The notes below the pieces were generated by a model. That model ran no database searches. It was not told where the DNA came from and was given only the letters and a program-made list of their open reading frames with translations. From assembly GCF_963676685.1 (NCBI RefSeq), contig NC_092344.1, positions 109,430,001-109,494,000 of the forward strand: 64,000 nt of DNA, given 5' to 3'. Of this stretch, positions 1 through 64,000 are shown one piece after another; positions within the stretch are counted from its first letter, which is position 1, and each line of letters starts with the position of its first letter. Source of the stretch: Mytilus edulis (Eukaryota). Made by a program: the position numbers and the translations under genes.

Positions 1-621
1 AACAAATTACTGTTGATACGAGCCTGTCGCCTGAATCGATATGTTGACAATTTTCTAAGCAAACAGTAGTTGCTTTTGTGATAAAACAGATTTTCAACTT
101 GGTGTCTGGTGGGATTAACTAAATACCATGTTTATCAATGAGCATAAGGACTCGTTGTTTGCTGTTTCAACAATGGCAGAATCACATGACTTAATGTATT
201 ACCATGACTATGGAATCGTATAGGAAACTAGGATTTATGATATTATCTATGAGAGAAGGAACATATTATGACACGATTCGCCGTAAAAATGCTCTAGTTC
301 TGTTTGATGGATTAAAACGGTTCCTTAATAAGATTACTTTTTACTTGTGTAAACAATTGAGTGGTTCTGTAAACCGAGTAACGTCATCTTCATTTGACAT
401 CTTCTTTACAATATGTCATCTCGAAGTCAAAGAAAAAGACATTTTCTAAAGAATTGTCTGGAGTTTATTTACAGTGGATGATCATCGGCCAGATTTGATC
501 ATTGTATTGATTTTGACATAAACTTAACATTTCTTGAACAGGAAGAATTAAGTGTAGACTTTTGTGATCAAGGGAACTTGTAGAGGACATAATGATATAA
601 GTGGTCCAATTCCACAACTAA

Positions 622-659
622 ATGTTACATGTAGGAACATGTGTCGTTGCCACCGAGGG
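622..659 (+). CDS. Shab: Kv2/Shab candidate first coding exon (MLHVGTCVVATEG)
   Basis: ATG at 622, donor GG|GTAGGT at 660 (phase 2). This matches the phase-2 acceptor TTTTCCAG|C at 5318/5319 and gives an open frame into the T1 exon. No homology support seen. Confidence 0.55.
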
Positions 660-3600
660 GTAGGTCTATAATATTGTTTCATTAATGCAGCCCCAGATCT
701 TAAAATAGTAGAGGCTATTCCGATAATTGATATTACGGTCTATTGTCACTGAATGAAATAACTCAAAGAGACTACTTAATGAGAAGTAACTCACAGAACT
801 AACAAAAAGAGCATATGCTCTAAAGCTTTAGTTGGGCGAGCTACAATTACAGCAAACATATTACTACAGTACAATTCAATGGCATTAGAACGCTATCAAA
901 TTAAAATATTTTGATTTCTCAAGTTCTCTCACATGTTAGAGCTACAAATTAGTAGCCAACGGGAAGACCAGGTTGTGAATGACATGGAGCACATTTGTAT
1001 ATATACACCTTTAAAGGATAATCTTTTGTTCCATTTAATGTCGTTTTTTGTTTTAATATTTATTTTCGCTTTTAAATTTGACCATAGTATTGATCAGTTT
1101 TAAAAGCAGCGAAGCTATATATTTAATTTTTTAATGCTTCCCAAAAGTATCGAGTGGCCATTTCAATTGCTTCCGAAATGTATCAAGTGGCCATTTCCTT
1201 TAATTGGTGATCTACAGGAAGAAATTTTGCTAAAATTAATTAATATTTTCAATAGCCCGAATTATTGCAAATGACTTATTATGGAATAGCATAAAAAAAT
1301 TGTTTATTTAAAAAAAAAAAGCTTGAAGAATATACGTGAATCATTTAATTTCTATTATTGATTGAATTTTCTTTATACTTGTAATTTATAGAACATTGTA
1401 TTATGAATATGCATATATTAATATGATAAAATGAAATTAATCAGTTGTGGAAGAAATCCGACCAATCCTCGATCAATAGCTATTACTTAGACAAGCATTG
1501 GCGATGTTATCTCATTTCAAGGATTATATTCAATTATTTATAGAATTATTTTTGAAAAAGGCGAGTCGCATTGGTAAATATAAATACTGAAACCAAATAT
1601 CTAGTCAACGAAATGAATGAACGTCATATGAAAATTGCTTGATCCAATCTACAGCTAAAGACGTTAAACGGCTTAGGAAAGGAACGCTGCTTTATTTTCT
1701 CGGCAGAACACTTTTTAAAAAAAATTTGTAATTTTGTTTAATGAAAACTATTTTTTTGAAAACATAAGCCAACAATGTCAAAGAACATAGTGTAATTTTT
1801 CAATTTTCCATTTACTCAAATTTTGAAAAATATCATCTTGAAACTTATCTAATGAAACAAGATACTGTAAACAAAAATCACACTGTTGTTTTTCAGAAGA
1901 ATTGGCGGTATTTTTTCTTTGTTCTATATCTGCCAATAAGAATTGCGCGTATGAGGGAAAAGTTATAGCAGTTCCCTAATGATACACAAGTTCTTTAACG
2001 AAATGGATTTCATTTCGTTATAATTAGAATCTAGGCCCTATAGTAATATTTCTTGAAGTCAAATTTGACATTATTTTAAACAAATAGTCCCTGGAGAAAT
2101 CATCTTAGACATTGTTCATTGAGAATAGGAGCTACTAGAAAGTTCGACATACGATCTTTATGAATATTCACAACTGTCGTTTAGTATTCGTTTTGCCACT
2201 TTTTTCAATCCATCTTCCCATAGCGAGGAAGCTATTCGTTACAACCATTATCAACCAGTAGTGTAAAAAGTCGATAAATCCATTGACCTGTACTGTAATC
2301 TACGATTAAATTTTCTGATTTATGCCATCCTTATTTTGCAGAAATTAGCAAATACAAGTTAGCGGATACATTTCTATTTACAATAAATATCATATGAAAT
2401 TGATTTTCCTTTAAATAGTTTAATTCTCGGTTTTCCTTGTTGATACAATCGATAAATCGTGTGTATTACAATTATAAGTAATAACATCATCACACTGTGT
2501 CGATATTGAATTTCAGTTCGCGGAGTAACGGCTTTTACTGGACTCGGCAGGTATCTGAAATTAATTATTCCGGTATTATCCTTATTAGGCTCGCTTTGTT
2601 TAATTAAACTCTAACTAAATTACAACTAACAATGGAATAGAAGATCACATTCAGGTACTGAAAAGGAGTTCTTAATGAAATTATCTCTTTGCTTTATTTA
2701 GTATTTATACTAAGTTTATTACTTTACTATCTAAACCGTGCAGTCGCAGGTCATATAGTGCAGAATATTACAGGAAAACCGTTTGTGAAAAAAAATAGGT
2801 CAGTTTTTTTTTCACCCTTTGAATGATATAAAATAGTTTGTATTGCCCTTTAAAACTTTTTTGTTTGCAATATGATATTAAGGTTAAGGTTTCAGGTATT
2901 GTTTTATAACAAAATAAACACAATTAAACGGCATTGGTATTATGAATTGTACATTTAGGTATACGCTGCTTGAACAACGGTACATAATGTTTCAAAACGC
3001 TACGAAACCAAATATCTTTATTTGAGTGTATATTTATTGTTATTGTATTGGGGAAAAACTTGTGTATGATCCATTCGTCCTTTTGAGAAAAAAAAATATG
3101 GTAAAACTAAAATACGAATTCAATTCAAGACCAAATAGAAGTGAAAGACTTTCAGCGAGATAAAGAAACGTAGACGGTAAGCAGACGTTAATGGAACTTA
3201 TTTTAAAACATGGTGCCTTTGAAATAATTTAATTTTGGACGAAAACGTCTTCTGACTGAATTTTGTTTTGTCTATCAGCTCATAGTTTTCAACTTGTTTT
3301 AATGATTATCGCCTTTTAAATTAATCGTTTAATCGTATCCTTTACAATGAATGGGGGTTATGTTGCAACGTCATTAGATCAGGGGTTGAAGGCATAAAAC
3401 TTTGCTCAGTGCTCGGAGCACAAAAATCATGCTCGAAACATGAAATCCAGCAATTTGATTAGTTGATTTTCGAGTCTGAGTACCTAGCACGGGATTAACG
3501 TCCTTAGATCATGTTTAAACGTTTAATTGTCCCCCGGCTTACTATAAACGGGAATTATGTTGAAATGTTCTTCAAGTTAGATCAGAAGTAATAGTTTTTT

Positions 3601-4123
3601 TGCCTCCCTTGGTATGAACGGTGGTTATGTTGCCTAACGTTATCGATACATTGTATTTTGATTTTTCGAATTATTACCAGTTGAGTGTGTATTTGGTGTA
3701 AGATTACACCAACATGTGTCCGGAAATCGGTATGATACAGTATCAATTTACAGTAGTGTCATTTTACTCAATGATTGATTGTTGTTTACATTAAGCCAAG
3801 TTGTTCAATTTCGCTAACGGATTGATTGATTTTTGTTTGCATTATAACGACAAGTGGCTCAATTTCGTTGAAATGGTGTACAATGTTTTTGATTATTCTC
3901 ACAACCAGATGTAAGCAAAATGACTACTATACAGTTTTGCTGAGAAAGTGTACGTCAGAGCCAAAAATCTGACTCCTTAATATAAGTCATTTCATCCAGT
4001 CATAAACAATAATTAACAAATAAATTATCTCTAGTTTAAGAGGAAGCCACATCAGTTAATTACGACATATCGTCTTGGGGTTTCTCAAATGATAATGGCA
4101 AATTAAAGAAGTACATAACATTT

Positions 4124-4530
4124 TGTATATGTTCCAGACCATACGAGTATTTGAACCGTACGCGTACGGTCCGGACCGTATACGTATACTCGTACGGTCC
4201 GACCATACGCGTACTGTCGGACCGTATGAGTATACTCGTACGGTCCAGCTGACCATACATGTTTTGGTATCATATGGGTTAAATTAAAAAAAATAAACAA
4301 TAACCAAAAATTTGTAGCTTTAGTTCTCCAAGATGCTATTTTTACATCAGATGGGTAAGTGAATAAGCGTACAATTGAAATTAAATGTTTGTTTAATTCT
4401 ATATCTGAATCCCATTTTTGTACTCTCGCTCCAGTTGACGCTAACTACCACAAGGAATGTTATGTTTTTTTTATTAATTTACATTTACATGTTTGCGGTC
4501 CAAATACTCGTACGGTCTGGAACATATACA
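4124..4530. mobile_element. MITE with ~35-bp TIRs and an internal array of CpG-rich palindromes
   Basis: TGTATATGTTCCAGACCATACGAGTATTTGAACCG (4124-4158) is the inverted match of CGGTCCAAATACTCGTACGGTCTGGAACATATACA (4496-4530), 2 mismatches. Confidence 0.8.
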
Positions 4531-5318
4531 CACATATCATATACAATATTATATATATATATCTATTTATTGACGAAATTCACATATCAGTATGCATTTT
4601 TCTAGAAAGCATATTTCTTTACACGAGTTTTACAAATCTATATCTCATTTTGGTAAACTGTTTGAAATATTTGAGATTTAGTATACATATACATGTATTA
4701 TTGAAACGAAAATGTTTTGGCTTTGGAAAATGTTTTTCATCAGCTGTATGTGAATTATAATTCTGATTATTAAGCCTATAATACTAATGATTGTATTTTG
4801 CTACATATATTTGTAAATGGATCATTAAAGCAGTTTAAATATATTAATTACTTTCTTTTACAATAACTGAAAAAAACTGAACCAAATATGTACTGTACGT
4901 ACCAACTGCGTTTCTTACGGAACTGTAATTTATCTGCTTTGCGACTTCTTTAAATCCCTCCATTTTCTGTTGAAGGGAAATCAATGTTTGATTTTTATTA
5001 CTTACTATCAGTGGTTTGTTATGCGGTAATCTATTTAGTTTATCTGTATTAGTTAACATTGAACGGAGTGGCAAAATAATCCATTTACAAGCAGGTTCTG
5101 TATAGAACGTGCATTTAATTTGTGTTTTCAGTGGAATAAAGATGGAATATATGGTGTCCCAGTGTGCATTTTATGTTGTATCTGATTATGCGTGCAAGCG
5201 GTCAATAACATGGTGTATATTTGATTTCTTTGCATGCAATGTACATTATAGTTAATACTTGATTATTTCTGGGAATAACGATGTAAAAATAATTAACGAA
5301 GACGTGCTTATTTTCCAG

Positions 5319-6153
5319 CTCAGGACAAGGGCGTGAATCAGACGGAACAAGCAATCTATCATCAAGAAGCGCCTCGATACACTACGATTCTAAATGTAAA
5401 AGAGATTCTATTGCATTTGAGCCACAGGGTTGTTCTGTAAACACAAACAAATACCAAGCTCGACGGCAGCGTGATACATCAAAACCAGAAGTGAAAATAA
5501 TACCTAATCCAAATTCATTATCAACGTCTGCATTACCACCGAATAGCTCGATCACATCGATGCAGATTGCTGTGGATATGGGGGTGACAGGAGAAGCTGG
5601 TACGGGAGCATATTATCCGTATATAGAAAGCGGACCCCCGGACCCTAATGCTATAATAAGGAGTAAGGATATTTCTAAACGTGTTGTGTTAAATGTCGGT
5701 GGTGTTAAACATGAAGTGTTATGGAGAACATTGGATAGAATGCCTCATACACGACTTGGAAAATTGAAATTGTGTAATACACATGAAAGTTTGATGGAAA
5801 TCTGCGATGATTATTCAATAGTTCATAATGAATATTTCTTTGATCGACATCCAAGGTCGTTTGCTTCTATTTTAAATTTTTATAGAACAGGAAAATTACA
5901 TCTAGTGGAAGAAATGTGCGTATTGTCTTTCAGTGAGGATTTAGAATATTGGGGAATAGATGAACTGTACTTAGAGTCTTGTTGTCAACATAAATATTAT
6001 CAAAGGAAAGAACATGTTTACGAGGAAATTAGAAAGGAAGCTGAGAGTTTAAGACAAAGAGATGAGGAAGACTTTGGAAGTGGAAAGTGTTCTGCATGGA
6101 GGTCAAAAATATGGGATCTTTTGGAAAAGCCTACAACTTCTATGGCTGCACGT
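5319..6153 (+). CDS. Shab: Kv2/Shab exon: N-terminus and T1 tetramerisation domain
   Basis: Frame open from 5293. RVVLNVGG...[11 protein letters not shown]...[13 protein letters not shown]...WDLLEKP is Kv2-type T1. Donor CGT|GTAAGT at 6154 (phase 0). The ORF-track tail to 6333 is intron. Confidence 0.95.
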
Positions 6154-7379
6154 GTAAGTAAAACTTTGTTTTTTTCTTTCTTATTTTGCAGTTTTTATAT
6201 TCTAAATATCGTCTACACTTTTTTGTTTTCATTCCACAAACCACACATTTTCTGTAATTGCATTCATCATAGTTTTCATACTTGCACAACATGTTGTATG
6301 ATTTTACATCTGTCATCAGTCAACCATTCTTAAGTGGTGTATTATTTTGATTATACTGAATAAAAAAATCACAGCCAAGAAAAATAATTTCATAGCTGTA
6401 AATATGACTCAGCATCGTGGAGTATGTACAGCGTATCTCGTGTTTGGTAAATGGCTTCACACACTACATGACAGATGATGTAATACATAATAAATGACGT
6501 TTTTTATCTTACATTTTCTTGTTAATTACAAGTACAAATCATGATAATCTTGATATATACATCCATTATGTATAATATTCTGGCAACCAGTTTTTGAATT
6601 CAGGCATCTCTAGGGATGTCATGTCTGTGCGTTATAGAATAATAGCCCTCTTCCAAAGATGACTACCACTATCGTTATTATTCATTTATTGTCTTTAATT
6701 TATGCTGATCAAAGATAATTGTATTACGATAAGAAGCAGTACATCTGTTTTTACCATAGTCTGTCGTTATCTATATAACTGTAGATTTCTGCCAAGTTTT
6801 GGTGTGGGCGGCTGTGGCATACCTCTTTTTGTTTAATCATCAATGATGTTGTCAATATTGAAATATTCACACAAGAAATACACACAAAGTAGCATAATTT
6901 AAGGCTGAGATGATTAGCATGCCGGTTTAGTTCCTGTCAGTTCAATGCATTTGTGATGTGTTTGTAATTTGTTTTTATGTTCTCAGAGCAATCTTATTTT
7001 CGATGTTAATTATAATTTAACGTCCAGAAGGTAGATTGAAAAAGACCGGTCATATTTTGAATGATACTTTGTTGTGTCTTTGATACATTATATAAAATAA
7101 TAATTGAGAGTATTAGAATTCTTGTTTTCAAAATTTTCCCGTTTCGCACATCGAAATCACTTGGCATGGTTACGTCAAACAGATAGGCACGGTTGGTTAG
7201 GGTCAACAACACGTTGTCAACTTTGAACCTTACCATTATGCTCTTACATGCTCATATACACATGAAAAGTTGTTTTTGCTTTAAATCAAAATCTGTAGTT
7301 ATAAGAAACACTAGGCTTTACATAGAAAATTATTTCTAATACTTTTAAACGTCCATGTTGAAATGGCCACTGAATTGGT

Positions 7380-7540
7380 ATACATTTGGGTTTTCGGGGC
7401 CTTTTATAGATAACTAACCAGTATGGGCTTTGCTCATTGTTGAAGGCCGTACAGTGATCTATAGCTGTTAATTTATGTGTCATTTGGTCTCTTGTGGAGA
7501 GTTGTCTCATTTGCAATCATACCACATCTTCTTTTTATAT
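7380..7540 (-). repeat. Fragment of abundant interspersed repeat (AAGAAGATGTGGTATGATTGCCAATGAGACAACT family)
   Basis: Same motif recurs at about 9030, 9572, 11760, 17515, 28340, 33755, 40185, 42900, 44972 and 53197 in both orientations. Confidence 0.8.
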
Positions 7541-9029
7541 ATATATATATATACTATAATCTTGGAAATCCCATAAATTGACCAATTACCGATGTAGTCG
7601 CGGTTTGCAAAATATTCGAACGAATGTGTGTTGTCATCTTTGTCGGATAAAAATTGATTAATGTAGAATTATAACATTTTTTATATTATGTTTTCGGTTT
7701 TTCTCTCATTCACTATTTAATGTCCGACTATCAGAACCGTGTTGTGTGTCAATAAAACACAGACACAGGCAAGCAACACAGAGACTAACTGGATTGATGA
7801 TTACAGTACTTTATTTTGGCCAAATTGTTTCTAATTACCTCAATGTTCTTTGTTCACGGAGAAAAAATGTAATTTCATCCCATTATTTAATATGAAATGT
7901 TAATTATCGTAATTACATCAACTGTAGTATAGTTTTCAACACCATTGAAAATCATTAGCCGTGTGTTAGGTTTGTTACTTGCTCACAAACTAAAGTGTCA
8001 GTAATTTCTAAAAACTTTCAATCGTGACATTTACCAGTTATTTAAGTATCTGACACGCATGATCAACACGATTGGTCAGACCACTTGTGCTTCGAAGTTT
8101 AAACCTTGTTGGGTTTGTTTTGGTCAGTGCCTAATTTCAGCACAATGTTTTATCTTTTTGTCTTGATCAGCTATTATACTGTCTGTTATCTTTCGACCAA
8201 TGGATTGCGATTGTCCCTGTCTGTATCTTTTTCATTTTCCGTGTTCTTACCACACTAATTTATTATGGCGAAATAGTATCATTTAGCTGCGGTATATGCA
8301 CTGATATCAACAACAAAAATAGAAAATAACAGTTATATTCTAATGATAAATCACAAAAGATGTATTGTATTTCTAAGCTGTGTCAATCTAAATTTTTGTT
8401 AGTAATCAGGATGAAAACATATCTTAAAAAGAAAATACTGAAGATATCTATTGTGAAATACTCATTTGCCATTTGTGATGAATATCATAATCTCAGTTGT
8501 AAGTTAGGTATTCTCGTGTAATCAAGAACCCGCAGATGTGTCGGTGGTAATTAAGTTTGGCATAATAATGTACAGATAAATAAACAAACACAATCACTGA
8601 TTAAAAGAACGCAGATAGTCTTACACCAACGGAAGGTTAATAGCAACCACGGCACGTGCAATATTGATAAGCATAATAATTAATACAGTGTTGCTAAGAA
8701 ATATAATCGAATTCGAACTGATCAATTTTATTTAGATATCAAGAACAGATTATGATGATTTCAACAATGAAAACAGATCAAATGTCGTCGTTTAAAAATA
8801 CAGTTATTCAGCTCTGCCTATAGATCCTTCAGTCGAAACCTTTTAACATTAAACTATAATAAAATATTAAAAATCGATTAGCGATGTCCTGGTCCAAAAC
8901 TATTTCCTAATTGTTCTCATCAAAAACATGAAAATAGCTTCATAGTCATGGTAAAAGATTAGTTTTTTTTTTCAAAAGTGTAGGTTGACATACTCGGCGT
9001 AATAAGGGTGCTGACATTTGTATAACCTT

Positions 9030-9312
9030 TGCCTGTCCCAAGTCAGGAGCCTATATTTCTGTGGTCGTCGTTTGTTGTTGTCTTACATGTATTTGTTTTT
9101 CGTTAATTTTTTTGTACATTAATTAGACCCTTAGTTTTCTCCTTTGAATTGTTTTACATTTGTGATTTCGGAGCCTTTTATAGCTGACTATGTGGTATGG
9201 GCTTTGCTCATTGTTGAAGGCCGTACAATGACCCATATCTGTTAATGCCGTCTGTGTCATTTGGTCTGTTGTAACGCATTGTCTCATTGGCAATCATACC
9301 ACAACTTCTTTT
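9030..9312 (-). repeat. Interspersed repeat copy, left arm of an inverted pair
   Basis: TGCCTGTCCCAAGTCAGGAGCC...TGTCTCATTGGCAATCATACCACA is the reverse complement of the copy at 9572-9925. Confidence 0.85.
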
Positions 9313-9571
9313 GTATATTTTCTGCCGCTTTTGCACCACGTTCTATCGCTAATGTAAATATTTGCCGTTACTTCACCAATTTTACAACTGTTTTGGGTAC
9401 TATCTACAGAAGAATTTAATACAGATTTTTTTAATAAATGTTATTTTTTTAAACAACATTACTGTATATGTATATATATAATATGCAAGTTCCATTCATT
9501 TATATACATAATATGTAAGTTCCATACATTTTTTGCTATATACAGTTCATTTCTATCATATATATGAAACT

Positions 9572-9925
9572 AAGAAGATGTGGTATGTTTGCCAATAAGA
9601 CAACTCTCCACCAGGGACAAAATGGCATAGAAAGTAACAAACATAGGTTACCTAACGGTCTTTAGTAGTGAGCAAAACCCATACCGCATAGTAAGCTAAA
9701 TAAGGTCCCGTAACGACAAATGAAAACAACTCGAAAGAGAAAACTTACGGTCTGATTTATATTAAAATCAATAAACGAAAAAACGAATATGATCTACAGC
9801 AAGAAACGACAAACACTGAAATACAGGCTCCCGTCTTGGTACAGGCTCAGACACAATGTGGCGGACTTATGCATGTTTATTGGCTCCAAAACCTCCCCTA
9901 AACTGGAACAGTGGTGCAACAGAAC
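9572..9925 (+). repeat. Interspersed repeat copy, right arm of an inverted pair
   Basis: AAGAAGATGTGGTATGTTTGCCAATAAGACAACTCTCCACC...ACAGGCTCCCGTCTTGGTACAGGC; also matches 40185-40440. Confidence 0.85.
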
Positions 9926-10049
9926 GATATATTAAAATACGCTAAGAATGGCATATAGCTTTTCGGGTTGAAACAAAGCACATCAAGACCCGAACAAAAG
10001 TACAAAAGATTCAATGTACAGATTTGAGAGACATTGCAGTTATAGATAC

Positions 10050-11000
10050 TGTAAAAAGTAAAATCACACAAAAATACTGAACTCTAAGGTAAATTCAAAA
10101 CGGAAAGTCCCTAATCAAATAGCAAAATCAAAAGCTCAAACAAATCAAACAAAATTACAACAACTGTTATATTCCTGACTTGGTACAGGCATTTTTTTCT
10201 GTAGAAAACGGTGGATTAAATCTGGTTTTATAGTTAGCTAAACCTCTCACTTGTATGACAGTCATATAAAATTCCATTATATTGATAACGATGTGTGAAC
10301 AAGACAAACAGACACCATTAGGTAAAAATAGGGGTACAGCAGTCAACGTTGTGTTATCATCTAAATCACTATAAAACAATATATATAAACAAACATTTAC
10401 AAAGACACAATAACACAATGACGGGATGTATGAGTACAGAGCTACATCACATGCAATAAAGAAACACAAAAAGGCACAAAGACAAAGCACATTAGCAAAA
10501 ATGAAAGACAAGATAACAAAAATTATCATAGAACAATAACACAATGACGGGATGTATAAATACAGATCCACGTCAAATGGATACCACCAAAAGAACAGAC
10601 CAAACAGTTAAAGTAATATTCTTTTTAGAGAAACAAAAGAATACTATAAGTATAACACGTTATAAGCTGCCAAATAACGTTAGCACCCAGAATCTACACC
10701 CCAAGACTATCGTGTATTATCTGTGAAGTTAATACGAATACTTATCAACAAGATCTTGGACTTTCCGATGAACTTTTTTAGAAAAAGGACGAGACGTTTT
10801 TTGACATCAACTTTCTGCTCAGACACTGGTGACGTTTTACAAAGTCTGAGTAATTGCTGCATGCGCTTGGATACCGAACAAGTTGGGAAATGTATATTCC
10901 GTGTGCAGGTGAAGTTGGTATATTGTTACTAAGGAAATTGATAATTTCAAAATTAAAATCGTCTCGTTTGTCATAGATTTTGGTATTGAGATGACCGTTT
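10050..11000 (-). mobile_element. 5'-truncated Penelope-like retroelement (RT C-terminal/thumb remnant plus 3' tail)
   Basis: Minus strand about 10999-10735 translates NGHLNTKIYDKRDDFNFEIINFLSNNIPTSPAHGIYISQLVRYPSACSNYSDFVKRH, a motif typical of PLE RTs, with indels. The 3' tail recurs at 56228, 60035 and 60820. Confidence 0.8.
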
Positions 11001-12353
11001 TTTTGCTTCGAAACAGAATAGACATTATTTTTTTGAAGTAATCGCGAGCCTCATCCATGCTTCTCAAATTACAACAAAATTACAATGATCTCTGCAGAGG
11101 ATGGGCAGATGGTTTTGGCTATACTTATAGTTTACAGAAGAGATTCAAAATTAAGTCCGTATTGAAACAATGTATATTGATATACCGAATACATGGAATA
11201 GCCAAATATGTTTAATTTTGTTTTTCTTTGAAATCAATCAACTCAAATTACAAAATTACTGAAACTGTATATAGCTAGCTTTAAAATCAAATAATGTGTC
11301 TCAAAAATAGAACAAACATCTCTGTATTTTGGTAATCTTGACTCGAGGTTGAGTTGGTTTCATTGAAAACAAGTGGTGGTGATGAATCCATTAAGTGACT
11401 TTTTGTCTATACAAGCTCTGCGAAATTACTCAACTGGGAATCTGATCTGGTTTGGCCATGTGGTCAGTTCATTTACAAGTCGTCAATAATATTAAATTTA
11501 TTCTGTTTATATTGGTTAATCCATTATACATAATCCATATCTTACGTCGATGGAATGACAATGGACTGAATTTATTACTGGTAATTAACCAGTTTTCGTC
11601 ATATTTGTACATAATAAATGATATTGTTCTAGGGAAAATTAATATTATTATAAATAAAAATTTATATTAATTAGCCGTTAACAGTATATAAATACTATAA
11701 GGATTGGTGTGAAATCTATAGCATGACGATCAACATTTACTCTAGAATATTTAAATAAACTTTTTGGGGCCCTTTATAGCTTGTTGTTCGGTGTGAGCCA
11801 AGGCTCCGTGTTGAAGACCGTACTTTGACCTATAATGTTTTACTTTTATAAATGGTGACTTGGATTGAGAGTTGTCTAATTGGCACTGATACCATATCTT
11901 CTTATATCTGTTTAAACAATTAAACATAAACATGCGATATATAAAACTTCTCAGTGAATTGCTATTTTCGTGGTTTAAAGTTGAGACTTAGAATGAACTA
12001 CTTACACTGATGCACAAGATACATATTTTGTTTTAAATTGTCTAAAATAAACAACATACAAACAACAAAACATGTTAAAGAAATAAGTAAAAAGATATTC
12101 GGAAAAAATGTATCCACTGTATAAATAAAGGCAACAGAAACTATACCGGTGTTCAAAAGTAACCTTAATTTGTTATCGCCGTCCGTATTTCGCGTCGAAT
12201 AATAAGCCAGAATCCAACGCTTACCACCTGGACGGCCATTGTATGACAGTCTCTGAAGGATTGCACTTTATTTCAATAACCATACTCCAAAATGAATATC
12301 TCTGGTTTAGCTAGTTGTTAACAAATCATAACGTTTAAACGAAAATTACCTAT

Positions 12354-12758
12354 TGAGGCTACTACTATGCTACTTTTTCTCATACTAGGCCCAATGGGGC
12401 TACAAGTATATCACATTATCATACTAGGCCCATTGAAGATACTAGTATATTACTTTTCTCATACTAGGCTCAGTGAGGCTACCAGTATATCACCTTATCA
12501 TACTAGGCCCAGTGAAGCTACAAGTATATTACCTTTCTAATACTAGGCCCAGTGAAGTTACAAGTATATTACCTTCCTCATACTAGGCCCAGTGACGCTA
12601 CTATTATGTTACCTTTCTCATAATAGACCCAGTGAGGCTACTAGTATGTTACCTTTGTCATACTAGGCCCAGTGAGGCTACTATTATACTATCTTTCCCA
12701 TACTAGGCCAAACGAGGCTACTAGTATATTACATTTCTCATACTAGGCCCAGTGAGGC
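12354..12758. repeat. Minisatellite, about 10.5 copies of a 39-40 bp unit
   Basis: Unit CATACTAGGCCCAGTGAGGCTACTAGTATATTACCTTTCT, starts at about 12381, 12420, 12460, 12499, 12539, 12579, 12619, 12659, 12699 and 12739. Confidence 0.95.
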
Positions 12759-15185
12759 CCATCGATTGGTTTCCCAAATGTGAACAACATCGCTTCGGCA
12801 GACGGATATAACACATACATCATTTTGTATAAGAGAATCTGGTATTCCCTCATGTCCCCGTCATACCAATATGCTCATGTAAGCAAATTAAAAATGCCAA
12901 TTTTGTTTAGAGCTATGATTATTCGATCGATTGATAACCTAATGGGAACGTGATTATATAGCTGACCTTCTAGCCACGTACAGTCTAGCGGTACTGTCCG
13001 CAGTGGGATTTGTTATAATTAATGCGACTTCCTGTAAGAACTACTTTTATCAGGTTATGAAAAGAAAAACTGTAGCAGAATGAAAGAAAAATAATTATTA
13101 TAAATAATTATACATCTGAAAGCTAATTAGTGTCTTGTTCTTGGTAAATTATACACGATGGCGGCCACATTACAGTCGAAAGGGAAATTACCAGCACTTG
13201 ATTACCAGTGAATTAAGGACAGCATATAAAGGGAAGCTGAAGAATAAAGTTGTTTCGCGTAAACTCAGTACATTATAACAGCTATACACGTGTTGAAGAA
13301 AATACTTTCAGAAAAAAACTGTTTTGTAAACAGACTTTTCTAAGGTCTTAAAAAATATGGGGAATAACTCATAAAAATGTAATGGAAATTGTAAAACACA
13401 CACATATCACTCTCACTTATGCACCGAATCCGTGACTGTTTCATTTATCATTTATAAAGTAAGCACAAACTATTCATGTATTACCACTACAAAGTAAATA
13501 CAGTACTATCCGATTAATTCTGTTGCCTTTCGTTTTTTGTGATTAGTCGTAATCTGTTTTGAGTATTTTGCCTTGAGATGACTTTGTATAAAGTAATAAA
13601 ATTATATTGAAATTTGAATTCTATAACGTAAACAAAATCGAACAGTCAAGTTGAGGTCTGAGCTAAAATCAATTAATCCAGTAAAATAAATACAGCTTGA
13701 TTACAGGGCATTAAAAATGCAAACGACATTATGCTTTAAAAAAGACTTCAAACTGAATCACTTTGAATATAACTCTTCGTTTCCATGACAACTTATTGTA
13801 TTGTTGTCTATGATTGATATGGAGTTTTCATGTATGAAAAGTGCCTTTTATCTCCGTACAACAAAGCTTATGGATATCCTTTGATTATAGAGATTAACCA
13901 CGTCAACAAGAGATAGTAACACTCGTAAGTGCCACGTCTCCAATCGACGGATACATCTTATCTTAGAAAATATCTAGAGAGAATACATCTAAAAAGCAGA
14001 CGCAGAGACGAAGTAGATCGGTTAAACATAAGCCAATAAGTAAACACGTTCATTCCGTGGTCACAGTTGACTCGGTTTTCAACATCTGCATTATTTATTT
14101 CTTACACGGAGCATTGGGACACAAGCTTTCTGAACCGTTTCCGGCAAAAATAGCATGTCGATTAACACAAATCCTTTGATTTTATAAAACATTTAAAAGC
14201 TTTAATTTGATGATTATCATGAAAGTATATTTTGCAATCTATATTGTTAAAAACAGTTTAAGTAAAAATGCCCCACACAGAGTTCTTTTTCTTACGTGTC
14301 GATAATTGAGACGGTATTTTGGTAAAAACATTGTATACGAAAAAAAATGAGAAAAAAGAATCAAACACTATTAAAAAATCTCTGACACTTTTTGGCCAGT
14401 CGTCTAAAACTTAAGCTGGTTCTCGGCTAATTCTACACTTTATTAATAGTTTGAGTGTAGCGTAATACAAGCAGATTCCAGTTTATTTGAGACTCGGCCA
14501 GTCTTGTCAGAGTCGCGAAATCAGACTCTGGGTTGTATGAACTGTTAGCAAAGTTATAACAATCGTTTCTATTTAATCGGTTCTCAGATCCAGATGTGAA
14601 TCTCGTCTCTATTGCGTTCAAATGTTACGATAGAAGGCATGTAGTCCGAGTCTTATTTTGTGTCTTTTAATACATAACTTTGTAATTTAGGATTGCCGAA
14701 CGTGCAATATACAATATGCACACATAACCAGATATTTTTGTTGATAACAGTTAGTAATCAAAATGGCAAATTGCATATTATTCCGCGCACGCAGTCAAAC
14801 GACAAACACAATCGTGCAATTTGATTGATTTTTCATTACACTATTTACAAATGGCTAGTATCATTTCCTTTCATATGAATTTTAATGAACCAATTGATTG
14901 TTCAATTTGTTCTGCAAAGACATCGGTCGTATATATACAACAATGTTCGGGCCGAGATCAATATGTGAAACCTAATTTTCACTCTATTATCATAGGCCGG
15001 TAACCAGTTAATTTCATAGTACATATGTTGCAATAATGACAATTTAAAAAAATCCCACCTGCGTTTTCGCAATAATGTACTACTTTTAGGGGAAATTATA
15101 TGATAAAATAGGTCAATAGTCCATACAACGCTAAATGACCAATGAAATCATTTATAATCTCAATCTACTTATTTATCATTTTAGT

Positions 15186-15542
15186 ATGAATGTAAATCCA
15201 GAAAAGCGCTTCGGATACATGAAATTTATGGAATGTATGATGTGTTGTTTTAATTTTTATACGGTGCCTCTGCTGGTGTACTATCAGTCCTCGAGGGTAT
15301 CATCATCTCGGTGTCAGTTCTTTGTTACTGAAATATTTAAATGTCCGTTTAAAAAAATGAAAGTATAAAGAAACTAAGGTTTCAACTCCCTCATGCAAAG
15401 TTGACATTGAATGGAATTATTTTGTATGTCCTCTTTAATTATACAGCTCTTGGACTGTTTCGGTTCTTATACATCCTTGGCTATCAAGTATATTTTGACC
15501 ATTCCTGATGAAGGTAAATCCAGAAAAAACGCTTCAGATGCA
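15186..15542 (+). mobile_element. Degenerate retrozyme-like monomer bounded by two hammerhead-like direct repeats (322-bp period)
   Basis: ATGAATGTAAATCCAGAAAAGCGCTTCGGA at 15186 and CTGATGAAGGTAAATCCAGAAAAAACGCTTCAGA at 15505. Remnants of CUGAUGA, GAAA and UUC. Confidence 0.6.
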
Positions 15543-18500
15543 TTTTATATAACATGTTGTTTACATTTTTGGCATTATTTCCGCATTTATTACTGTTGTA
15601 ATAAAGATTATATAGTTGGCGTGACAAAACACACACAAACACTCACACACGCACAATCCAAGATACTATAAGAATCATTCAGAAAGTTCAAGGCCCTTAG
15701 ATTGTAGTACGAGACTGCTCTGACATGCGATGTGCTTTCTGTGGTCTTGTTGTGAGCGAGTTGCCTCAAAAGGCAATCATAAGCAAGCCCCTAAAAAGTA
15801 TGTCAAATGTCAGACAGATTTTGAAATATAGTATCGGTTATTAAACAAAGTTGTTAGTCTTCATCCTTGTCGTTTATATAGGAGAGTGGTGTGTAACAGT
15901 AAAAAAGGGCAACAGTTGTATATCATGCATTCGAAATGGACTCAGTTTATATCACTATTGTTATCTAAATTTTGACATTAGTCTCAAAGTTAAACTAACA
16001 TATTCTCATTCACAATAATATGTAAAGAATGTGTATAGAGAGTAAGGATTTTTCATTGCAATAAGGATTTCAATATTCCATCGATTGACTGCTTGAACAG
16101 ATACATTATAGTAGTTTCCAAGGTCAAACAAATATCTGTTGTCTGTTGAAGATGTTTGAACTGCATAATTTTGTCATTGACTACAAATTGCAGACATTTC
16201 AAGTTAGCGAACGTAGTGGAATCTTTGGTAGTTTTGGTTTGAATTGTTCCAATGTTTTTAAGAAAATCGAATGATTTAAAGTTTTACCTATATATTTTTT
16301 TAGACGCCTGCTTATTGCTAAAGACTATTGACCTCTAAAAGTCTTTTGTCATTTGTGCAGTTGGATTGTTATCTCATTAACGTATATACCTAACCGTTCT
16401 TTTTTATTTATAGAAACAACCTGTCTTGATAATGATGTTGTAAAGATTTCCACTTTGTGTCTAACAGATAATTGTTTTCTGTAATTAGATAGAGGGGACA
16501 TTGTATGGTAAAGACACCCGTCTGAAATAGGAAATAACTTTTAGAGATTGATAAACATACCTATTTTCTTTCCATACGACGGATGAGACATTATACTATT
16601 GATTTTCATCATGTATGTGACGTTATATTCCTTACTTTTTCTCATCGTTTAACGATTATATAATGAAGCCAATAGTATCAGCTAGCTCCACACTTACGAC
16701 CAATTTAATTATTGTTATTTTCTTAATTTAAACGCCGATGATTTTATTAAAACAGAACAAGTATTGAATGATTTTGTTCGCGGTTCTTTCTAACTTGTAT
16801 CAGGTTTGACAATTTATTTTACATGATCATTACCGTTGCTAAGGAAATTTACATTTGTTCTGAACCATGATGCTTAAAATCAACGGCTTGGTTTTATTCC
16901 AATACTTCTCGATAATTAACAAACACAAATAACGCAAAATACATTTTCTTCGAGTGATAATTGGTTAAAAGAAACATTAGAAAAATCATTATCATTGTTA
17001 GCTTCGTTTACTTTGATTGCCGAGCTCTTTCTTATTCAAAAGAGACATACTTATATAAATGTATATATGATACGTATATACGGTTTATAGAGGGAGCATA
17101 TCAGTATCATAAAGATCACGTTTGTGTTTTCTTTTGTCGCATCGGAGTCTTGTTTTTTTTTTACATGAAATATCACCACATTTGTCTGATTACCACTTGT
17201 AACGTGTGCACTATGTTTGACTTGAAAATCTCATAATTCCGGCACACAACACGTGACCATGTCATGAGTTCGAAAAATATTAGACAGAGCAAGTTTTCAT
17301 TTGTATTGTTTAGATTGAATTACTTTTTTTTTAATAGTTTTTCTTTTGTATACAAGAGTTGTATACCTTTCTCTCCGAATAAGCTTTCGTTGTCTTTGAT
17401 TTCTTTCTTTTCCAATCAACCATTGTTTATGGAACATATTTTTGATGCAATAAATAGAAAATGAAACTGAAAATGTCATGAAAAAAGACGTGTGCAAGAA
17501 ACACAATACCGTTGGTTTTCCTGTTTGAATGGTTTTACACTAGTCATTTTGGGGGCTTTTTATACCTTGCAGTTCGATGTGAGACAAGGCTACGTGTTGA
17601 GGACCGTACATTGACCTATAATGGAATACTTTTACAAATTGTGACTTGGATTGGGAGTTGTCTCATTGGCACTCATAACACATCTTCTTTTATCTATACC
17701 ATTGGAATATGTCGTGCATGGTTGAGAGACTCCTTTGATGCGAGCAAGTTATGACTAAATATAGTCGCGTGGTGTATCCTTAAATAGTTTAACCGCCTAT
17801 CCGTCATTTATCACTCATTTGATACGACAGCAAAATGATCGAAATTATTTAACAACATGTCTTATTTTCACAGACTTTATCAGAGAAAATTTGGGCCAAG
17901 CTTTCACAGGTAACGTACCCCAGTGTAATCTTCCTCTTGCCCTTTGTATCGTTGATTGGAATTGGCGATATTATCATGTCAACATTATTATTGTTCAAGT
18001 ATTTACATGAGATCGGATTTTGAGTAGGTGCTTTATTTGCTTTCAATAATTTTCGCTTATATTATGTTATTTTCACATTTTAAAACATACCATTTATTTC
18101 GATCATTTTTTAAACCTTTTATTTCTATTTGTGAAAACATTCTTCAAATTTATATTTTTTAAAGAACGCCATATTAAAACAAGATTTACAGGATGTTGCA
18201 GTTTACATTTCAATATCGCCAAGTTCAAAAGTTATGAGTGATCTTAAAGTTGCACGGTATACTAGTCAACTTATATGGCTTGTTTAGCTAAGGTGGATAG
18301 GCCAAAAGCTAAAGGTTCGATATTGGTGTGGCTTAAAGCTGGCGATTAGTTACTCTATGTGCTTGCTTCATAGTAGAGCTTAGATTGTTGTTACGATTTA
18401 CAATAAGGCTCATATCCTATCGGTTTTCTTTATTTGCATTTATCTGTTAACCGCAAAGATTTGTCGCGTAACTAGTAGCGCTCGCTCACAAACAAGAATG

Positions 18501-21417
18501 TTTTGGCAGCCTTAAAAGAGGGACGAAAGATACCAAAGGGACAGTCAAACTCATAAATCTAAAACAAACTGACAGTTAAACAGCAATCAGTAGTTTAGTA
18601 AGCTTTTCTGCAAGCTTGAAGCCATATAAGTTATTCAATAGCTGCATCTTAGTCTTACTAATAAGTTTGAAATTAGAAAAAACATTCGTAGAAATTAATA
18701 ATGAATGCAAAACTTATTTATTTCACCTATAGACAACAAAAAAAGAAAGAGGAACAAGTGCATAACCATATATATATAGAACTTATCAAGTGACTTTACA
18801 ATGGGTACAAGAATATAAAATAATTTTACACCTAGTACGAATTTCCATAATAAATGTCTGTCAGAACACCTTTATTACCTAGCAGTTTACTACTATAAAG
18901 GTATTACTTATTCTCGTTAAGATATAGAAACAAACATTTAGTTCATATATTGGAGTATTCGTTTTGAAAAAGCATTAAATTATATAATTTTTTAAGGAAA
19001 AGGCAATTTGTAAAAAAACGTGATATTTTTCGTTTTAATTCCAGTGGCGCTATAGATTCGTTATAGTATAGTATTATTTTGATAAATAGTGTATAAGTAG
19101 AAAACTAATAGTTGTAAGAAAGAGTGAAATGTCAAAACATTAATATATGTTTTTGATTAAATATTAAATTCGAGCGCTGTAAAAGTAATGGTAAATCCCC
19201 ACATGGTACAGATTACATGCTTTCAGATATGAAGGCATCACAACACAAATATGTAAATCACAATATTTTATACTTGAGGCTGTGTTTGATTGCGAAATTC
19301 CAAAAATACAATGATCTAGTCATATATTTAGTATCGAGTTCTAACGATATGCTTACAATCGTCAATAGTCAAGATCTTTTTTTTACCTGCCATCAAATAC
19401 CAACAAGTCCCTACAAGTCCCTACAAAAAATAAAGTAGGTTAATTTTACATATAAAAAATCAAATAATCTATTTGAATTTATTTTGAAACCGTAAAATTT
19501 GTTAACTGCTTTTGATTTATCCTGCTTTTCCTTAAGTTCTATCCTGAATTTCTGGTGTTTATTATTTCCTGGTGGCCAGACCAATCATCAATTCTACAAA
19601 ACCCTGTTTTTTCTTATATTTAGACCAATGAGCATGACATATTGTTTTGCCATGGTATTGTCAGTTCGTTGTCGATCTATGAGTATGTATTTCCCTTTGG
19701 TATCTCCCGCCTATCTTTTTCTGATCATTTTTCTAATAAAACTTTTCTTGAATTTGGACATTTTTACACCAAACTGTTTCTTGACTTTCAGATCAAATCT
19801 TACATTTCACCTGTTGTTCCCTTTCAATCACATTGTATTTTTACATTGTCGAATCCACAAAGTGTGATTTTGAATATAAAGCATGAGTGATGTCTTTGAC
19901 TATTTGTACATTTTCTTGTATCTTTCTATTTGTTTTAAAACTTTCTGAACGTATTTTGGTGTTTTTCTCCCTCAGTTCAGTCAGTTACTACTGTAAACAT
20001 TAAATGATTTACGTAAACAGACCTGAATTAGTCTCATATTCTGTTTAAGCATATCAGCAAGATATTGTACAAATGAGCAGGTTTATCTTCTTTTTTGTTG
20101 TTGCTTTGTTTGTATATATAAAGATTTTTGGTATTTTCCTCCCCTTTTAAACAAACATTAATATGGAATTCATGTTTTCTGTCAGTGTTTCTGCTATCTT
20201 TCATACGAAGGTCCTCTTCTTGGTCTCGCCAAATCGCATCCAAAAATTTTGATATTTCTCTGCAGAAATTATGCTTGGTTACTTTTTTATCATTCATTGG
20301 CGATGTCATTAATAAGAAATTTTTGTACTTGATTTACTACATTTTTTTTAAACAAGCAGAAATTGCTGTATGTGTTACAGGAAGGAACGGAATTAACTGT
20401 ATGTTTTACAGCTTTGAAGTTTCTTGCTGTTTTACTGAATGATGTTTTAACATTTAGTATATTGAATATGTATTTATTTATCTATCAAAATTCGACTTGA
20501 TATAGAATTTTACCAGAATGAACAGACAATTACAGTAGACCTATGGAGAAGGTAGACATATTACGACGAAGGATTTATGAGCTAGACTAATTTATTAGCG
20601 TATATATTCCCCTGTTTCCTTTTATACACTCATTGTATGTTCAGAAAACGACCAGTAATGAAATTGTTGAACTTCCTGTCCAATCCCACGAGACCGTCGA
20701 TCCTTCTGCTTGACATCATGTTACTTACAAATAAATATCAAAGCAAGCACCATGAAATTTACTTGTTGCATTTTAGGATCCCAAACCCATCAATGAAATG
20801 AAGCCGTGTACTGAAACATTGAACATAACAGATGAACTACTTGGTATTTTAGTCATTGCTTGTACTCTACTCGTTCGTTTTATTTGCACGACGTTCCATT
20901 AGCAAAGTAATAAACAATGACAGTAAACAGTGTGTCAAGTCGGTAATGAAATGTCCCATCGATTGGACAGACTTTTATTATATAGCTGGCACGTCCAGAT
21001 CAAATATGTATTGCTTTACCAATAATGAGTTTAATTAAAACAATGGCGGTCAGGTGAACTTGAAATTATTCATCTTATTTCAAGCTGTCCTTATTGTTTT
21101 GTATCTTGGTTTAACCAACTGCACGTCGTAGTCGATTATTTGATGGTATAATTAAGCTGACAATATGTTATTTTTCACAAAACATACAAATTGATTTGGA
21201 ATCAATATGTTCACATCTAATATTCTATATATAACAATTGATAAAAAATAAAACAAATTTATGAAAGTTATTAAAAATTAATTAAATTATTCACCCTAGC
21301 AAAAGTAATAGTTTTTTTTTCACCTATAAAACTATCCAATTTATTTATAGACCACTATTATGAGAAACTTTTAACTTTTGTCGTATATGTTTAGTAGTGA
21401 AACTGAACTTTTTGCCT

Positions 21418-21998
21418 CGATACAGTTACAGGGGAGGTAATAACGTTGCTAAGGTTAATTGTTATTTTCGCGACGTCAAACTATGACTAATCGGAAAAAG
21501 ATTTTATCATTCAAACTTATTTAACTGGAAAACGAGTTCATGGACCCCTCTTTTTTAAAATGCCATTTGATTTGATTATGCGAGAAGATTATGTGTGCCA
21601 ATTTTCATGAAAACGTAAATAGTGCAAATTTTTTTTAAATTTGATGTTTTTTTCTACATTCCTGAAAATTTGATAAATATGCGTTATTTTTTGATAAAAA
21701 AAATGTATAAATTTTTCAGATACTTATAAAATACAGAAATTACAAATTATTTAAGAAAAACAGTTTGTGTTTATTATTTATAACAAAAAAAGTTATGTCT
21801 TTCTTTCGAAAGACAAAATACGGCCACAAATCCGAATTTTGAGCAAATATACAAAATTTCAACCTCATTTTACTCAAAAAGTAGCACATGAAGGTATATT
21901 TTTTATTACATATTTGATTAATAAGGTTGAAAATAGTCTATATGAAATTTTTTATCGAAGTGTAAATACGGGATAAAATCTGTATCGTATGCCCTTAA
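21418..21998. mobile_element. Non-autonomous DNA transposon, Kolobok/piggyBac-like right end (CCC-TTAA), left TIR truncated
   Basis: Right end CTGTATCGTATGCCCTTAA; left CGATACAG is the inverted match of its inner part. Confidence 0.5.
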
Positions 21999-22264
21999 GT
22001 ACACTTTTGTGCATACAACAGAGGAGTTAACTTAAATTCATCTTCAAGCAGTGTAAGTCAAGGAAATAGAAAAAAAATTGTCTAGATAAGATGTTTAATA
22101 GATCATAACTCATCCATACAGACTTTCGTAACGCCACAGATTTATAAAACATACTTGAAAAATCTTACAAAAAGAGAAAATAAAAAAATACATATTCTTG
22201 GTTAGATGGAACAAAAACAGCGTCCTTTCTATTCATCACTGTTTAATTGTGTTATTTTTTGCAG

Positions 22265-23335
22265 GTTGTTGCCATTGTATCCATATTGTTCATCGTTCTC
22301 TCTACTATTGCCTTAACTCTCAACACGATGCCACAGATGCAGAACAAACCTGGCAAAGACAACGAACAACTGGATATAGTAGAGGCTGTATGCATAGGAT
22401 GGTTCACATTAGAATATTTAGCAAGATTTTGGGCATCTCCTAATAAATGGAAATTTTTCAAAGGACCTTTAAATATAATAGATCTTCTTGCTATTATGCC
22501 ATACTTTATTAGTTTAGGGTTAACAGAATCCAATAAAAATACAACAGAGCAGTTCCATAACGTCAGAAGAGTTGTACAGATTTTTCGGATTATGCGAATT
22601 CTAAGAATTCTGAAACTAGCAAGACATTCGACCGGGTTACAGTCATTAGGATATACTTTACAAAGAAGTTACAAGGAATTAGGATTATTATTAATGTTTC
22701 TAGCAATTTCAATTTTACTTTTTTCTAGTTTAGCATATTTTGCCGAAAAAGATGTGTATAAAACAAAATTTATCAGTATTCCCGAAACATTTTGGTGGGC
22801 TGCCATCACCATGACAACGGTCGGTTACGGAGATATTTATCCGACGACAGTTCCTGGAAAGATCGTTGGAAGTGTTTGTTGTATATGTGGAGTATTAGTA
22901 ATTGCTCTACCTATTCCAATTATAGTAAACAACTTCGCAGAATTTTACAAAGATCAAATGAGACGGGAAAAGGCGCTCAAAAGGCGTGACGCATTAGAAC
23001 GTGCGAAACGAACCGGAAGTATAGTGTCATTTCATTCTATAAATTTACGTGATGCTTTTGCTAGAAGTGTTGATCTTTTAGAAGTTAGCATAAACGGTAA
23101 TAGACAATCTCAGAGGAGAGATAGCTGTGATGGATATAGTGATGATGGGAAAGGTTCAGGATCTCCGTGTGTTACCAAGTCTAGCACTGCCACTTTAAAA
23201 GCTAAAAATGAAAGCTGTGATACAAAAAGTCTTCCTGGCACTCAAAAACAAGGTACCTCTACTGCAACAGAATCTACTGACGATTGCCTAGAAAGAATGG
23301 CGTCCTCACAACCTGCACTAAATATCAGCCAACAG
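22265..23335 (+). CDS. Shab: Kv2/Shab exon: S1-S6, pore and proximal C-terminus
   Basis: Acceptor TTTTTTGCAG|GTT. S4 [14 protein letters not shown], pore [16 protein letters not shown]6 [11 protein letters not shown] (Kv2 PIP motif), GSIVSF. Donor CAG|GTAGGT at 23336 (phase 0). Confidence 0.97.
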
Positions 23336-24791
23336 GTAGGTACGCATTGAATCTTTTAATCTTTTTAATGTGTGTGGACATTGCTCAACCTCCGCAGCTT
23401 AAACAATTTACATTATTAACCGTCACTTCTACATATTAATTTGTTGACACTTGAGACTAGATCTGTTTTGATTAAAGCTGTTTGTTACATCTTTTGATAA
23501 TGTATATCACATTATGTTTCTTTTTGCATGACATTCAAGTCAGTTGTTTTTGATAATTTGCTGGCTTTCGTAACGTTTCTTGTAGTCTTCGTATTGCTAT
23601 TTCAAAATTATTTAATAGTATGTCTATTATGTCTATCAATATCAATTCAATACCACTGTTCTTACAGTTTTGACTATTGTTTCAATGGTCTGTTCAGTTT
23701 TTGATACAATTTCATTACATTTCAATTGTACTTAAACAATTTCCGTCTAGTTCAAACACGTGTTACACAATGTAAATACGCCCATACGCAATTTGCTGTT
23801 TTGTTCATCTCATCGAGAATTGTTTTTACGTATAGTTTGTCAACGCTTGTTATTTGAAAACATCAATAATACCATTTAGATTCTTGTTGATTATGCAGTT
23901 ACATATTTTTGATTGTATGAAACACTTGTGGTGTAGTTTTTTAATTGGTATGAGTGAGATATATAAATAATAAACAGACGACACCTGAAGCACACAAGTT
24001 TGAAAACTTGAATTATAGCAATAACCTTTGCATTTATCCAAACATGCATCTTAATCTGTTATCTGTTATCTGCTCTTTGATCGGGTTGTTGTCTCTCTGA
24101 CATATTATTCCCCATTTCCATTCTCAATTTTAGCTTCAATCTAGTAAAATATATTATGTTGGTCAATTGATTGATGAAACGAGGGAGAGGGGGTCTCAAA
24201 ACAACTAGCCCAACCGCCGTGACTCATGTTCATTTTGTAATCATTGTACCAAATTTAACTTGTGATTATTCTGCCTGTAATGGGCGTCTTTAATTGACAA
24301 TAAATATATTTGATTTTGATTTGATTTTTTGATTTGTTCATGGTTCAATTCTTTGTCATGTCTTAATGTTGCTTGGGGTTTGTTTTTTTTTTTGGTCATT
24401 TTTATAAAATTAATTTGGAGAAATCTTCGTTTTTGGTAAGCGAATTTTGTCAGAATCTTTGGTGCTCTTAATTTGCTTGTATCTGAATCGGCTAATTAAT
24501 TATTTTGTAAAATTCCATGTATTATTTCATTCACTATCAGCTTAAACATCTTATTTCTTAGTTTTTACTAAAACTTAATGTTTGTAGTTTTTCAAAACTA
24601 TTATTAAATGTTAAAAAAAAATTCTTTATAAAAAAACATAATTGATTTGGTGGAACCCGATTGATACTGAGTATAGTACAAAGAGATCGTCATATCCGTT
24701 CTCCCGCCATACCTTTCGTAGTTTGGTGTCGTAGAATAACGACATCAGTTACAGTAAACAGTTATCAAAGGTACAAGGATTATAATTTAGT

Positions 24792-24835
24792 ACGCCAGAC
24801 GCGCGTTTCGTCTACAAAAGACTCATCAGTGACGC
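24792..24835 (-). ncRNA. Type I hammerhead ribozyme (minimal, PLE/retrozyme type) within a repeat spanning about 24760-24915
   Basis: Minus strand reads GCGUCA CUGAUGA GUCU-UUUGU-AGAC GAAAC GCGC GUC UGGCGU. Full catalytic core, stem I (GCGUCA/UGGCGU), stem II, palindromic stem III loop. Confidence 0.85.
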
Positions 24836-25460
24836 TCATATCAAAACAGCCAAACAGCCAAACAAGTACAAAGTTGAAGAGCATTGAGGATCCATAAATT
24901 AATTCCAAAAGTTGTGATGAAAGTGTTTATAAAAATTCATATAATCTTAAACACAGATGAAATCCAATAATGCCCACATTTCTATAAACTATTCAAGAGT
25001 TATATACCCTTGTTAGATGAAAGATTGATTTTGTAAATCAGAAAGTGCTTGGTCAGATATTTTGAAATTATATAATGAATACAGATAAATTTGTTTTTGC
25101 TGATTTTAGGTTATCTGGATAGTTTGTTCTGAGATTTATTGTTCAGTGTTTTTGATGTTTTTGTAAGTGCTCAAGACCAAGTAATATTTTCCCGAAGACT
25201 GCGTAATGTTAACTGTCAATGCATTACGCTTTCAGATTAATCTTTACTCAAATATAAACATAAATAGATGTTTTTGTTTAGGATTTATAATCTTGGATGT
25301 TTCGCATAGTTTCGTGTTAGAGTATTTAATTTCAAATTTGTGGTGTTGATGTCAGCTAAAACATTATTACGGCTTTGAGATGTATGTAATGTTCTTATAC
25401 TATACTACTGGGTATATTGTATCGTTGGTAATATCGATCTTTCCTAGCTAAGTGACAGAA

Positions 25461-27751
25461 CGTAGCGACAATGACGCGGAGATACCAAATTTTATAAGTC
25501 AATTCCATTAAAAACATTCGTATAACTATCCTTTATACGTAGAAAAATTTTTTTTAATCCACTGACAACGTTGGTTACGTTTCCTATGATAATAATGCTT
25601 TAGTCGTTATCATTGGTTTCCATTGGATTTAAACCAAATATGCCTGAATGTTTATTTGTCACTAAACCTATGTATTCTCAGCTATCCGTAGGTCCTTGGA
25701 TTTGATGTGTGCTATACTTCTATAAAAAAGAAAAGAAATCACTGCTCAAGTGTAATAACAAAAGACAAATACGGTTTCATCTGTGTCATCTAAGTTTTAC
25801 CTGTCCTTGGGATAAAAACATATTCATCTTCAAGCTAAATGAGGGCAACAGTAGACTACAGATGTTTAATAGTCATACATCGATTAATCGAAAACAAATC
25901 CGGTTCCAGGTTAAAACAAAAATATCGAAAAAAATAAGATTTTATATTATAATTATGCCTTATATTTTGAATTACATTTAGTATTTGACAACAAGGGTCA
26001 GTTGATAAAAATGGTTTCGGCTTTCCAATTGTAAAATTTCCATATTTTATGTAGCAAGATTCCAGTAACGCCTGTACCGGGAGTATACATATCCCAGTTG
26101 ATGTAATATTCAAGTCGTTGGGTTTCCTATCCTATTTATTTGATAGAGGGTTACTGCTAACAATGAAGCAATGATATACGGATTCCAAATGGTATAATTT
26201 AAGTTATCCTTTCAAACGTTATACGGGACCTTGGTGGCCAAGTTATCTATGAAGTTTATCTACTGTATAACTAGCCTGTCAACACTTACGTTGTGTGTTC
26301 AAACACAGCACACTTAAGGTACTTTTTATTTGATTATGATTGACAGTTTTCTGTCGGGGGTCGATGGAACTCACTGGACACGCGAGATTCCTCTGACAAT
26401 AAAAAGGGATCGTCACGATAAAAAGCAAAATCACAAAAATGCTGTGTAACACAACGACAATCAACCTAGCAATAAAACAATTAAAGTTTTCCGCACGCCA
26501 TCACGATGTTCTTTTGCCGTTATGAAATATCTGACCAAAGACATGTTATCTTCTTATCCTCTCACTTCCAAGATAAAATCATCTGTTGCCGACAACATAT
26601 TACCGTAGCGACAATGACGCGGAGATACCAAATTTTATTAGTCAATTCCATTAAAAACATTCGTATACTTATCCTTTATACGTAGAAAACATTTTTTTAA
26701 TCCACTGACAACGTTGGTTACGTTTCCTATGATAATAATGCTTTAGTCGTTATCATTGGTTTCCATTGGATTTAAACCAAATATGCCTGAATGTTTATTT
26801 GTCACTAAACCTATGTATTCTCAGCTATCCGTAGGTCCTTGGATTTGATGTGTGCTATACTTCTATAAAAAAGAAAAGAAATCACTGCTCAAGTGTAATA
26901 ACAAAAGACAAATACGGTTTCATCTGTGTCATCTAAGTTTTACCTGTCCTTGGGATAAAAACATATTCATCTTCAAGCTAAATGAGGGCAACAGTAGACT
27001 ACAGATGTTTAATAGTCATACATACATCGATTAATCGAAAACAAATCCGGTTCCAGGTTAAAACAAAAATATCGAAAAAAATAAGATTTTATATTATAAT
27101 TATGCCTTATATTTTGAATTACATTTAGTATTTGACAACAAGGGTCAGTTGATAAAAATGGTTTCGGCTTTCCAATTGTAAAATTTCCATATTTTATGTA
27201 GCAAGATTCCAGTAACGCCTGTACCGGGAGTATAAATATCCCAGTTGATGTAATATTCAAGTCGTTGGGTTTCCTATCCTATTTATTTGATAGAGGGTTA
27301 CTGCTAACAATGAAGCAATTGATATACGGATTCCAAATGGTATAATTTAAGTTATCCTTTCAAACGTTATACGGGACCTTGGTGGCCAAGTTATCTATGA
27401 GGTGTATCTACTGTAAAACTAGCCTGTCAACACTTACGTTGTGTGTTCAAACACAGCACACTTAAGGTACTTTTTATTTGATTATGATTGACAGTTTTCT
27501 GTCGGGGGTCGATGGAACTCACTGGACACGCGTGATTCCTTGCACAATAAAAAGGGATCGTCACGATAAAAAACAAAATCACAAAAATGCTGTGTAACAC
27601 AACGACAATCAACCAAGCAATAAAACAATTAAAGTTTTCCGCACGCCATCACGATGTTCTTTTGCCGTTATGAAATATCTGATCAAAGACATGTTAACTT
27701 CTTATCCTCTCACTTTCAAGATAAAATCATCTGTTGCCGACAACATATTAC
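25461..27751. repeat. Recent direct tandem duplication of about 1.14 kb (25461-26603 and 26604-27751)
   Basis: Both units start CGTAGCGACAATGACGCGGAG and end GACAACATATTAC, with few differences. The ORF track shows paired near-identical peptides. Confidence 0.97.
26225..26470 (+). mobile_element. Degenerate tRNA-derived SINE (V-SINE-like); duplicate copy at about 27373-27620
   Basis: A-box-like GGTGGCCAAGTTATCTA, B-box-like GTGTTCAAACAC, and a central GGTCGATGG...ATTCCTCTGACAATAAAA block. Confidence 0.5.
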
Positions 27752-28044
27752 GTGTTTTGATAATACTTTTTCTTTTTCAAGGAACTTAAATGTATTTTTT
27801 TTCCTTCAAAATTGTACTTATTTTGTATTGTTAATATTTTGTTTAATCAATTTATCTTTGGGTGATGCACTTTGCTAAACGATTGATGAGCGTGTTCGGT
27901 TAGGTTGACAGCTTAAGCAATTCGAAGAATTTAAAAAGGGATTTATAAGTTCTGAAATTGATTATCTGACATGTAAACTATGCAATTAATTTCTCAAATT
28001 TTTAAAATGACTATTCTAAATTTCCTTCATAGAAGACACATTTT

Positions 28045-28215
28045 CCTATCCTAGCCATATATTACCTAAGCCGTATTTGGCAGAACTTTTTCTATTTTTT
28101 TGGCCTCCAATGCTCTCTAACTTTATACTTGTCAATTTTTATCTGAGCGTCACTGCAGACGAAACGTGCGTCTGTCGTATTAAATTATAAGCCTGGTACC
28201 TTTAATAACTATTTA
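28045..28215 (+). mobile_element. Retrozyme/PLE-type repeat with a core-deleted hammerhead
   Basis: GAGCGTCACTG[deletion]CAGACGAAACGTGCGTCTGTCGT; flanks match the reverse complement of 24760-24915. Confidence 0.75.
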
Positions 28216-29259
28216 CTGTAAAATGGGACAGATGTATTTCGTGGACTAATTTGTTGAACCCGTATAGCAATCAAAGGAACACAAGACGGAGCCAAACAAA
28301 GATTATTTATTCATTTAATAGCTTTCGATAGTGTTTTTGCATATAGGACGTTGTTAATTTTTGCTGTCATTTTGTTCTTTTGTGGAGATTTGTCTTATTG
28401 GCAATCATACCACATCTTCTTTTATAGGTTTTATTTTTTTCCTCTCTTTCTTATTCTCCTGCAATTTTGAGTATTCGTGTGGAACGTAACCATTAGCTTA
28501 ATAAATTGAGACATTTTTAATCAATTTTTCTGACACTCCGTCAGGTATCAAGATTGTTTTGATGTACCATATAGACAAAAGAACTTAAGACAATACATAG
28601 TTATGGATTTATCTATGTCTAAGTTACATCATGACTTTTGTTCTTTTCTTAAACATTGTCTTTTAAGTCGAAAAGTGTTAACATCATGCAACCAAACCAT
28701 TTACTGGCTGATGAACAGTTGTAATGCAATATCATTTATCATATATCTTTTCATCATTTTCAAACAGATCCATTAGATGCTTTCATTCTTTATTATTTTC
28801 TGTATGATTATTCGATTTCCTTTCTGAAAATAAACCATTATATCCATATTCTATTTCATTTTCCATACATTTTGGACTCGGATGTGCGTAAGGCAGACCT
28901 GGCTTAAAGTATAGTGATTTATGGTAGGCGAGGAAAAAGTGACACATAATTTTTCATACTGGAGATATTTTCATTGGTCATGATTGTTTAGAAACATGTG
29001 TAACCCAGTTGTTTTTATCATCTTTTTCTTTGTCCTATTATGATGCTTCTAGTAATGTTTTTGTAATGAACATGTTCTTGTTGCCGTAACATTTTATTGT
29101 TTTTTTCTGATTTTTCGAATTTTCTTTTCTTTGTGAATACATTTTCTTTTCTTTTTTGTCATATTGTACTCTTTCTGTCTTCGTCTTACTACAATTCAAT
29201 TTGATTTTCTAGTACACTTTCTCTTTTCTATTTTGCACAATATATTTGTTTTCTATGCC

Positions 29260-29445
29260 CTGAAACTTCGTTCTTGATTTTGCTTTAAAACTTTTTTCAA
29301 GTACCACTGGTGAGTTTTATGCATACAAAACGTGTGTCTGGCATAGCAAAGTATTAGCCTGGTATCTTATTCGAGTTTTTTTACATCACTAGGTCAATGT
29401 CAATCCATGTGTACGTTTCGTCCCCGATGGTATCACCAGCCCAAA
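29260..29445 (+). mobile_element. Retrozyme/PLE-type repeat with a mutated hammerhead
   Basis: CACTGGTGAGTTTTATGCATACAAAACGTGTGTCTGGCAT (both core boxes mutated), followed by family sequence also seen near 15265. Confidence 0.6.
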
Positions 29446-29698
29446 AAACATCTGTTCATTTAGTACCATGGGAGAGAGACCAAACCATATTACAAACCCT
29501 TAATATTTCCAATTCTATACTAGATTTGTGAATCAGTTACCTTCTTGTGATACTTGTTTATCTTTGATAGTTTTAATTGCCTGGTAATCTGGTATATGTA
29601 TCTAGCTCTCAATTGTGGTATTCTAGACTATTTCTGATTTGGTCAGAATTTCATTTTCCAACATAAAGTATTCTAAAATCTGTCTTGGTGTTCTAAAC

Positions 29699-30515
29699 GG
29701 TGCTTTGTTTTTGCGCCAATTGGCATTTCATTTGCGCCACAAACAATATTGCAAAATTAAATATATTCCTCAGAAATCAGTCGACATTAAACCACACAAG
29801 TAATGTTAAAACCTTAATGAAACACAGTTCTGTTATAAATAAACGTGATCATACCACCTAATACGAAATATGAAAGAAAACAGTTTACACTAGAGTTATT
29901 CTATGAAAGCATGAAACACTATTGTAAATTATACCCTTGCACAAAACTTGTAAGCGACGGCCCCGATGTATTCATGTCTGGAAAATTCCTACTCTCAAGT
30001 GCATACCATATTGATAAAAAAAAAATCCGTTTTTTCATGAACTGCAATCCATTTCAGTTGTTATACAAATGTTCTGGCTTAGCAAGGTTTTAGTTGTTCG
30101 GGGTACCAATAAACGACTTGGTCTCAATTTTTCAGAACGTATGATCTGATAATAAACTTAAGTGTGGTCATCAAATATTACACACTTAATTCTCTTGTTT
30201 TATGTCTAAATGGAGAATGTCCAACTTGACACCTCGAATATGAAAACACTACTGTATATATAATTATAAACTTTATATGACTCTCAGCCTCAAAATGAGT
30301 ATGGCACTGCACTCACTCCATTATCCAGGGTGGAATACTGTAGAGAAAAAACTTTTAGAGCAATGAATATTTAACTGTTCCTTTATTGCTTACCTGAATT
30401 ACCTGTAAAATGGCGCAAATGAAGTTATTTAATTTTTTGGCGCAAATGAAATATAACCTTGTGCCGCAAATAAAATATTGTAATTTTCAAAAATTAGCGC
30501 AAATGCAATGCGCCC
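29699..30515. mobile_element. Non-autonomous Mutator-like (MULE) element
   Basis: 9-bp TSD GTTCTAAAC at 29690-29698 and 30516-30524, GG...CC termini, imperfect TIRs with repeated TTTGCGCCA/TGGCGCAAA subterminal motifs. Confidence 0.8.
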
Positions 30516-31348
30516 GTTCTAAACCATCATTGTTAACTTATTTAGATGTGTTTATATCTGTTCTGAACTGCTTTTTTGTTCATGTAATTTTTTTGTATCC
30601 TTTGATCAAGATGACATTTGAACAAAAATACACTTTCTCTGCACAGGACTTTAAGTTATCAATGCTAGTTCTTTTTTTTTTTTTTTATATCATTGCATAT
30701 TTTGCAACACCAGTTTGGACAAAGGGAATATAGACTACAGTTGGTGATAATTGTATAGTGTTTCAAATGTCGTTGTCTATAATATGAACTAAATTCAATG
30801 ATGCAAAAACAAGAAACAAAAAAAAAGGAAACAATAACAATCTGTTTACTATGTATGTTTATTGTTCTGGATATACATAATAAATTGACAAACTTGAATT
30901 AATTCTCATATATATAAAACCTTTTTTTACTATTCAAAATTTTGCTTTTGGATGCGGGTTTGATTATGAATTGCTTCAAGCCAACTGTTAACCGAATGTA
31001 GTTGTTTATAATCTAACCACCAGCGAAGTAGTTCGTTTTTATGCGGTTAGAGAATAAATTTGCTATTCTTGTGCATCTTGCCATTGCATTTATCATTTAC
31101 ATACTACTTATCAATGACTGATTTCGCACTATTTATGACATGGTGAATAAGTTTTTTGCATGTTTTGACCGCAATGCATGGTACTATATGGTTTGATAAA
31201 AAGTAAGTGAATGATAATCTTAAATCTGAAAATAGGTCAATCTCAAAACAGTTTATAATCGTTAAAAGTATAGTATAGCGTTACGCTCTGTCATGATTAC
31301 TTAACCTTGCATATATACTAACACAATACCTCATTTAATTTGCTACAG

Positions 31349-32102
31349 GAACCAGTGCAATATCAACCTACTGCTGATAACAATAATGTGACACGGTGCA
31401 CAATTGAAATGAAGACTATAGTTAGACAAAACAGTAACACTAGTACAGATACTTACAATAGTTGTCTGACTCAACCACCGAATAGTCCTCTTAACAAATC
31501 GCCAGCAAGCAAGGCCAATATTTTATGTAGTCCCACATGCAAGACATTGTGTGGGAAAATTTCTTCAAATGCTCAACATAATTTATATATAAATCCTATG
31601 GATGACTCCGATTCTGGTATGGAAACTATAAATTCCGAATTAAATGACCTTACGGGTATTTGTGGTAAAAGTACATTCGAGAAAAAAGACTCTGAGCAGC
31701 CACTAGTTGTAAATGCATTTTCCGATCCGCCAATTAGCCAATCGAACCAAGTGATACAAAAATTGAATGAAGGTTTCACCACAACATGGCAGCTATATCC
31801 AAATCCCCAGCAAGAAGATGTTAGGCCTGAAATTAAACCGCCTAGCACTGTTCCACTTGGGAATCCGAAAAGGTCGAGCCTTAAGAGACACAAATCAGAG
31901 ACCAATGAAAAACATCCTCATTTTAGTGATATCAAAGAACGCAGCTATTCATCAACAGACAATCTACACTCTGAGTGTACATCTTCAAAAAACAAAAGTA
32001 TTAAATTTAGGAAAGCTGTATCTTTAGCTAGCAGACTTCATTCTAGTCCTTCAACAGGAAGAAAACTTGCAAATTATCACCTAATCGCAAATCCACAATC
32101 AG
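31349..32102 (+). CDS. Shab: Kv2/Shab exon: cytoplasmic tail with PRC-like motif
   Basis: Acceptor TTTGCTACAG|GAA is phase 0, matching the previous donor. Long Ser/Pro-rich ORF containing STDTYNSCLT. Donor TCAG|GTAAAC at 32103 (phase 1). Confidence 0.85.
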
Positions 32103-34364
32103 GTAAACACATTGTTGTCGTAAATCTTCATATTACTTTTTCATATTTTTCTGTCTGTTTTTTGTAGACTAGACAAGCACAAAAATGTAAGAGACGATTG
32201 ATTCTCTTCAAAAAGGGACAATACATTTTGCTCATTTCTTTTTAAATATAGCAAACTACAATAAGCACTATCTTTGACAAGCAAGATAAACTTAATGTTT
32301 CCTGTAAAAACAGTGAGGCAACCAGTATATTTGTTAGTCGTTCTATTTAAGAGGCAATTTTTTCTGCTTACAAAAACACAATTCGCAAGAAACAACAGAT
32401 GTTTCTCATTTTAATCCCCTGGATACAATTTGTTGTTAATATATAAGACGAGTCTTCACCATGTAAATCCAACCAGAAAGGGTGGTTTGACAGGAAATCT
32501 TTATCTTTGTAGCAAAATTGTTAACCTTTTAAAAAAAATATGAAAAACCCGTACTCTAAAGAATACACGATAAAAATCTAAAAAAAAGATTATAGTAGGA
32601 ATGCGTGTTGGTGACAGTCCTGTATATGCTGTGTGTTATTATTTCCTGCACTTTATATATATAGACTAGCTTGCACACTGAGATAGATAGTTTGCACATT
32701 ATTTTGTACGTTGTTTAGACACGTTTTGGAAAACACTCATAAATTTTAAACCTATTTGCATGCTGAATTATTTTGTCTTTCAGACGAAACGTTTCTCCTT
32801 TACTGAGTGAAGAATTCCAATGCCGATGAAAAAGACAGATTTCAGGTGCGATACATTGGTGTGACCTGTGCTGCATATAAAATCCACAATTTACCCATCA
32901 TCATCAACTTCCGCTTTAATTAGCTTTTACCTGGCTTTTGGTCCTATTTAGTTCGTTCCATGTTTTATGTTCTTTGTTTTATCTTCCTTTTCACTCTGAT
33001 GGTATAATGTTTATTTTTGATATTTATTTAAACTTCAATTTAATATTGCATATATTATGACTTGTTTGCAAGTTGCAAGTGGTTTTTTTTTTTATACATT
33101 TTTGTAAATTTTGTTTAAATATACTAGCTTACAACTTTAATTTATTCCAAACATTCATGGTATATATTAGAGAGATTATAATATGATAAATTAGTTTTCA
33201 TTTCATCCATAAAAAAGAAACGTCATAATTTTCTAGAAATACAGCAACAATTTAAAGTAACTAATGTTAAGTTTGTGATAAGAATTTGATACATAAATCT
33301 ATATCAACTAAGTATTTTTCAGTCCCTTTATACAATATGTCAAACATTCGGTGTCTTGACTCTCGCTGCTACCTCCATGTATCCCGCTTATTACTTGGTC
33401 ACACCAGTGTTTGCATATTCCTGAAATCCTTGTTTCTTTCTTTGTCTCAGTCTTAGTTCATTATGCTTTTGCTTTTGTTGCAATAATTTTGCACTTACTT
33501 TCTCTGCGATGCCATGGATATGAAATAACGTTTGAAAACATGCTTTTTGTACATTACTATGGATAAAGAGTAAAGTTTGCAGACTTTCTTTTTGAGTGAT
33601 ATTATTAAGTTATTCCTGTTTAAAAGAAGTATTACCAGATTGATGTCAACTTTTCAGCAAACGTGAGTTGGTCTCCACTTCGTTTAATATTTGATTTGGT
33701 TGTTGTTTTCATATATTTTTGCACGACATGTTTCAATTCTTATAGACATAAAAAAATGTAGTATGAGTGCCAATGAGAGAACTCTCTATCCAAGTCAAAA
33801 CTTGTAAACGTAAACAATTATACGTCAGGTACGGCATTCAACATGACGCATTGGCTGACACCGAACAGCAATCTATAAAGGGCCCAAACATAATTAGTGT
33901 TAAACCATTCAAACAGGACAACCAACGGTATAATCTGTATTAAAAAAAAAGAGAAATGGTTTGTATAGTGAAAACATCAATAAAATAGTTGATGCTTATA
34001 ACATAAAATATTTAGAAAAATTATAAAAGCTGTTGCGAATGCATTCACTTGGAACATTCGAATACTGACTACTATTGACTTCGAAACATTAATAAAATCT
34101 TTAACAAAAAGATCTCCAAAGACATTATTTAAACTGTGTTAAAACGTACCAAAATGAGCATTTACTGTTACAAAACTTGCTAGAAAAAATAGATTAATAT
34201 AGCACAATCGATATGATTTCAAATGTTGGAATTTGCTATAAATATCTTAATGTGAAGTGCATTAGATGTTGAATTGAAATTGAACTGCATTAGATGAACT
34301 GCCTTAGATGTTTTGTATTTGGTTATATTGAGGCTTAAGACCCATTTCATTTTTTTATTTTCAG

Positions 34365-35062
34365 GAACATTAGATATGGTGGGCAGAGAGACAAATACTA
34401 AAACAAGAAGCTGCAGTAGCTCTCCATTATTTGAACAGCCACCGACAAAGAAAAAATCAATTTTGAAAAAGGATGACCTTCAAAATAATTTTCGTTCGAC
34501 AGACAAATCGACGACAAACGATGATGACGTTTTTCTTCCTGACAATAATGTCAATTTTCAACAAACACATTCTAATATATTTTCTGAATTAAATCAGATT
34601 CCAGTTAAAGATGGCAATGACAACAGTGGAAAGTATTTGGCGAGTCCTAGTTCTCAAATATCAACAGAATTCACTGGAAGTCAGAGCATCGGAGATTTAG
34701 AATTCAGTGACAGTATGGCAAATCAACATAAATTATCAAATTGGCAGTGTGATGGTCAATCGTGTCAGAACGATACAAGTCCATCGGATAATTTAGATGT
34801 AGACGAAAGTATATTAGGCTCAAATTCTTGTGATCATTCTCCTTCTGAAATGAGTTTTTCTTCTCATAATTTTAACAGGTTATCTCCTCTTGACAATGAA
34901 AACCTGGATGCAAAATCAAATGCTGACCAAAGGGATTTTATATATTCCAACTCTAATCAAAGTACCGTAGTACCTATAGATGCTTTAATTAACAATCTCA
35001 GTAGACAGCATTCTGGAGATAGTGACAAGGACCAATATACGTCTGCGAATGCAAGTGGGTGA
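34365..35062 (+). CDS. Shab: Kv2/Shab terminal coding exon (disordered Ser/Asp/Asn-rich tail)
   Basis: Acceptor TTTTATTTTCAG|GA is phase 1, matching the previous donor. Open to TGA at 35060-35062. Confidence 0.82.
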
Positions 35063-38000
35063 CGGAATGTGTGTACTAGAAATAGGTACATTATCTTAAC
35101 CAAAAATTTATATAACGACATAACATAAGTAAACATAAAATCACTTAAGATGTATGCATATTACATAACAATACATGTTATTCAAGGTAACTTCAAAGAA
35201 TCAAATATAATTGTTGATTGCAGGTGATATATATTGAAGAATTTAAGTTGTTTCTGTTTATTTCTCGCCGAACGAAGCAATGTAGTATTCTTTATTCTAG
35301 AATTCAAATAGACAAACACAGAGGTTACGATAGTCGGAATGCAATATACAGTAGACCACGTACGAAGAGAGTGAGTGGGGATTTTGTCAGGTCTTGTCTA
35401 CATTTACATCAAGTTAAAAGAGGCACTCTCATGAACATGGTTAACGATTGATTGACAGATGGTTTGTTTGTTTGTAAACATCCAGCTGCAAATTTACGAA
35501 ATTTCTTCCAATGAGTTATATATAGTTGGTCATTCGCTCTACTGTTACATGTATTCAATACGCTTGCATGATATGCCATACAAATATTCTTGTTTCATAG
35601 AATAAAACGCTGTGTCGAGATTTGAACGTGCTACACACGAGTTACACAGTTGACAGCAGGCATTGTTATCAGAGCTCAGGAGGACCAAATTTAAGTCTGT
35701 ATTTAATTCAAAACTGTTGTGATAATTTTTAATTCACTGTAGCCTGGCAGCTTTCATTTCACAAATTTCAATAACTTATTTATATTGATAATCTTTTGGA
35801 ATTCCTTAGTTCAGAAAACAGGAAAACCTTAATATTAGAGTTAAAGGGCACATCAACATGAAAGATAATTATTTGAAAGCCAAATTTGTTTATCCTAACA
35901 CTCAAGTAGAATTTAGTGTTCTGTTGACGAGTATTTATGCTGGCAGAGGAGACAATTAAACGAATCTGTGTATTGTTGATAAACTTTCATTTTCTTTTGC
36001 TATATCGACACATATTGGCTGATATTTTAGTTCGTAAACCCTATTTTTTACATTTGTAGATTTAAGAAAATAACCTTGGAATTTGGAAATAAAGACGGAA
36101 AAGAGTACTTGAAACGCAGAAAGAAGCATTTGAAAATCTGTGACTGAGAATGGTCACAAGCATTTGACTATAGAATAGTTATAGGATGATTCAGCTCAGA
36201 ATATGAGGTGTTTGATCCCATTGTCTCTGACCGTCTGCTTGTTACGTCATTATATTTTCTGACAGTATCATACCATTTAGATATCAATAATTTCTTTAAG
36301 ATCTGTTCACAAATCCTTATTAGGTCAGAAAATACAAAAATTAGCATTTGTATAAGTCAGTTTCCAAAGTCATTAAGGTTCATTAATGTTCAATAAGGTT
36401 ACACTACTGAGTCTTACTCTGAAACTTATCACTGTTCTTTATGAAGCGAGAACACTTTGATTTCATTGTAAATATAAAAAAACATAAATTAAACATGTAT
36501 TAACTAATCCTTTTCATTACAAGTTGAGCAATGCAAACTTTTTAATATTGGCGTAATCGTCTAATGATGAAAATGTGAAATATTGTTTTGGTACTTGATT
36601 TTTAGTCATTAGATTGTTATTGTTATTGCCAAAAATATTTACCCGATATGGCATTTTGCATTGGGTAAAGTATGACCTTTTCTTTTTTGGAGAAAGTGGC
36701 TGCTGATGATTTTTCTTACACGTTATAAACGTCATTTTATTCTAGCAGTAAAGTTGGTAAAGTAATTGCATTTTTCAAGTATTTTCATAAAGTAAATTAT
36801 TACTTTGGATATCGCACACGACTGATTAGAAATATTTTCGAAATGCCAGTTTATGGACCTTAAAATTTTCTTCCACGGTTTGTAATTATGTATTGATATA
36901 AAATATATTTTATGAAATGTGAAGTTGATATAAAGAATACACTAGAAGTCTATTGATAAATTATAATGGATCTTATTTATTTTGAAGAGTAATAATTTAA
37001 GTCTATTGATAAATTATAATGGATCTTTTTCATTTGAAGAATGATAATTTTGAGATAACAGTGAAAATCAAATAACAGACAATGAATTGAACAATCGTTT
37101 AGATACAGTGTGTATGAATTCATCATACTTAAATATTAATAAAATGTCCCAAACCTTTATAGATTACTCATTTCAATTGTGCATGAAGATTGTTTTTTCT
37201 TCCTGAAAGCTGGAGAATAGTGATATTCTAGTACGATGATTACCATAATTATCAGAAGAATAATACCCATTTAGTTGTGCTTTATTGAACATACTTTTGT
37301 GAACCTTTAATCTTTAAAAACCACTGAATAGTAAAATTACTATTTTTCATGTTGAATTTTTATGAAGCCTCCTACACCGCTATTTATATATCTGACATTA
37401 TTATTCTTGTGCAATTTGCATAATTTACATTAGATAAATATGGAGATTGTAATGACAGTTTATTATAAATTCTACATAAATGTCATCGGTTTCAATTTTT
37501 GTATCTTTTAAGGAGAACAGTATGGCACGCTGTATTTATATTTATTCAACTTAAATGTCTTTTTACTTTATTAGATATCTTTACTTTTAGAAGATATCTT
37601 TAAAAATATTTGTAAGATATCTAAAATGTTCGTAAGGTTATAGATTAAGGCGACAGTAGTTCATCGATGTTCAAATATCGTAAATCGATTAAGAAGAAGC
37701 AAAACTTGAAACGCATTAACTCCAAGATTTTTTCTAGATATATTAGATATTTTATAGGATTTGTGTTTATTAGATATATATCTTAAATATTTAATGATCT
37801 ATCTTTTAAATTTTAAAATATATCTCATATAAAATCACAGGAGGTTGAAATCCTATCAATGAGGGTCTATAAATATGTCAACTCGACTATCACAGTAGAG
37901 CTTCTCTCGTAGAGAGAAGCGACAGGAATGCAACGCGTTTTTCATTTTTTTTTAACTTTTTTGAATCTGGGACTTTTTGATCGGAATAAACGCTATGCGT

Positions 38001-38197
38001 CAACTAATAAACATATTGTTACTTCAATTAACCACTTAAACTACTTTGCAGGTCACTAATTATTAATTTACAGCTTCTTTTTACGTCCTGACAGAATCCT
38101 TGTCATTATTTTTGGCCATGGGAGGAAGTCGAGGAAATTCCAATCAGCAGTGAATATCGATCGACTATCTCATGAATAAACATTAGAACATTGAACT

Positions 38198-38240
38198 TTT
38201 GAACTTTTGAACCATCATGAACTTCCGGTTTCTTTCCCGC
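38198..38240 (+). promoter_or_regulatory. Putative cell-cycle promoter module (2x CHR TTTGAA, ETS ACTTCCGG, E2F TTTCCCGC)
   Basis: Motifs at 38198, 38206, 38221 and 38233, 30-75 bp upstream of the ATG at 38272. A further E2F site TTTGGCGC lies at 38438. Confidence 0.45.
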
Positions 38241-38271
38241 AAAATTATTTCTTTCTACCAGAGCTGTCAAA

Positions 38272-38369
38272 ATGGACAATAGACGAGAATTTTCGTTCGC
38301 CAAAGCAAGAGAGGGCCATAATTTGCTAATTACAGGCATGTGTGGAACAGGGAAGACAAGTATTGTAAA
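38272..38369 (+). pseudogene. First exon of a Pif1-like (SF1B) DNA helicase; downstream exons not found
   Basis: MDNRREFSFAKAREGHNLLITGMCGTGKTSIVK: Walker A GxxGxGKT preceded by GHNLLITG, as in Pif1 motif I. Good start context (CAAAATGG), candidate donor AA|GTATGA at 38370. Confidence 0.7.
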
Positions 38370-39849
38370 GTATGAGTATATTTCATCAGCAATTAGTAAA
38401 AATGCGTGATAAAAGTAAAACATAAAAGCTCTGAAAATTTGGCGCAAGTTATTTTTGGTCGTATGCCCTGTTTGCCTCGGGGTCCTTGAGGCATAAAGAT
38501 TGTTCGAGAGATTGTTACTTCATCTCAACATGAAAAAGCATAAATAAAACAGAAAAAATATAATATCTCGAGTTTTATTCTATTTTATTCACGTATGAAT
38601 TAAAATTATTGATAAAATTTGATGAAAAAAAATTGGCGCATTTTTCTGATAGTATGCCATGAATGAGGATTGGATGTATTCTTGGCATGGTGGTCCTCTT
38701 ATTATAAAGATTGTGAATTAAATTAAGGCACTGATCATTCATCTTTTGAATGAAAGTTGGGTGTTTTTTTTTTTTTGAAAAAATGTTTGATAATTTCTGA
38801 AATTTGTTAAAAAAAAAAGTTTTACGGGAGGGGATATAAAAACTGAACATTAAACCCGGTACAAATTTATCAAGACATTGAACCCGTGCTAGGATACAAT
38901 TTAAAAAAAGGCAGGACAGGATCAAAGTTTTGAGTGAAAAGCAGGAGGAGCAGCTGGACAAATCAATCCAGGATTAAGTTATAAAAAAGAGACGGGACCA
39001 AATATCACACATATAGTGAAAAAAATTAAAAATGTTAGACAGAGATTGCAACTAGAAAAAGGCAGCCCAAAATATAGTCCCCCCCCCCCCCCCCCTCCCC
39101 CTACTAAAATTAAATCATAGCCTAATTCTAAACTATAAACAGCCATAACCAAAATACCAAACAAACTGTAACTTCTAAGTATGTGTGACTTGTCTTGTGT
39201 CTTGCAAGTCAAGAAAATGATTTGTTTCAATAAAAAAAATCTATGTCCCATGCATATTTTCATTGGTCTTATGCATTGAGAAATTTTGACCGGTCACTTA
39301 AACAGTTAGAAGTACAAAAAAAATACATTATGTTTCAGAAAAATATTTGTTGTTTCTGTATGCTATAAAACATTAGTTTGTTCCTTTAAAACATAAAAAA
39401 GTTTGTTCTGAGAAAATAAAGGTTTCCCACCCCTCTAAAGATGAATGGTTGGTGCCTTTTTAAAAACTTGATATCACACATATAATCACCCAATGCACCC
39501 TAAAAATTATAAATTTGTTTTACAAACTATATGATAGAAATGTGTCCTTTATATTGTGTTCAGTACCCAGCTTGGCTTTTATCTTTTATTATCCTTTTGC
39601 CTTGATCAGCAGAGTATACATGTGGCAAGTGGATCTTTTCCTATATACAGGTAAATCTAAATCTTCACATATTTGAGTCAGGCTAATGTCTCCTTCTCCA
39701 TCATTATGTCATCCCAGACTTTTTTATTTTTTTTATTTTTTTGGGTCCGAATTCAGTATGCCTGAAGTTAGAATATTAAAATTTAAATATAACGTATACA
39801 TAAATCCGGACATCCTGGCATTTCAATTTTTCAGGTGGTTATGCCAATA

Positions 39850-40070
39850 GGAATCCTCTAGATTTTTCCTCTATTTGAAGGTAATGACTGAATATTTTTA
39901 TTGCTGATTATTTTTTAACCGATGGATATAGTATGAAAAAAATCAAAATGGAGATATTATATAGTGTCTTTAACAACATTAAAAGAGTAAAATTGTGATA
40001 TTTAACTGGTGTCGATACATATCAATTAAATTCATTTGCATTGAAGTCTATGAAAAGTCTAGAGGATTCC
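39850..40070. mobile_element. Small MITE with TA flanks
   Basis: AATAGGAATCCTCTAGATTTTTC (39846) is the inverted match of GAAAAGTCTAGAGGATTCCTATT (ends 40074), one mismatch. Confidence 0.8.
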
Positions 40071-40710
40071 TATTAGTTTCATCTCTCAACATTGTTTACA
40101 TAACAAAAATGCCCGAGCAAAAATGCTAATCATTGATTGGTCAGTTATAAGTTGTGATGTCACTGCAAATTTATGTATGTATAAAAAAGAGGATGTGGTG
40201 TGATTGCCAATGAGACAACTCTTCACCAGAGACCAAATGACACAAAAAATAATGGCCTGATTAATTTACAAAAAAATTAACAAAAAACAAATATGTAACT
40301 CAACAACGAATTACAGGCTCCTAACTTGGGACAGGCACAAACATACATAATGTGGCGGCTTAACCATGTTAGCGGCATCCTAACCCTCCCCTAACTTGAG
40401 ACAGTGGTAACAGTACAACATACGAACGAACTATAAAAATCAGTATTGTTTGAAAACCCATGGACAACCTCACAAGACAACGTCCAGGGATGTCAACAAA
40501 AACCTTGGTATCATTTACAGTACACTGAAAAACTATCCAAAAACTATAAAATATGTATAACATAATTATTTTCATAACTAACTATTACAGGAAGAAGTGA
40601 AATATTTTCATCACAAGAACACAGGATGTTAACTGGATTTTTTTTCAGTTAAGTATATATATATATTAATCAGTAACTAAAATAGAAAATCAAAAATGCC
40701 CCAGATTTAA

Positions 40711-41417
40711 CAGTCAGGGGTATGACTCAAACAAGTGATTTCATTATCGCTTATTTCAGTGATTTTCAAATTTCAGTAATCACCTATTTAAGTGATTTTG
40801 GTGTTTTCTTTGATCTTCAAATGCTGATTTCACTAATTTTCCATGAAATGGCAATTTTTTCTGAAATTTGTCTACATAGATCAATTATCTCTTTATCTTG
40901 ATATATCAATTTTATCAGTGCGCTTGGGCAGCAAGTTAGTGCGCTGAAGCTTTTAAAAGAACCCTTGGGACTATTTCTGTCTTCTATATACTATATTTCT
41001 AGAGTTTACTACTCTACCAATAACATAAAGGTCAACACATTTATGTAATCTGCTTTGTTTTCTTTATAATTAGTATGATTTACTTCAAGGTTTTGACCGT
41101 ATCTACAAATTATCCCAGTTTAAGCATAATCCAAATAAATTTTAAAAACTGACAAAATAATTTAGCAAAAGAGCATTTTTGCATGTATTCAGTTGTATTT
41201 TCAATAGAATAGTTTTTTTAACCCTATGTAAATCTAGATTGTGGGTAAATTATTGAGAAAATGTTATAATAAGTGATTTAATGTTTACATCTCAAATCAC
41301 TTATGCAAGTGATTTTAAAAAGTGTTTCTAATTTTATAAACATTTTTCATTTTTCAATAGTGCAATCACTTTAATAGGTGATCCTGAAATCACTTGTTTA
41401 AGTAGTACCCCTGACTG
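40711..41417. mobile_element. MITE, CAG...CTG termini, 5-bp TSD TTTAA
   Basis: CAGTCAGGGGTATGACTCAAACAAGTGATTTCA versus TGAAATCACTTGTTTAAGTAGTACCCCTGACTG. TTTAA on both sides; internal AGTGATTT repeats. Confidence 0.85.
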
Positions 41418-42166
41418 TTTAATGTTTAGTCAATAAATTCAATGTTTTAAATAATATCAAACGTACCAGGCTTTTAATGTTAACCAGACACCTGTTTTGT
41501 GTAATCAACACTTATCAGTGACTCAAATCGAAATATTAGTTAGGCAAAAAAAAAATCTAGAGCATAAGACAAAATGATATTTGATATAAGTGCCAATAAG
41601 ACAATGTAATAGTTATGTAATTTATGACACAGGTATTGACTCACTCCAAAGAGCAAGCTATAATGGCCAAGGCATTGCCAGTGTAAAACAATTTAAAAGG
41701 AAAACCAACACATACAAAACCGGAAAAACTGATGACCAATAAATGATTTTTTCGTGGTAAAGTCAATATTCCAGATACAATAAGAACTAGACTTGCCATT
41801 GCGAGCAATAGCAGATGTCACCCCGTTCCCCCATTGCCAGGCCATCTGGCCGTTTCCATGACAACGGCAGCCATTTTGAAATTTCCAAAAGTCAAAAAAC
41901 ATATCTTTATATGCTAAATCAACTGTCTATAAAGTTTCATAAAATTTGGAGAATTTTGAAAATTTTCGAGTTTTTTGCCATTTCTATGGTAATAATAATA
42001 AGCTAATAAGAATAGATCTTTTATATTTGTCGTTTGGAATGATTGTAAGGTACACACGTCCAACTTTCAGGACATTAAGTTTTACATCATTAAGAATTGC
42101 ATTTTACAGTCAATACATTGTAGTACTTTTATTATTTCAGTGAAATATTTGTTTATTTCATTACAG

Positions 42167-42842
42167 GAGCACAGGAGCACTGGACATTTATTGATTCTTT
42201 CCATAGCAACACCACCAACAGCAGCAAAAAAGTTCAAGCATTTCAAGAATGGAATGTTCTGTCCAAACAAACATGTCTATCACACCTTCAAGAGCTGATA
42301 TTGGAATCATTATTAGTAGAATGGAAAACAGGGATAAAATCTAGCAAAAGGCCCAGTCGCACATGGCCCCTAGATTTTGAGCTGGGCTACTAAATTACCT
42401 GGAAAATATACTGACTCAAAGACAGACTGAAATACAGACATTGACTGAAGAAATGAATGAGGACAAAGAAAAGATGGGAGCAGATTACAAACAAAAGCTT
42501 GCTAATATAGAATCCATACTGAAGAAAGAAATGGCAAATCAGAATGATTTAATGAATGAATTAAAACAAAATAAAGAAATAAAGAGTCAATGAGCTTCAG
42601 TCTGCTCTTCGTGAAAAAAGAACAAGCTATAAAACTTCTCTAAAAACCAGTAAAAGTGCTTGGGACTATGAACTCATTAATTTTAGGGAAGAGTATAGTG
42701 TGAAAATGTCAGAAATTGAAAGAGAAAAAAACAGACAAATAGAGGATGTAAAGCAAAGAAGACTGAACATGGAAGAATCATGTCATATTCTGGAAGACAA
42801 ATGGAAACATCCTTGGCTGAAAAAAATAGTTTAAAGCAACAG
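42167..42842 (+). pseudogene. Frameshifted exon of a coiled-coil protein (cargo in the TIR element)
   Basis: Acceptor TTTCATTACAG, donor CAG|GTAACA. Heptad-like segments in shifting frames: LENILTQRQTEIQTLTEEMNEDKEKM..., VNELQSALREK..., KMSEIEREKNRQIEDVKQRR..., METSLAEKNSLKQQ. Confidence 0.6.
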
Positions 42843-43374
42843 GTAACAATTTAACTAGATAAAAGTGATCTTGTTCATGTATTTTTTTGCATGTTAACTT
42901 TTTATACATTGTGATTTGGATGGAGAAGTGTCTCATTGGCACGCATACCACATCTTATTTATATTTGAATACTTTCATCAAACTTTTATTGAAAAAGTCA
43001 CCTTTAAAAAAAAAATAGTGATAAAAACATTAAAAAAAAAACAATTGAGACATGATGACAAAGCTATACATTTTGTATGAAGCCATTCTTAGATTGCGTG
43101 CACGATCAACGGTTTGACAAGCCTATTATATTGCTCAAAGACCATTCAATTCTTATAATTACATATTTTTGCTAGGATGAAGGAAAAAACAATCTCTATC
43201 ATTTTTTTGTATATATTTACCTGTACATATAAAGCATGTGCTATCATGGGTGTTACATATCATTGTGCTATGAAGAATGACGTGAGATTGTTGTTAGCCA
43301 ATCAAAATAACAGATTTATATGTTGAAATATACTAGTACTGTAATGTAATTATTTGGATTAAAAGGGTTTTTTT

Positions 43375-44060
43375 TTTACCTGCGTCACCAACGGTGAAAG
43401 CAGGTCTAGTAACCGCTCGACTCCGTCCGTCATTCCGTCCGTCCGAAAGACTTGCATATCAACTTTAGTCAAAGATTTCTTGGCTTCTATGAAAGGGAAT
43501 GATTTTATATTTGGTCCAGAGCTTGATCATGTTGAGTTGTAAAGTGTAAGCAATTTTTAGATCTGCGATGCAGCCACTTCCTGTTTGCTGATAGTTTGAA
43601 ATTTAGCTACTCAGTGTACAAGGAAAATTTTTCGTCAAAGTTTTCTTGGCTTCTATGAAAGGGAATGATTTTATATTTGGTCCAGAGCTTGATCATGTTG
43701 AGTTGTAGTGTGTAAGCAATTTTAAGATTTGCGGTGCAGCCACTTCCTGTTTGCCGATAGTTTGAAATTTAGCTGCTCAATGTACAAGGAAAATTTTTCG
43801 TCAAAGTTTTCTTGGCTTCTATGAAAGGGAATGATTTTATATTTGGAACAGAGCTTGACTATGTTGAGTTGTAGGGTGTAAGAAATTTAAAGATCTGTGG
43901 TGCAGCCACTTCCTGTTTGCCGAAAGTTTGAAATTTAGCCACTTATTGTACAAGGAAAATTTTTAGACAAAATTTTTTGGTTTCTATTGAAGGAATTGTT
44001 TTAGATTTTCTGTAGAGCAAATATATGCAGTGACGCAGGTCCAGACCAGTATTGGTCTTG
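43375..44060 (-). mobile_element. Helentron-associated (HINE/DINE-1/pearl-like) element with about 3.3 x 166-bp internal tandem repeats
   Basis: Terminal hairpin ACCTGCGTCACC-AAC-GGTGAAAGCAGGT, (TCCG)n microsatellite, units at 43468, 43634, 43800 and 43966, subterminal IR GTGACGCAGGT, inserted at a T-run. Confidence 0.8.
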
Positions 44061-44399
44061 AATGCTGGATACTATCCATGCATGTCTGTGTCCACACAGT
44101 AAATTAATTATAAATTTCCGGATCTGCATTATTCATCATACGTAGCTGTTATAGTTTTAAATGATAAAAGCAAACAGTTTTACAATTTTTTTTCTAATTA
44201 TTCATTTGACAATATATAGTTTTCTTATTATTTCAGTGAGACGTTTCAATATTTCATCACATGAACACTGGGACATCTATAGAAACAAGTGGGACATGCA
44301 GTTTATTGATATTCTAAATAAAAAAAAATTGCTTCCAATTTCATTTCAAGCTTTTGTATTTGACCTTTAGAATGAGAAGATTTATATTCAATTCTTTAC

Positions 44400-44768
44400 A
44401 CCGCCTCGGTGATGTAATGGTTAGTGTGGTCGCCTCGAGTGCGGTAGGTTGTGGGTTCCACCCTCGGTGGGGTCAAACCAAAGACTTGAAAATTGGTATT
44501 TGCTGCTTCTTCGCCAAGCACGCGGCAATAAGGAGTTAGAGCAAAGACTGTTCGGCCCGGACTGTTCAGTCAGAATAATGTGTCTGGGTAAGTGACATAT
44601 ATTCCTGCGAACTGTTACCTTGTGAGCTAGCATGTTAAAAATCCAGGTCAGTGTGTCGGTCGAGTACAAAGCAGGGTTAATATTCATTAATCATTATCAT
44701 GTTCTCATCCTGAATATGCATCTGACTTGCCACTGGACGTTAAACAACCATCCATCCATCCATCCATC
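44400..44768 (+). mobile_element. tRNA-derived SINE (MetaSINE-like core) with (CCAT)n tail
   Basis: A box GGTGATGTAATGGTTAG, B-box-like GGGTTCCACCC, core GGTCAAACCAAAGACTTGAAAATTGGTATTTGCTGCTTC, tail GGACGTTAAACAA(CCAT)n. Confidence 0.8.
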
Positions 44769-45727
44769 AATTACTTATTGTTTGATTGCTGGTAACCCTT
44801 AATTTAACTGCTACTGTAATTTCCTTCCACTGTAGTGTAATTGTAGTGTAGTTTGTAATTGAAAACAGACAACCATTTTGACTGACATATTGCTATCCAC
44901 ATAAGTTGCTTTAAAAATCTTCCCTTCTATAGACTGATCAGAATCGTATTTAGAACATCTAATCGTATAAATAAGAAGATGTGGTATGAGTGCCAATGAG
45001 ACAACGCTCCATCAAAGTCACAATATATAAAAAGTTGATAATTATAGGTCAAAGTACAGCCTTCAGCCTTCACCACAGAGTTAAGTTTCTGTTAAAATTA
45101 TACCCCATGACGCCATCAACCAACATGATGAAAATAGAGTTATTTTTTTCAGTTTCATGCAGTTTTCAATTGATATTAAGTACATAATTTTATAATGATA
45201 AAAGAAAGGTAAAACCGACTTGAAAGGGACAATCAAACTTGAATGTAGAAAGGAAACTTACATAAACATGGATAGATATGTATTTCATTTTTTTTCTGCT
45301 TACAGACCCTTTGCATATAAGCTTATTCCATACAGAGATTAATAATTCAATTAAGTGTGTCCTCTATTTGAATTGAAAATAACAGGTTCTCTGGTTATTG
45401 CAGTGGTCAGTCTGTCTGTTGACCATTTTCAGTGTTGAGACTACAGAATTTAAGATTTGGTCCATTTTCAATAGTGGCCTTTTCTAAATCTTGCTTGTAA
45501 CAGAGTTGCAGGAGATTCATATTGGTTTTGGTTTAAAAAAACTTACAGATTATACTCTCAAGATTATTTTTGTGGTATGCTATTAATGAGAGACATGTAG
45601 ATAATTTGCATTGACTCTTATACCAGTGGTGCTATTTATATTTATAGGCTTTCAAATCTTATTCTATTTTGATATTGGTATAGAAAGCCTCATAATTAAA
45701 AAGTTGGTCTATATACAAGGTCATAGG

Positions 45728-45885
45728 CATAGGCGGATCCAGGGGGGCCCCCCCCTTTCGTGGGAAAAATTTGGTTGATTATATAGGGAATCACTGAAGC
45801 ATGACTGGAGCGGGCTCCCCCTTAGGTCAGTCAGCGGGCCCCCCCCCCCCCCCCCCCCTTATGAAAAGTTCTAGATCTGCCACTG
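45728..45885. mobile_element. 158-bp G/C-run MITE, 5-bp TSD ATAGG
   Basis: CATAGGCGGATCCAG versus CTAGATCTGCCACTG; ATAGG at 45723-45727 and 45886-45890. Confidence 0.75.
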
Positions 45886-47458
45886 ATAGGTCAACCCTTG
45901 ATTTGTAGTGTACACCATATATTGTTACATGAATGGTGTGATACTTTATGAAAGTCATTCTGCATACATGGTCATAGACATATGTCAACATTTTATTTAT
46001 ATTATGCTTTATATCTTGGTGAATAAATATAATCTGGTAAGTAATTCAAAGGTTTGGTCTTCTAACAAGGTCGCAGAAATATTGTATGTTTTGACTATTT
46101 GTATAGTTCACAAGAATTGTTGCATGCATGCTTCATACGAGAACTAAGCTACAATTGTGGTCAAAAGGCAGATTATTTAATCTAATACATTGGTTTGAGT
46201 TGAGTTTACCCGAAAGATATCTTGTATACTTGCAGCTGTTAATTATATTTATAAACTGGTAATTTAAACTAGTAAACAGAATACCCAATAAAAATCTAAT
46301 CTGGTGATTAGTTAAAAAGTTTTGAATGATCATGGACACAGGCCCATCTTCTTATCACTAGTCTATTACAGATTATTATGGAAGACAGTCGTCCTACAAT
46401 ATTTAAAATTGTTGACGAGCAAGCACACTACAATATATCTGTTTATGTTATGACCAAGCATTCATGCATGTGGTGGTATGTCAAAAGAAACTGCTAAAAA
46501 CTGCCAAGTATTTAGACCAAAAATTGAGTTTACTGCTACATACCAAATAATAGGGTAGGTGGGTAGAAGATCAAATATTTTTACTATTGCTTCCTTATTA
46601 TTAATATATAGAAATAGTTTATAAAAAAAATGAAATTCTGTTTCTATGCAAACAAGAGGTATCCTTAATTTATTTGATTCAAAGTATGTTTTTTTTTCCA
46701 TAAGATGAAATGACTAACTTGCAAATTCATAACCTAAGGTTATTTGTCAATAAAAAAGCAAAAGTAGGTAAGGTGAAAGTACATAAGTACATATCCACTC
46801 AGATGTGGGTGGGGTTTACAGAATGGAGAATAAGGAGTGGGGGCTAGAATAAAAAAAAATACCTGCAAATATTACAGAACAGTCAAAAGTATATCTGAAA
46901 GCAATTTCCAGACAACAGTAAGCAAGTAATTATTACATAATAGCCATTGTTTTTATACAAATAAAGTTTGATGTGTGAAAAAATTAAAGAATACATCATT
47001 TCAAGATTTAACAGACATAAATATAAATTTGATTAGACTTCATGAACTAATGAAATAAGGCAAAATAAAATTTATGTGTGCATTCAGTTACATCTAAAAA
47101 AAGAAAGTTACATGAAGAGAATTTTTAAAGCCTTTTTTACATTGGGTCTATAAGAACAACATTCTTACTTTAACGGTGCTTAATGAAAAATGACAGAAAA
47201 ATCTGTAGGGTAGGCAATTAGTAATTTTAAGACTAAAAAGTATAGGGTAACTGAAAACTCACCCCATATATTTTTATTTGTCCTAACCAAAATGAATGAT
47301 TATTATTGCACCATCTGTAATATGTATTTAATTAATTATTAATTATTTTTCTAAAACCATAAATCATTAGTTGTTGAAATCTTTTCAATTTTTTTTGACA
47401 CATCCATTGATAAAATTTCAAGAACCTGGGCATATTTTTTTCCAAAGTACTAATATAT

Positions 47459-47756
47459 GAGGGGGAGGACAGGGGTAAGGGAGACAGGGAGAAAGGGGGT
47501 AGGAGAAAGGAGAAAGGGGGTGGGAGAAAGGAGAAAGGGGGTAGGAGAAAGGAGAGGAAGACTGGGAGAAAGGAGAAAAAGTTGGAGAAAGGAGAAAAAA
47601 TGAAATATCTCTCCTTTTAAAAAAATTTCTAATATTTCAAGAAAAAATATCTCAAAAGGAGATGTTTTATTTTAATGGGAGAAAGGAGAACGGGGGTAGG
47701 AGAAAGGAGAAGAGGGGTGGGAGAAGGGAGAAGGGTACCCCCCTGTCCTCCCCCTC
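47459..47756. mobile_element. Sola2-like MITE (GAG...CTC, 4-bp TSD ATAT) with polypurine GGAGAAA array
   Basis: TIR GAGGGGGAGGACAGGGG / CCCCTGTCCTCCCCCTC with ATAT flanks. Confidence 0.75.
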
Positions 47757-50700
47757 ATATATTTTTCCAAATAATCATTTAGTTTACATCCCCTTTCTAC
47801 AAATATTTCTAACATAAGGACCCCTTCATTTTTTTAAAAGTGCAAATCAAGCTATCCACTGCTGGAACTGATACTGAACATAAATAAAAAATTACAAATT
47901 TCTTATTTTGGTCTGTGCTCCCCCTTTTTTGTTTTCACTTAGAAATTCTAATTAAGGATATAATTGGGCAGGTTACAGGTTTAAGGTACTGATGAAAACG
48001 TGTATTACCATATAACTGTATCTATTTGCTTTGACATGATCACTTGAAACAGTAATAGAAAGAAGAATTCTTCAGATTATTGTGAAATTTAAATTTCCCG
48101 CATGTAAACTTTTTACACAGAAGAGTTGTTTCCCTTGAACTTCCAAGCGAACAATTAAATTTAATGAAGGGACGGATTTTTTAATAGTTTGACATCATAA
48201 TACTTTAGGAATAATTATGAGAAAGTACTTGATAAATTTGTATGATTTATTTCGACTGTTTGTTTAATGAAATACTATACCTCATTTACATATATTCACT
48301 GCTGATTGGAATTTCCTCGACTTCCTCCCATGGCCAAAAATAATGACAAGGATTCTGTCAGGACGTAAAAAGAAGCTGTAAATTAATAATTAGTGACCTG
48401 CAAAGTAGTTTAAGTGGTTAATTGAAGTAACAATATGTTTATTAGTTGACGCATAGCGTTTATTCCGATCAAAAAGTCCCAGATTCAAAAAAGTTAAAAA
48501 AAATTGAAAAACGCGTTGCATTCCTGTCGCTTCTCTCTACGAGAGAAGCTCTACTGTGATAGTCGAGTTGACATATTTATAGACCCTCATTGATAGGATT
48601 TCAACCTCCTGTGATAAAATACAGGCTAGAAAATATGTAATAACAAAAGAAAAATATCGTTTCAAATATGATCAAAGTCTTCAGGAAAGGAGACATCTTA
48701 TTTAGATTAATATATATCTTTGATATATTTTCGAATTATTGACAAAGATTTTTGATGAATTTAGACAATATCTAGAAGATTTTATAAGATGTCGAATAAA
48801 GAATTGTTTTAAGATATTTTTTCTTTTATAGAATACTAGTATATAATTTAAAAGTATCTCATATAATATTTAGTATATCTTATAAAGAAAAGTTATATGA
48901 CCAGTAAAGTTATAAAGATGTATCTTTTAGAATATAAGTCATATTAAATGTTTAATAAATATGAGTATAGCGTGCCAGTGACTATACGGTGCTAAGTTAG
49001 TGTGCTTAGGAATACTTGTTTTATTGAACACCGTTATACTACCATGCCTTTATTCGTATTAAGAAAACTAGTCCCAGTTAAAGAGGAAATTACTACAATA
49101 TCTAGGATATTATAGCAGTATTTATGTATAATTTCATAAAACTATTGTTGACATTACCATTACTGATAAAAATACATTTTATATTACGATCATTTGTTAC
49201 GATCTAATGCCTGCTCTTAAATCCTGGATAAAACAATAGAACATTGAACACTTGCCTGTAGTCTGATTGTGATTTTTTTAGCTGTGATATTATAAATAAA
49301 ACCAAATATATGATGGTTTATGAAAATAGGATGGATTATTATAAGTTTGTTTTGAACAAGTGATATGAAAAGTTGTTGCTGAAAGTTGCCAGCTGTTATA
49401 TATATATGTTATAAAATATGATTTTCCTTTACAATTCTACGACGATGGTCGATTTCAATTCCTACACATTTGCCTTATTTTTTATTTTATTTTTCATAAA
49501 TTTTAATCAACTAGGTTTTAATATTTTGAATAGCACAGTTTGTTAGATATTTGTTTTGTTTGTTAATTTTAAAAGATATGATGCGTTTTACTTTGTTTAT
49601 TTTATTTTAGTTCATTTTACTTTTTTTATTCGACCTCGTCTCGTTACAATTTGTTTTTATTGTTATGTGATGCTACCACCTTTTTTACAATAGTCTCTTG
49701 CACTACTGTTGTTATCTTGTATATAAATGTTTTTGTCTTCCTGTTATATTCCTTGCCATTTCATGATTTTTATAACTTCCTTTCGATGAAAACGTTTTTT
49801 ACACGTACTTCATATGAAATGTAAATCGAGGATATATTAGAAAGAATTACTTCATTACTATTCGGTAAGCATAAGCGAAAACGTTTTATCTATTGAATAG
49901 CGTGTCTTGTTGACGTTGTATACAGTCGTCCTTGTTAAGTTTTATGATGTTAGATACTACAAAACAGGACAGGAAAATTATGTTATTCTCTCCAGTGTAA
50001 TAAAATTCATTAATTTGCATCAGTGTATTTATCTTAATGCGATTCTTACTCGAAAGTAGATCAGATGATCCCAACACCCTACATAGTAGCTATGCAATTA
50101 CTATTTCTCTCTAAGAATAGCTCTCTGCTCAGTCAAACACATTAGGAAGACGAATTCTGTTACTCCTGTTTTTTTTCAAATCTCAACTGATTTGTAAATA
50201 TTTCGATAAAAAAGAATCAAGAATTGTGGTCAATAGATACGCTTGTATAATAATAATGCGTTCTCTATTCGCAACCTGATAAGTTTACTTAAGATATTTA
50301 AATGCGTTTCATTACAATTTAAATCTATTTTACTAACCTTTTGCAAGGCATCATGTAAATTATTCCTGGAAATATTGCAAAATGTTAATTTCTATCAGTA
50401 AGTGTAAATTGAAACTATGAAATATAAAACTCGTTCTAAGAAACATCATATATTTAATATTTGTATAAACTCCTTTGAAATATCGAATTCGTCTAAACTG
50501 GACCATAAAACGGTGATCAAATGCTACCACGTCGGCACATTCGTACAACGCTGAACGATGTATAGATAAGTTAATGTCTATAATTAACGGACAACAATTT
50601 ACTTAACAACTTGGAATCCTTTAAATACAAAGATTTTAATTGTTTTCAAATAAGTAACCATGCTAAACATACTTCTTCACGGCATAATTGGTAAAACAAT

Positions 50701-53700
50701 AACATGTTATGTTTATAACAAGAATCATAACTTTAACAATATAGTGGTAAATGGAGTGTCAGCTATTCAGAAATTTTCATGTTACTGTTTGACTTTTGCT
50801 GATTGAGATTCATACATGTCGTTTAAATTGAATACATGTATATGATGTCAATAAAATATGTCCAAAAAACAAATTATATATGATGATAAGCATGAATTCT
50901 TCTGACTTGTATCAATACACATCCATTTCGTGTTTTGTGTGTGTCATTTTCACAGATTTGTAACAGTTTGTGTTAAATATAACTTTAATTTACAGATATT
51001 GTTATTTAATAATAAAAAGTATATCTGTTAAAGGGCAATACACCTATAAAGTACGTTGCTTTTTTCTCTGGTTCAGACATTCTGGCAAAAGCAATTTTTG
51101 TTTTACTGATATCGCTCGTGAAAGTTTAGATAGAATTTTGGTTTTACGAGAATGTTGACAATCAACTTGACATTTCTGATTATGATAATGAAAAATACTT
51201 TTTTGAAAAGTTTACAATTCATTATTTTTTCGTATTCATATTAAGATATATGTATAGATATCTTAATAAAAATTAAAACATGTGTTTCGACGGTTAAAAG
51301 CAATGTGGTATAGGACAACCTTGTCAGAAACATGAGAGTATTTACCAAATAAATGGTAGTCGAGTTTATATACTTTTAATTAAATAACCATTATGTGGAC
51401 ATTATCAAACTGTATAAAAGTGTATAACATAACCAAATATTGTAAATGGTTTACATAAAGCATCTTTTCATTGAAATCAAACAAACTTTTTTCTAGTACC
51501 AAATTGTACATTCATTCTTAAATTAGAAATTTTTACCTTGCATTATTATTAAATATTTATTATTGTTAAACTTAGTGTGTTTTATATATGTGAGTTTTTT
51601 ACTATTATTGAGTAACATTGTAATGAAAATACAAGTTAGGTCATTGAAGATTTATTCTAGACACATAAAAATTAATGAAAGAATGAATATTGCTTCTTAT
51701 TTATGCTCTCCTTTGGAATATACATGATCGAATGTTCAACAGTTTCTTATAGAATTAACAGCAAAATAGTAAGTTGTCCTTAAATCGAATGTTGAAACAC
51801 TGAAACCAAACCAATTTCAACTTAATTACACTGTATATTTTATTTCAAGTACTCACTTAAAGGATTTTCTCTCGTCCTCCATATGTCTTTGATTCTACAG
51901 AGAGTATTGTTTGGTTATGACGTCTAATTCCTCATTTTCCTCCTCTTCTGAGCGGATAAACATTTTTTCTTACTCGACTTCAGCATAACATATTGTGATA
52001 TATGTCATTTCGCTACGTCTTATCCTTATCAATTTTAAGAATTGTTGTATTGAAGGGTGATGCAAACTAAGATCTTTAACTAGGTCTGAGTCAAAGTTAA
52101 AGGATACTGTTGACTTCTTTTCATTCCTTTTGAAGTCAGCCTCATATTATTAAAGGAATTATAATGTCAGTTTCAGGAATTATTTGAATCGGAGTGATGT
52201 ATCCCTTCCTAAGACACGATGCATGTCAGACTAACCGTATTGTGTAAGGATTTTTCTCTGAGCTCTGAGAGTAATGCAATATCACGTTGCTTACAGATTC
52301 TTATAAGTAAAGTTTATTTGAAGGATTATAGATTTTAAAAGATGTTTAATGGACCGTACAAAAAAATTTCTTTGATACGACACATTTACATGAAAATTCG
52401 TCGATTTTAATGTATTGTCAATGAGACAGATAATCAATGTTTCAAATAAAAAAGGCCAACTTAGGGACTTTACCATTACATGTGCCAATACAAATGCAAA
52501 TTTGAATAAATACATTAACAGAATTTCCATTATCACAAAATTCCTCAAAAGACAAAACCAATACCACACATACACAGACTTTGGACAGTCACATAGAAAT
52601 TTATTTTACAACATGCGAGATTATTTATTTTATCTATGTAGCAACATATTAGCATCAACTACATTTGTTGTATACAATTTATTGCAGGACTAGTGTTAAC
52701 TATGATTTCTTTGATAGAGTAATGATGCAAGGAAAATTTCGACCAATGGATTTTAATGGCAAAATTAAAGCCATTTTTACGAAAATGAAACTGAGGCCAA
52801 ACGACAGGCATCACTAACGAATAAAACACTTGTCATTTGACTGGAGCACATGAGTTTATCCCATTTATTTAGGGGTTCATGTTGCTCGATTTTCTTTGTG
52901 TCATTTTTCTACGACTTATTTCTATGGTCATCCTCGTATCTGTTTCTTTTCTATCATATTATAAGACTAATCTAGTTATTTGAGTACTCAAACCTCCACT
53001 TTGAAATCTTTCTTCGTTTATATAAAACATGCCATACAAAATGTCTGAATAAATAATATTTTGTCAGATTTGCCAAAAGAATCCACTCATTTAGATAAAT
53101 GTGCCGTTTAAACATCAATTGAAATAACCATAAAGATATTTTACAACTGCCAATAAGACAACTATCCAGCAGATCCCAAAGTCAATATACAAATACGATG
53201 TAGTATGATTGCCAATGAGACAACTCCCCACCAGAGACCAAATCACATAGAAGGTTACAACTATAGGTCACCGTACGGCCTACAACAATGTCCAGATTCC
53301 ATACAACATAGTCAGCTATAAATACAGGCAACAGTAGTATACCGCTGTTCAAAACTCATAAATCCATGGACAAAAAACAAAAGGACCAAAAATTACCAAT
53401 GTTAAATAGTTCAAACGAGTAAACTAGCCGCCTGATATACTCTTTGGATATTGTACCTAGCATATTACATTAAGAATTCCGAGTTCATGTGACAGACTGA
53501 AAACAATGATTAAACAAATTTCTGGAAAAATCTGGACAGGCGTAATGAATATCATAATTGAGTGACCTTTATATGACATGTTTTCTATTATTTTTCAAAT
53601 ATACTGAAAACTGAAGAATACAACTTGTTAACGGGTTTTAGTCCTTCCATTCAATTAATACTTACATACCATTTAAGGTTGAACAACTCAATAATGTTAC

Positions 53701-55740
53701 AACAAACGATCACAATATGAGAGTTTTGTAGGCGTTTTAGAAATAAAATGTCAATAAAATCAAGTAGACAGAATCGTTAACGTGCAAACTTATAAAAGTT
53801 TTATACAAGAAACAGACATGATGGTACAATCTAACAGCGTTAAACGATTACTAAGTGAGGAATACTATCATATTTGCATCTAAATGATTCCAATTTGTTA
53901 TAGAAATTACTTGTTACAGTTTCTTTTCCAGAAAGACGGAGTCGATTTGTTGTAAAGAAGAATAAGATTGTGATTAAATTTTCAGGATTGATGAGATGGG
54001 CTTCTCTGAATAATGATTAAGTTTTAAAAAGCTATGGAATATTTCAAAAAATATCTATAGGGATTCATTTCAATTTTGTAAATGATTATTTAGATAATGT
54101 TTGATATAAGACAGTATCTACGTCTATATCAGCTTCGTTTTCTATATAGATGGCGATAAATTGAATATTAGGATAACATGCCAAATAAGATAGATACAAC
54201 TTCATGTTAACTGACATTAAATTCTTTTGTGATAAATGGAAGGAGATATTACAAAGTGGTAGAGACGAGCTTAATATGAAAATGGAAACCAGAACGTTTT
54301 TATTGGTGCAGTGAAGCAAGAAAACGGTTCCGTTGCTTGAGGAACAAATTGATCAACGTTGATTAAGTTGTCTGCGTCAAATATCAAAGCAACAAACCTA
54401 TAAATCAGAAGTCCGTCTAAGTAAAAATCTACACGCCATCTACTTCTTACATTTCACTGAATAACTCTCATTGATCTCCTGTCATATTCCAAGGCTAATC
54501 ATATCAAAATCCGAAACTGACGCAAGTATTTTCTTATCAGGTTACCACTGTATATACACAAGGTACTGATAATCGGTCGAGAAAATTTGTTGCAAACAAG
54601 AAAATGTATATACGGGCAACAAAAAATCTATATACCGATAATATTATAAAGAAGCAATGGAAAATTACTAATGTTCAAATTAAATTACCGATGTTTAATT
54701 CTCGTATATCGATTAGAAGTAGACAAATCAAGATTTTAAAAAAAGAAACTGAAAAATACAAAAGAAGGGGGAAATCTTAAGCATCGCAAGAAATCCTTAT
54801 TGAGGTAGACCAATGCATTAACAAGGTATAAGCATATCGCTCTCACACATTTGAAAAAAACTTGTGATTTTCCACTCATAAAAAATAATAAGCTGACAGA
54901 AGAAAGAATACACTGGGATCAAGATGGAATAAATCCCTTCTTATTAATCGTCTCGATGTTACTGAGTAGGTTTCTAATGTGACAAATGAAAAACAAAATA
55001 TCAGTTGAACTGATTTATTTTTTTAAAAGACTCACGATCTAGAAAAGCAATTTGGATAAAATACACATATTTTCATTGTGTCTTCATCAAGATAAAGAAA
55101 ATCATATATAAATCAGTACTAAACAGATGTTTCATTTGGGTTTTTTCACGATTTAAATTTAGAAAAGTCATAGTATGAATTACCTATATTATTTAATTTG
55201 TTTATTCTACTTGTTTGGTGTTTTTTAATTCTGTATCAAAAATTATGTTTGGTGATATTGAAACTCAAGTCCAGACGGTTGCTAGGTCATTGTTGATGGT
55301 TTACAACCATACATTTTATCTTAGTTTGTTGTTGTTATTCGATCTATCAATTTAAATGTTATATTAGAAAAGGACTAACCCTTTCAATGTATTATTACTT
55401 ATTACCAATTAGATATAGTTTGTAGGGTTGATTTACAGTCTAATACAATTCGTGTAGTATATTTCAAATCTTTTACTGAAACAACTATTTTACCTCTTTT
55501 AAAGTAGTGATATTATACCAACTTTTGAAGATGTAATAACTCTCGATAGGAAAAAATAAAATAATGAAAACGTTACGATTTTTATTTATATTTTTTTTGT
55601 CTTTAGAGTTCAGAGAATTAGTGGACAATAAAGGAATGACCATTTGGAAAGATAAAGTATATGGATAGTCAAGCTAGCACAGAGGTAGCTTTGACTTTGA
55701 GATACAATTGTACTATTTTTTATCATTGGAATGTATTTTA

Positions 55741-55961
55741 TTTAAGGAATGACTGTAATATTTTTTCTGTCTATGAAGAAATAACATTAAAAATTTGGTG
55801 CACACTGAATAACGCGCGTATCGTAAATTCCATTTTAAACCGTAGAAAACCATGAAAAAACGTTGATGACGTCACGGTCACATGACTAAATTATGTCTAT
55901 GGGCTCATAACAATATAACGTCAGCCAATCAGAAGACGCGTTACATCCAAAATTAAATTAT
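55741..55961. mobile_element. Short interspersed element with CCAAT/CRE-like motifs (possibly a Crypton-like non-autonomous element)
   Basis: Ends AGCCAATCAGAAGACGCGTTACATCCAAAATTAAATTATT; a degenerate inverted copy lies at about 3222-3285. Confidence 0.4.
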
Positions 55962-56227
55962 TTTAGTTTATTTATGATGGTCGTTTAACTGATGGTATGA
56001 CTCTTTTTTAAGGTTGTATGCACAAGTAAAAGCTAGAGGGGTATGGAAAATGTATACTCAAAATTTTCAAAAGACTTTTAAAATACGGGTATGCCAAGAA
56101 ATAAAATAAAGACTATTGGTAAACGTAATGATTGAACGTTAAAATCTAAATGACTGTAGGTAACTTAACATAAAAAAGGAGATGTGATGAGAAACAATTA
56201 TCAACTAAAAACACTTAACAATCTGTT

Positions 56228-56535
56228 AAAAAGTAAAATCACAAAAATAATGAAATCCGAGGAAAATTCAAAACGGAAAGTCCCAAATCAAATGGCAAAA
56301 TCAAAAGATAAAACACACCAAACAAATGGACAACAACTGTCATATTCCTGACTTTATACAGTCATTTTCTGATGTAGAAAATGGTGTATTGAACCTGGTT
56401 TTATATCACTTATCCTCTTACTTGTATAACAGTCGCATCAAATTTCATTATCTTGACAACGATTCGTGAACAAAACAGACATACTAGGTAAAGTTTTCAA
56501 AATAGGGGTGCAGTAGTCATCACAGTGTCACAATC
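56228..56535 (-). repeat. 3' tail fragment of the Penelope-like family seen at 10050-11000 (further copies at about 60035-60240 and, inverted, 60820-60955)
   Basis: AAAGTAAAATCACAAAAATA...GGAAAATTCAAAACGGAAAGTCCC matches 10055-10300. Confidence 0.8.
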
Positions 56536-58029
56536 TCAATCAGAACAAAAACAAACAAAACATAGAAGCAAAACAAAGCATATATCAAATTTAACAACCA
56601 CCTTCATTGCTTACTTATTTTTGTATCTTATTTAAGAATCTTAAAATTAACCCATAAAGGATTGAAATAGTTTAAGTCCTGTTACCGAATGGCTTAATCG
56701 GGCGCATAGCTTGGCAAATGCACATTAAGAACGATGCGATGTAAAACATATACGTGAACGCTCATCCATCCCCTTATCTTAGACAGTAGTGTAACATCAC
56801 ATCATAACATTAGATTTGATTTTTGCTATTCGTTTCTGCCTCATTTAGTTATATAGCTCTTTATGTATTGATCCATCGTTGTCTGTGCGTACCAGATAAA
56901 GAGAAATCAAGAAATGTGCATTTAAGATATAAAACTGCCAAACAATAATAAAACAGATATAAAACTAAGTGGGAAAAAATGAAATTCATTAAAAAACCAA
57001 TACTTATGAGATTACAAAAAAAGGCATAATCAGTAAATAACCAACAGCGCAAAACCCCCATTCATCAGCAGAAAACTTACAATCGTTACGTATTACAGTT
57101 ACCTACAACCCCTTTCTTCAGCACAAATATATAAAATACTGAACTAAAGTTCCAAAAGTCCAAAAATCCATTATTCAGCACATTGTTGTGTACCTACCAA
57201 AAGTTGGAGAACACATTCTTAAGCAAAATGATATGTACAAACAAATAGTTGAAGAATTCATTCGTCAGTGTATTGCGCTTATTAATTGACCGAGAGCTGA
57301 AGAACCAATTCTCCAGGAAAATTTTGCAGAAATTAAGGTTGATATTTGGCTGGGTTGGAGATCAAACAGCCATATCCCCATTTATTCATAGAGTATGGTA
57401 TTGTATAATTTAGAAAATTAATACGAGCACACACATACACATATTTTCTAGCGAAAAGCATTTCTACATTCAATAATATACCGTCATGCTATGTTTGCCC
57501 ATGCCTAGAAAATACCAGTGATTGTGTCATATCTCAAAGATTGTATCAATCTTAAATGGGCTATAGATAGTTTAGATGATCGGCAAGATACGAAGTGCAT
57601 GATTTTCATTTTAGTGCGTTTGAAATGTTGTTATAAATTGGTGCTGTAACATATGCACCGTTCAACTTTGTACTTTATTTGTATCTTTAAACTTGTATTG
57701 ATTCGAGTGTCACTGATAGAAAAACACATATACAAAATTTCAATCCTGGTATCTACGATGAGTTTATTGAGTAATGTTTTTATAAAAAAGAATCATTGTT
57801 CATTTGTTAAATCGACCCCTCCCCTTTCTATACACTTAACTCTGTTCAGTTATTGGACAAACATTGACTGTTTGCAGTCAGCCAGTATTATATAGATTTT
57901 GTCATAAGAGTATGTGTTTTTTTGTATCGAAACTTAGTAAGCAGAAATCGACACACAACATTTTTTTCTTTTATATGAAAACATTCATTATTTGAAGTCT
58001 CCTTTAAGATACCTAGCTTATTTGTTGAG

Positions 58030-58075
58030 ACGTCAGACGCGCGTTTCATTCAATAAGACTCATCAGTTACTTTCG
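58030..58075 (-). ncRNA. Hammerhead-like motif, core intact but stems I and II weakened
   Basis: Minus strand AAAGTAA CTGATGA GTCTTATTGAAT GAAAC GCGC GTC TGACGT. Confidence 0.5.
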
Positions 58076-58270
58076 AATCAAAATAGTTTTAAAAAACCCA
58101 CATCGTAAACTATAATATAAGAGAATTCCTGCCTTTGTAAATAAACATTGATAGTACTAATGTATTGCTTTCATTTGATCTTTTCAAAATTTGATAAAAC
58201 TAATTTTCTGGTATGTAAAAATCGTACTGGAAAATTTGGAAACATTAATCAATACGCATTGAAAGCATAT

Positions 58271-59356
58271 AAAACAAGAATGTGTCCAAAATACACGGAT
58301 GCCCCACTGAATCATTGTCCATGTTCCATGGACCGTGAAATAGGGTAAAAATCTAATTTGGCATTAAAATTAGAAGGATTATACTATAGGGAACATGTGT
58401 TCTAAGTTTCAAGTTGATTTGACTTCAATTTCATCAAAAACTACCTTGACCAAAAACTTTAACCTGAAACTTCCATTTTCATTTTTATGCCCCACCTACG
58501 ATAGTAGAGGGGCATTATGTTTTCTGGTCTGTGCGTCCGTTCGTTCGTCCGTCCGTCCGTCCGTCTGTCCCGCTTCAGGTTAAAGTTTTTGGTCGAGGTA
58601 GTTTTTGATGAAGTTGAAGTCCAATCGACTTCAAACTTGGTACACATGTTCCCTATGATATGATCTTTCTAATTTTAATGCCAAATTAGAGATTATACCC
58701 CAATTTCACGGTCCACTGAACATAGAAAAGGATAGTGCGAGTGGGGCATTCGTGTACTGAGGACACATTCTTGTTTATGTTAAGTGGACCGTGAAATTGG
58801 GGTCAAAAGTCTAATTTGGCTTTAAAATTAGAAAGATCATATCATACGCAAACAAGTGTACTAACTTTCAAGTTGATTGGACTTCAGCTTCATCAAAAAC
58901 TACCTTGACCTGAAACTCCCACTTTCATTTTCTATGTTCAATGGACCGTGAAATTGGGGTCAAAAGTCTAATTTGGGTTTAAAATTAGAAAGATCATATC
59001 ATAAGCAACAAGTGTACCAAGTTATAAGTTGATTGGACTTCAGCTTCATCAGAAACTACCTTGACCAAAAACTTTAACCTGAAACTCCCTCTTTCATTTT
59101 CTATGTCCAATAGACCGTGAAATTGGGGTCAAAAGTATAATTTGGCTTTAAAATTAGAAAGATCATATCATTAGCAACTAGTGTACCAAGTTATAAGTTG
59201 ATTGGACTTCAGATTCATCAAAAACTACCTTGACCAAAAACTTTAACCTGAAGCAGGACGAACGAACGAACGAACGAACGGACGGACGGACGGACGAACG
59301 GAGCCACAGACCAGAAAACATAATGCCCCTCTATTATCGTAGGTGGGGCATAAAAA
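58271..59356 (+). mobile_element. Helentron-associated element with four ~169-bp units and a (GAAC/GGAC)n microsatellite
   Basis: 5' AACAAGAATGTGTCC...ATGCCCCAC, units at 58330, 58786, 58943 and 59112, 3' hairpin ATGCCCCTCTA...TAGGTGGGGCAT followed by an A-run. Confidence 0.88.
58482..58775 (-). mobile_element. Single-unit copy of the same Helentron-associated family, inserted inverted into the larger copy
   Basis: TTTTTATGCCCCACCTACG...GGACACATTCTTGTT is a complete reverse-complement copy placed in the T-run of unit 1. Confidence 0.88.
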
Positions 59357-61199
59357 CAAGTTGTGATAAAAATATGATTGAATCAATTTCTATTTAAGGA
59401 AAAGACGACTCAATGCTTTCGTCAAATGTGTACAATTTTGTGACTGGATACATTTAATCTAACTATCCTAAAGGTTAACAGGGGTGAAAAAATACGGTCA
59501 TCTGAACTTTCTTGCCGGGATACCTAGGCTAAGAGATCTTAAGAGGGATGACGATATGGTTGTACAGGTTGTGATGGATACGTATTCAAGTCCATTCGTA
59601 TCATATGAAGATAATTTCACCCTATCTTATATTTAAATATATTTAAATTTCTGTTTTCCAGTATGAATGTTCAAAAATTTGTTGAAGTTTGCTGTAACGG
59701 CTGGTCTGAAATATAATCTTTTGCTATAGATGAGACACTTAAAATATTTTGTTCAGTTTAGTTTTTAATGAATATTCATATAGTAAGGTTGTACATTTCG
59801 CATTTGCACATGATGGATTCTGAAGTAACATTGTTCATGTGTGAATCGTCCCCCCCCCCCACTTATATATTGTTTTCTCTATTTCTATTCATTGATTGAA
59901 CAACAATCGACCGTTTTCAGTCAGTCAGCTTAGACGTCTTTTTGTCATGGTTGAGTGTGTGTCATTTTTTAAAGTCTCGATACTTAATTGACGGAAATCT
60001 ATACTCAATTTTAGTGATATATATTCTCTATAGGGAAAAGTAACATAACAAAAAATACCGAAATCCGAAGAAAATTCAAAGCGGGAAGTCCCGAAGCAAA
60101 TTGCAAATTCAAAAGCTCAAACACACCAAACGAATTGATAACAATTGTTATATTTCTCACTCAGAACAGTCATTTTCTTATGTTAAAAATGGTGTGAAAT
60201 AAACCTGGTTTTATAGCTAGCTAAACCTCTTATGTATGAAACCATTCATTGTTGTTTTATGTATGTTTGACACATTATTTGGTCTTTTCAACATGTTTTG
60301 TTTCGAGCGTCACTGATGAGTCTTTTGTAAACGAAAATTGCAATCTATGATGAGTTTAATAATTAATTCGATTAAGAGTATTGAGCACATTTGAATCTAA
60401 GCATTTGAATATTCGTATATATGCCTGATCATATTATGTTATGTTGTAAAACGGCACCAATGCACTGTAAATGAATCCTTATTAAAATGCCACTCCCTTT
60501 GAATTGTTGCCAAAAATTAATAGATAATGATTGAGGGTGGGGGGGGGAGTTAAACGACCTTGACTTCCCATGTAGGTGTTGCACGGTAGAAAAAACTAAT
60601 AGAGATGAAGACAAAAAGATTATTTAGTGCTACTTATATGCAAAGGGTGATAACTCGATCTATTATATATTTATTACTTTTTAAATACCAAAGTGCATAC
60701 ATTAAAACGCCTTTAGCAAATGAACAGAACAAAGAGAGCAGTCAATGATAAAAGTCAAAGGAGAAAAGATACAAACATGACAGACGTAAACTTCGTACAA
60801 TCCACAATTTCTAATTTGAAAATGCATGTACCAAGTCAGGAATATGACAGTGATTCGTTTGATGTGTTTTATTATTTGATTTTGTCATTTGATTAGGGAC
60901 TTTCCGTTTTGAATTTTTCTCGAAGTTCAGTATTTTTGTTACTTTACTTTTTTCGTACTATAAGGCATCTGTATACAAAGTATGAAGGAACCATGTCTTC
61001 CGCCTTATAAAATATAAAGCTTGTAAGAAGTTAGTTAACGCCTCCGCAGCCGCCGCTGGATCACTATCTCTATGTCGAACTTACTGCCACAAAATTCAAA
61101 GTTCTAGAAAGTAAGTTCAAATTACTCTACCTGTTGACATGAAATCATGCAATCTTACACTTAATTCATTTAATAAATTTCATGAAGCAATGTCATAAA

Positions 61200-62025
61200 C
61201 ATTACAGAAAGAGACATGACCTTATGCAATATTCAAAACTAACTACTAATATACAGAATAATGAGAGGAGAGAGATACCAGAGGATAAATCAAACTTATC
61301 AGTCGAAAATAATCTGACAACGCCGTGGTTCAAAAAGAAAAAGACAAACAATTGTACACAAAACAGAACATAAAAAAAATATAGATTGAGCAACACCAAC
61401 CCCACCAAAAACTGGTAGTAACCTTAGATGCTCCAGAAGGGTATGCAGATCCTGTTCAACATGTTGCTCATTATAGTACAAACCCCGAAAGTAAGTCTAA
61501 TTCAGTAGTTCAGATTCGGGAAAAGGGAACAAAGTTGTACTGCAACGTTAAGAACAAATCCGTTATAATTTGTGAAATGGATATTCAATAATGATCAACC
61601 AACTCGTGATGGTGTCCGTAAAACCTACAAAGGGTTGACTTCAACCTCACCACGAGAAGACACATGACCTTGCACATGATCAAAACGAAATACTAATATA
61701 CATGAAAAGACACGAGCTTGTGAGAAGCTCAAAACAAACTACTAATATACAGGAATAGTTGGGCTTGCAAAAACCTATTTATATACAAGAAGAGACCTTG
61801 TCCAGTTCTAGAAAATACTACTTATATACAGGAAGAGACCTAACCAAGTGCAATGATCAAAACTGTTAATAACTATAATAATAAACAGGACAGACATAAC
61901 CTTGTAAACTGCTCTTAAAAACTACTAATAAACAGAAAGAGACATCACATTGTAAAATACTCAAAACAGATAAATGATATTCAGGTGGAGACATGGTATA
62001 TGCTCAAAATATACTACTAATATTC
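61200..62025. repeat. Degenerate ~49-bp tandem array interrupted by the PLE fragment
   Basis: Recurring ACTACTAATATACAGGAAGAGACATGACCTTG-like unit at about 61200-61260 and 61655-62025. Confidence 0.65.
61268..61652 (-). mobile_element. 3' end of a second Penelope-like family
   Basis: Minus strand encodes VRLKSTLCRFYGHHHELVDHY (PLE RT C-terminal end), followed by a tail that also occurs at about 8100-8225, 18515-18575, 19600-19710 and 52830-53015. Confidence 0.65.
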
Positions 62026-64000
62026 TGTTAAAAACAAAAAGTCTAACGATCTTTAGCATGATTGCCTCTTCGTATCTTTTCATTTGCTAGTCCTATAACA
62101 TGATGTTTTGTATGCCTTATCTTGAAACTTTTACTTCTCTTACTGAGCTTTTTAAATAAACAAATATCGGTTAAATCCCATAATGACTAGTTGCTATTAG
62201 TACCAAAGGATTTCAATGAAATTTTATCTTTTAAAACTACTATTTTTTTCTCTCATTGACATTTGCTGGAATTTCCTTCCGTGTTTTCAATAATTTTCAT
62301 TGATATTGCTATAAATGTAAATTAACTCTTTACTGAACATTGAATTTAAAAAAAAATAATGGATTTTCTATCAACTTCTCTTGCAGTAAAAACGTGCATC
62401 TGACGTACAAAAGTTTAAGCCAAATATCTCTGATGAGTTTATTTGGAAGTATTTCTATGCTGACAAGATATCATTCCAGCAAGTCATGGACAGTATAGAC
62501 TTGACAGCCATGTCAAATAAATTTATACTTTGACTACACAATGATTGTCATGTGATCATCAAGGAAAACTCATATAAACTGAGGTTTTACTGAAACAAGC
62601 CATATTTTGACGACATTGGCACATCCATTTCCGTCTTTCATACTTTTCCATAAAGAATTTTATGTTAAAATGTGGTTTCTTTCAGAATTTTAAGTTGACA
62701 ATTCGGTCACCAACTTACAACTTCTGTCATGGGTAAGTTGGCTTAATGTTGTCAATCTATTTTCTGATGAGTCTTTTGTAGCCGAAACAATCTTTTGGTG
62801 AACACAAATTTAAAACCTGGTATCTATGAGTTTAAAGGAAATCAGAAATGGAGAGGACAAGGCGAAGGGCAACTTTTTTAACAATTGGACAAAATCGATT
62901 GGATTGGTACTTTGCTGCATCATGATGTATGTTATCTACCATATGGAATCATATAAAATAACTGACGAAAAAAAAATCTAAACACACTTTCAGAGTGGTA
63001 ATTATGAGAGAAGTTGCTTACATCATCTCAGGCCTATGGAGATAAAATGAATCTTGAATGGTCCTCACTGAAACACTATTTGTTTGTTAAAACTCATTGT
63101 TGTAACTTGGCATATTAAAAAAAGAAGCAGTATATTTCTGACTATTTAACAATTGACATTGTGTACTGAAGAAACACATTGAAGTTATCACAGACTAAAA
63201 AGGAAGTCAGTAATATAAACATCACACCTAATAACATACAAGTCATTTATATGTATCATTATTGTGCCCTATAACAATAAGGGGTAAACATAATAATTTA
63301 GGAATTAAATAGGAAAATTTATGCGATAGTGAATAATGGTTAAATGTTCGCAGCTAGGTTTTCAATTGTTTATATAATATAAATACTTTGCCAAAAACAT
63401 ATTTGTAATAAAAATGTATCAAGCCATTTTTTGTGTTTAATTTCAAAAGCCTACACAGTATTATCTGTAGATAAATTTTAAATAAAAGGCTAAAATGCCA
63501 CTTAAATTTTCTTTCACCAACAATCATTGTAGTCAGTGGTCCGAATTCAAAAGCTATTGGTTACAAGATGAAATACAATTCAAAGTAACTTCTGACATTA
63601 TGTCCTTCTCTCTCTGAAACATTGGGGGAAGTCGGAGGAAAATCTTTTTTTCCCTAATCAATAAAAATCTAACACATTTCAGACATTTACAAGTCATTTA
63701 TATATAGTTCTTGATGTTTTATTGAATTTAAAATAGTCTGGCAACTTCCCTTTTTTGGTATATTTGTTTTTTTTCTCAAATATATATTTTTGGTTATGTT
63801 ACAGGAATATGACTTAACTGTAATTATAGAACAAATTAACTGTTCTTTATCTATTATGGGAGTGCTGTCTATATGCAGGAATCATTTTTGATAGGGTGAT
63901 GAATTTGAACTTTCACATTTTATCATAAAATTAAACTGAGATGTTAAATTTGCTCTATTTTTTCTCAAAGGAATAAACTTGCTTGCAAACATAATGAAAT

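Follow-up and report, generated by a model that had tools for sequence, protein, structure and literature searches.

A young, polymorphic element in Mytilus edulis as a probable deletion derivative of a P lineage pairing transposase and Pif1 helicase genes

Introduction

What kind of transposon left a 10.8-kb insertion with long terminal inverted repeats (TIRs) in Mytilus edulis, and which enzymes could have moved it? The element lies in a 64,000-nt stretch of contig NC_092344.1 (positions 109,430,001 to 109,494,000; the window, with positions counted from its first letter). A preliminary description had treated it as a very young foldback insertion of the P superfamily, akin to Galileo, and had kept CMC/EnSpm as an alternative. 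P elements are the textbook single-gene, THAP-bearing system; the lineage to which the window element is assigned here appears to depart from both.

Results

Element boundaries and empty site

The element ends read CACAG...CTGTG, and the two TIRs, of 322 bp each, differed at a single site, TIR position 110 (T on the left vs. A on the right). These features and the perfect ATAAAAT target-site duplication (TSD) had been described before and were all confirmed in the sequence (Table 1). ATAAAAT begins and ends with AT, so that 5-bp, 3-bp or 2-bp TSD readings fit the window copy taken alone. The proposed 7-bp length held across copies: the TSD was 7 bp in eight of nine independent long relatives having both ends located and in 12 of 14 paired miniature copies (the remaining two had one of 8 bp and one of 2 bp), and 8 bp in the convergent families. 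The symmetrised target consensus of 21 TSDs was GTWWWAC. CACAG termini were present in every helicase-linked family with located ends; CANRG termini are the rule in the P superfamily. TIR length ranged from 292 to 606 bp within the lineage, and for three long ends of subfamily B no partner was located up to about 19.7 kb away.

Table 1 Features of the window element and its flanks
Feature	Position	Strand	Remarks
Left TSD	37829..37835	+	ATAAAAT, 7 bp; single copy at the empty site in run X1
Left TIR	37836..38157	+	322 bp; begins CACAGG; private T at TIR position 110
Pif1-type helicase exon 1	38272..38369	+	ATG, Walker A motif, GT donor at 38370, phase 2
Internal deletion junction	39630..39632	.	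3-nt microhomology; from comparison with the C9/C12 and C11 sister copies
Non-coding interior	39633..47458	.	About 99% match to 44-47 kb sister elements
Purine-rich insertion	47459..47754	.	296 bp; only in the window copy
Likely transposase exon 1	48009..48037	-	29 nt; ATG to phase-2 TG/GTAA donor
Right TIR	48292..48613	-	322 bp
Right TSD	48614..48620	+	ATAAAAT

An empty allele was present in another sample: a contig of run X1 ran from the left flank through one ATAAAAT into the right flank. The right junction was compared in runs X1, X3, X5 and X7, of which X5 and X7 were uninformative; in X3 the contig departed at the same base and continued for 185 non-element letters. As the left flank is repetitive, reads at the left junction (runs X1, X2, X3 and X13) do not settle the state of the site. 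Read depth at the element ends was approximately 3-times to 4-times that of the flank in these runs, a ratio that was not read as copy number. The window element is real and not an assembly artefact, and the near-identical TIRs together with the empty site agree with the young, polymorphic insertion that had been suggested.

Coding remnants and sister copies

The longest stop-to-stop ORF in the element interior was 137 aa, and the transposase body was missing; to this extent the earlier view of a foldback element with neither transposase nor long ORF was correct. It overlooked two remnants. The phase of helicase exon 1 agrees with that of exon 2 in the sister elements, and the C5:82.8M and C2:81.1M families likewise have such an exon beside the TIR. 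Near the opposite end, a 29-nt mini-exon is likely to be transposase exon 1: its donor is compatible with the acceptor that the sister copies have for the transposase body, similar mini-exons lie near the TIR in all three interleaved families, and when 3000 slices of 200 nt were drawn at random from the window, 0.9% held a comparable one.

Three sister copies of 44-47 kb, at C11, C9 and C12, share with the window element its tip and 99% of its interior, in which lie a 166-bp × 3.3 tandem array (43464-44008) and dispersed repeats. Compared with these copies, the window element has lost the transposase body and every helicase exon from the second on, which supports the proposed non-autonomy; the comparison identifies the window element as a non-autonomous internal-deletion copy of a two-gene element encoding a transposase and a Pif1 helicase. 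The C9 and C12 copies encode a PF21787 transposase (E = 1e-13) together with PIF1, Pif1_2B and PHD domains; C9/C12 carry a stop and a frameshift, and a search of the assembly found no intact transposase having the ends of the window subfamily. An intact relative (P0254; 89% in the core) was found elsewhere, and seven fetched copies of an intact 8.15-kb family were mutually 99.8–100% identical; a member of this family with both ORFs intact lies at C6:81,435,476-81,443,630. One end of the C9/C12 copies also holds an XPG/Academ-like ORF, which was rejected as the element's enzyme, since it belongs to a 17-kb insertion flanked by a 3-nt duplication of its own.

Pairing of transposase and helicase genes

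Within the Mytilus genome, 28 of 38 transposase matches had one of the 45 helicase matches no more than 10 kb away (expected, 0.025), and helicase remnants were found at four of the other 10. Trees of the two proteins from nine families contained the same two supported clades. One unsaturated pair gave dN/dS of about 0.20 for the helicase and 0.15 for the transposase (dS was saturated in five of the seven pairs compared), and these values indicate purifying selection on both genes. In metagenome data the helicase adjoined the transposase at eight of 26 loci, and at eight of 10 among contigs of at least 4 kb; at two loci the transposase was nested antisense in a helicase intron, and one 14-kb locus (L175) had a transposase without helicase. 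In Tegillarca, the helicase KUTeg_000911 and the transposase KUTeg_000913 bear neighbouring locus tags, and for each the contig is 138,110 bp long. Outside the bivalves, homologs came from a gastropod, a priapulid and also a hemichordate.

Transposase fold

The window copy itself lacks the transposase body, so that the evidence for a P fold comes from sister copy C9 and from the model of a relative. This model (pLDDT 88) matched 6P5A/6PE2 with E = 3e-20 and Z = 35, far above Transib/RAG (Z = 12.6), and the transposase profile matched P with E = 1e-8. Neither a single-sequence PDB search with the transposase (no match) nor an ESM Atlas search (no usable match) added to this. With the P-type DDE fold and GTP-binding insertion (also PF21787 in C9), the 7-8 bp TSDs and the CACAG ends, membership in the P superfamily, as first proposed, is well supported.

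The model aligned to P residues 128–569 only and then ended. Similarly, 84 of 100 homologs with a findable catalytic-E motif ended 16–116 residues past it, and a profile of the C-terminal domain found no match in those 100 homologs (best E = 0.11). Transposase residues 2–78 resembled RFX (Z = 8.7 over 73 of 82 residues; Z = 7.7 over 66 of 76), and homolog P0240 bears PF02257. No THAP domain (PF05485) was found in three intact helicase-linked transposases, and none of the 44 listed THAP matches fell inside a mapped element when coordinates were compared by eye. The transposase is thus predicted to consist of an RFX-like winged helix, a helix-turn-helix (HTH) and an RNase H domain with GTP-binding insertion, without the C-terminal domain; in helicase-linked transposases the RFX winged helix is predicted to replace THAP.

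Helicase protein

When the model of the helicase tail was compared with 48,161 chains, the top match was 6p5a_B, P residues 617–734 (Z = 9.9, rmsd 2.5, 118 of 118 residues), a single alignment of a predicted helical model with a Z below the caution level of about 13 that the tool gives for helical folds. Foldseek did not link the helicase middle domain to the P C-terminal domain, nor did sequence-profile searches against the PDB, and Pfam PF12596 matched none of six helicase-linked segments and only a helicase-free ORF, at E = 0.4. Helicase-free sister elements carried a short transposase and a second ORF with a related domain. The profile link between the helicase middle domain and these ORFs was E = 5e-12 with one such ORF in the alignment, and E = 0.02–0.035 without it; a weak search for longer proteins containing a fused version of the helicase-free second ORF was negative. 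The helicase protein is predicted to combine a Pif1 helicase, a helical domain, the P C-terminal domain and a PHD finger.

The element helicases were 40–63% identical to one another and 24–35% identical to five Helitron helicases of the same genome. Their PDB match was better to cellular Pif1 (E = 1e-61) than to Helraiser (E = 4e-15), and a Pfam scan of two intact element helicases found no Helitron_like_N.

Discussion

The window element is probably a young, polymorphic, deleted copy of a P lineage that pairs a transposase with a Pif1 helicase, the C-terminal domain being predicted on the helicase and the two proteins likely forming one two-subunit transposase. With little more than even confidence, we extend this to a widespread animal P lineage whose two-subunit enzyme, an RFX-bearing catalytic subunit and a subunit with C-terminal domain, Pif1 helicase and PHD finger, would drive its own replicative gap repair, the split having come first and the helicase having been added later. 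No P transposon with Pif1 and no split P transposase was found described in the papers searched, and the two-gene family is apparently undescribed.

In the mechanism that we propose, one long TIR would drive each gene, and in the window subfamily the two genes would be interleaved antisense, each body within the first intron of the other. The helicase subunit may dock on the paired ends through its C-terminal domain; in the fly P enzyme a disordered linker carries this domain, which packs onto another subunit (PMC7776569, available text). In 6P5A the domain is placed between those for RNase H and GTP binding. The helicase would most likely act at the donor break, promoting long gap-repair synthesis and thereby copy gain of 8-47 kb elements, and/or melt or dismantle the end complex. 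Drosophila PIF1 helps long synthesis in P-excision gap repair, an effect reported, in the portion of the source available, only without POL32 (10.1101/554550). Aborted repair would yield deletion derivatives and miniature copies, and the PHD finger may read H3K4-methylated chromatin.

Within the same lineage, the helicase might be an independent accessory: the transposase would need neither a partner nor a C-terminal domain, the fold match would be a chance helical resemblance, and the helicase would only aid repair or replication through a long palindromic element. The Z of the match is moderate for a helical domain, the domain link escaped Foldseek, PDB profiles and Pfam, and AcademH and KolobokH have helicases as accessory parts (PMC10045372 and PMC10799480, in the text available). 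Against this, the best of all chains compared was exactly the P part missing from the product of the neighbouring gene, and the second ORF with a related domain is retained in helicase-free relatives; we regard an accessory helicase as unlikely, but not negligibly so. That an ordinary single-gene P foldback derivative of the Galileo type captured a host Pif1 exon by chance is very improbable. Such a capture would suit the long TIRs, the 7-bp TSD and a palindromic target near the GTANTAC of Galileo (PMC4168063, available text), but for the lineage it is refuted by the pairing at dozens of loci and in other hosts, the congruent trees, the purifying selection and the absence of THAP from three intact transposases and from the mapped elements.

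A CMC/EnSpm element with a 2-bp TSD, a Helitron remnant and an assembly artefact are together scarcely credible. The CAC ends and a TSD that starts and finishes with AT had suggested the first, which is ruled out by the 7-bp TSDs of relatives and the P-type fold. Pif1 helicases are typical of Helitrons, but the element helicases are closer to one another than to those of Helitrons, and a Helitron is rejected by the lack of Helitron_like_N in two intact element helicases and the presence of TIRs and TSDs; the empty site in run X1 argues against an artefact.

The two-subunit P lineage shares with Drosophila P the HTH, the split RNase H with GTP-binding insertion, DDE motifs, 7-8 bp TSDs, CANRG-type ends and internal deletion derivatives, but has two genes, an RFX-like winged helix where Drosophila P has THAP, and TIRs of hundreds of base pairs where those of Drosophila P measure 31 bp. 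Canonical P, THAP9 and Galileo carry the C-terminal domain on the same polypeptide, whereas here it is predicted on a separate Pif1-PHD protein. Use of GTP as cofactor and a 17-nt stagger in end cleavage are further marks of the P superfamily. Galileo is similar in its long TIRs, 7-bp (sometimes 8-bp) TSD, palindromic target and many defective copies, but has one THAP-bearing transposase and no helicase (the word does not occur in the text of PMC4168063 that was available). Assignment to Galileo fails on the lack of THAP, the second gene and a transposase apparently without C-terminal domain. The helicases of AcademH and KolobokH are RecQ-like. Both groups also combine cut-and-paste transposition with an encoded helicase and have TSD lengths that vary by sub-lineage, but they belong to other superfamilies and have DEAD/Helicase_C helicases, whereas in the present lineage an SF1 Pif1 is joined to a PHD finger and to a domain predicted to be that of a transposase (PMC10045372, PMC10799480, partial texts). 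Helitron RepHel is likewise a Pif1-family helicase encoded by a DNA transposon, but with a HUH rolling-circle enzyme and without TIR or TSD, according to the accessible part of PMC8788227.

Disassembly of the P strand-transfer complex and target repair are given as uninvestigated in the available text of PMC7776569, and a split enzyme with a tethered helicase would offer a handle on both; near-identical intact copies exist for assays. Such an enzyme would also bear on how cut-and-paste elements raise their copy number, and the RFX winged helix would add a DNA-binding module to those of transposases. The multi-copy "PIF1" annotations in mussels, scallops and clams may be explained as transposon genes, and the lineage appears to be actively generating multi-kilobase presence/absence variants among mussel genomes.

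As minor observations, the six RNA rows gave a share of 0.16–0.34 and were not counted as evidence, and E2F-like motifs occurred near five of eight element ends checked, with none in the C5 family.

Structure of the window element and its sisters

The window element is 10,778 bp long and lies approximately 2.8 kb downstream of a Shab/Kv2-like channel gene, measured from the stop of that gene's last long ORF. A protein of a related element has a 100% identical counterpart in M. edulis, which points to a Mytilus mussel as the host. Its terminal inverted repeats (TIRs; 322 bp) differ by a single mismatch, its termini are CACAG...CTGTG, and ATAAAAT occurs on either flank as a perfect target site duplication (TSD), as the preliminary description had stated. 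The same description reported no transposase and no long ORF in the interior: no stop-to-stop ORF exceeds 137 aa, but helicase exon 1 and a candidate transposase mini-exon had been overlooked.

Positions of features in the window, in G000 (the Mytilus genome assembly; C, chromosomes), and in other stretches of DNA examined (L)
Feature	Position	Strand	Remarks
Shab/Kv2-like potassium channel exons	window 5293-6333, 22247-23350, 31322-32167, 34298-35062	+	name from reading of translations
Tandem duplication, ~1.15 kb	window 25461-27619		intronic; near-identical (97-100%)
Window element	window 37836-48613
Pif1 helicase exon 1	window 38272-38369	+	ATG, Walker A motif, phase-2 donor; 115 bp inside left TIR
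Candidate transposase mini-exon (putative)	window 48037-48009	-	same form as in C5:82.8M/C2:81.1M
Foldback-like repeat	window 58287-59356		169-bp subunits, nested inverted arms, (ACGA)n tracts
Duplicated block with large sisters	C9:68.466-68.525M, C12:80.550-80.606M (G000)		>55 kb, 99.8% identity, same TSD
17-kb insertion	L038:838 to L039:8160		site, window 48072-48074; ends CAGCC...GGCTG; 3-nt duplication
Open LINE nested in C9/C12 elements	L047:179-6990	-	endonuclease-RT of 1,268 codons, PHD-bearing ORF1, extra 253-codon ORF
Inverted dimers of whole helicase-bearing elements	L146-L147 (C1:42.977-42.993M), L124-L085 (C4:2.027-2.048M)		C1 dimer (15.9 kb): one 8-bp TSD flanks whole dimer
Subfamily-B copy	L033 (C11:46.877-46.885M)		ends intact, flanks unmatched; possible recombinant of two copies
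Helicase-free two-gene P elements	L127-L128, L202-L211		short transposase and separate C-terminal-domain-like ORF; CAAGG ends
599-codon ORF (SAP, SWIM, YqaJ)	L128:7913-9709		near helicase-free element

Two sister elements, on C9 (46,897 bp) and C12 (44,068 bp), have the tip and approximately 8.7 kb of interior in common with the window copy at 99% identity. Their far end carries Pif1 exons 2 onward, a PHD finger, and an antisense P-type transposase broken by a stop and a frameshift; exon 1 of the window copy matches the phase of helicase exon 2 in these sisters. The window copy and a C11 copy (10,077 bp) are distinct internal deletions, and the window deletion junction shows 3-nt microhomology. 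Two related families with 7-bp TSDs, C5:82.8M (16.1 kb, TIR 327) and C2:81.1M (11.9 kb, TIR 310), show the complete layout: a TIR, then helicase exon 1, the transposase body lying antisense in intron 1, and helicase exons 2-5. By their other TIR is a short ATG exon ending TG|GTAA, in a phase fitting the transposase acceptor. The chance rate of the putative window mini-exon, computed after it had been noticed, was 0.9% per random 200-nt slice.

The element had also been read as trans-mobilised, and a search for autonomous partners sharing its terminal 30 bp had been proposed. The window copy is deleted and two-gene sisters share its tip, but the assembly yielded no element that combines these ends with an intact transposase; P0254, a protein from another record, is an intact close relative. 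The duplicated C9/C12 block may be a segmental duplication, a larger mobile unit, or a misplaced haplotype. The 17-kb insertion, whose junctions are also present in sequencing runs X3, X5, and X7 of other samples, contains a GDSL/SGNH ORF and a nuclease/Cys fragment that we take to be Academ-like.

Pairing of helicase and transposase

A helicase match (45 in total) lay within 10 kb of 28 of the 38 transposase matches, with 0.025 expected. Among the remaining 10, helicase remnants were found at 4, 3 belonged to a helicase-free sister group, and 3 had no helicase in the 10 kb examined. Most paired families are convergent, each ORF beginning just inside a TIR of 292-606 bp, with 8-bp TSDs. In an 8.15-kb family, 10 matches have open frames of 798 and 1,091 codons; the 7 copies compared were 99.8-100% identical, and 6 had matching 8-bp TSDs. 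Both supported clades were common to the transposase and helicase trees (9 paired families), and dN/dS, from the sole unsaturated pair, was approximately 0.20 for the helicase and 0.15 for the transposase. Helicase motifs are intact in the lineage. Identity in the helicase domain was 40-63% among members vs. 24-35% against five Helitrons of this genome, and the nearest PDB relative is cellular Pif1. In this lineage, the two genes are inherited together between P-type ends, and both recent copies and deletion derivatives occur.

Taken alone, the window element looks like an ordinary derivative. It leads to a P-superfamily variant that is new to the literature searched, which held no account of P elements with Pif1 or a split transposase; annotation in databases (Repbase, Dfam) may already exist. 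The accessible parts of PMC8788227, PMC6431247, PMC10045372, PMC10294476, and PMC10799480 do not describe such elements; in those of PMC10294476, a bivalve TE survey, "helicase" occurs 0 times and the curated list has no P family.

Predicted folds

The transposase model (75 sequences, pLDDT 88) matched the Drosophila P transposase (E 3e-20; Z 35, rmsd 3.2, 426 residues), far above Transib/RAG (Z 12.6), the alignment being limited to P residues 128-569. Residues 2-78 resembled RFX winged helices (Z 8.7, 7.7), and one homolog carries PF02257; no THAP domain was found in the lineage transposases tested. Of 100 homologs scored, 84 end 16-116 residues past the catalytic-E motif, and none matched a profile of the C-terminal domain.

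Among 48,161 chains, the top match of the post-helicase model (81 sequences, pLDDT 80) was the fly P C-terminal domain, residues 617-734 (rmsd 2.5, 118/118; Z 9.9, moderate for a helical fold), followed by PHD fingers. This link was missed by Foldseek, by profile searches of the PDB, and by Pfam. On these models the P C-terminal domain is predicted to sit on the helicase protein, which would make a two-subunit transposase. Helicase-free relatives in this genome, one with a clear 7-bp TSD, likewise pair the short transposase with a second ORF (352-433 codons) with a related domain, which suggests that the split is older than the helicase.

Target sites, polymorphism, and miniature copies

The 322-bp TIR had 55 genomic hits among the matches listed, and the 30-nt tip had 57 exact matches. 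When TSD length was tabulated across copies, as had been proposed, 8 of the 9 independent long copies whose two ends were located had a 7-bp duplication (the C12 copy, which duplicates the C9 site, was excluded); the long copy at C11:46.88M had none. Pairing of miniature copies (101-255 bp), run on 24 of the 57 tip loci, yielded 14 paired copies, 12 with a 7-bp TSD, one with 8 bp, and one with 2 bp. The symmetrized target consensus is GTWWWAC-like, close to the GTANTAC given for Galileo in the part of PMC4168063 available.

The anticipated empty site was found in run X1, where a 2,505-nt contig at flank depth reads left flank, one ATAAAAT, and right flank; among 4 runs examined at the right junction, X1 had it by letters and a second was consistent. 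Over 6,355 aligned bases, 7 substitutions separate the window copy from its C11 sister, and the X1 right flank differs from the window at 16 of approximately 1,790; thus, the element copies are younger than the flank variation. The X1 sample may be a sister species.

As our best guess, the C-terminal domain would recruit a 5'-3' helicase to the transposon ends once they are paired. There the helicase could support long gap-repair synthesis at the donor site; it might also melt the ends or take the complex apart. Fly PIF1 helps long synthesis following P excision only without POL32, according to the part of 10.1101/554550 available. Aborted post-excision repair would yield miniature copies, which fits their being many and single-site, with every paired one having its own internal junction.

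Distribution in other hosts

In metagenomes, a helicase adjoined the transposase at 8 of 26 loci, that is, at 8 of the 10 loci of at least 4 kb; at L165 and L169 the transposase is nested antisense in a helicase intron. In Tegillarca, the two genes have neighboring tags (KUTeg_000911 and KUTeg_000913). Protein records alone gave homologs of the transposase or of the helicase in Pinctada, Pecten, Argopecten, Saccostrea, Mercenaria, Dreissena, Littorina, Priapulus, and Ptychodera, and the helicase tail had 797 representative homologs at E ≤ 0.001. The transposase tree set all 19 helicase-linked or homologous sequences tested apart from the 3 helicase-free ones (100/100, midpoint root). Within it, transposases P0170 (Tegillarca, 66% identical) and P0188 (Saccostrea) nest among Mytilus families, a placement that hints at horizontal transfer.

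Follow-up and report, generated by a model that had tools for sequence, protein, structure and literature searches.

Anatomy of the element and its short open reading frame

The window analyzed here, a stretch of 64,000 nucleotides of Mytilus edulis DNA, contains a transposable element of 10,778 bp at 37836-48613 that begins with CACAGG, ends with CCTGTG, and is flanked on both sides by the 7-bp target-site duplication (TSD) ATAAAAT. A repeat search of the window returned inverted-repeat arms at 37834-38157 and 48292-48615, each of 324 nt and 100% complementary to the other; two of the 324 arm nucleotides are part of the near-palindromic TSD. The initial annotation, made from the sequence of the window, had described a P/Galileo-like element with long terminal inverted repeats (TIRs) and a 7-bp TSD, and the perfect TIRs, together with the TSDs found across the family (see below), support that description. 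The features of the element are collected in Table 1.

Close to the left TIR, an ATG at 38272 opens a frame whose first 33 codons encode MDNRREFSFAKAREGHNLLITGMCGTGKTSIVK; the translation of 38272-38400 continues with YEYISSAISK, and on the unspliced reading the frame runs for 45 codons, 12 of them past codon 33, to a TAA at 38407-38409. Both the peptide followed by a GT and the position of the ATG, 115 bp inward of the left TIR, had been given in the initial annotation; translation confirmed the former, and the end of the TIR arm at 38157 confirmed the latter. Two GT dinucleotides are found at this point, one at 38365-66 (GTAAAG) and one at 38370-71 (GTATGA), and the second cuts codon 33 after its second base (phase 2). 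Homology to helicases past codon 33 is weak in gapped tblastn and is gone in an ungapped search. One of the interior repeats (40175-40363) matches a family that has candidate sites in the thousands.

Table 1 Features of the element at 37836-48613 (window coordinates; a slash marks the candidate splice site)
Feature	Position	Strand	Basis
Left target-site duplication, ATAAAAT	37829-37835		Identical to 48614-48620
Left TIR, start CACAGGAGG	37836-38157	+	100% complementary to right arm
Leader from TIR to ATG, 114 bp	38158-38271	+	Identical in C11 sister copy; recognizable in decayed copy at C1:62.3M
Helicase stub of 33 codons, Met to Walker A GTGKT, presumed exon 1	38272-38370	+	Translation and homology to helicase N termini
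Read-through open reading frame of 45 codons, TAA end	38272-38409	+	Translation
Candidate splice donor GT, AA/GTATGAGT, phase 2	38370-38371	+	Sequence; C5-family stub ends AG/GTATAAAT, equal codon and phase
Interior with no detectable coding capacity: nested high-copy repeats, tandem repeats, homopolymer runs	38410-48071		Homology and Pfam searches
Right subterminal region, conserved in relatives past the TIR	48072-48291	-	Alignments to relatives
Right TIR, end CCTCCTGTG	48292-48613	-	Complementary to left arm
Right target-site duplication, ATAAAAT	48614-48620		Identical to 37829-37835

The stub peptide matches the N termini of PIF1-family helicases

We searched a 1.37-Gb Mytilus assembly with 14 chromosome-sized contigs in six frames with the stub peptide, and the best non-self matches were the N termini of PIF1-family open reading frames of ~1,040-1,140 residues. 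These matches have E values of 7e-4 to 9e-4 and 43-56% identity, and they cover the first 32-33 residues of the frames. Ten best-match frames are near-identical and 1,084 residues long; this protein, hereafter hel1084 (L057:4893-8144), is CAG2206493.1, deposited as 'PIF1 [Mytilus edulis]'. It is encoded by one uninterrupted, intronless frame of 1,084 codons, begins MDEDQKFAFNLAVNGHNLLISGQAGTGKT, and is the closest full-length helicase to the stub by identity (55% over hel1084 residues 1-33, with 48% for the L059 helicase). Pfam assigns to it PF05970 at 6e-24, a Pif1_2B domain, and a C-terminal PHD finger; residues 431-1033 matched no transposase family in Pfam at E up to 1, and a search of a protein atlas yielded no usable match to its middle region. 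The reciprocal tblastn search returned 38272-38370 as the sole match in the window, with 55% identity and an E value of ~6e-6 that applies to this small database. In the alignment, motif I (Walker A) of the stub, GHNLLITGMCGTGKTS, is placed against GHNLLISGQAGTGKTF of hel1084, and the identity reaches outside the P-loop (MD...F.F..A..GHNLLI.G).

The proposal that the peptide is a Pif1-family N terminus with motif I is thus supported by relatives that score PF05970 at 6e-24. The 45-residue frame itself is too short for the profile and gave PF05970 13.0 bits (E 0.075, against a cut-off of 25.9), ranking below DUF815 and AAA_16. By Pfam alone it is indistinguishable from other P-loop NTPases, all families falling below their own cut-offs. 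Frames of 2,000-3,200 residues in the genome, taken as Helitron Rep/Hel, are 25-36% identical to hel1084, compared with 40-71% within the transposase-linked clade described below, and the search with the stub peptide gave no match to these presumed Rep/Hel frames.

Helicase genes related to the stub are linked to P-type transposases

The hel1084 gene lies in an element of 8,167 bp with 606-bp perfect TIRs and a CACAGG end (for example C9:86119868-86128034). The element starts CACAGGTACTTGAGG, 643 bp upstream of the helicase ATG, which is positioned 37 bp inside the TIR. At least ten virtually identical copies are present; one is inserted in the TIR of another, and the overlap of the interrupted TIR halves by 8 positions indicates a TSD of 7-8 bp. 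A profile search of the genome with PF21787, which represents the N-terminal part of the TNP-like RNase H of P-element/THAP9 transposases (curated cut-off 24.6 bits), gave 47 matches. Every hel1084 element has such a match on the strand opposite the helicase, within an open frame of 798 residues (56.7 bits).

This arrangement extends beyond hel1084. Half of the non-self peptide matches (24/48) have a PF21787 match 3-6 kb away, always convergent, and they represent about ten lineages; the proportion is 14/16 among the peptide matches with E up to 0.02. In a genome of 1.37 Gb, chance would place one of the 47 PF21787 matches within 12 kb of a given site with a probability of ~0.001. All helicase-linked PF21787 matches lie above the curated cut-off, with scores of 31-65 bits compared with 71-97 bits for the best canonical transposases of the same genome. 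PF21788, the GTP-binding insertion domain, was found in the canonical P/THAP9-like copies, but among the helicase-linked lineages it accompanies only one, which indicates that the helicase-linked transposases form a divergent P-like clade. The initial annotation had predicted full-length relatives with a Pif1 helicase and, possibly, a transposase on the opposite strand, and elements of this composition were found at 24 loci. The TIR of the window element showed no significant similarity to that of the hel1084 element beyond CACAGG (its score was reached by 406/500 shuffles).

Distribution of the TIR family

The same TIRs bound a sister copy at C11:19197590-19207666, which has its own TSD, GTTATTG. 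Its stub region is identical to that of the window copy in 403/403 bases, and the two elements are separated by large, kilobase-scale internal indels. In an old, decayed copy at C1:62.3M, the order of TIR, stub, and downstream sequence is kept, and three stops fall within the stub. A second group of elements, subfamily B, is ~82% identical, measures 6.7-7.9 kb, and has no stub. At the right end, ~530 bp of the window element are 98% identical to a copy on C9 and 76-78% identical to subfamily B.

The family also includes many foldback MITEs of 150-255 bp, built of the outermost 75-100 bp of the TIR. Their tips are 100% identical to the TIR tips of the window element, which demonstrates recent activity of a matching transposase. 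A perfect 7-bp TSD flanks 13 of 15 independent insertions of the family, and one copy, L033, is chimeric and has no matching TSDs. A further 20 sequencing runs, drawn from 12 studies with three organism labels, contained the 2-kb stub region, so the TIR family is shared within the species complex.

The genome search found no full-length element with the exact TIR of the window copy, nor any copy with this TIR that bears a transposase. Copies with 97% identical TIRs on C9 and C12 are one duplicated locus with a single TIR, and the CXC-domain frame that adjoins it was rejected as a gene of the family: it occurs only at this duplicated locus and is absent from the other copies. The expectation that other TIR-bounded copies would carry the exon or further helicase motifs held for the exon, which the C11 sister has in identical form, and failed for the motifs, which none of the copies carries.

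The window copy is a non-autonomous shell

No further helicase segment was detected in the window by tblastn with two helicases (E up to 50, word size 2), and the window copy has neither Pif1 motifs Ia-VI nor the 2B domain. The C11 sister likewise has no helicase segment beyond the stub, and subfamily B has none at all. PF21787 found no match in the window element, the C11 sister, or subfamily B. The 16 interior frames of at least 60 residues belong to no real Pfam family, and the right subterminal region contains neither an open reading frame nor a transposase stub. A tblastx comparison of the window element with subfamily B gave only strand-symmetric, stop-containing matches, which indicates that the interior they share is non-coding. 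The window element is therefore a non-autonomous copy that has neither a helicase body nor a transposase and whose interior is filled with repeats, in agreement with its initial interpretation as an internally deleted member of a larger family; in the absence of both genes, its mobilization would have to occur in trans.

RNA across the stub

Four RNA-seq runs with the same species label were mapped to 37700-43600 (6-18% of each run's reads). The initial annotation had suggested, as a check, junction reads starting at the proposed donor (38369 or 38364); in these four runs, at low depth, neither a splice joint nor a listed loose end was seen at 38364-38371. This result fits an orphan donor that has lost its acceptors and equally the lack of any donor. 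Across the inner TIR, the stub, and the sequence that follows (37897-38684), mean depth per 197-bp bin was at most ~12. In one run (X22), a low, continuous signal of ~4-5x extends over 38291-39669, and its first mates map to the minus strand, which suggests plus-strand, unspliced RNA. The RNA joints that were listed (38776 to 39078 and others) connect homopolymer runs, have GA..AG rather than GT..AG ends, and look artefactual.

Relatives with a divided helicase coding region

By stub and terminus together, the nearest relative of the window element is the element at C5:82807683-82823806 (the family of L060), which is 16.1 kb long and has 327-bp perfect TIRs with a CACAGG end and an ATG 31 bp inside the TIR. 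The C5-family stub is only 43% identical to the window stub and shares with it an unusual cysteine (GQCGTGKT compared with GMCGTGKT in the window). As in the window, helicase homology stops at codon 33 in phase 2, at AG/GTATAAAT, where the sequence is again GTAT. When the DNA of the two elements was compared against shuffles, the terminal 90 bp gave a z score of 3.7 (0/300 shuffles reached the score), the stub 6.9, and the next 110 bp 3.1; this post-stub similarity is weak, and scores of this kind are raised by AT-rich sequence.

For the C5 and C2 relatives, exon structure was deduced solely from the coordinates of six-frame matches. Downstream of the stub, the C5 element contains the PF21787 transposase domain at 82812444-82812878 on the minus strand (813-residue open frame), followed on the plus strand by helicase residues 41-144 at 82814347-82814655 (133-residue open frame) and residues 263 onward at 82817722 (655-residue open frame). 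The locus at C2:81.09M has the same order, with the stub at 81091914, the transposase (minus strand) at 81094877, residues 42-144 at 81097155, and residues 228 onward at 81099376; its open frames are of 699 and 886 residues, and one TAA interrupts the piece covering residues 41-144. Part of this order is repeated at the duplicated C9/C12 locus. The first piece of the helicase body ends exactly at residue 144 in each of the three lineages (C5, C2, and C9/C12), immediately ahead of motif III (VGDFYQLPPV), which is highly conserved, whereas in the intronless lineages the alignment continues through this position. No match to a Walker A was found beside these helicase body pieces, and in the C5 and C2 elements the TIR-proximal stub is the only Walker A. 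Stub-only versions exist in this family also: two C5-type left ends, one at C11:31.2M and one at C2:17.68M, carry the stub with no transposase match nearby.

The simplest reading of these coordinates is that the C5/C2 group has a spliced helicase gene of which the 33-codon stub would be exon 1, with a first intron of ~5-6 kb enclosing the antisense transposase gene, and by extension the window stub is best read as the first exon of a spliced helicase. The terms "first exon" and "spliced" in the initial annotation gain indirect support from the C5/C2 pieces with their conserved ends and from the shared end of the stub; they are at odds with the intronless structure of hel1084, the closest helicase.

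Origin of the stub

We consider it probable that the stretch at 38272 is the orphaned first exon of a Pif1-family helicase gene from a mussel clade of the P superfamily, now carried by an internal-deletion derivative. The helicase gene would originally have lain just inside the left TIR, its first 33 codons reaching from the ATG through the Walker A motif to what is now an old GT donor, with codon 33 as the predicted end of the exon. An internal deletion would then have removed all downstream helicase exons and the transposase while the TIRs, the CACAGG ends, and the subterminal regions were kept, and unrelated repeats would have filled the interior afterward. The 7-bp target duplication is consistent with recent insertion by P-type transposition, for which autonomous relatives may have supplied the transposase in trans. 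The stub is predicted to be unable to make a helicase and to yield at most a 45-residue peptide from unspliced RNA, and it has probably survived only through its closeness to the TIR. Assignment of the window copy itself to the P superfamily is provisional and draws on its TSD, on its termini, and on end sequences that modestly resemble those of a transposase-bearing family.

A more specific arrangement can be proposed tentatively for the ancestral lineage, in which the two genes would have been nested, as in the C5 and C2:81.09M elements: transcription of the Pif1-PHD helicase would have started beside the left TIR, the 33-codon exon 1 would have been spliced across an intron of ~5-6 kb that holds the whole antisense P-type transposase gene, GT 38370 would be the relic of its donor, and the clade would use its own Pif1 as a cofactor of transposition or repair. 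We regard this as possible, with the odds somewhat against it. If the nested arrangement is true, production of the helicase would interfere with, or be coupled to, production of the transposase.

It is unlikely, in our judgment, that the stub is instead a truncated reading frame, left when a deletion or rearrangement cut an intronless helicase after codon 33, in which case the GT would be coincidental and the C5/C2 split would be a defect from the same old event. Such an origin would agree with the single frame of hel1084, the most similar full-length helicase, with the gapped tblastn alignment that extends weakly to codon 45, and with the RNA, which shows no junction reads and a low but contiguous coverage across the donor site; P-type elements are also known for internal-deletion derivatives (PMC7776569). 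A random breakpoint is nevertheless difficult to reconcile with an equal end point, phase, and GTAT in a family that is only 43% identical in the stub, or with the second sharp boundary, at residue 144 before motif III, common to three lineages. The C5 frames, moreover, are open (133, 655, and 813 residues), as are those of C2 (699 and 886 residues), though with one TAA in the piece covering residues 41-144.

Capture of a host-gene fragment by a foldback-type element of unrelated origin, in which case transposon and helicase would share no ancestry, would account for the observation that no copy of the window TIR family carries more of the helicase and that subfamily B is without the stub altogether. 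We consider this very improbable, given that in complete elements the helicase starts at an equivalent position and in the same orientation (37 and 31 bp inside the TIR in the hel1084 and C5 elements, compared with 115 bp for the stub), that 24 of 48 non-self matches are linked to a P-type transposase (14 of 16 at E up to 0.02), and that the termini of the window element resemble those of the C5 family. We give hardly any credence to retention of the stub region for a function of its own, whether as promoter or leader, as subterminal sequence bound by the transposase, as a small P-loop peptide, or as an antisense regulator. Stub-only derivatives do recur, in the window family and in the two C5-type left ends, and a low level of RNA does cover the region; the decayed copy at C1:62.3M, however, has three stops in the stub, subfamily B transposed without it, and closeness to the TIR alone explains its retention. 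Finally, a chance Walker A in a short open reading frame, which the Pfam ranking of generic P-loop families over PIF1 (all below their cut-offs) might have suggested, is effectively refuted by the genome-wide matches at E 7e-4 to 9e-4, the identity outside the P-loop, the linkage to transposases, and the z score of 6.9 for the stub DNA against C5.

As the orphaned first exon of a helicase gene, the stub alone would be a dead relic in a non-autonomous element; what gives it value is the whole clade to which it points. In about ten P-superfamily lineages of the mussel genome, a P-type transposase is paired with a Pif1-PHD helicase of ~1,040-1,140 residues, and the virtual identity of some helicase-bearing copies implies that they were active very recently. 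Gaps left by P-element excision are repaired by synthesis-dependent strand annealing, and Pif1 helicases promote long-tract repair synthesis; a Pif1 carried by the transposon may therefore help the element to increase in copy number as such gaps are repaired. The stub-only and helicase-less derivatives (the window element, its sister, and the MITEs) have transposed recently, which shows that the helicase is dispensable in cis, and they are natural substrates for asking whether it is needed in trans.

Comparison with known systems

Taken together, these results show the initial annotation to be largely right in substance: a P/Galileo-like deletion derivative with a Pif1 N terminus, whose family encodes a helicase and, on the opposite strand, a transposase. 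In the full-text literature that we searched, no description was found of a P-type transposase paired with a Pif1 helicase; a pearl-oyster genome paper lists Pif1-like domains among transposon-related domains. Several established systems share part of this organization.

P-superfamily termini follow the consensus CANRG in the Repbase classification. CACAG(G) termini are common to the families of the window element, hel1084, and C5; the window copy has the CA-type termini and a 7-bp TSD and does not have a P-type transposase. Like Galileo, for which a 7-bp TSD is described (PMC3573991), the window family has long TIRs of variable length, a 7-bp TSD, many non-autonomous copies with two TIRs, and occasional chimeras without matching TSDs, and its complete mussel relatives hold a P-type RNase H transposase domain. 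Unlike Galileo, these relatives add a Pif1-PHD helicase of ~1,040-1,140 residues beside the left TIR, and the window copy is without any transposase. To our knowledge, no helicase gene has been described for Galileo. The likeness to the Drosophila P element and THAP9-type P-like elements lies in the transposases of the mussel relatives, which match PF21787 above the cut-off. The P element proper, of which internal-deletion derivatives are typical, has 31-bp TIRs and an 8-bp TSD (PMC7776569), unlike the 324-nt inverted-repeat arms and 7-bp TSD of the window element.

Among the helicase-carrying transposons, further cases of which the initial annotation names in Kolobok and MULE, AcademH is similar in being a cut-and-paste DDE transposon with a helicase as its second gene. 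Its helicase is RecQ-like and belongs to SF2, rather than to SF1B as Pif1 does, and P-type transposases are unrelated to its own. As summarized in PMC10045372 (citing Kojima 2020), AcademH is a helicase-bearing member of the Academ superfamily. The AcademH TSD is 9-10 bp long. Membership of the window element in AcademH was rejected on its 7-bp TSD and PIF1-family helicase. Helitrons have a Rep domain and neither TIRs nor a TSD. The Rep/Hel proteins of Helitrons and Helentrons share the Pif1-family helicase domain, and membership in this group was rejected on the long TIRs, the 7-bp TSD, and the helicase of the relatives, which starts at Met1 with motif I. The hel1084 element shares with the window element the CACAGG end, long perfect TIRs, an ATG just inside the left TIR, and a TSD of 7-8 bp, and it adds the opposite-strand transposase; unlike the window element it is complete, with TIRs of 606 bp and an intronless helicase gene.

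Helicase-Bearing Elements Related to the Window Element

The P/Galileo-like window element carries a 33-codon Pif1 helicase stub, and most of the features described here, from the window and from related loci of the same genome, are collected in the table. The hel1084 element contains an intact 1,084-aa Pif1-PHD open reading frame (ORF); its opposite strand encodes a P-type RNase H domain within an open frame of 798 aa. At least 10 copies of this element are ~100% identical, and five of these are clustered in C6:89.04-89.66 Mb; they look like the product of a very recent burst. At C6:89380962-89397278, the match coordinates place one hel1084 copy within the right TIR of another; the halves of the interrupted TIR correspond to positions 198-606 and 1-205 and have 8 positions in common, and the TSD length is therefore readable from the coordinates without recourse to sequence.

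A frameshifted helicase of another lineage, at locus L059, exhibits the same layout as hel1084 (Pif1, middle region and PHD). It is accompanied by a convergent transposase whose final 81 codons run off the locus, and CACAGG is found 566 and 599 bp upstream of the helicase ATG.

In three further elements, on C5, C2 and C12, the helicase is present as discrete pieces corresponding to residues 1-33, 41-144 and from 185, 228 or 263 onward; between the first two of them, in antisense, lies the transposase gene. Locus L060 corresponds to 3.3 kb at the left end of the C5 element. As read from the match coordinates, the arrangement in the three elements could represent a gene-within-intron organisation.

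Features of the window and of related loci
Feature	Coordinates	Size or remark
hel1084 element	L057:4250-9501 (C6:89588249 onward); full example C9:86119868-86128034	8,167 bp; 606-bp perfect TIRs
Frameshifted helicase, other lineage, and its convergent transposase	L059:3757-7058 and L059:7258-7500 (C5:69525756 onward)	53% identity to hel1084
Elements with helicase in pieces	C5:82807683-82823806; C2:81091914-81099972; C12:80552810-80558827	match coordinates only
Foldback MITEs	L020-L029, e.g. C7:89012315-89012486	154-255 bp
Nested high-copy interspersed repeat	window 40064-40457	inside window element
Homopolymer runs, window 38776-39100 region	poly-T 38766-38776; poly-C 39079-39096	
97% TIR copies	L005, C9:68476289, plus strand; L006, C12:80595659, minus strand	
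ORF pair, 199 + 356 aa	L037:1059-2635 (C9:68476847-68478423); also in L005, L006	Tesmin/TSO1-like CXC domain

Repeats and RNA Signals in the Window

The repeat nested in the window element is a relative of a ~320-bp unit that has thousands of candidate sites genome-wide. On both strands, RNA depth across the aligned region peaks over it; the reads here contain many variant bases and loose ends and derive from other copies of the repeat. Apparent RNA joints at the poly-T and poly-C runs (38776 to 39078, with GA..AG ends), together with poly-C or poly-G loose ends of reads at 38776-39100, most probably arose as artefacts of the library or of alignment. Separately, 2.8 kb upstream of the element, the plus strand holds a 249-aa Ser/Asn/Asp-rich ORF (34313-35062), a putative host exon.

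Foldback MITEs and TIR Copies on C9 and C12

In the foldback MITEs, two units derived from the first 75-100 bp of the window-family TIR are placed head to head; the MITEs are 95-100% identical to the window TIR, and most are flanked by perfect 7-bp TSDs. Equivalent swarms exist for the hel1084 and C5 families.

The CXC-domain ORF pair is positioned immediately inside a 97% copy of the window TIR and right subterminal region, and is lacking from every other copy of this TIR family. Its split reflects a frameshift or a short intron, and its matches in the protein atlas are unnamed eukaryotic clusters only. Flanking sequence is identical between the C9 and C12 copies but runs in opposite orientation, and corresponding helicase and transposase hits lie 40-45 kb off at both loci; either a large segmental duplication was placed in inverted orientation on a second chromosome, or the assembly is redundant here.
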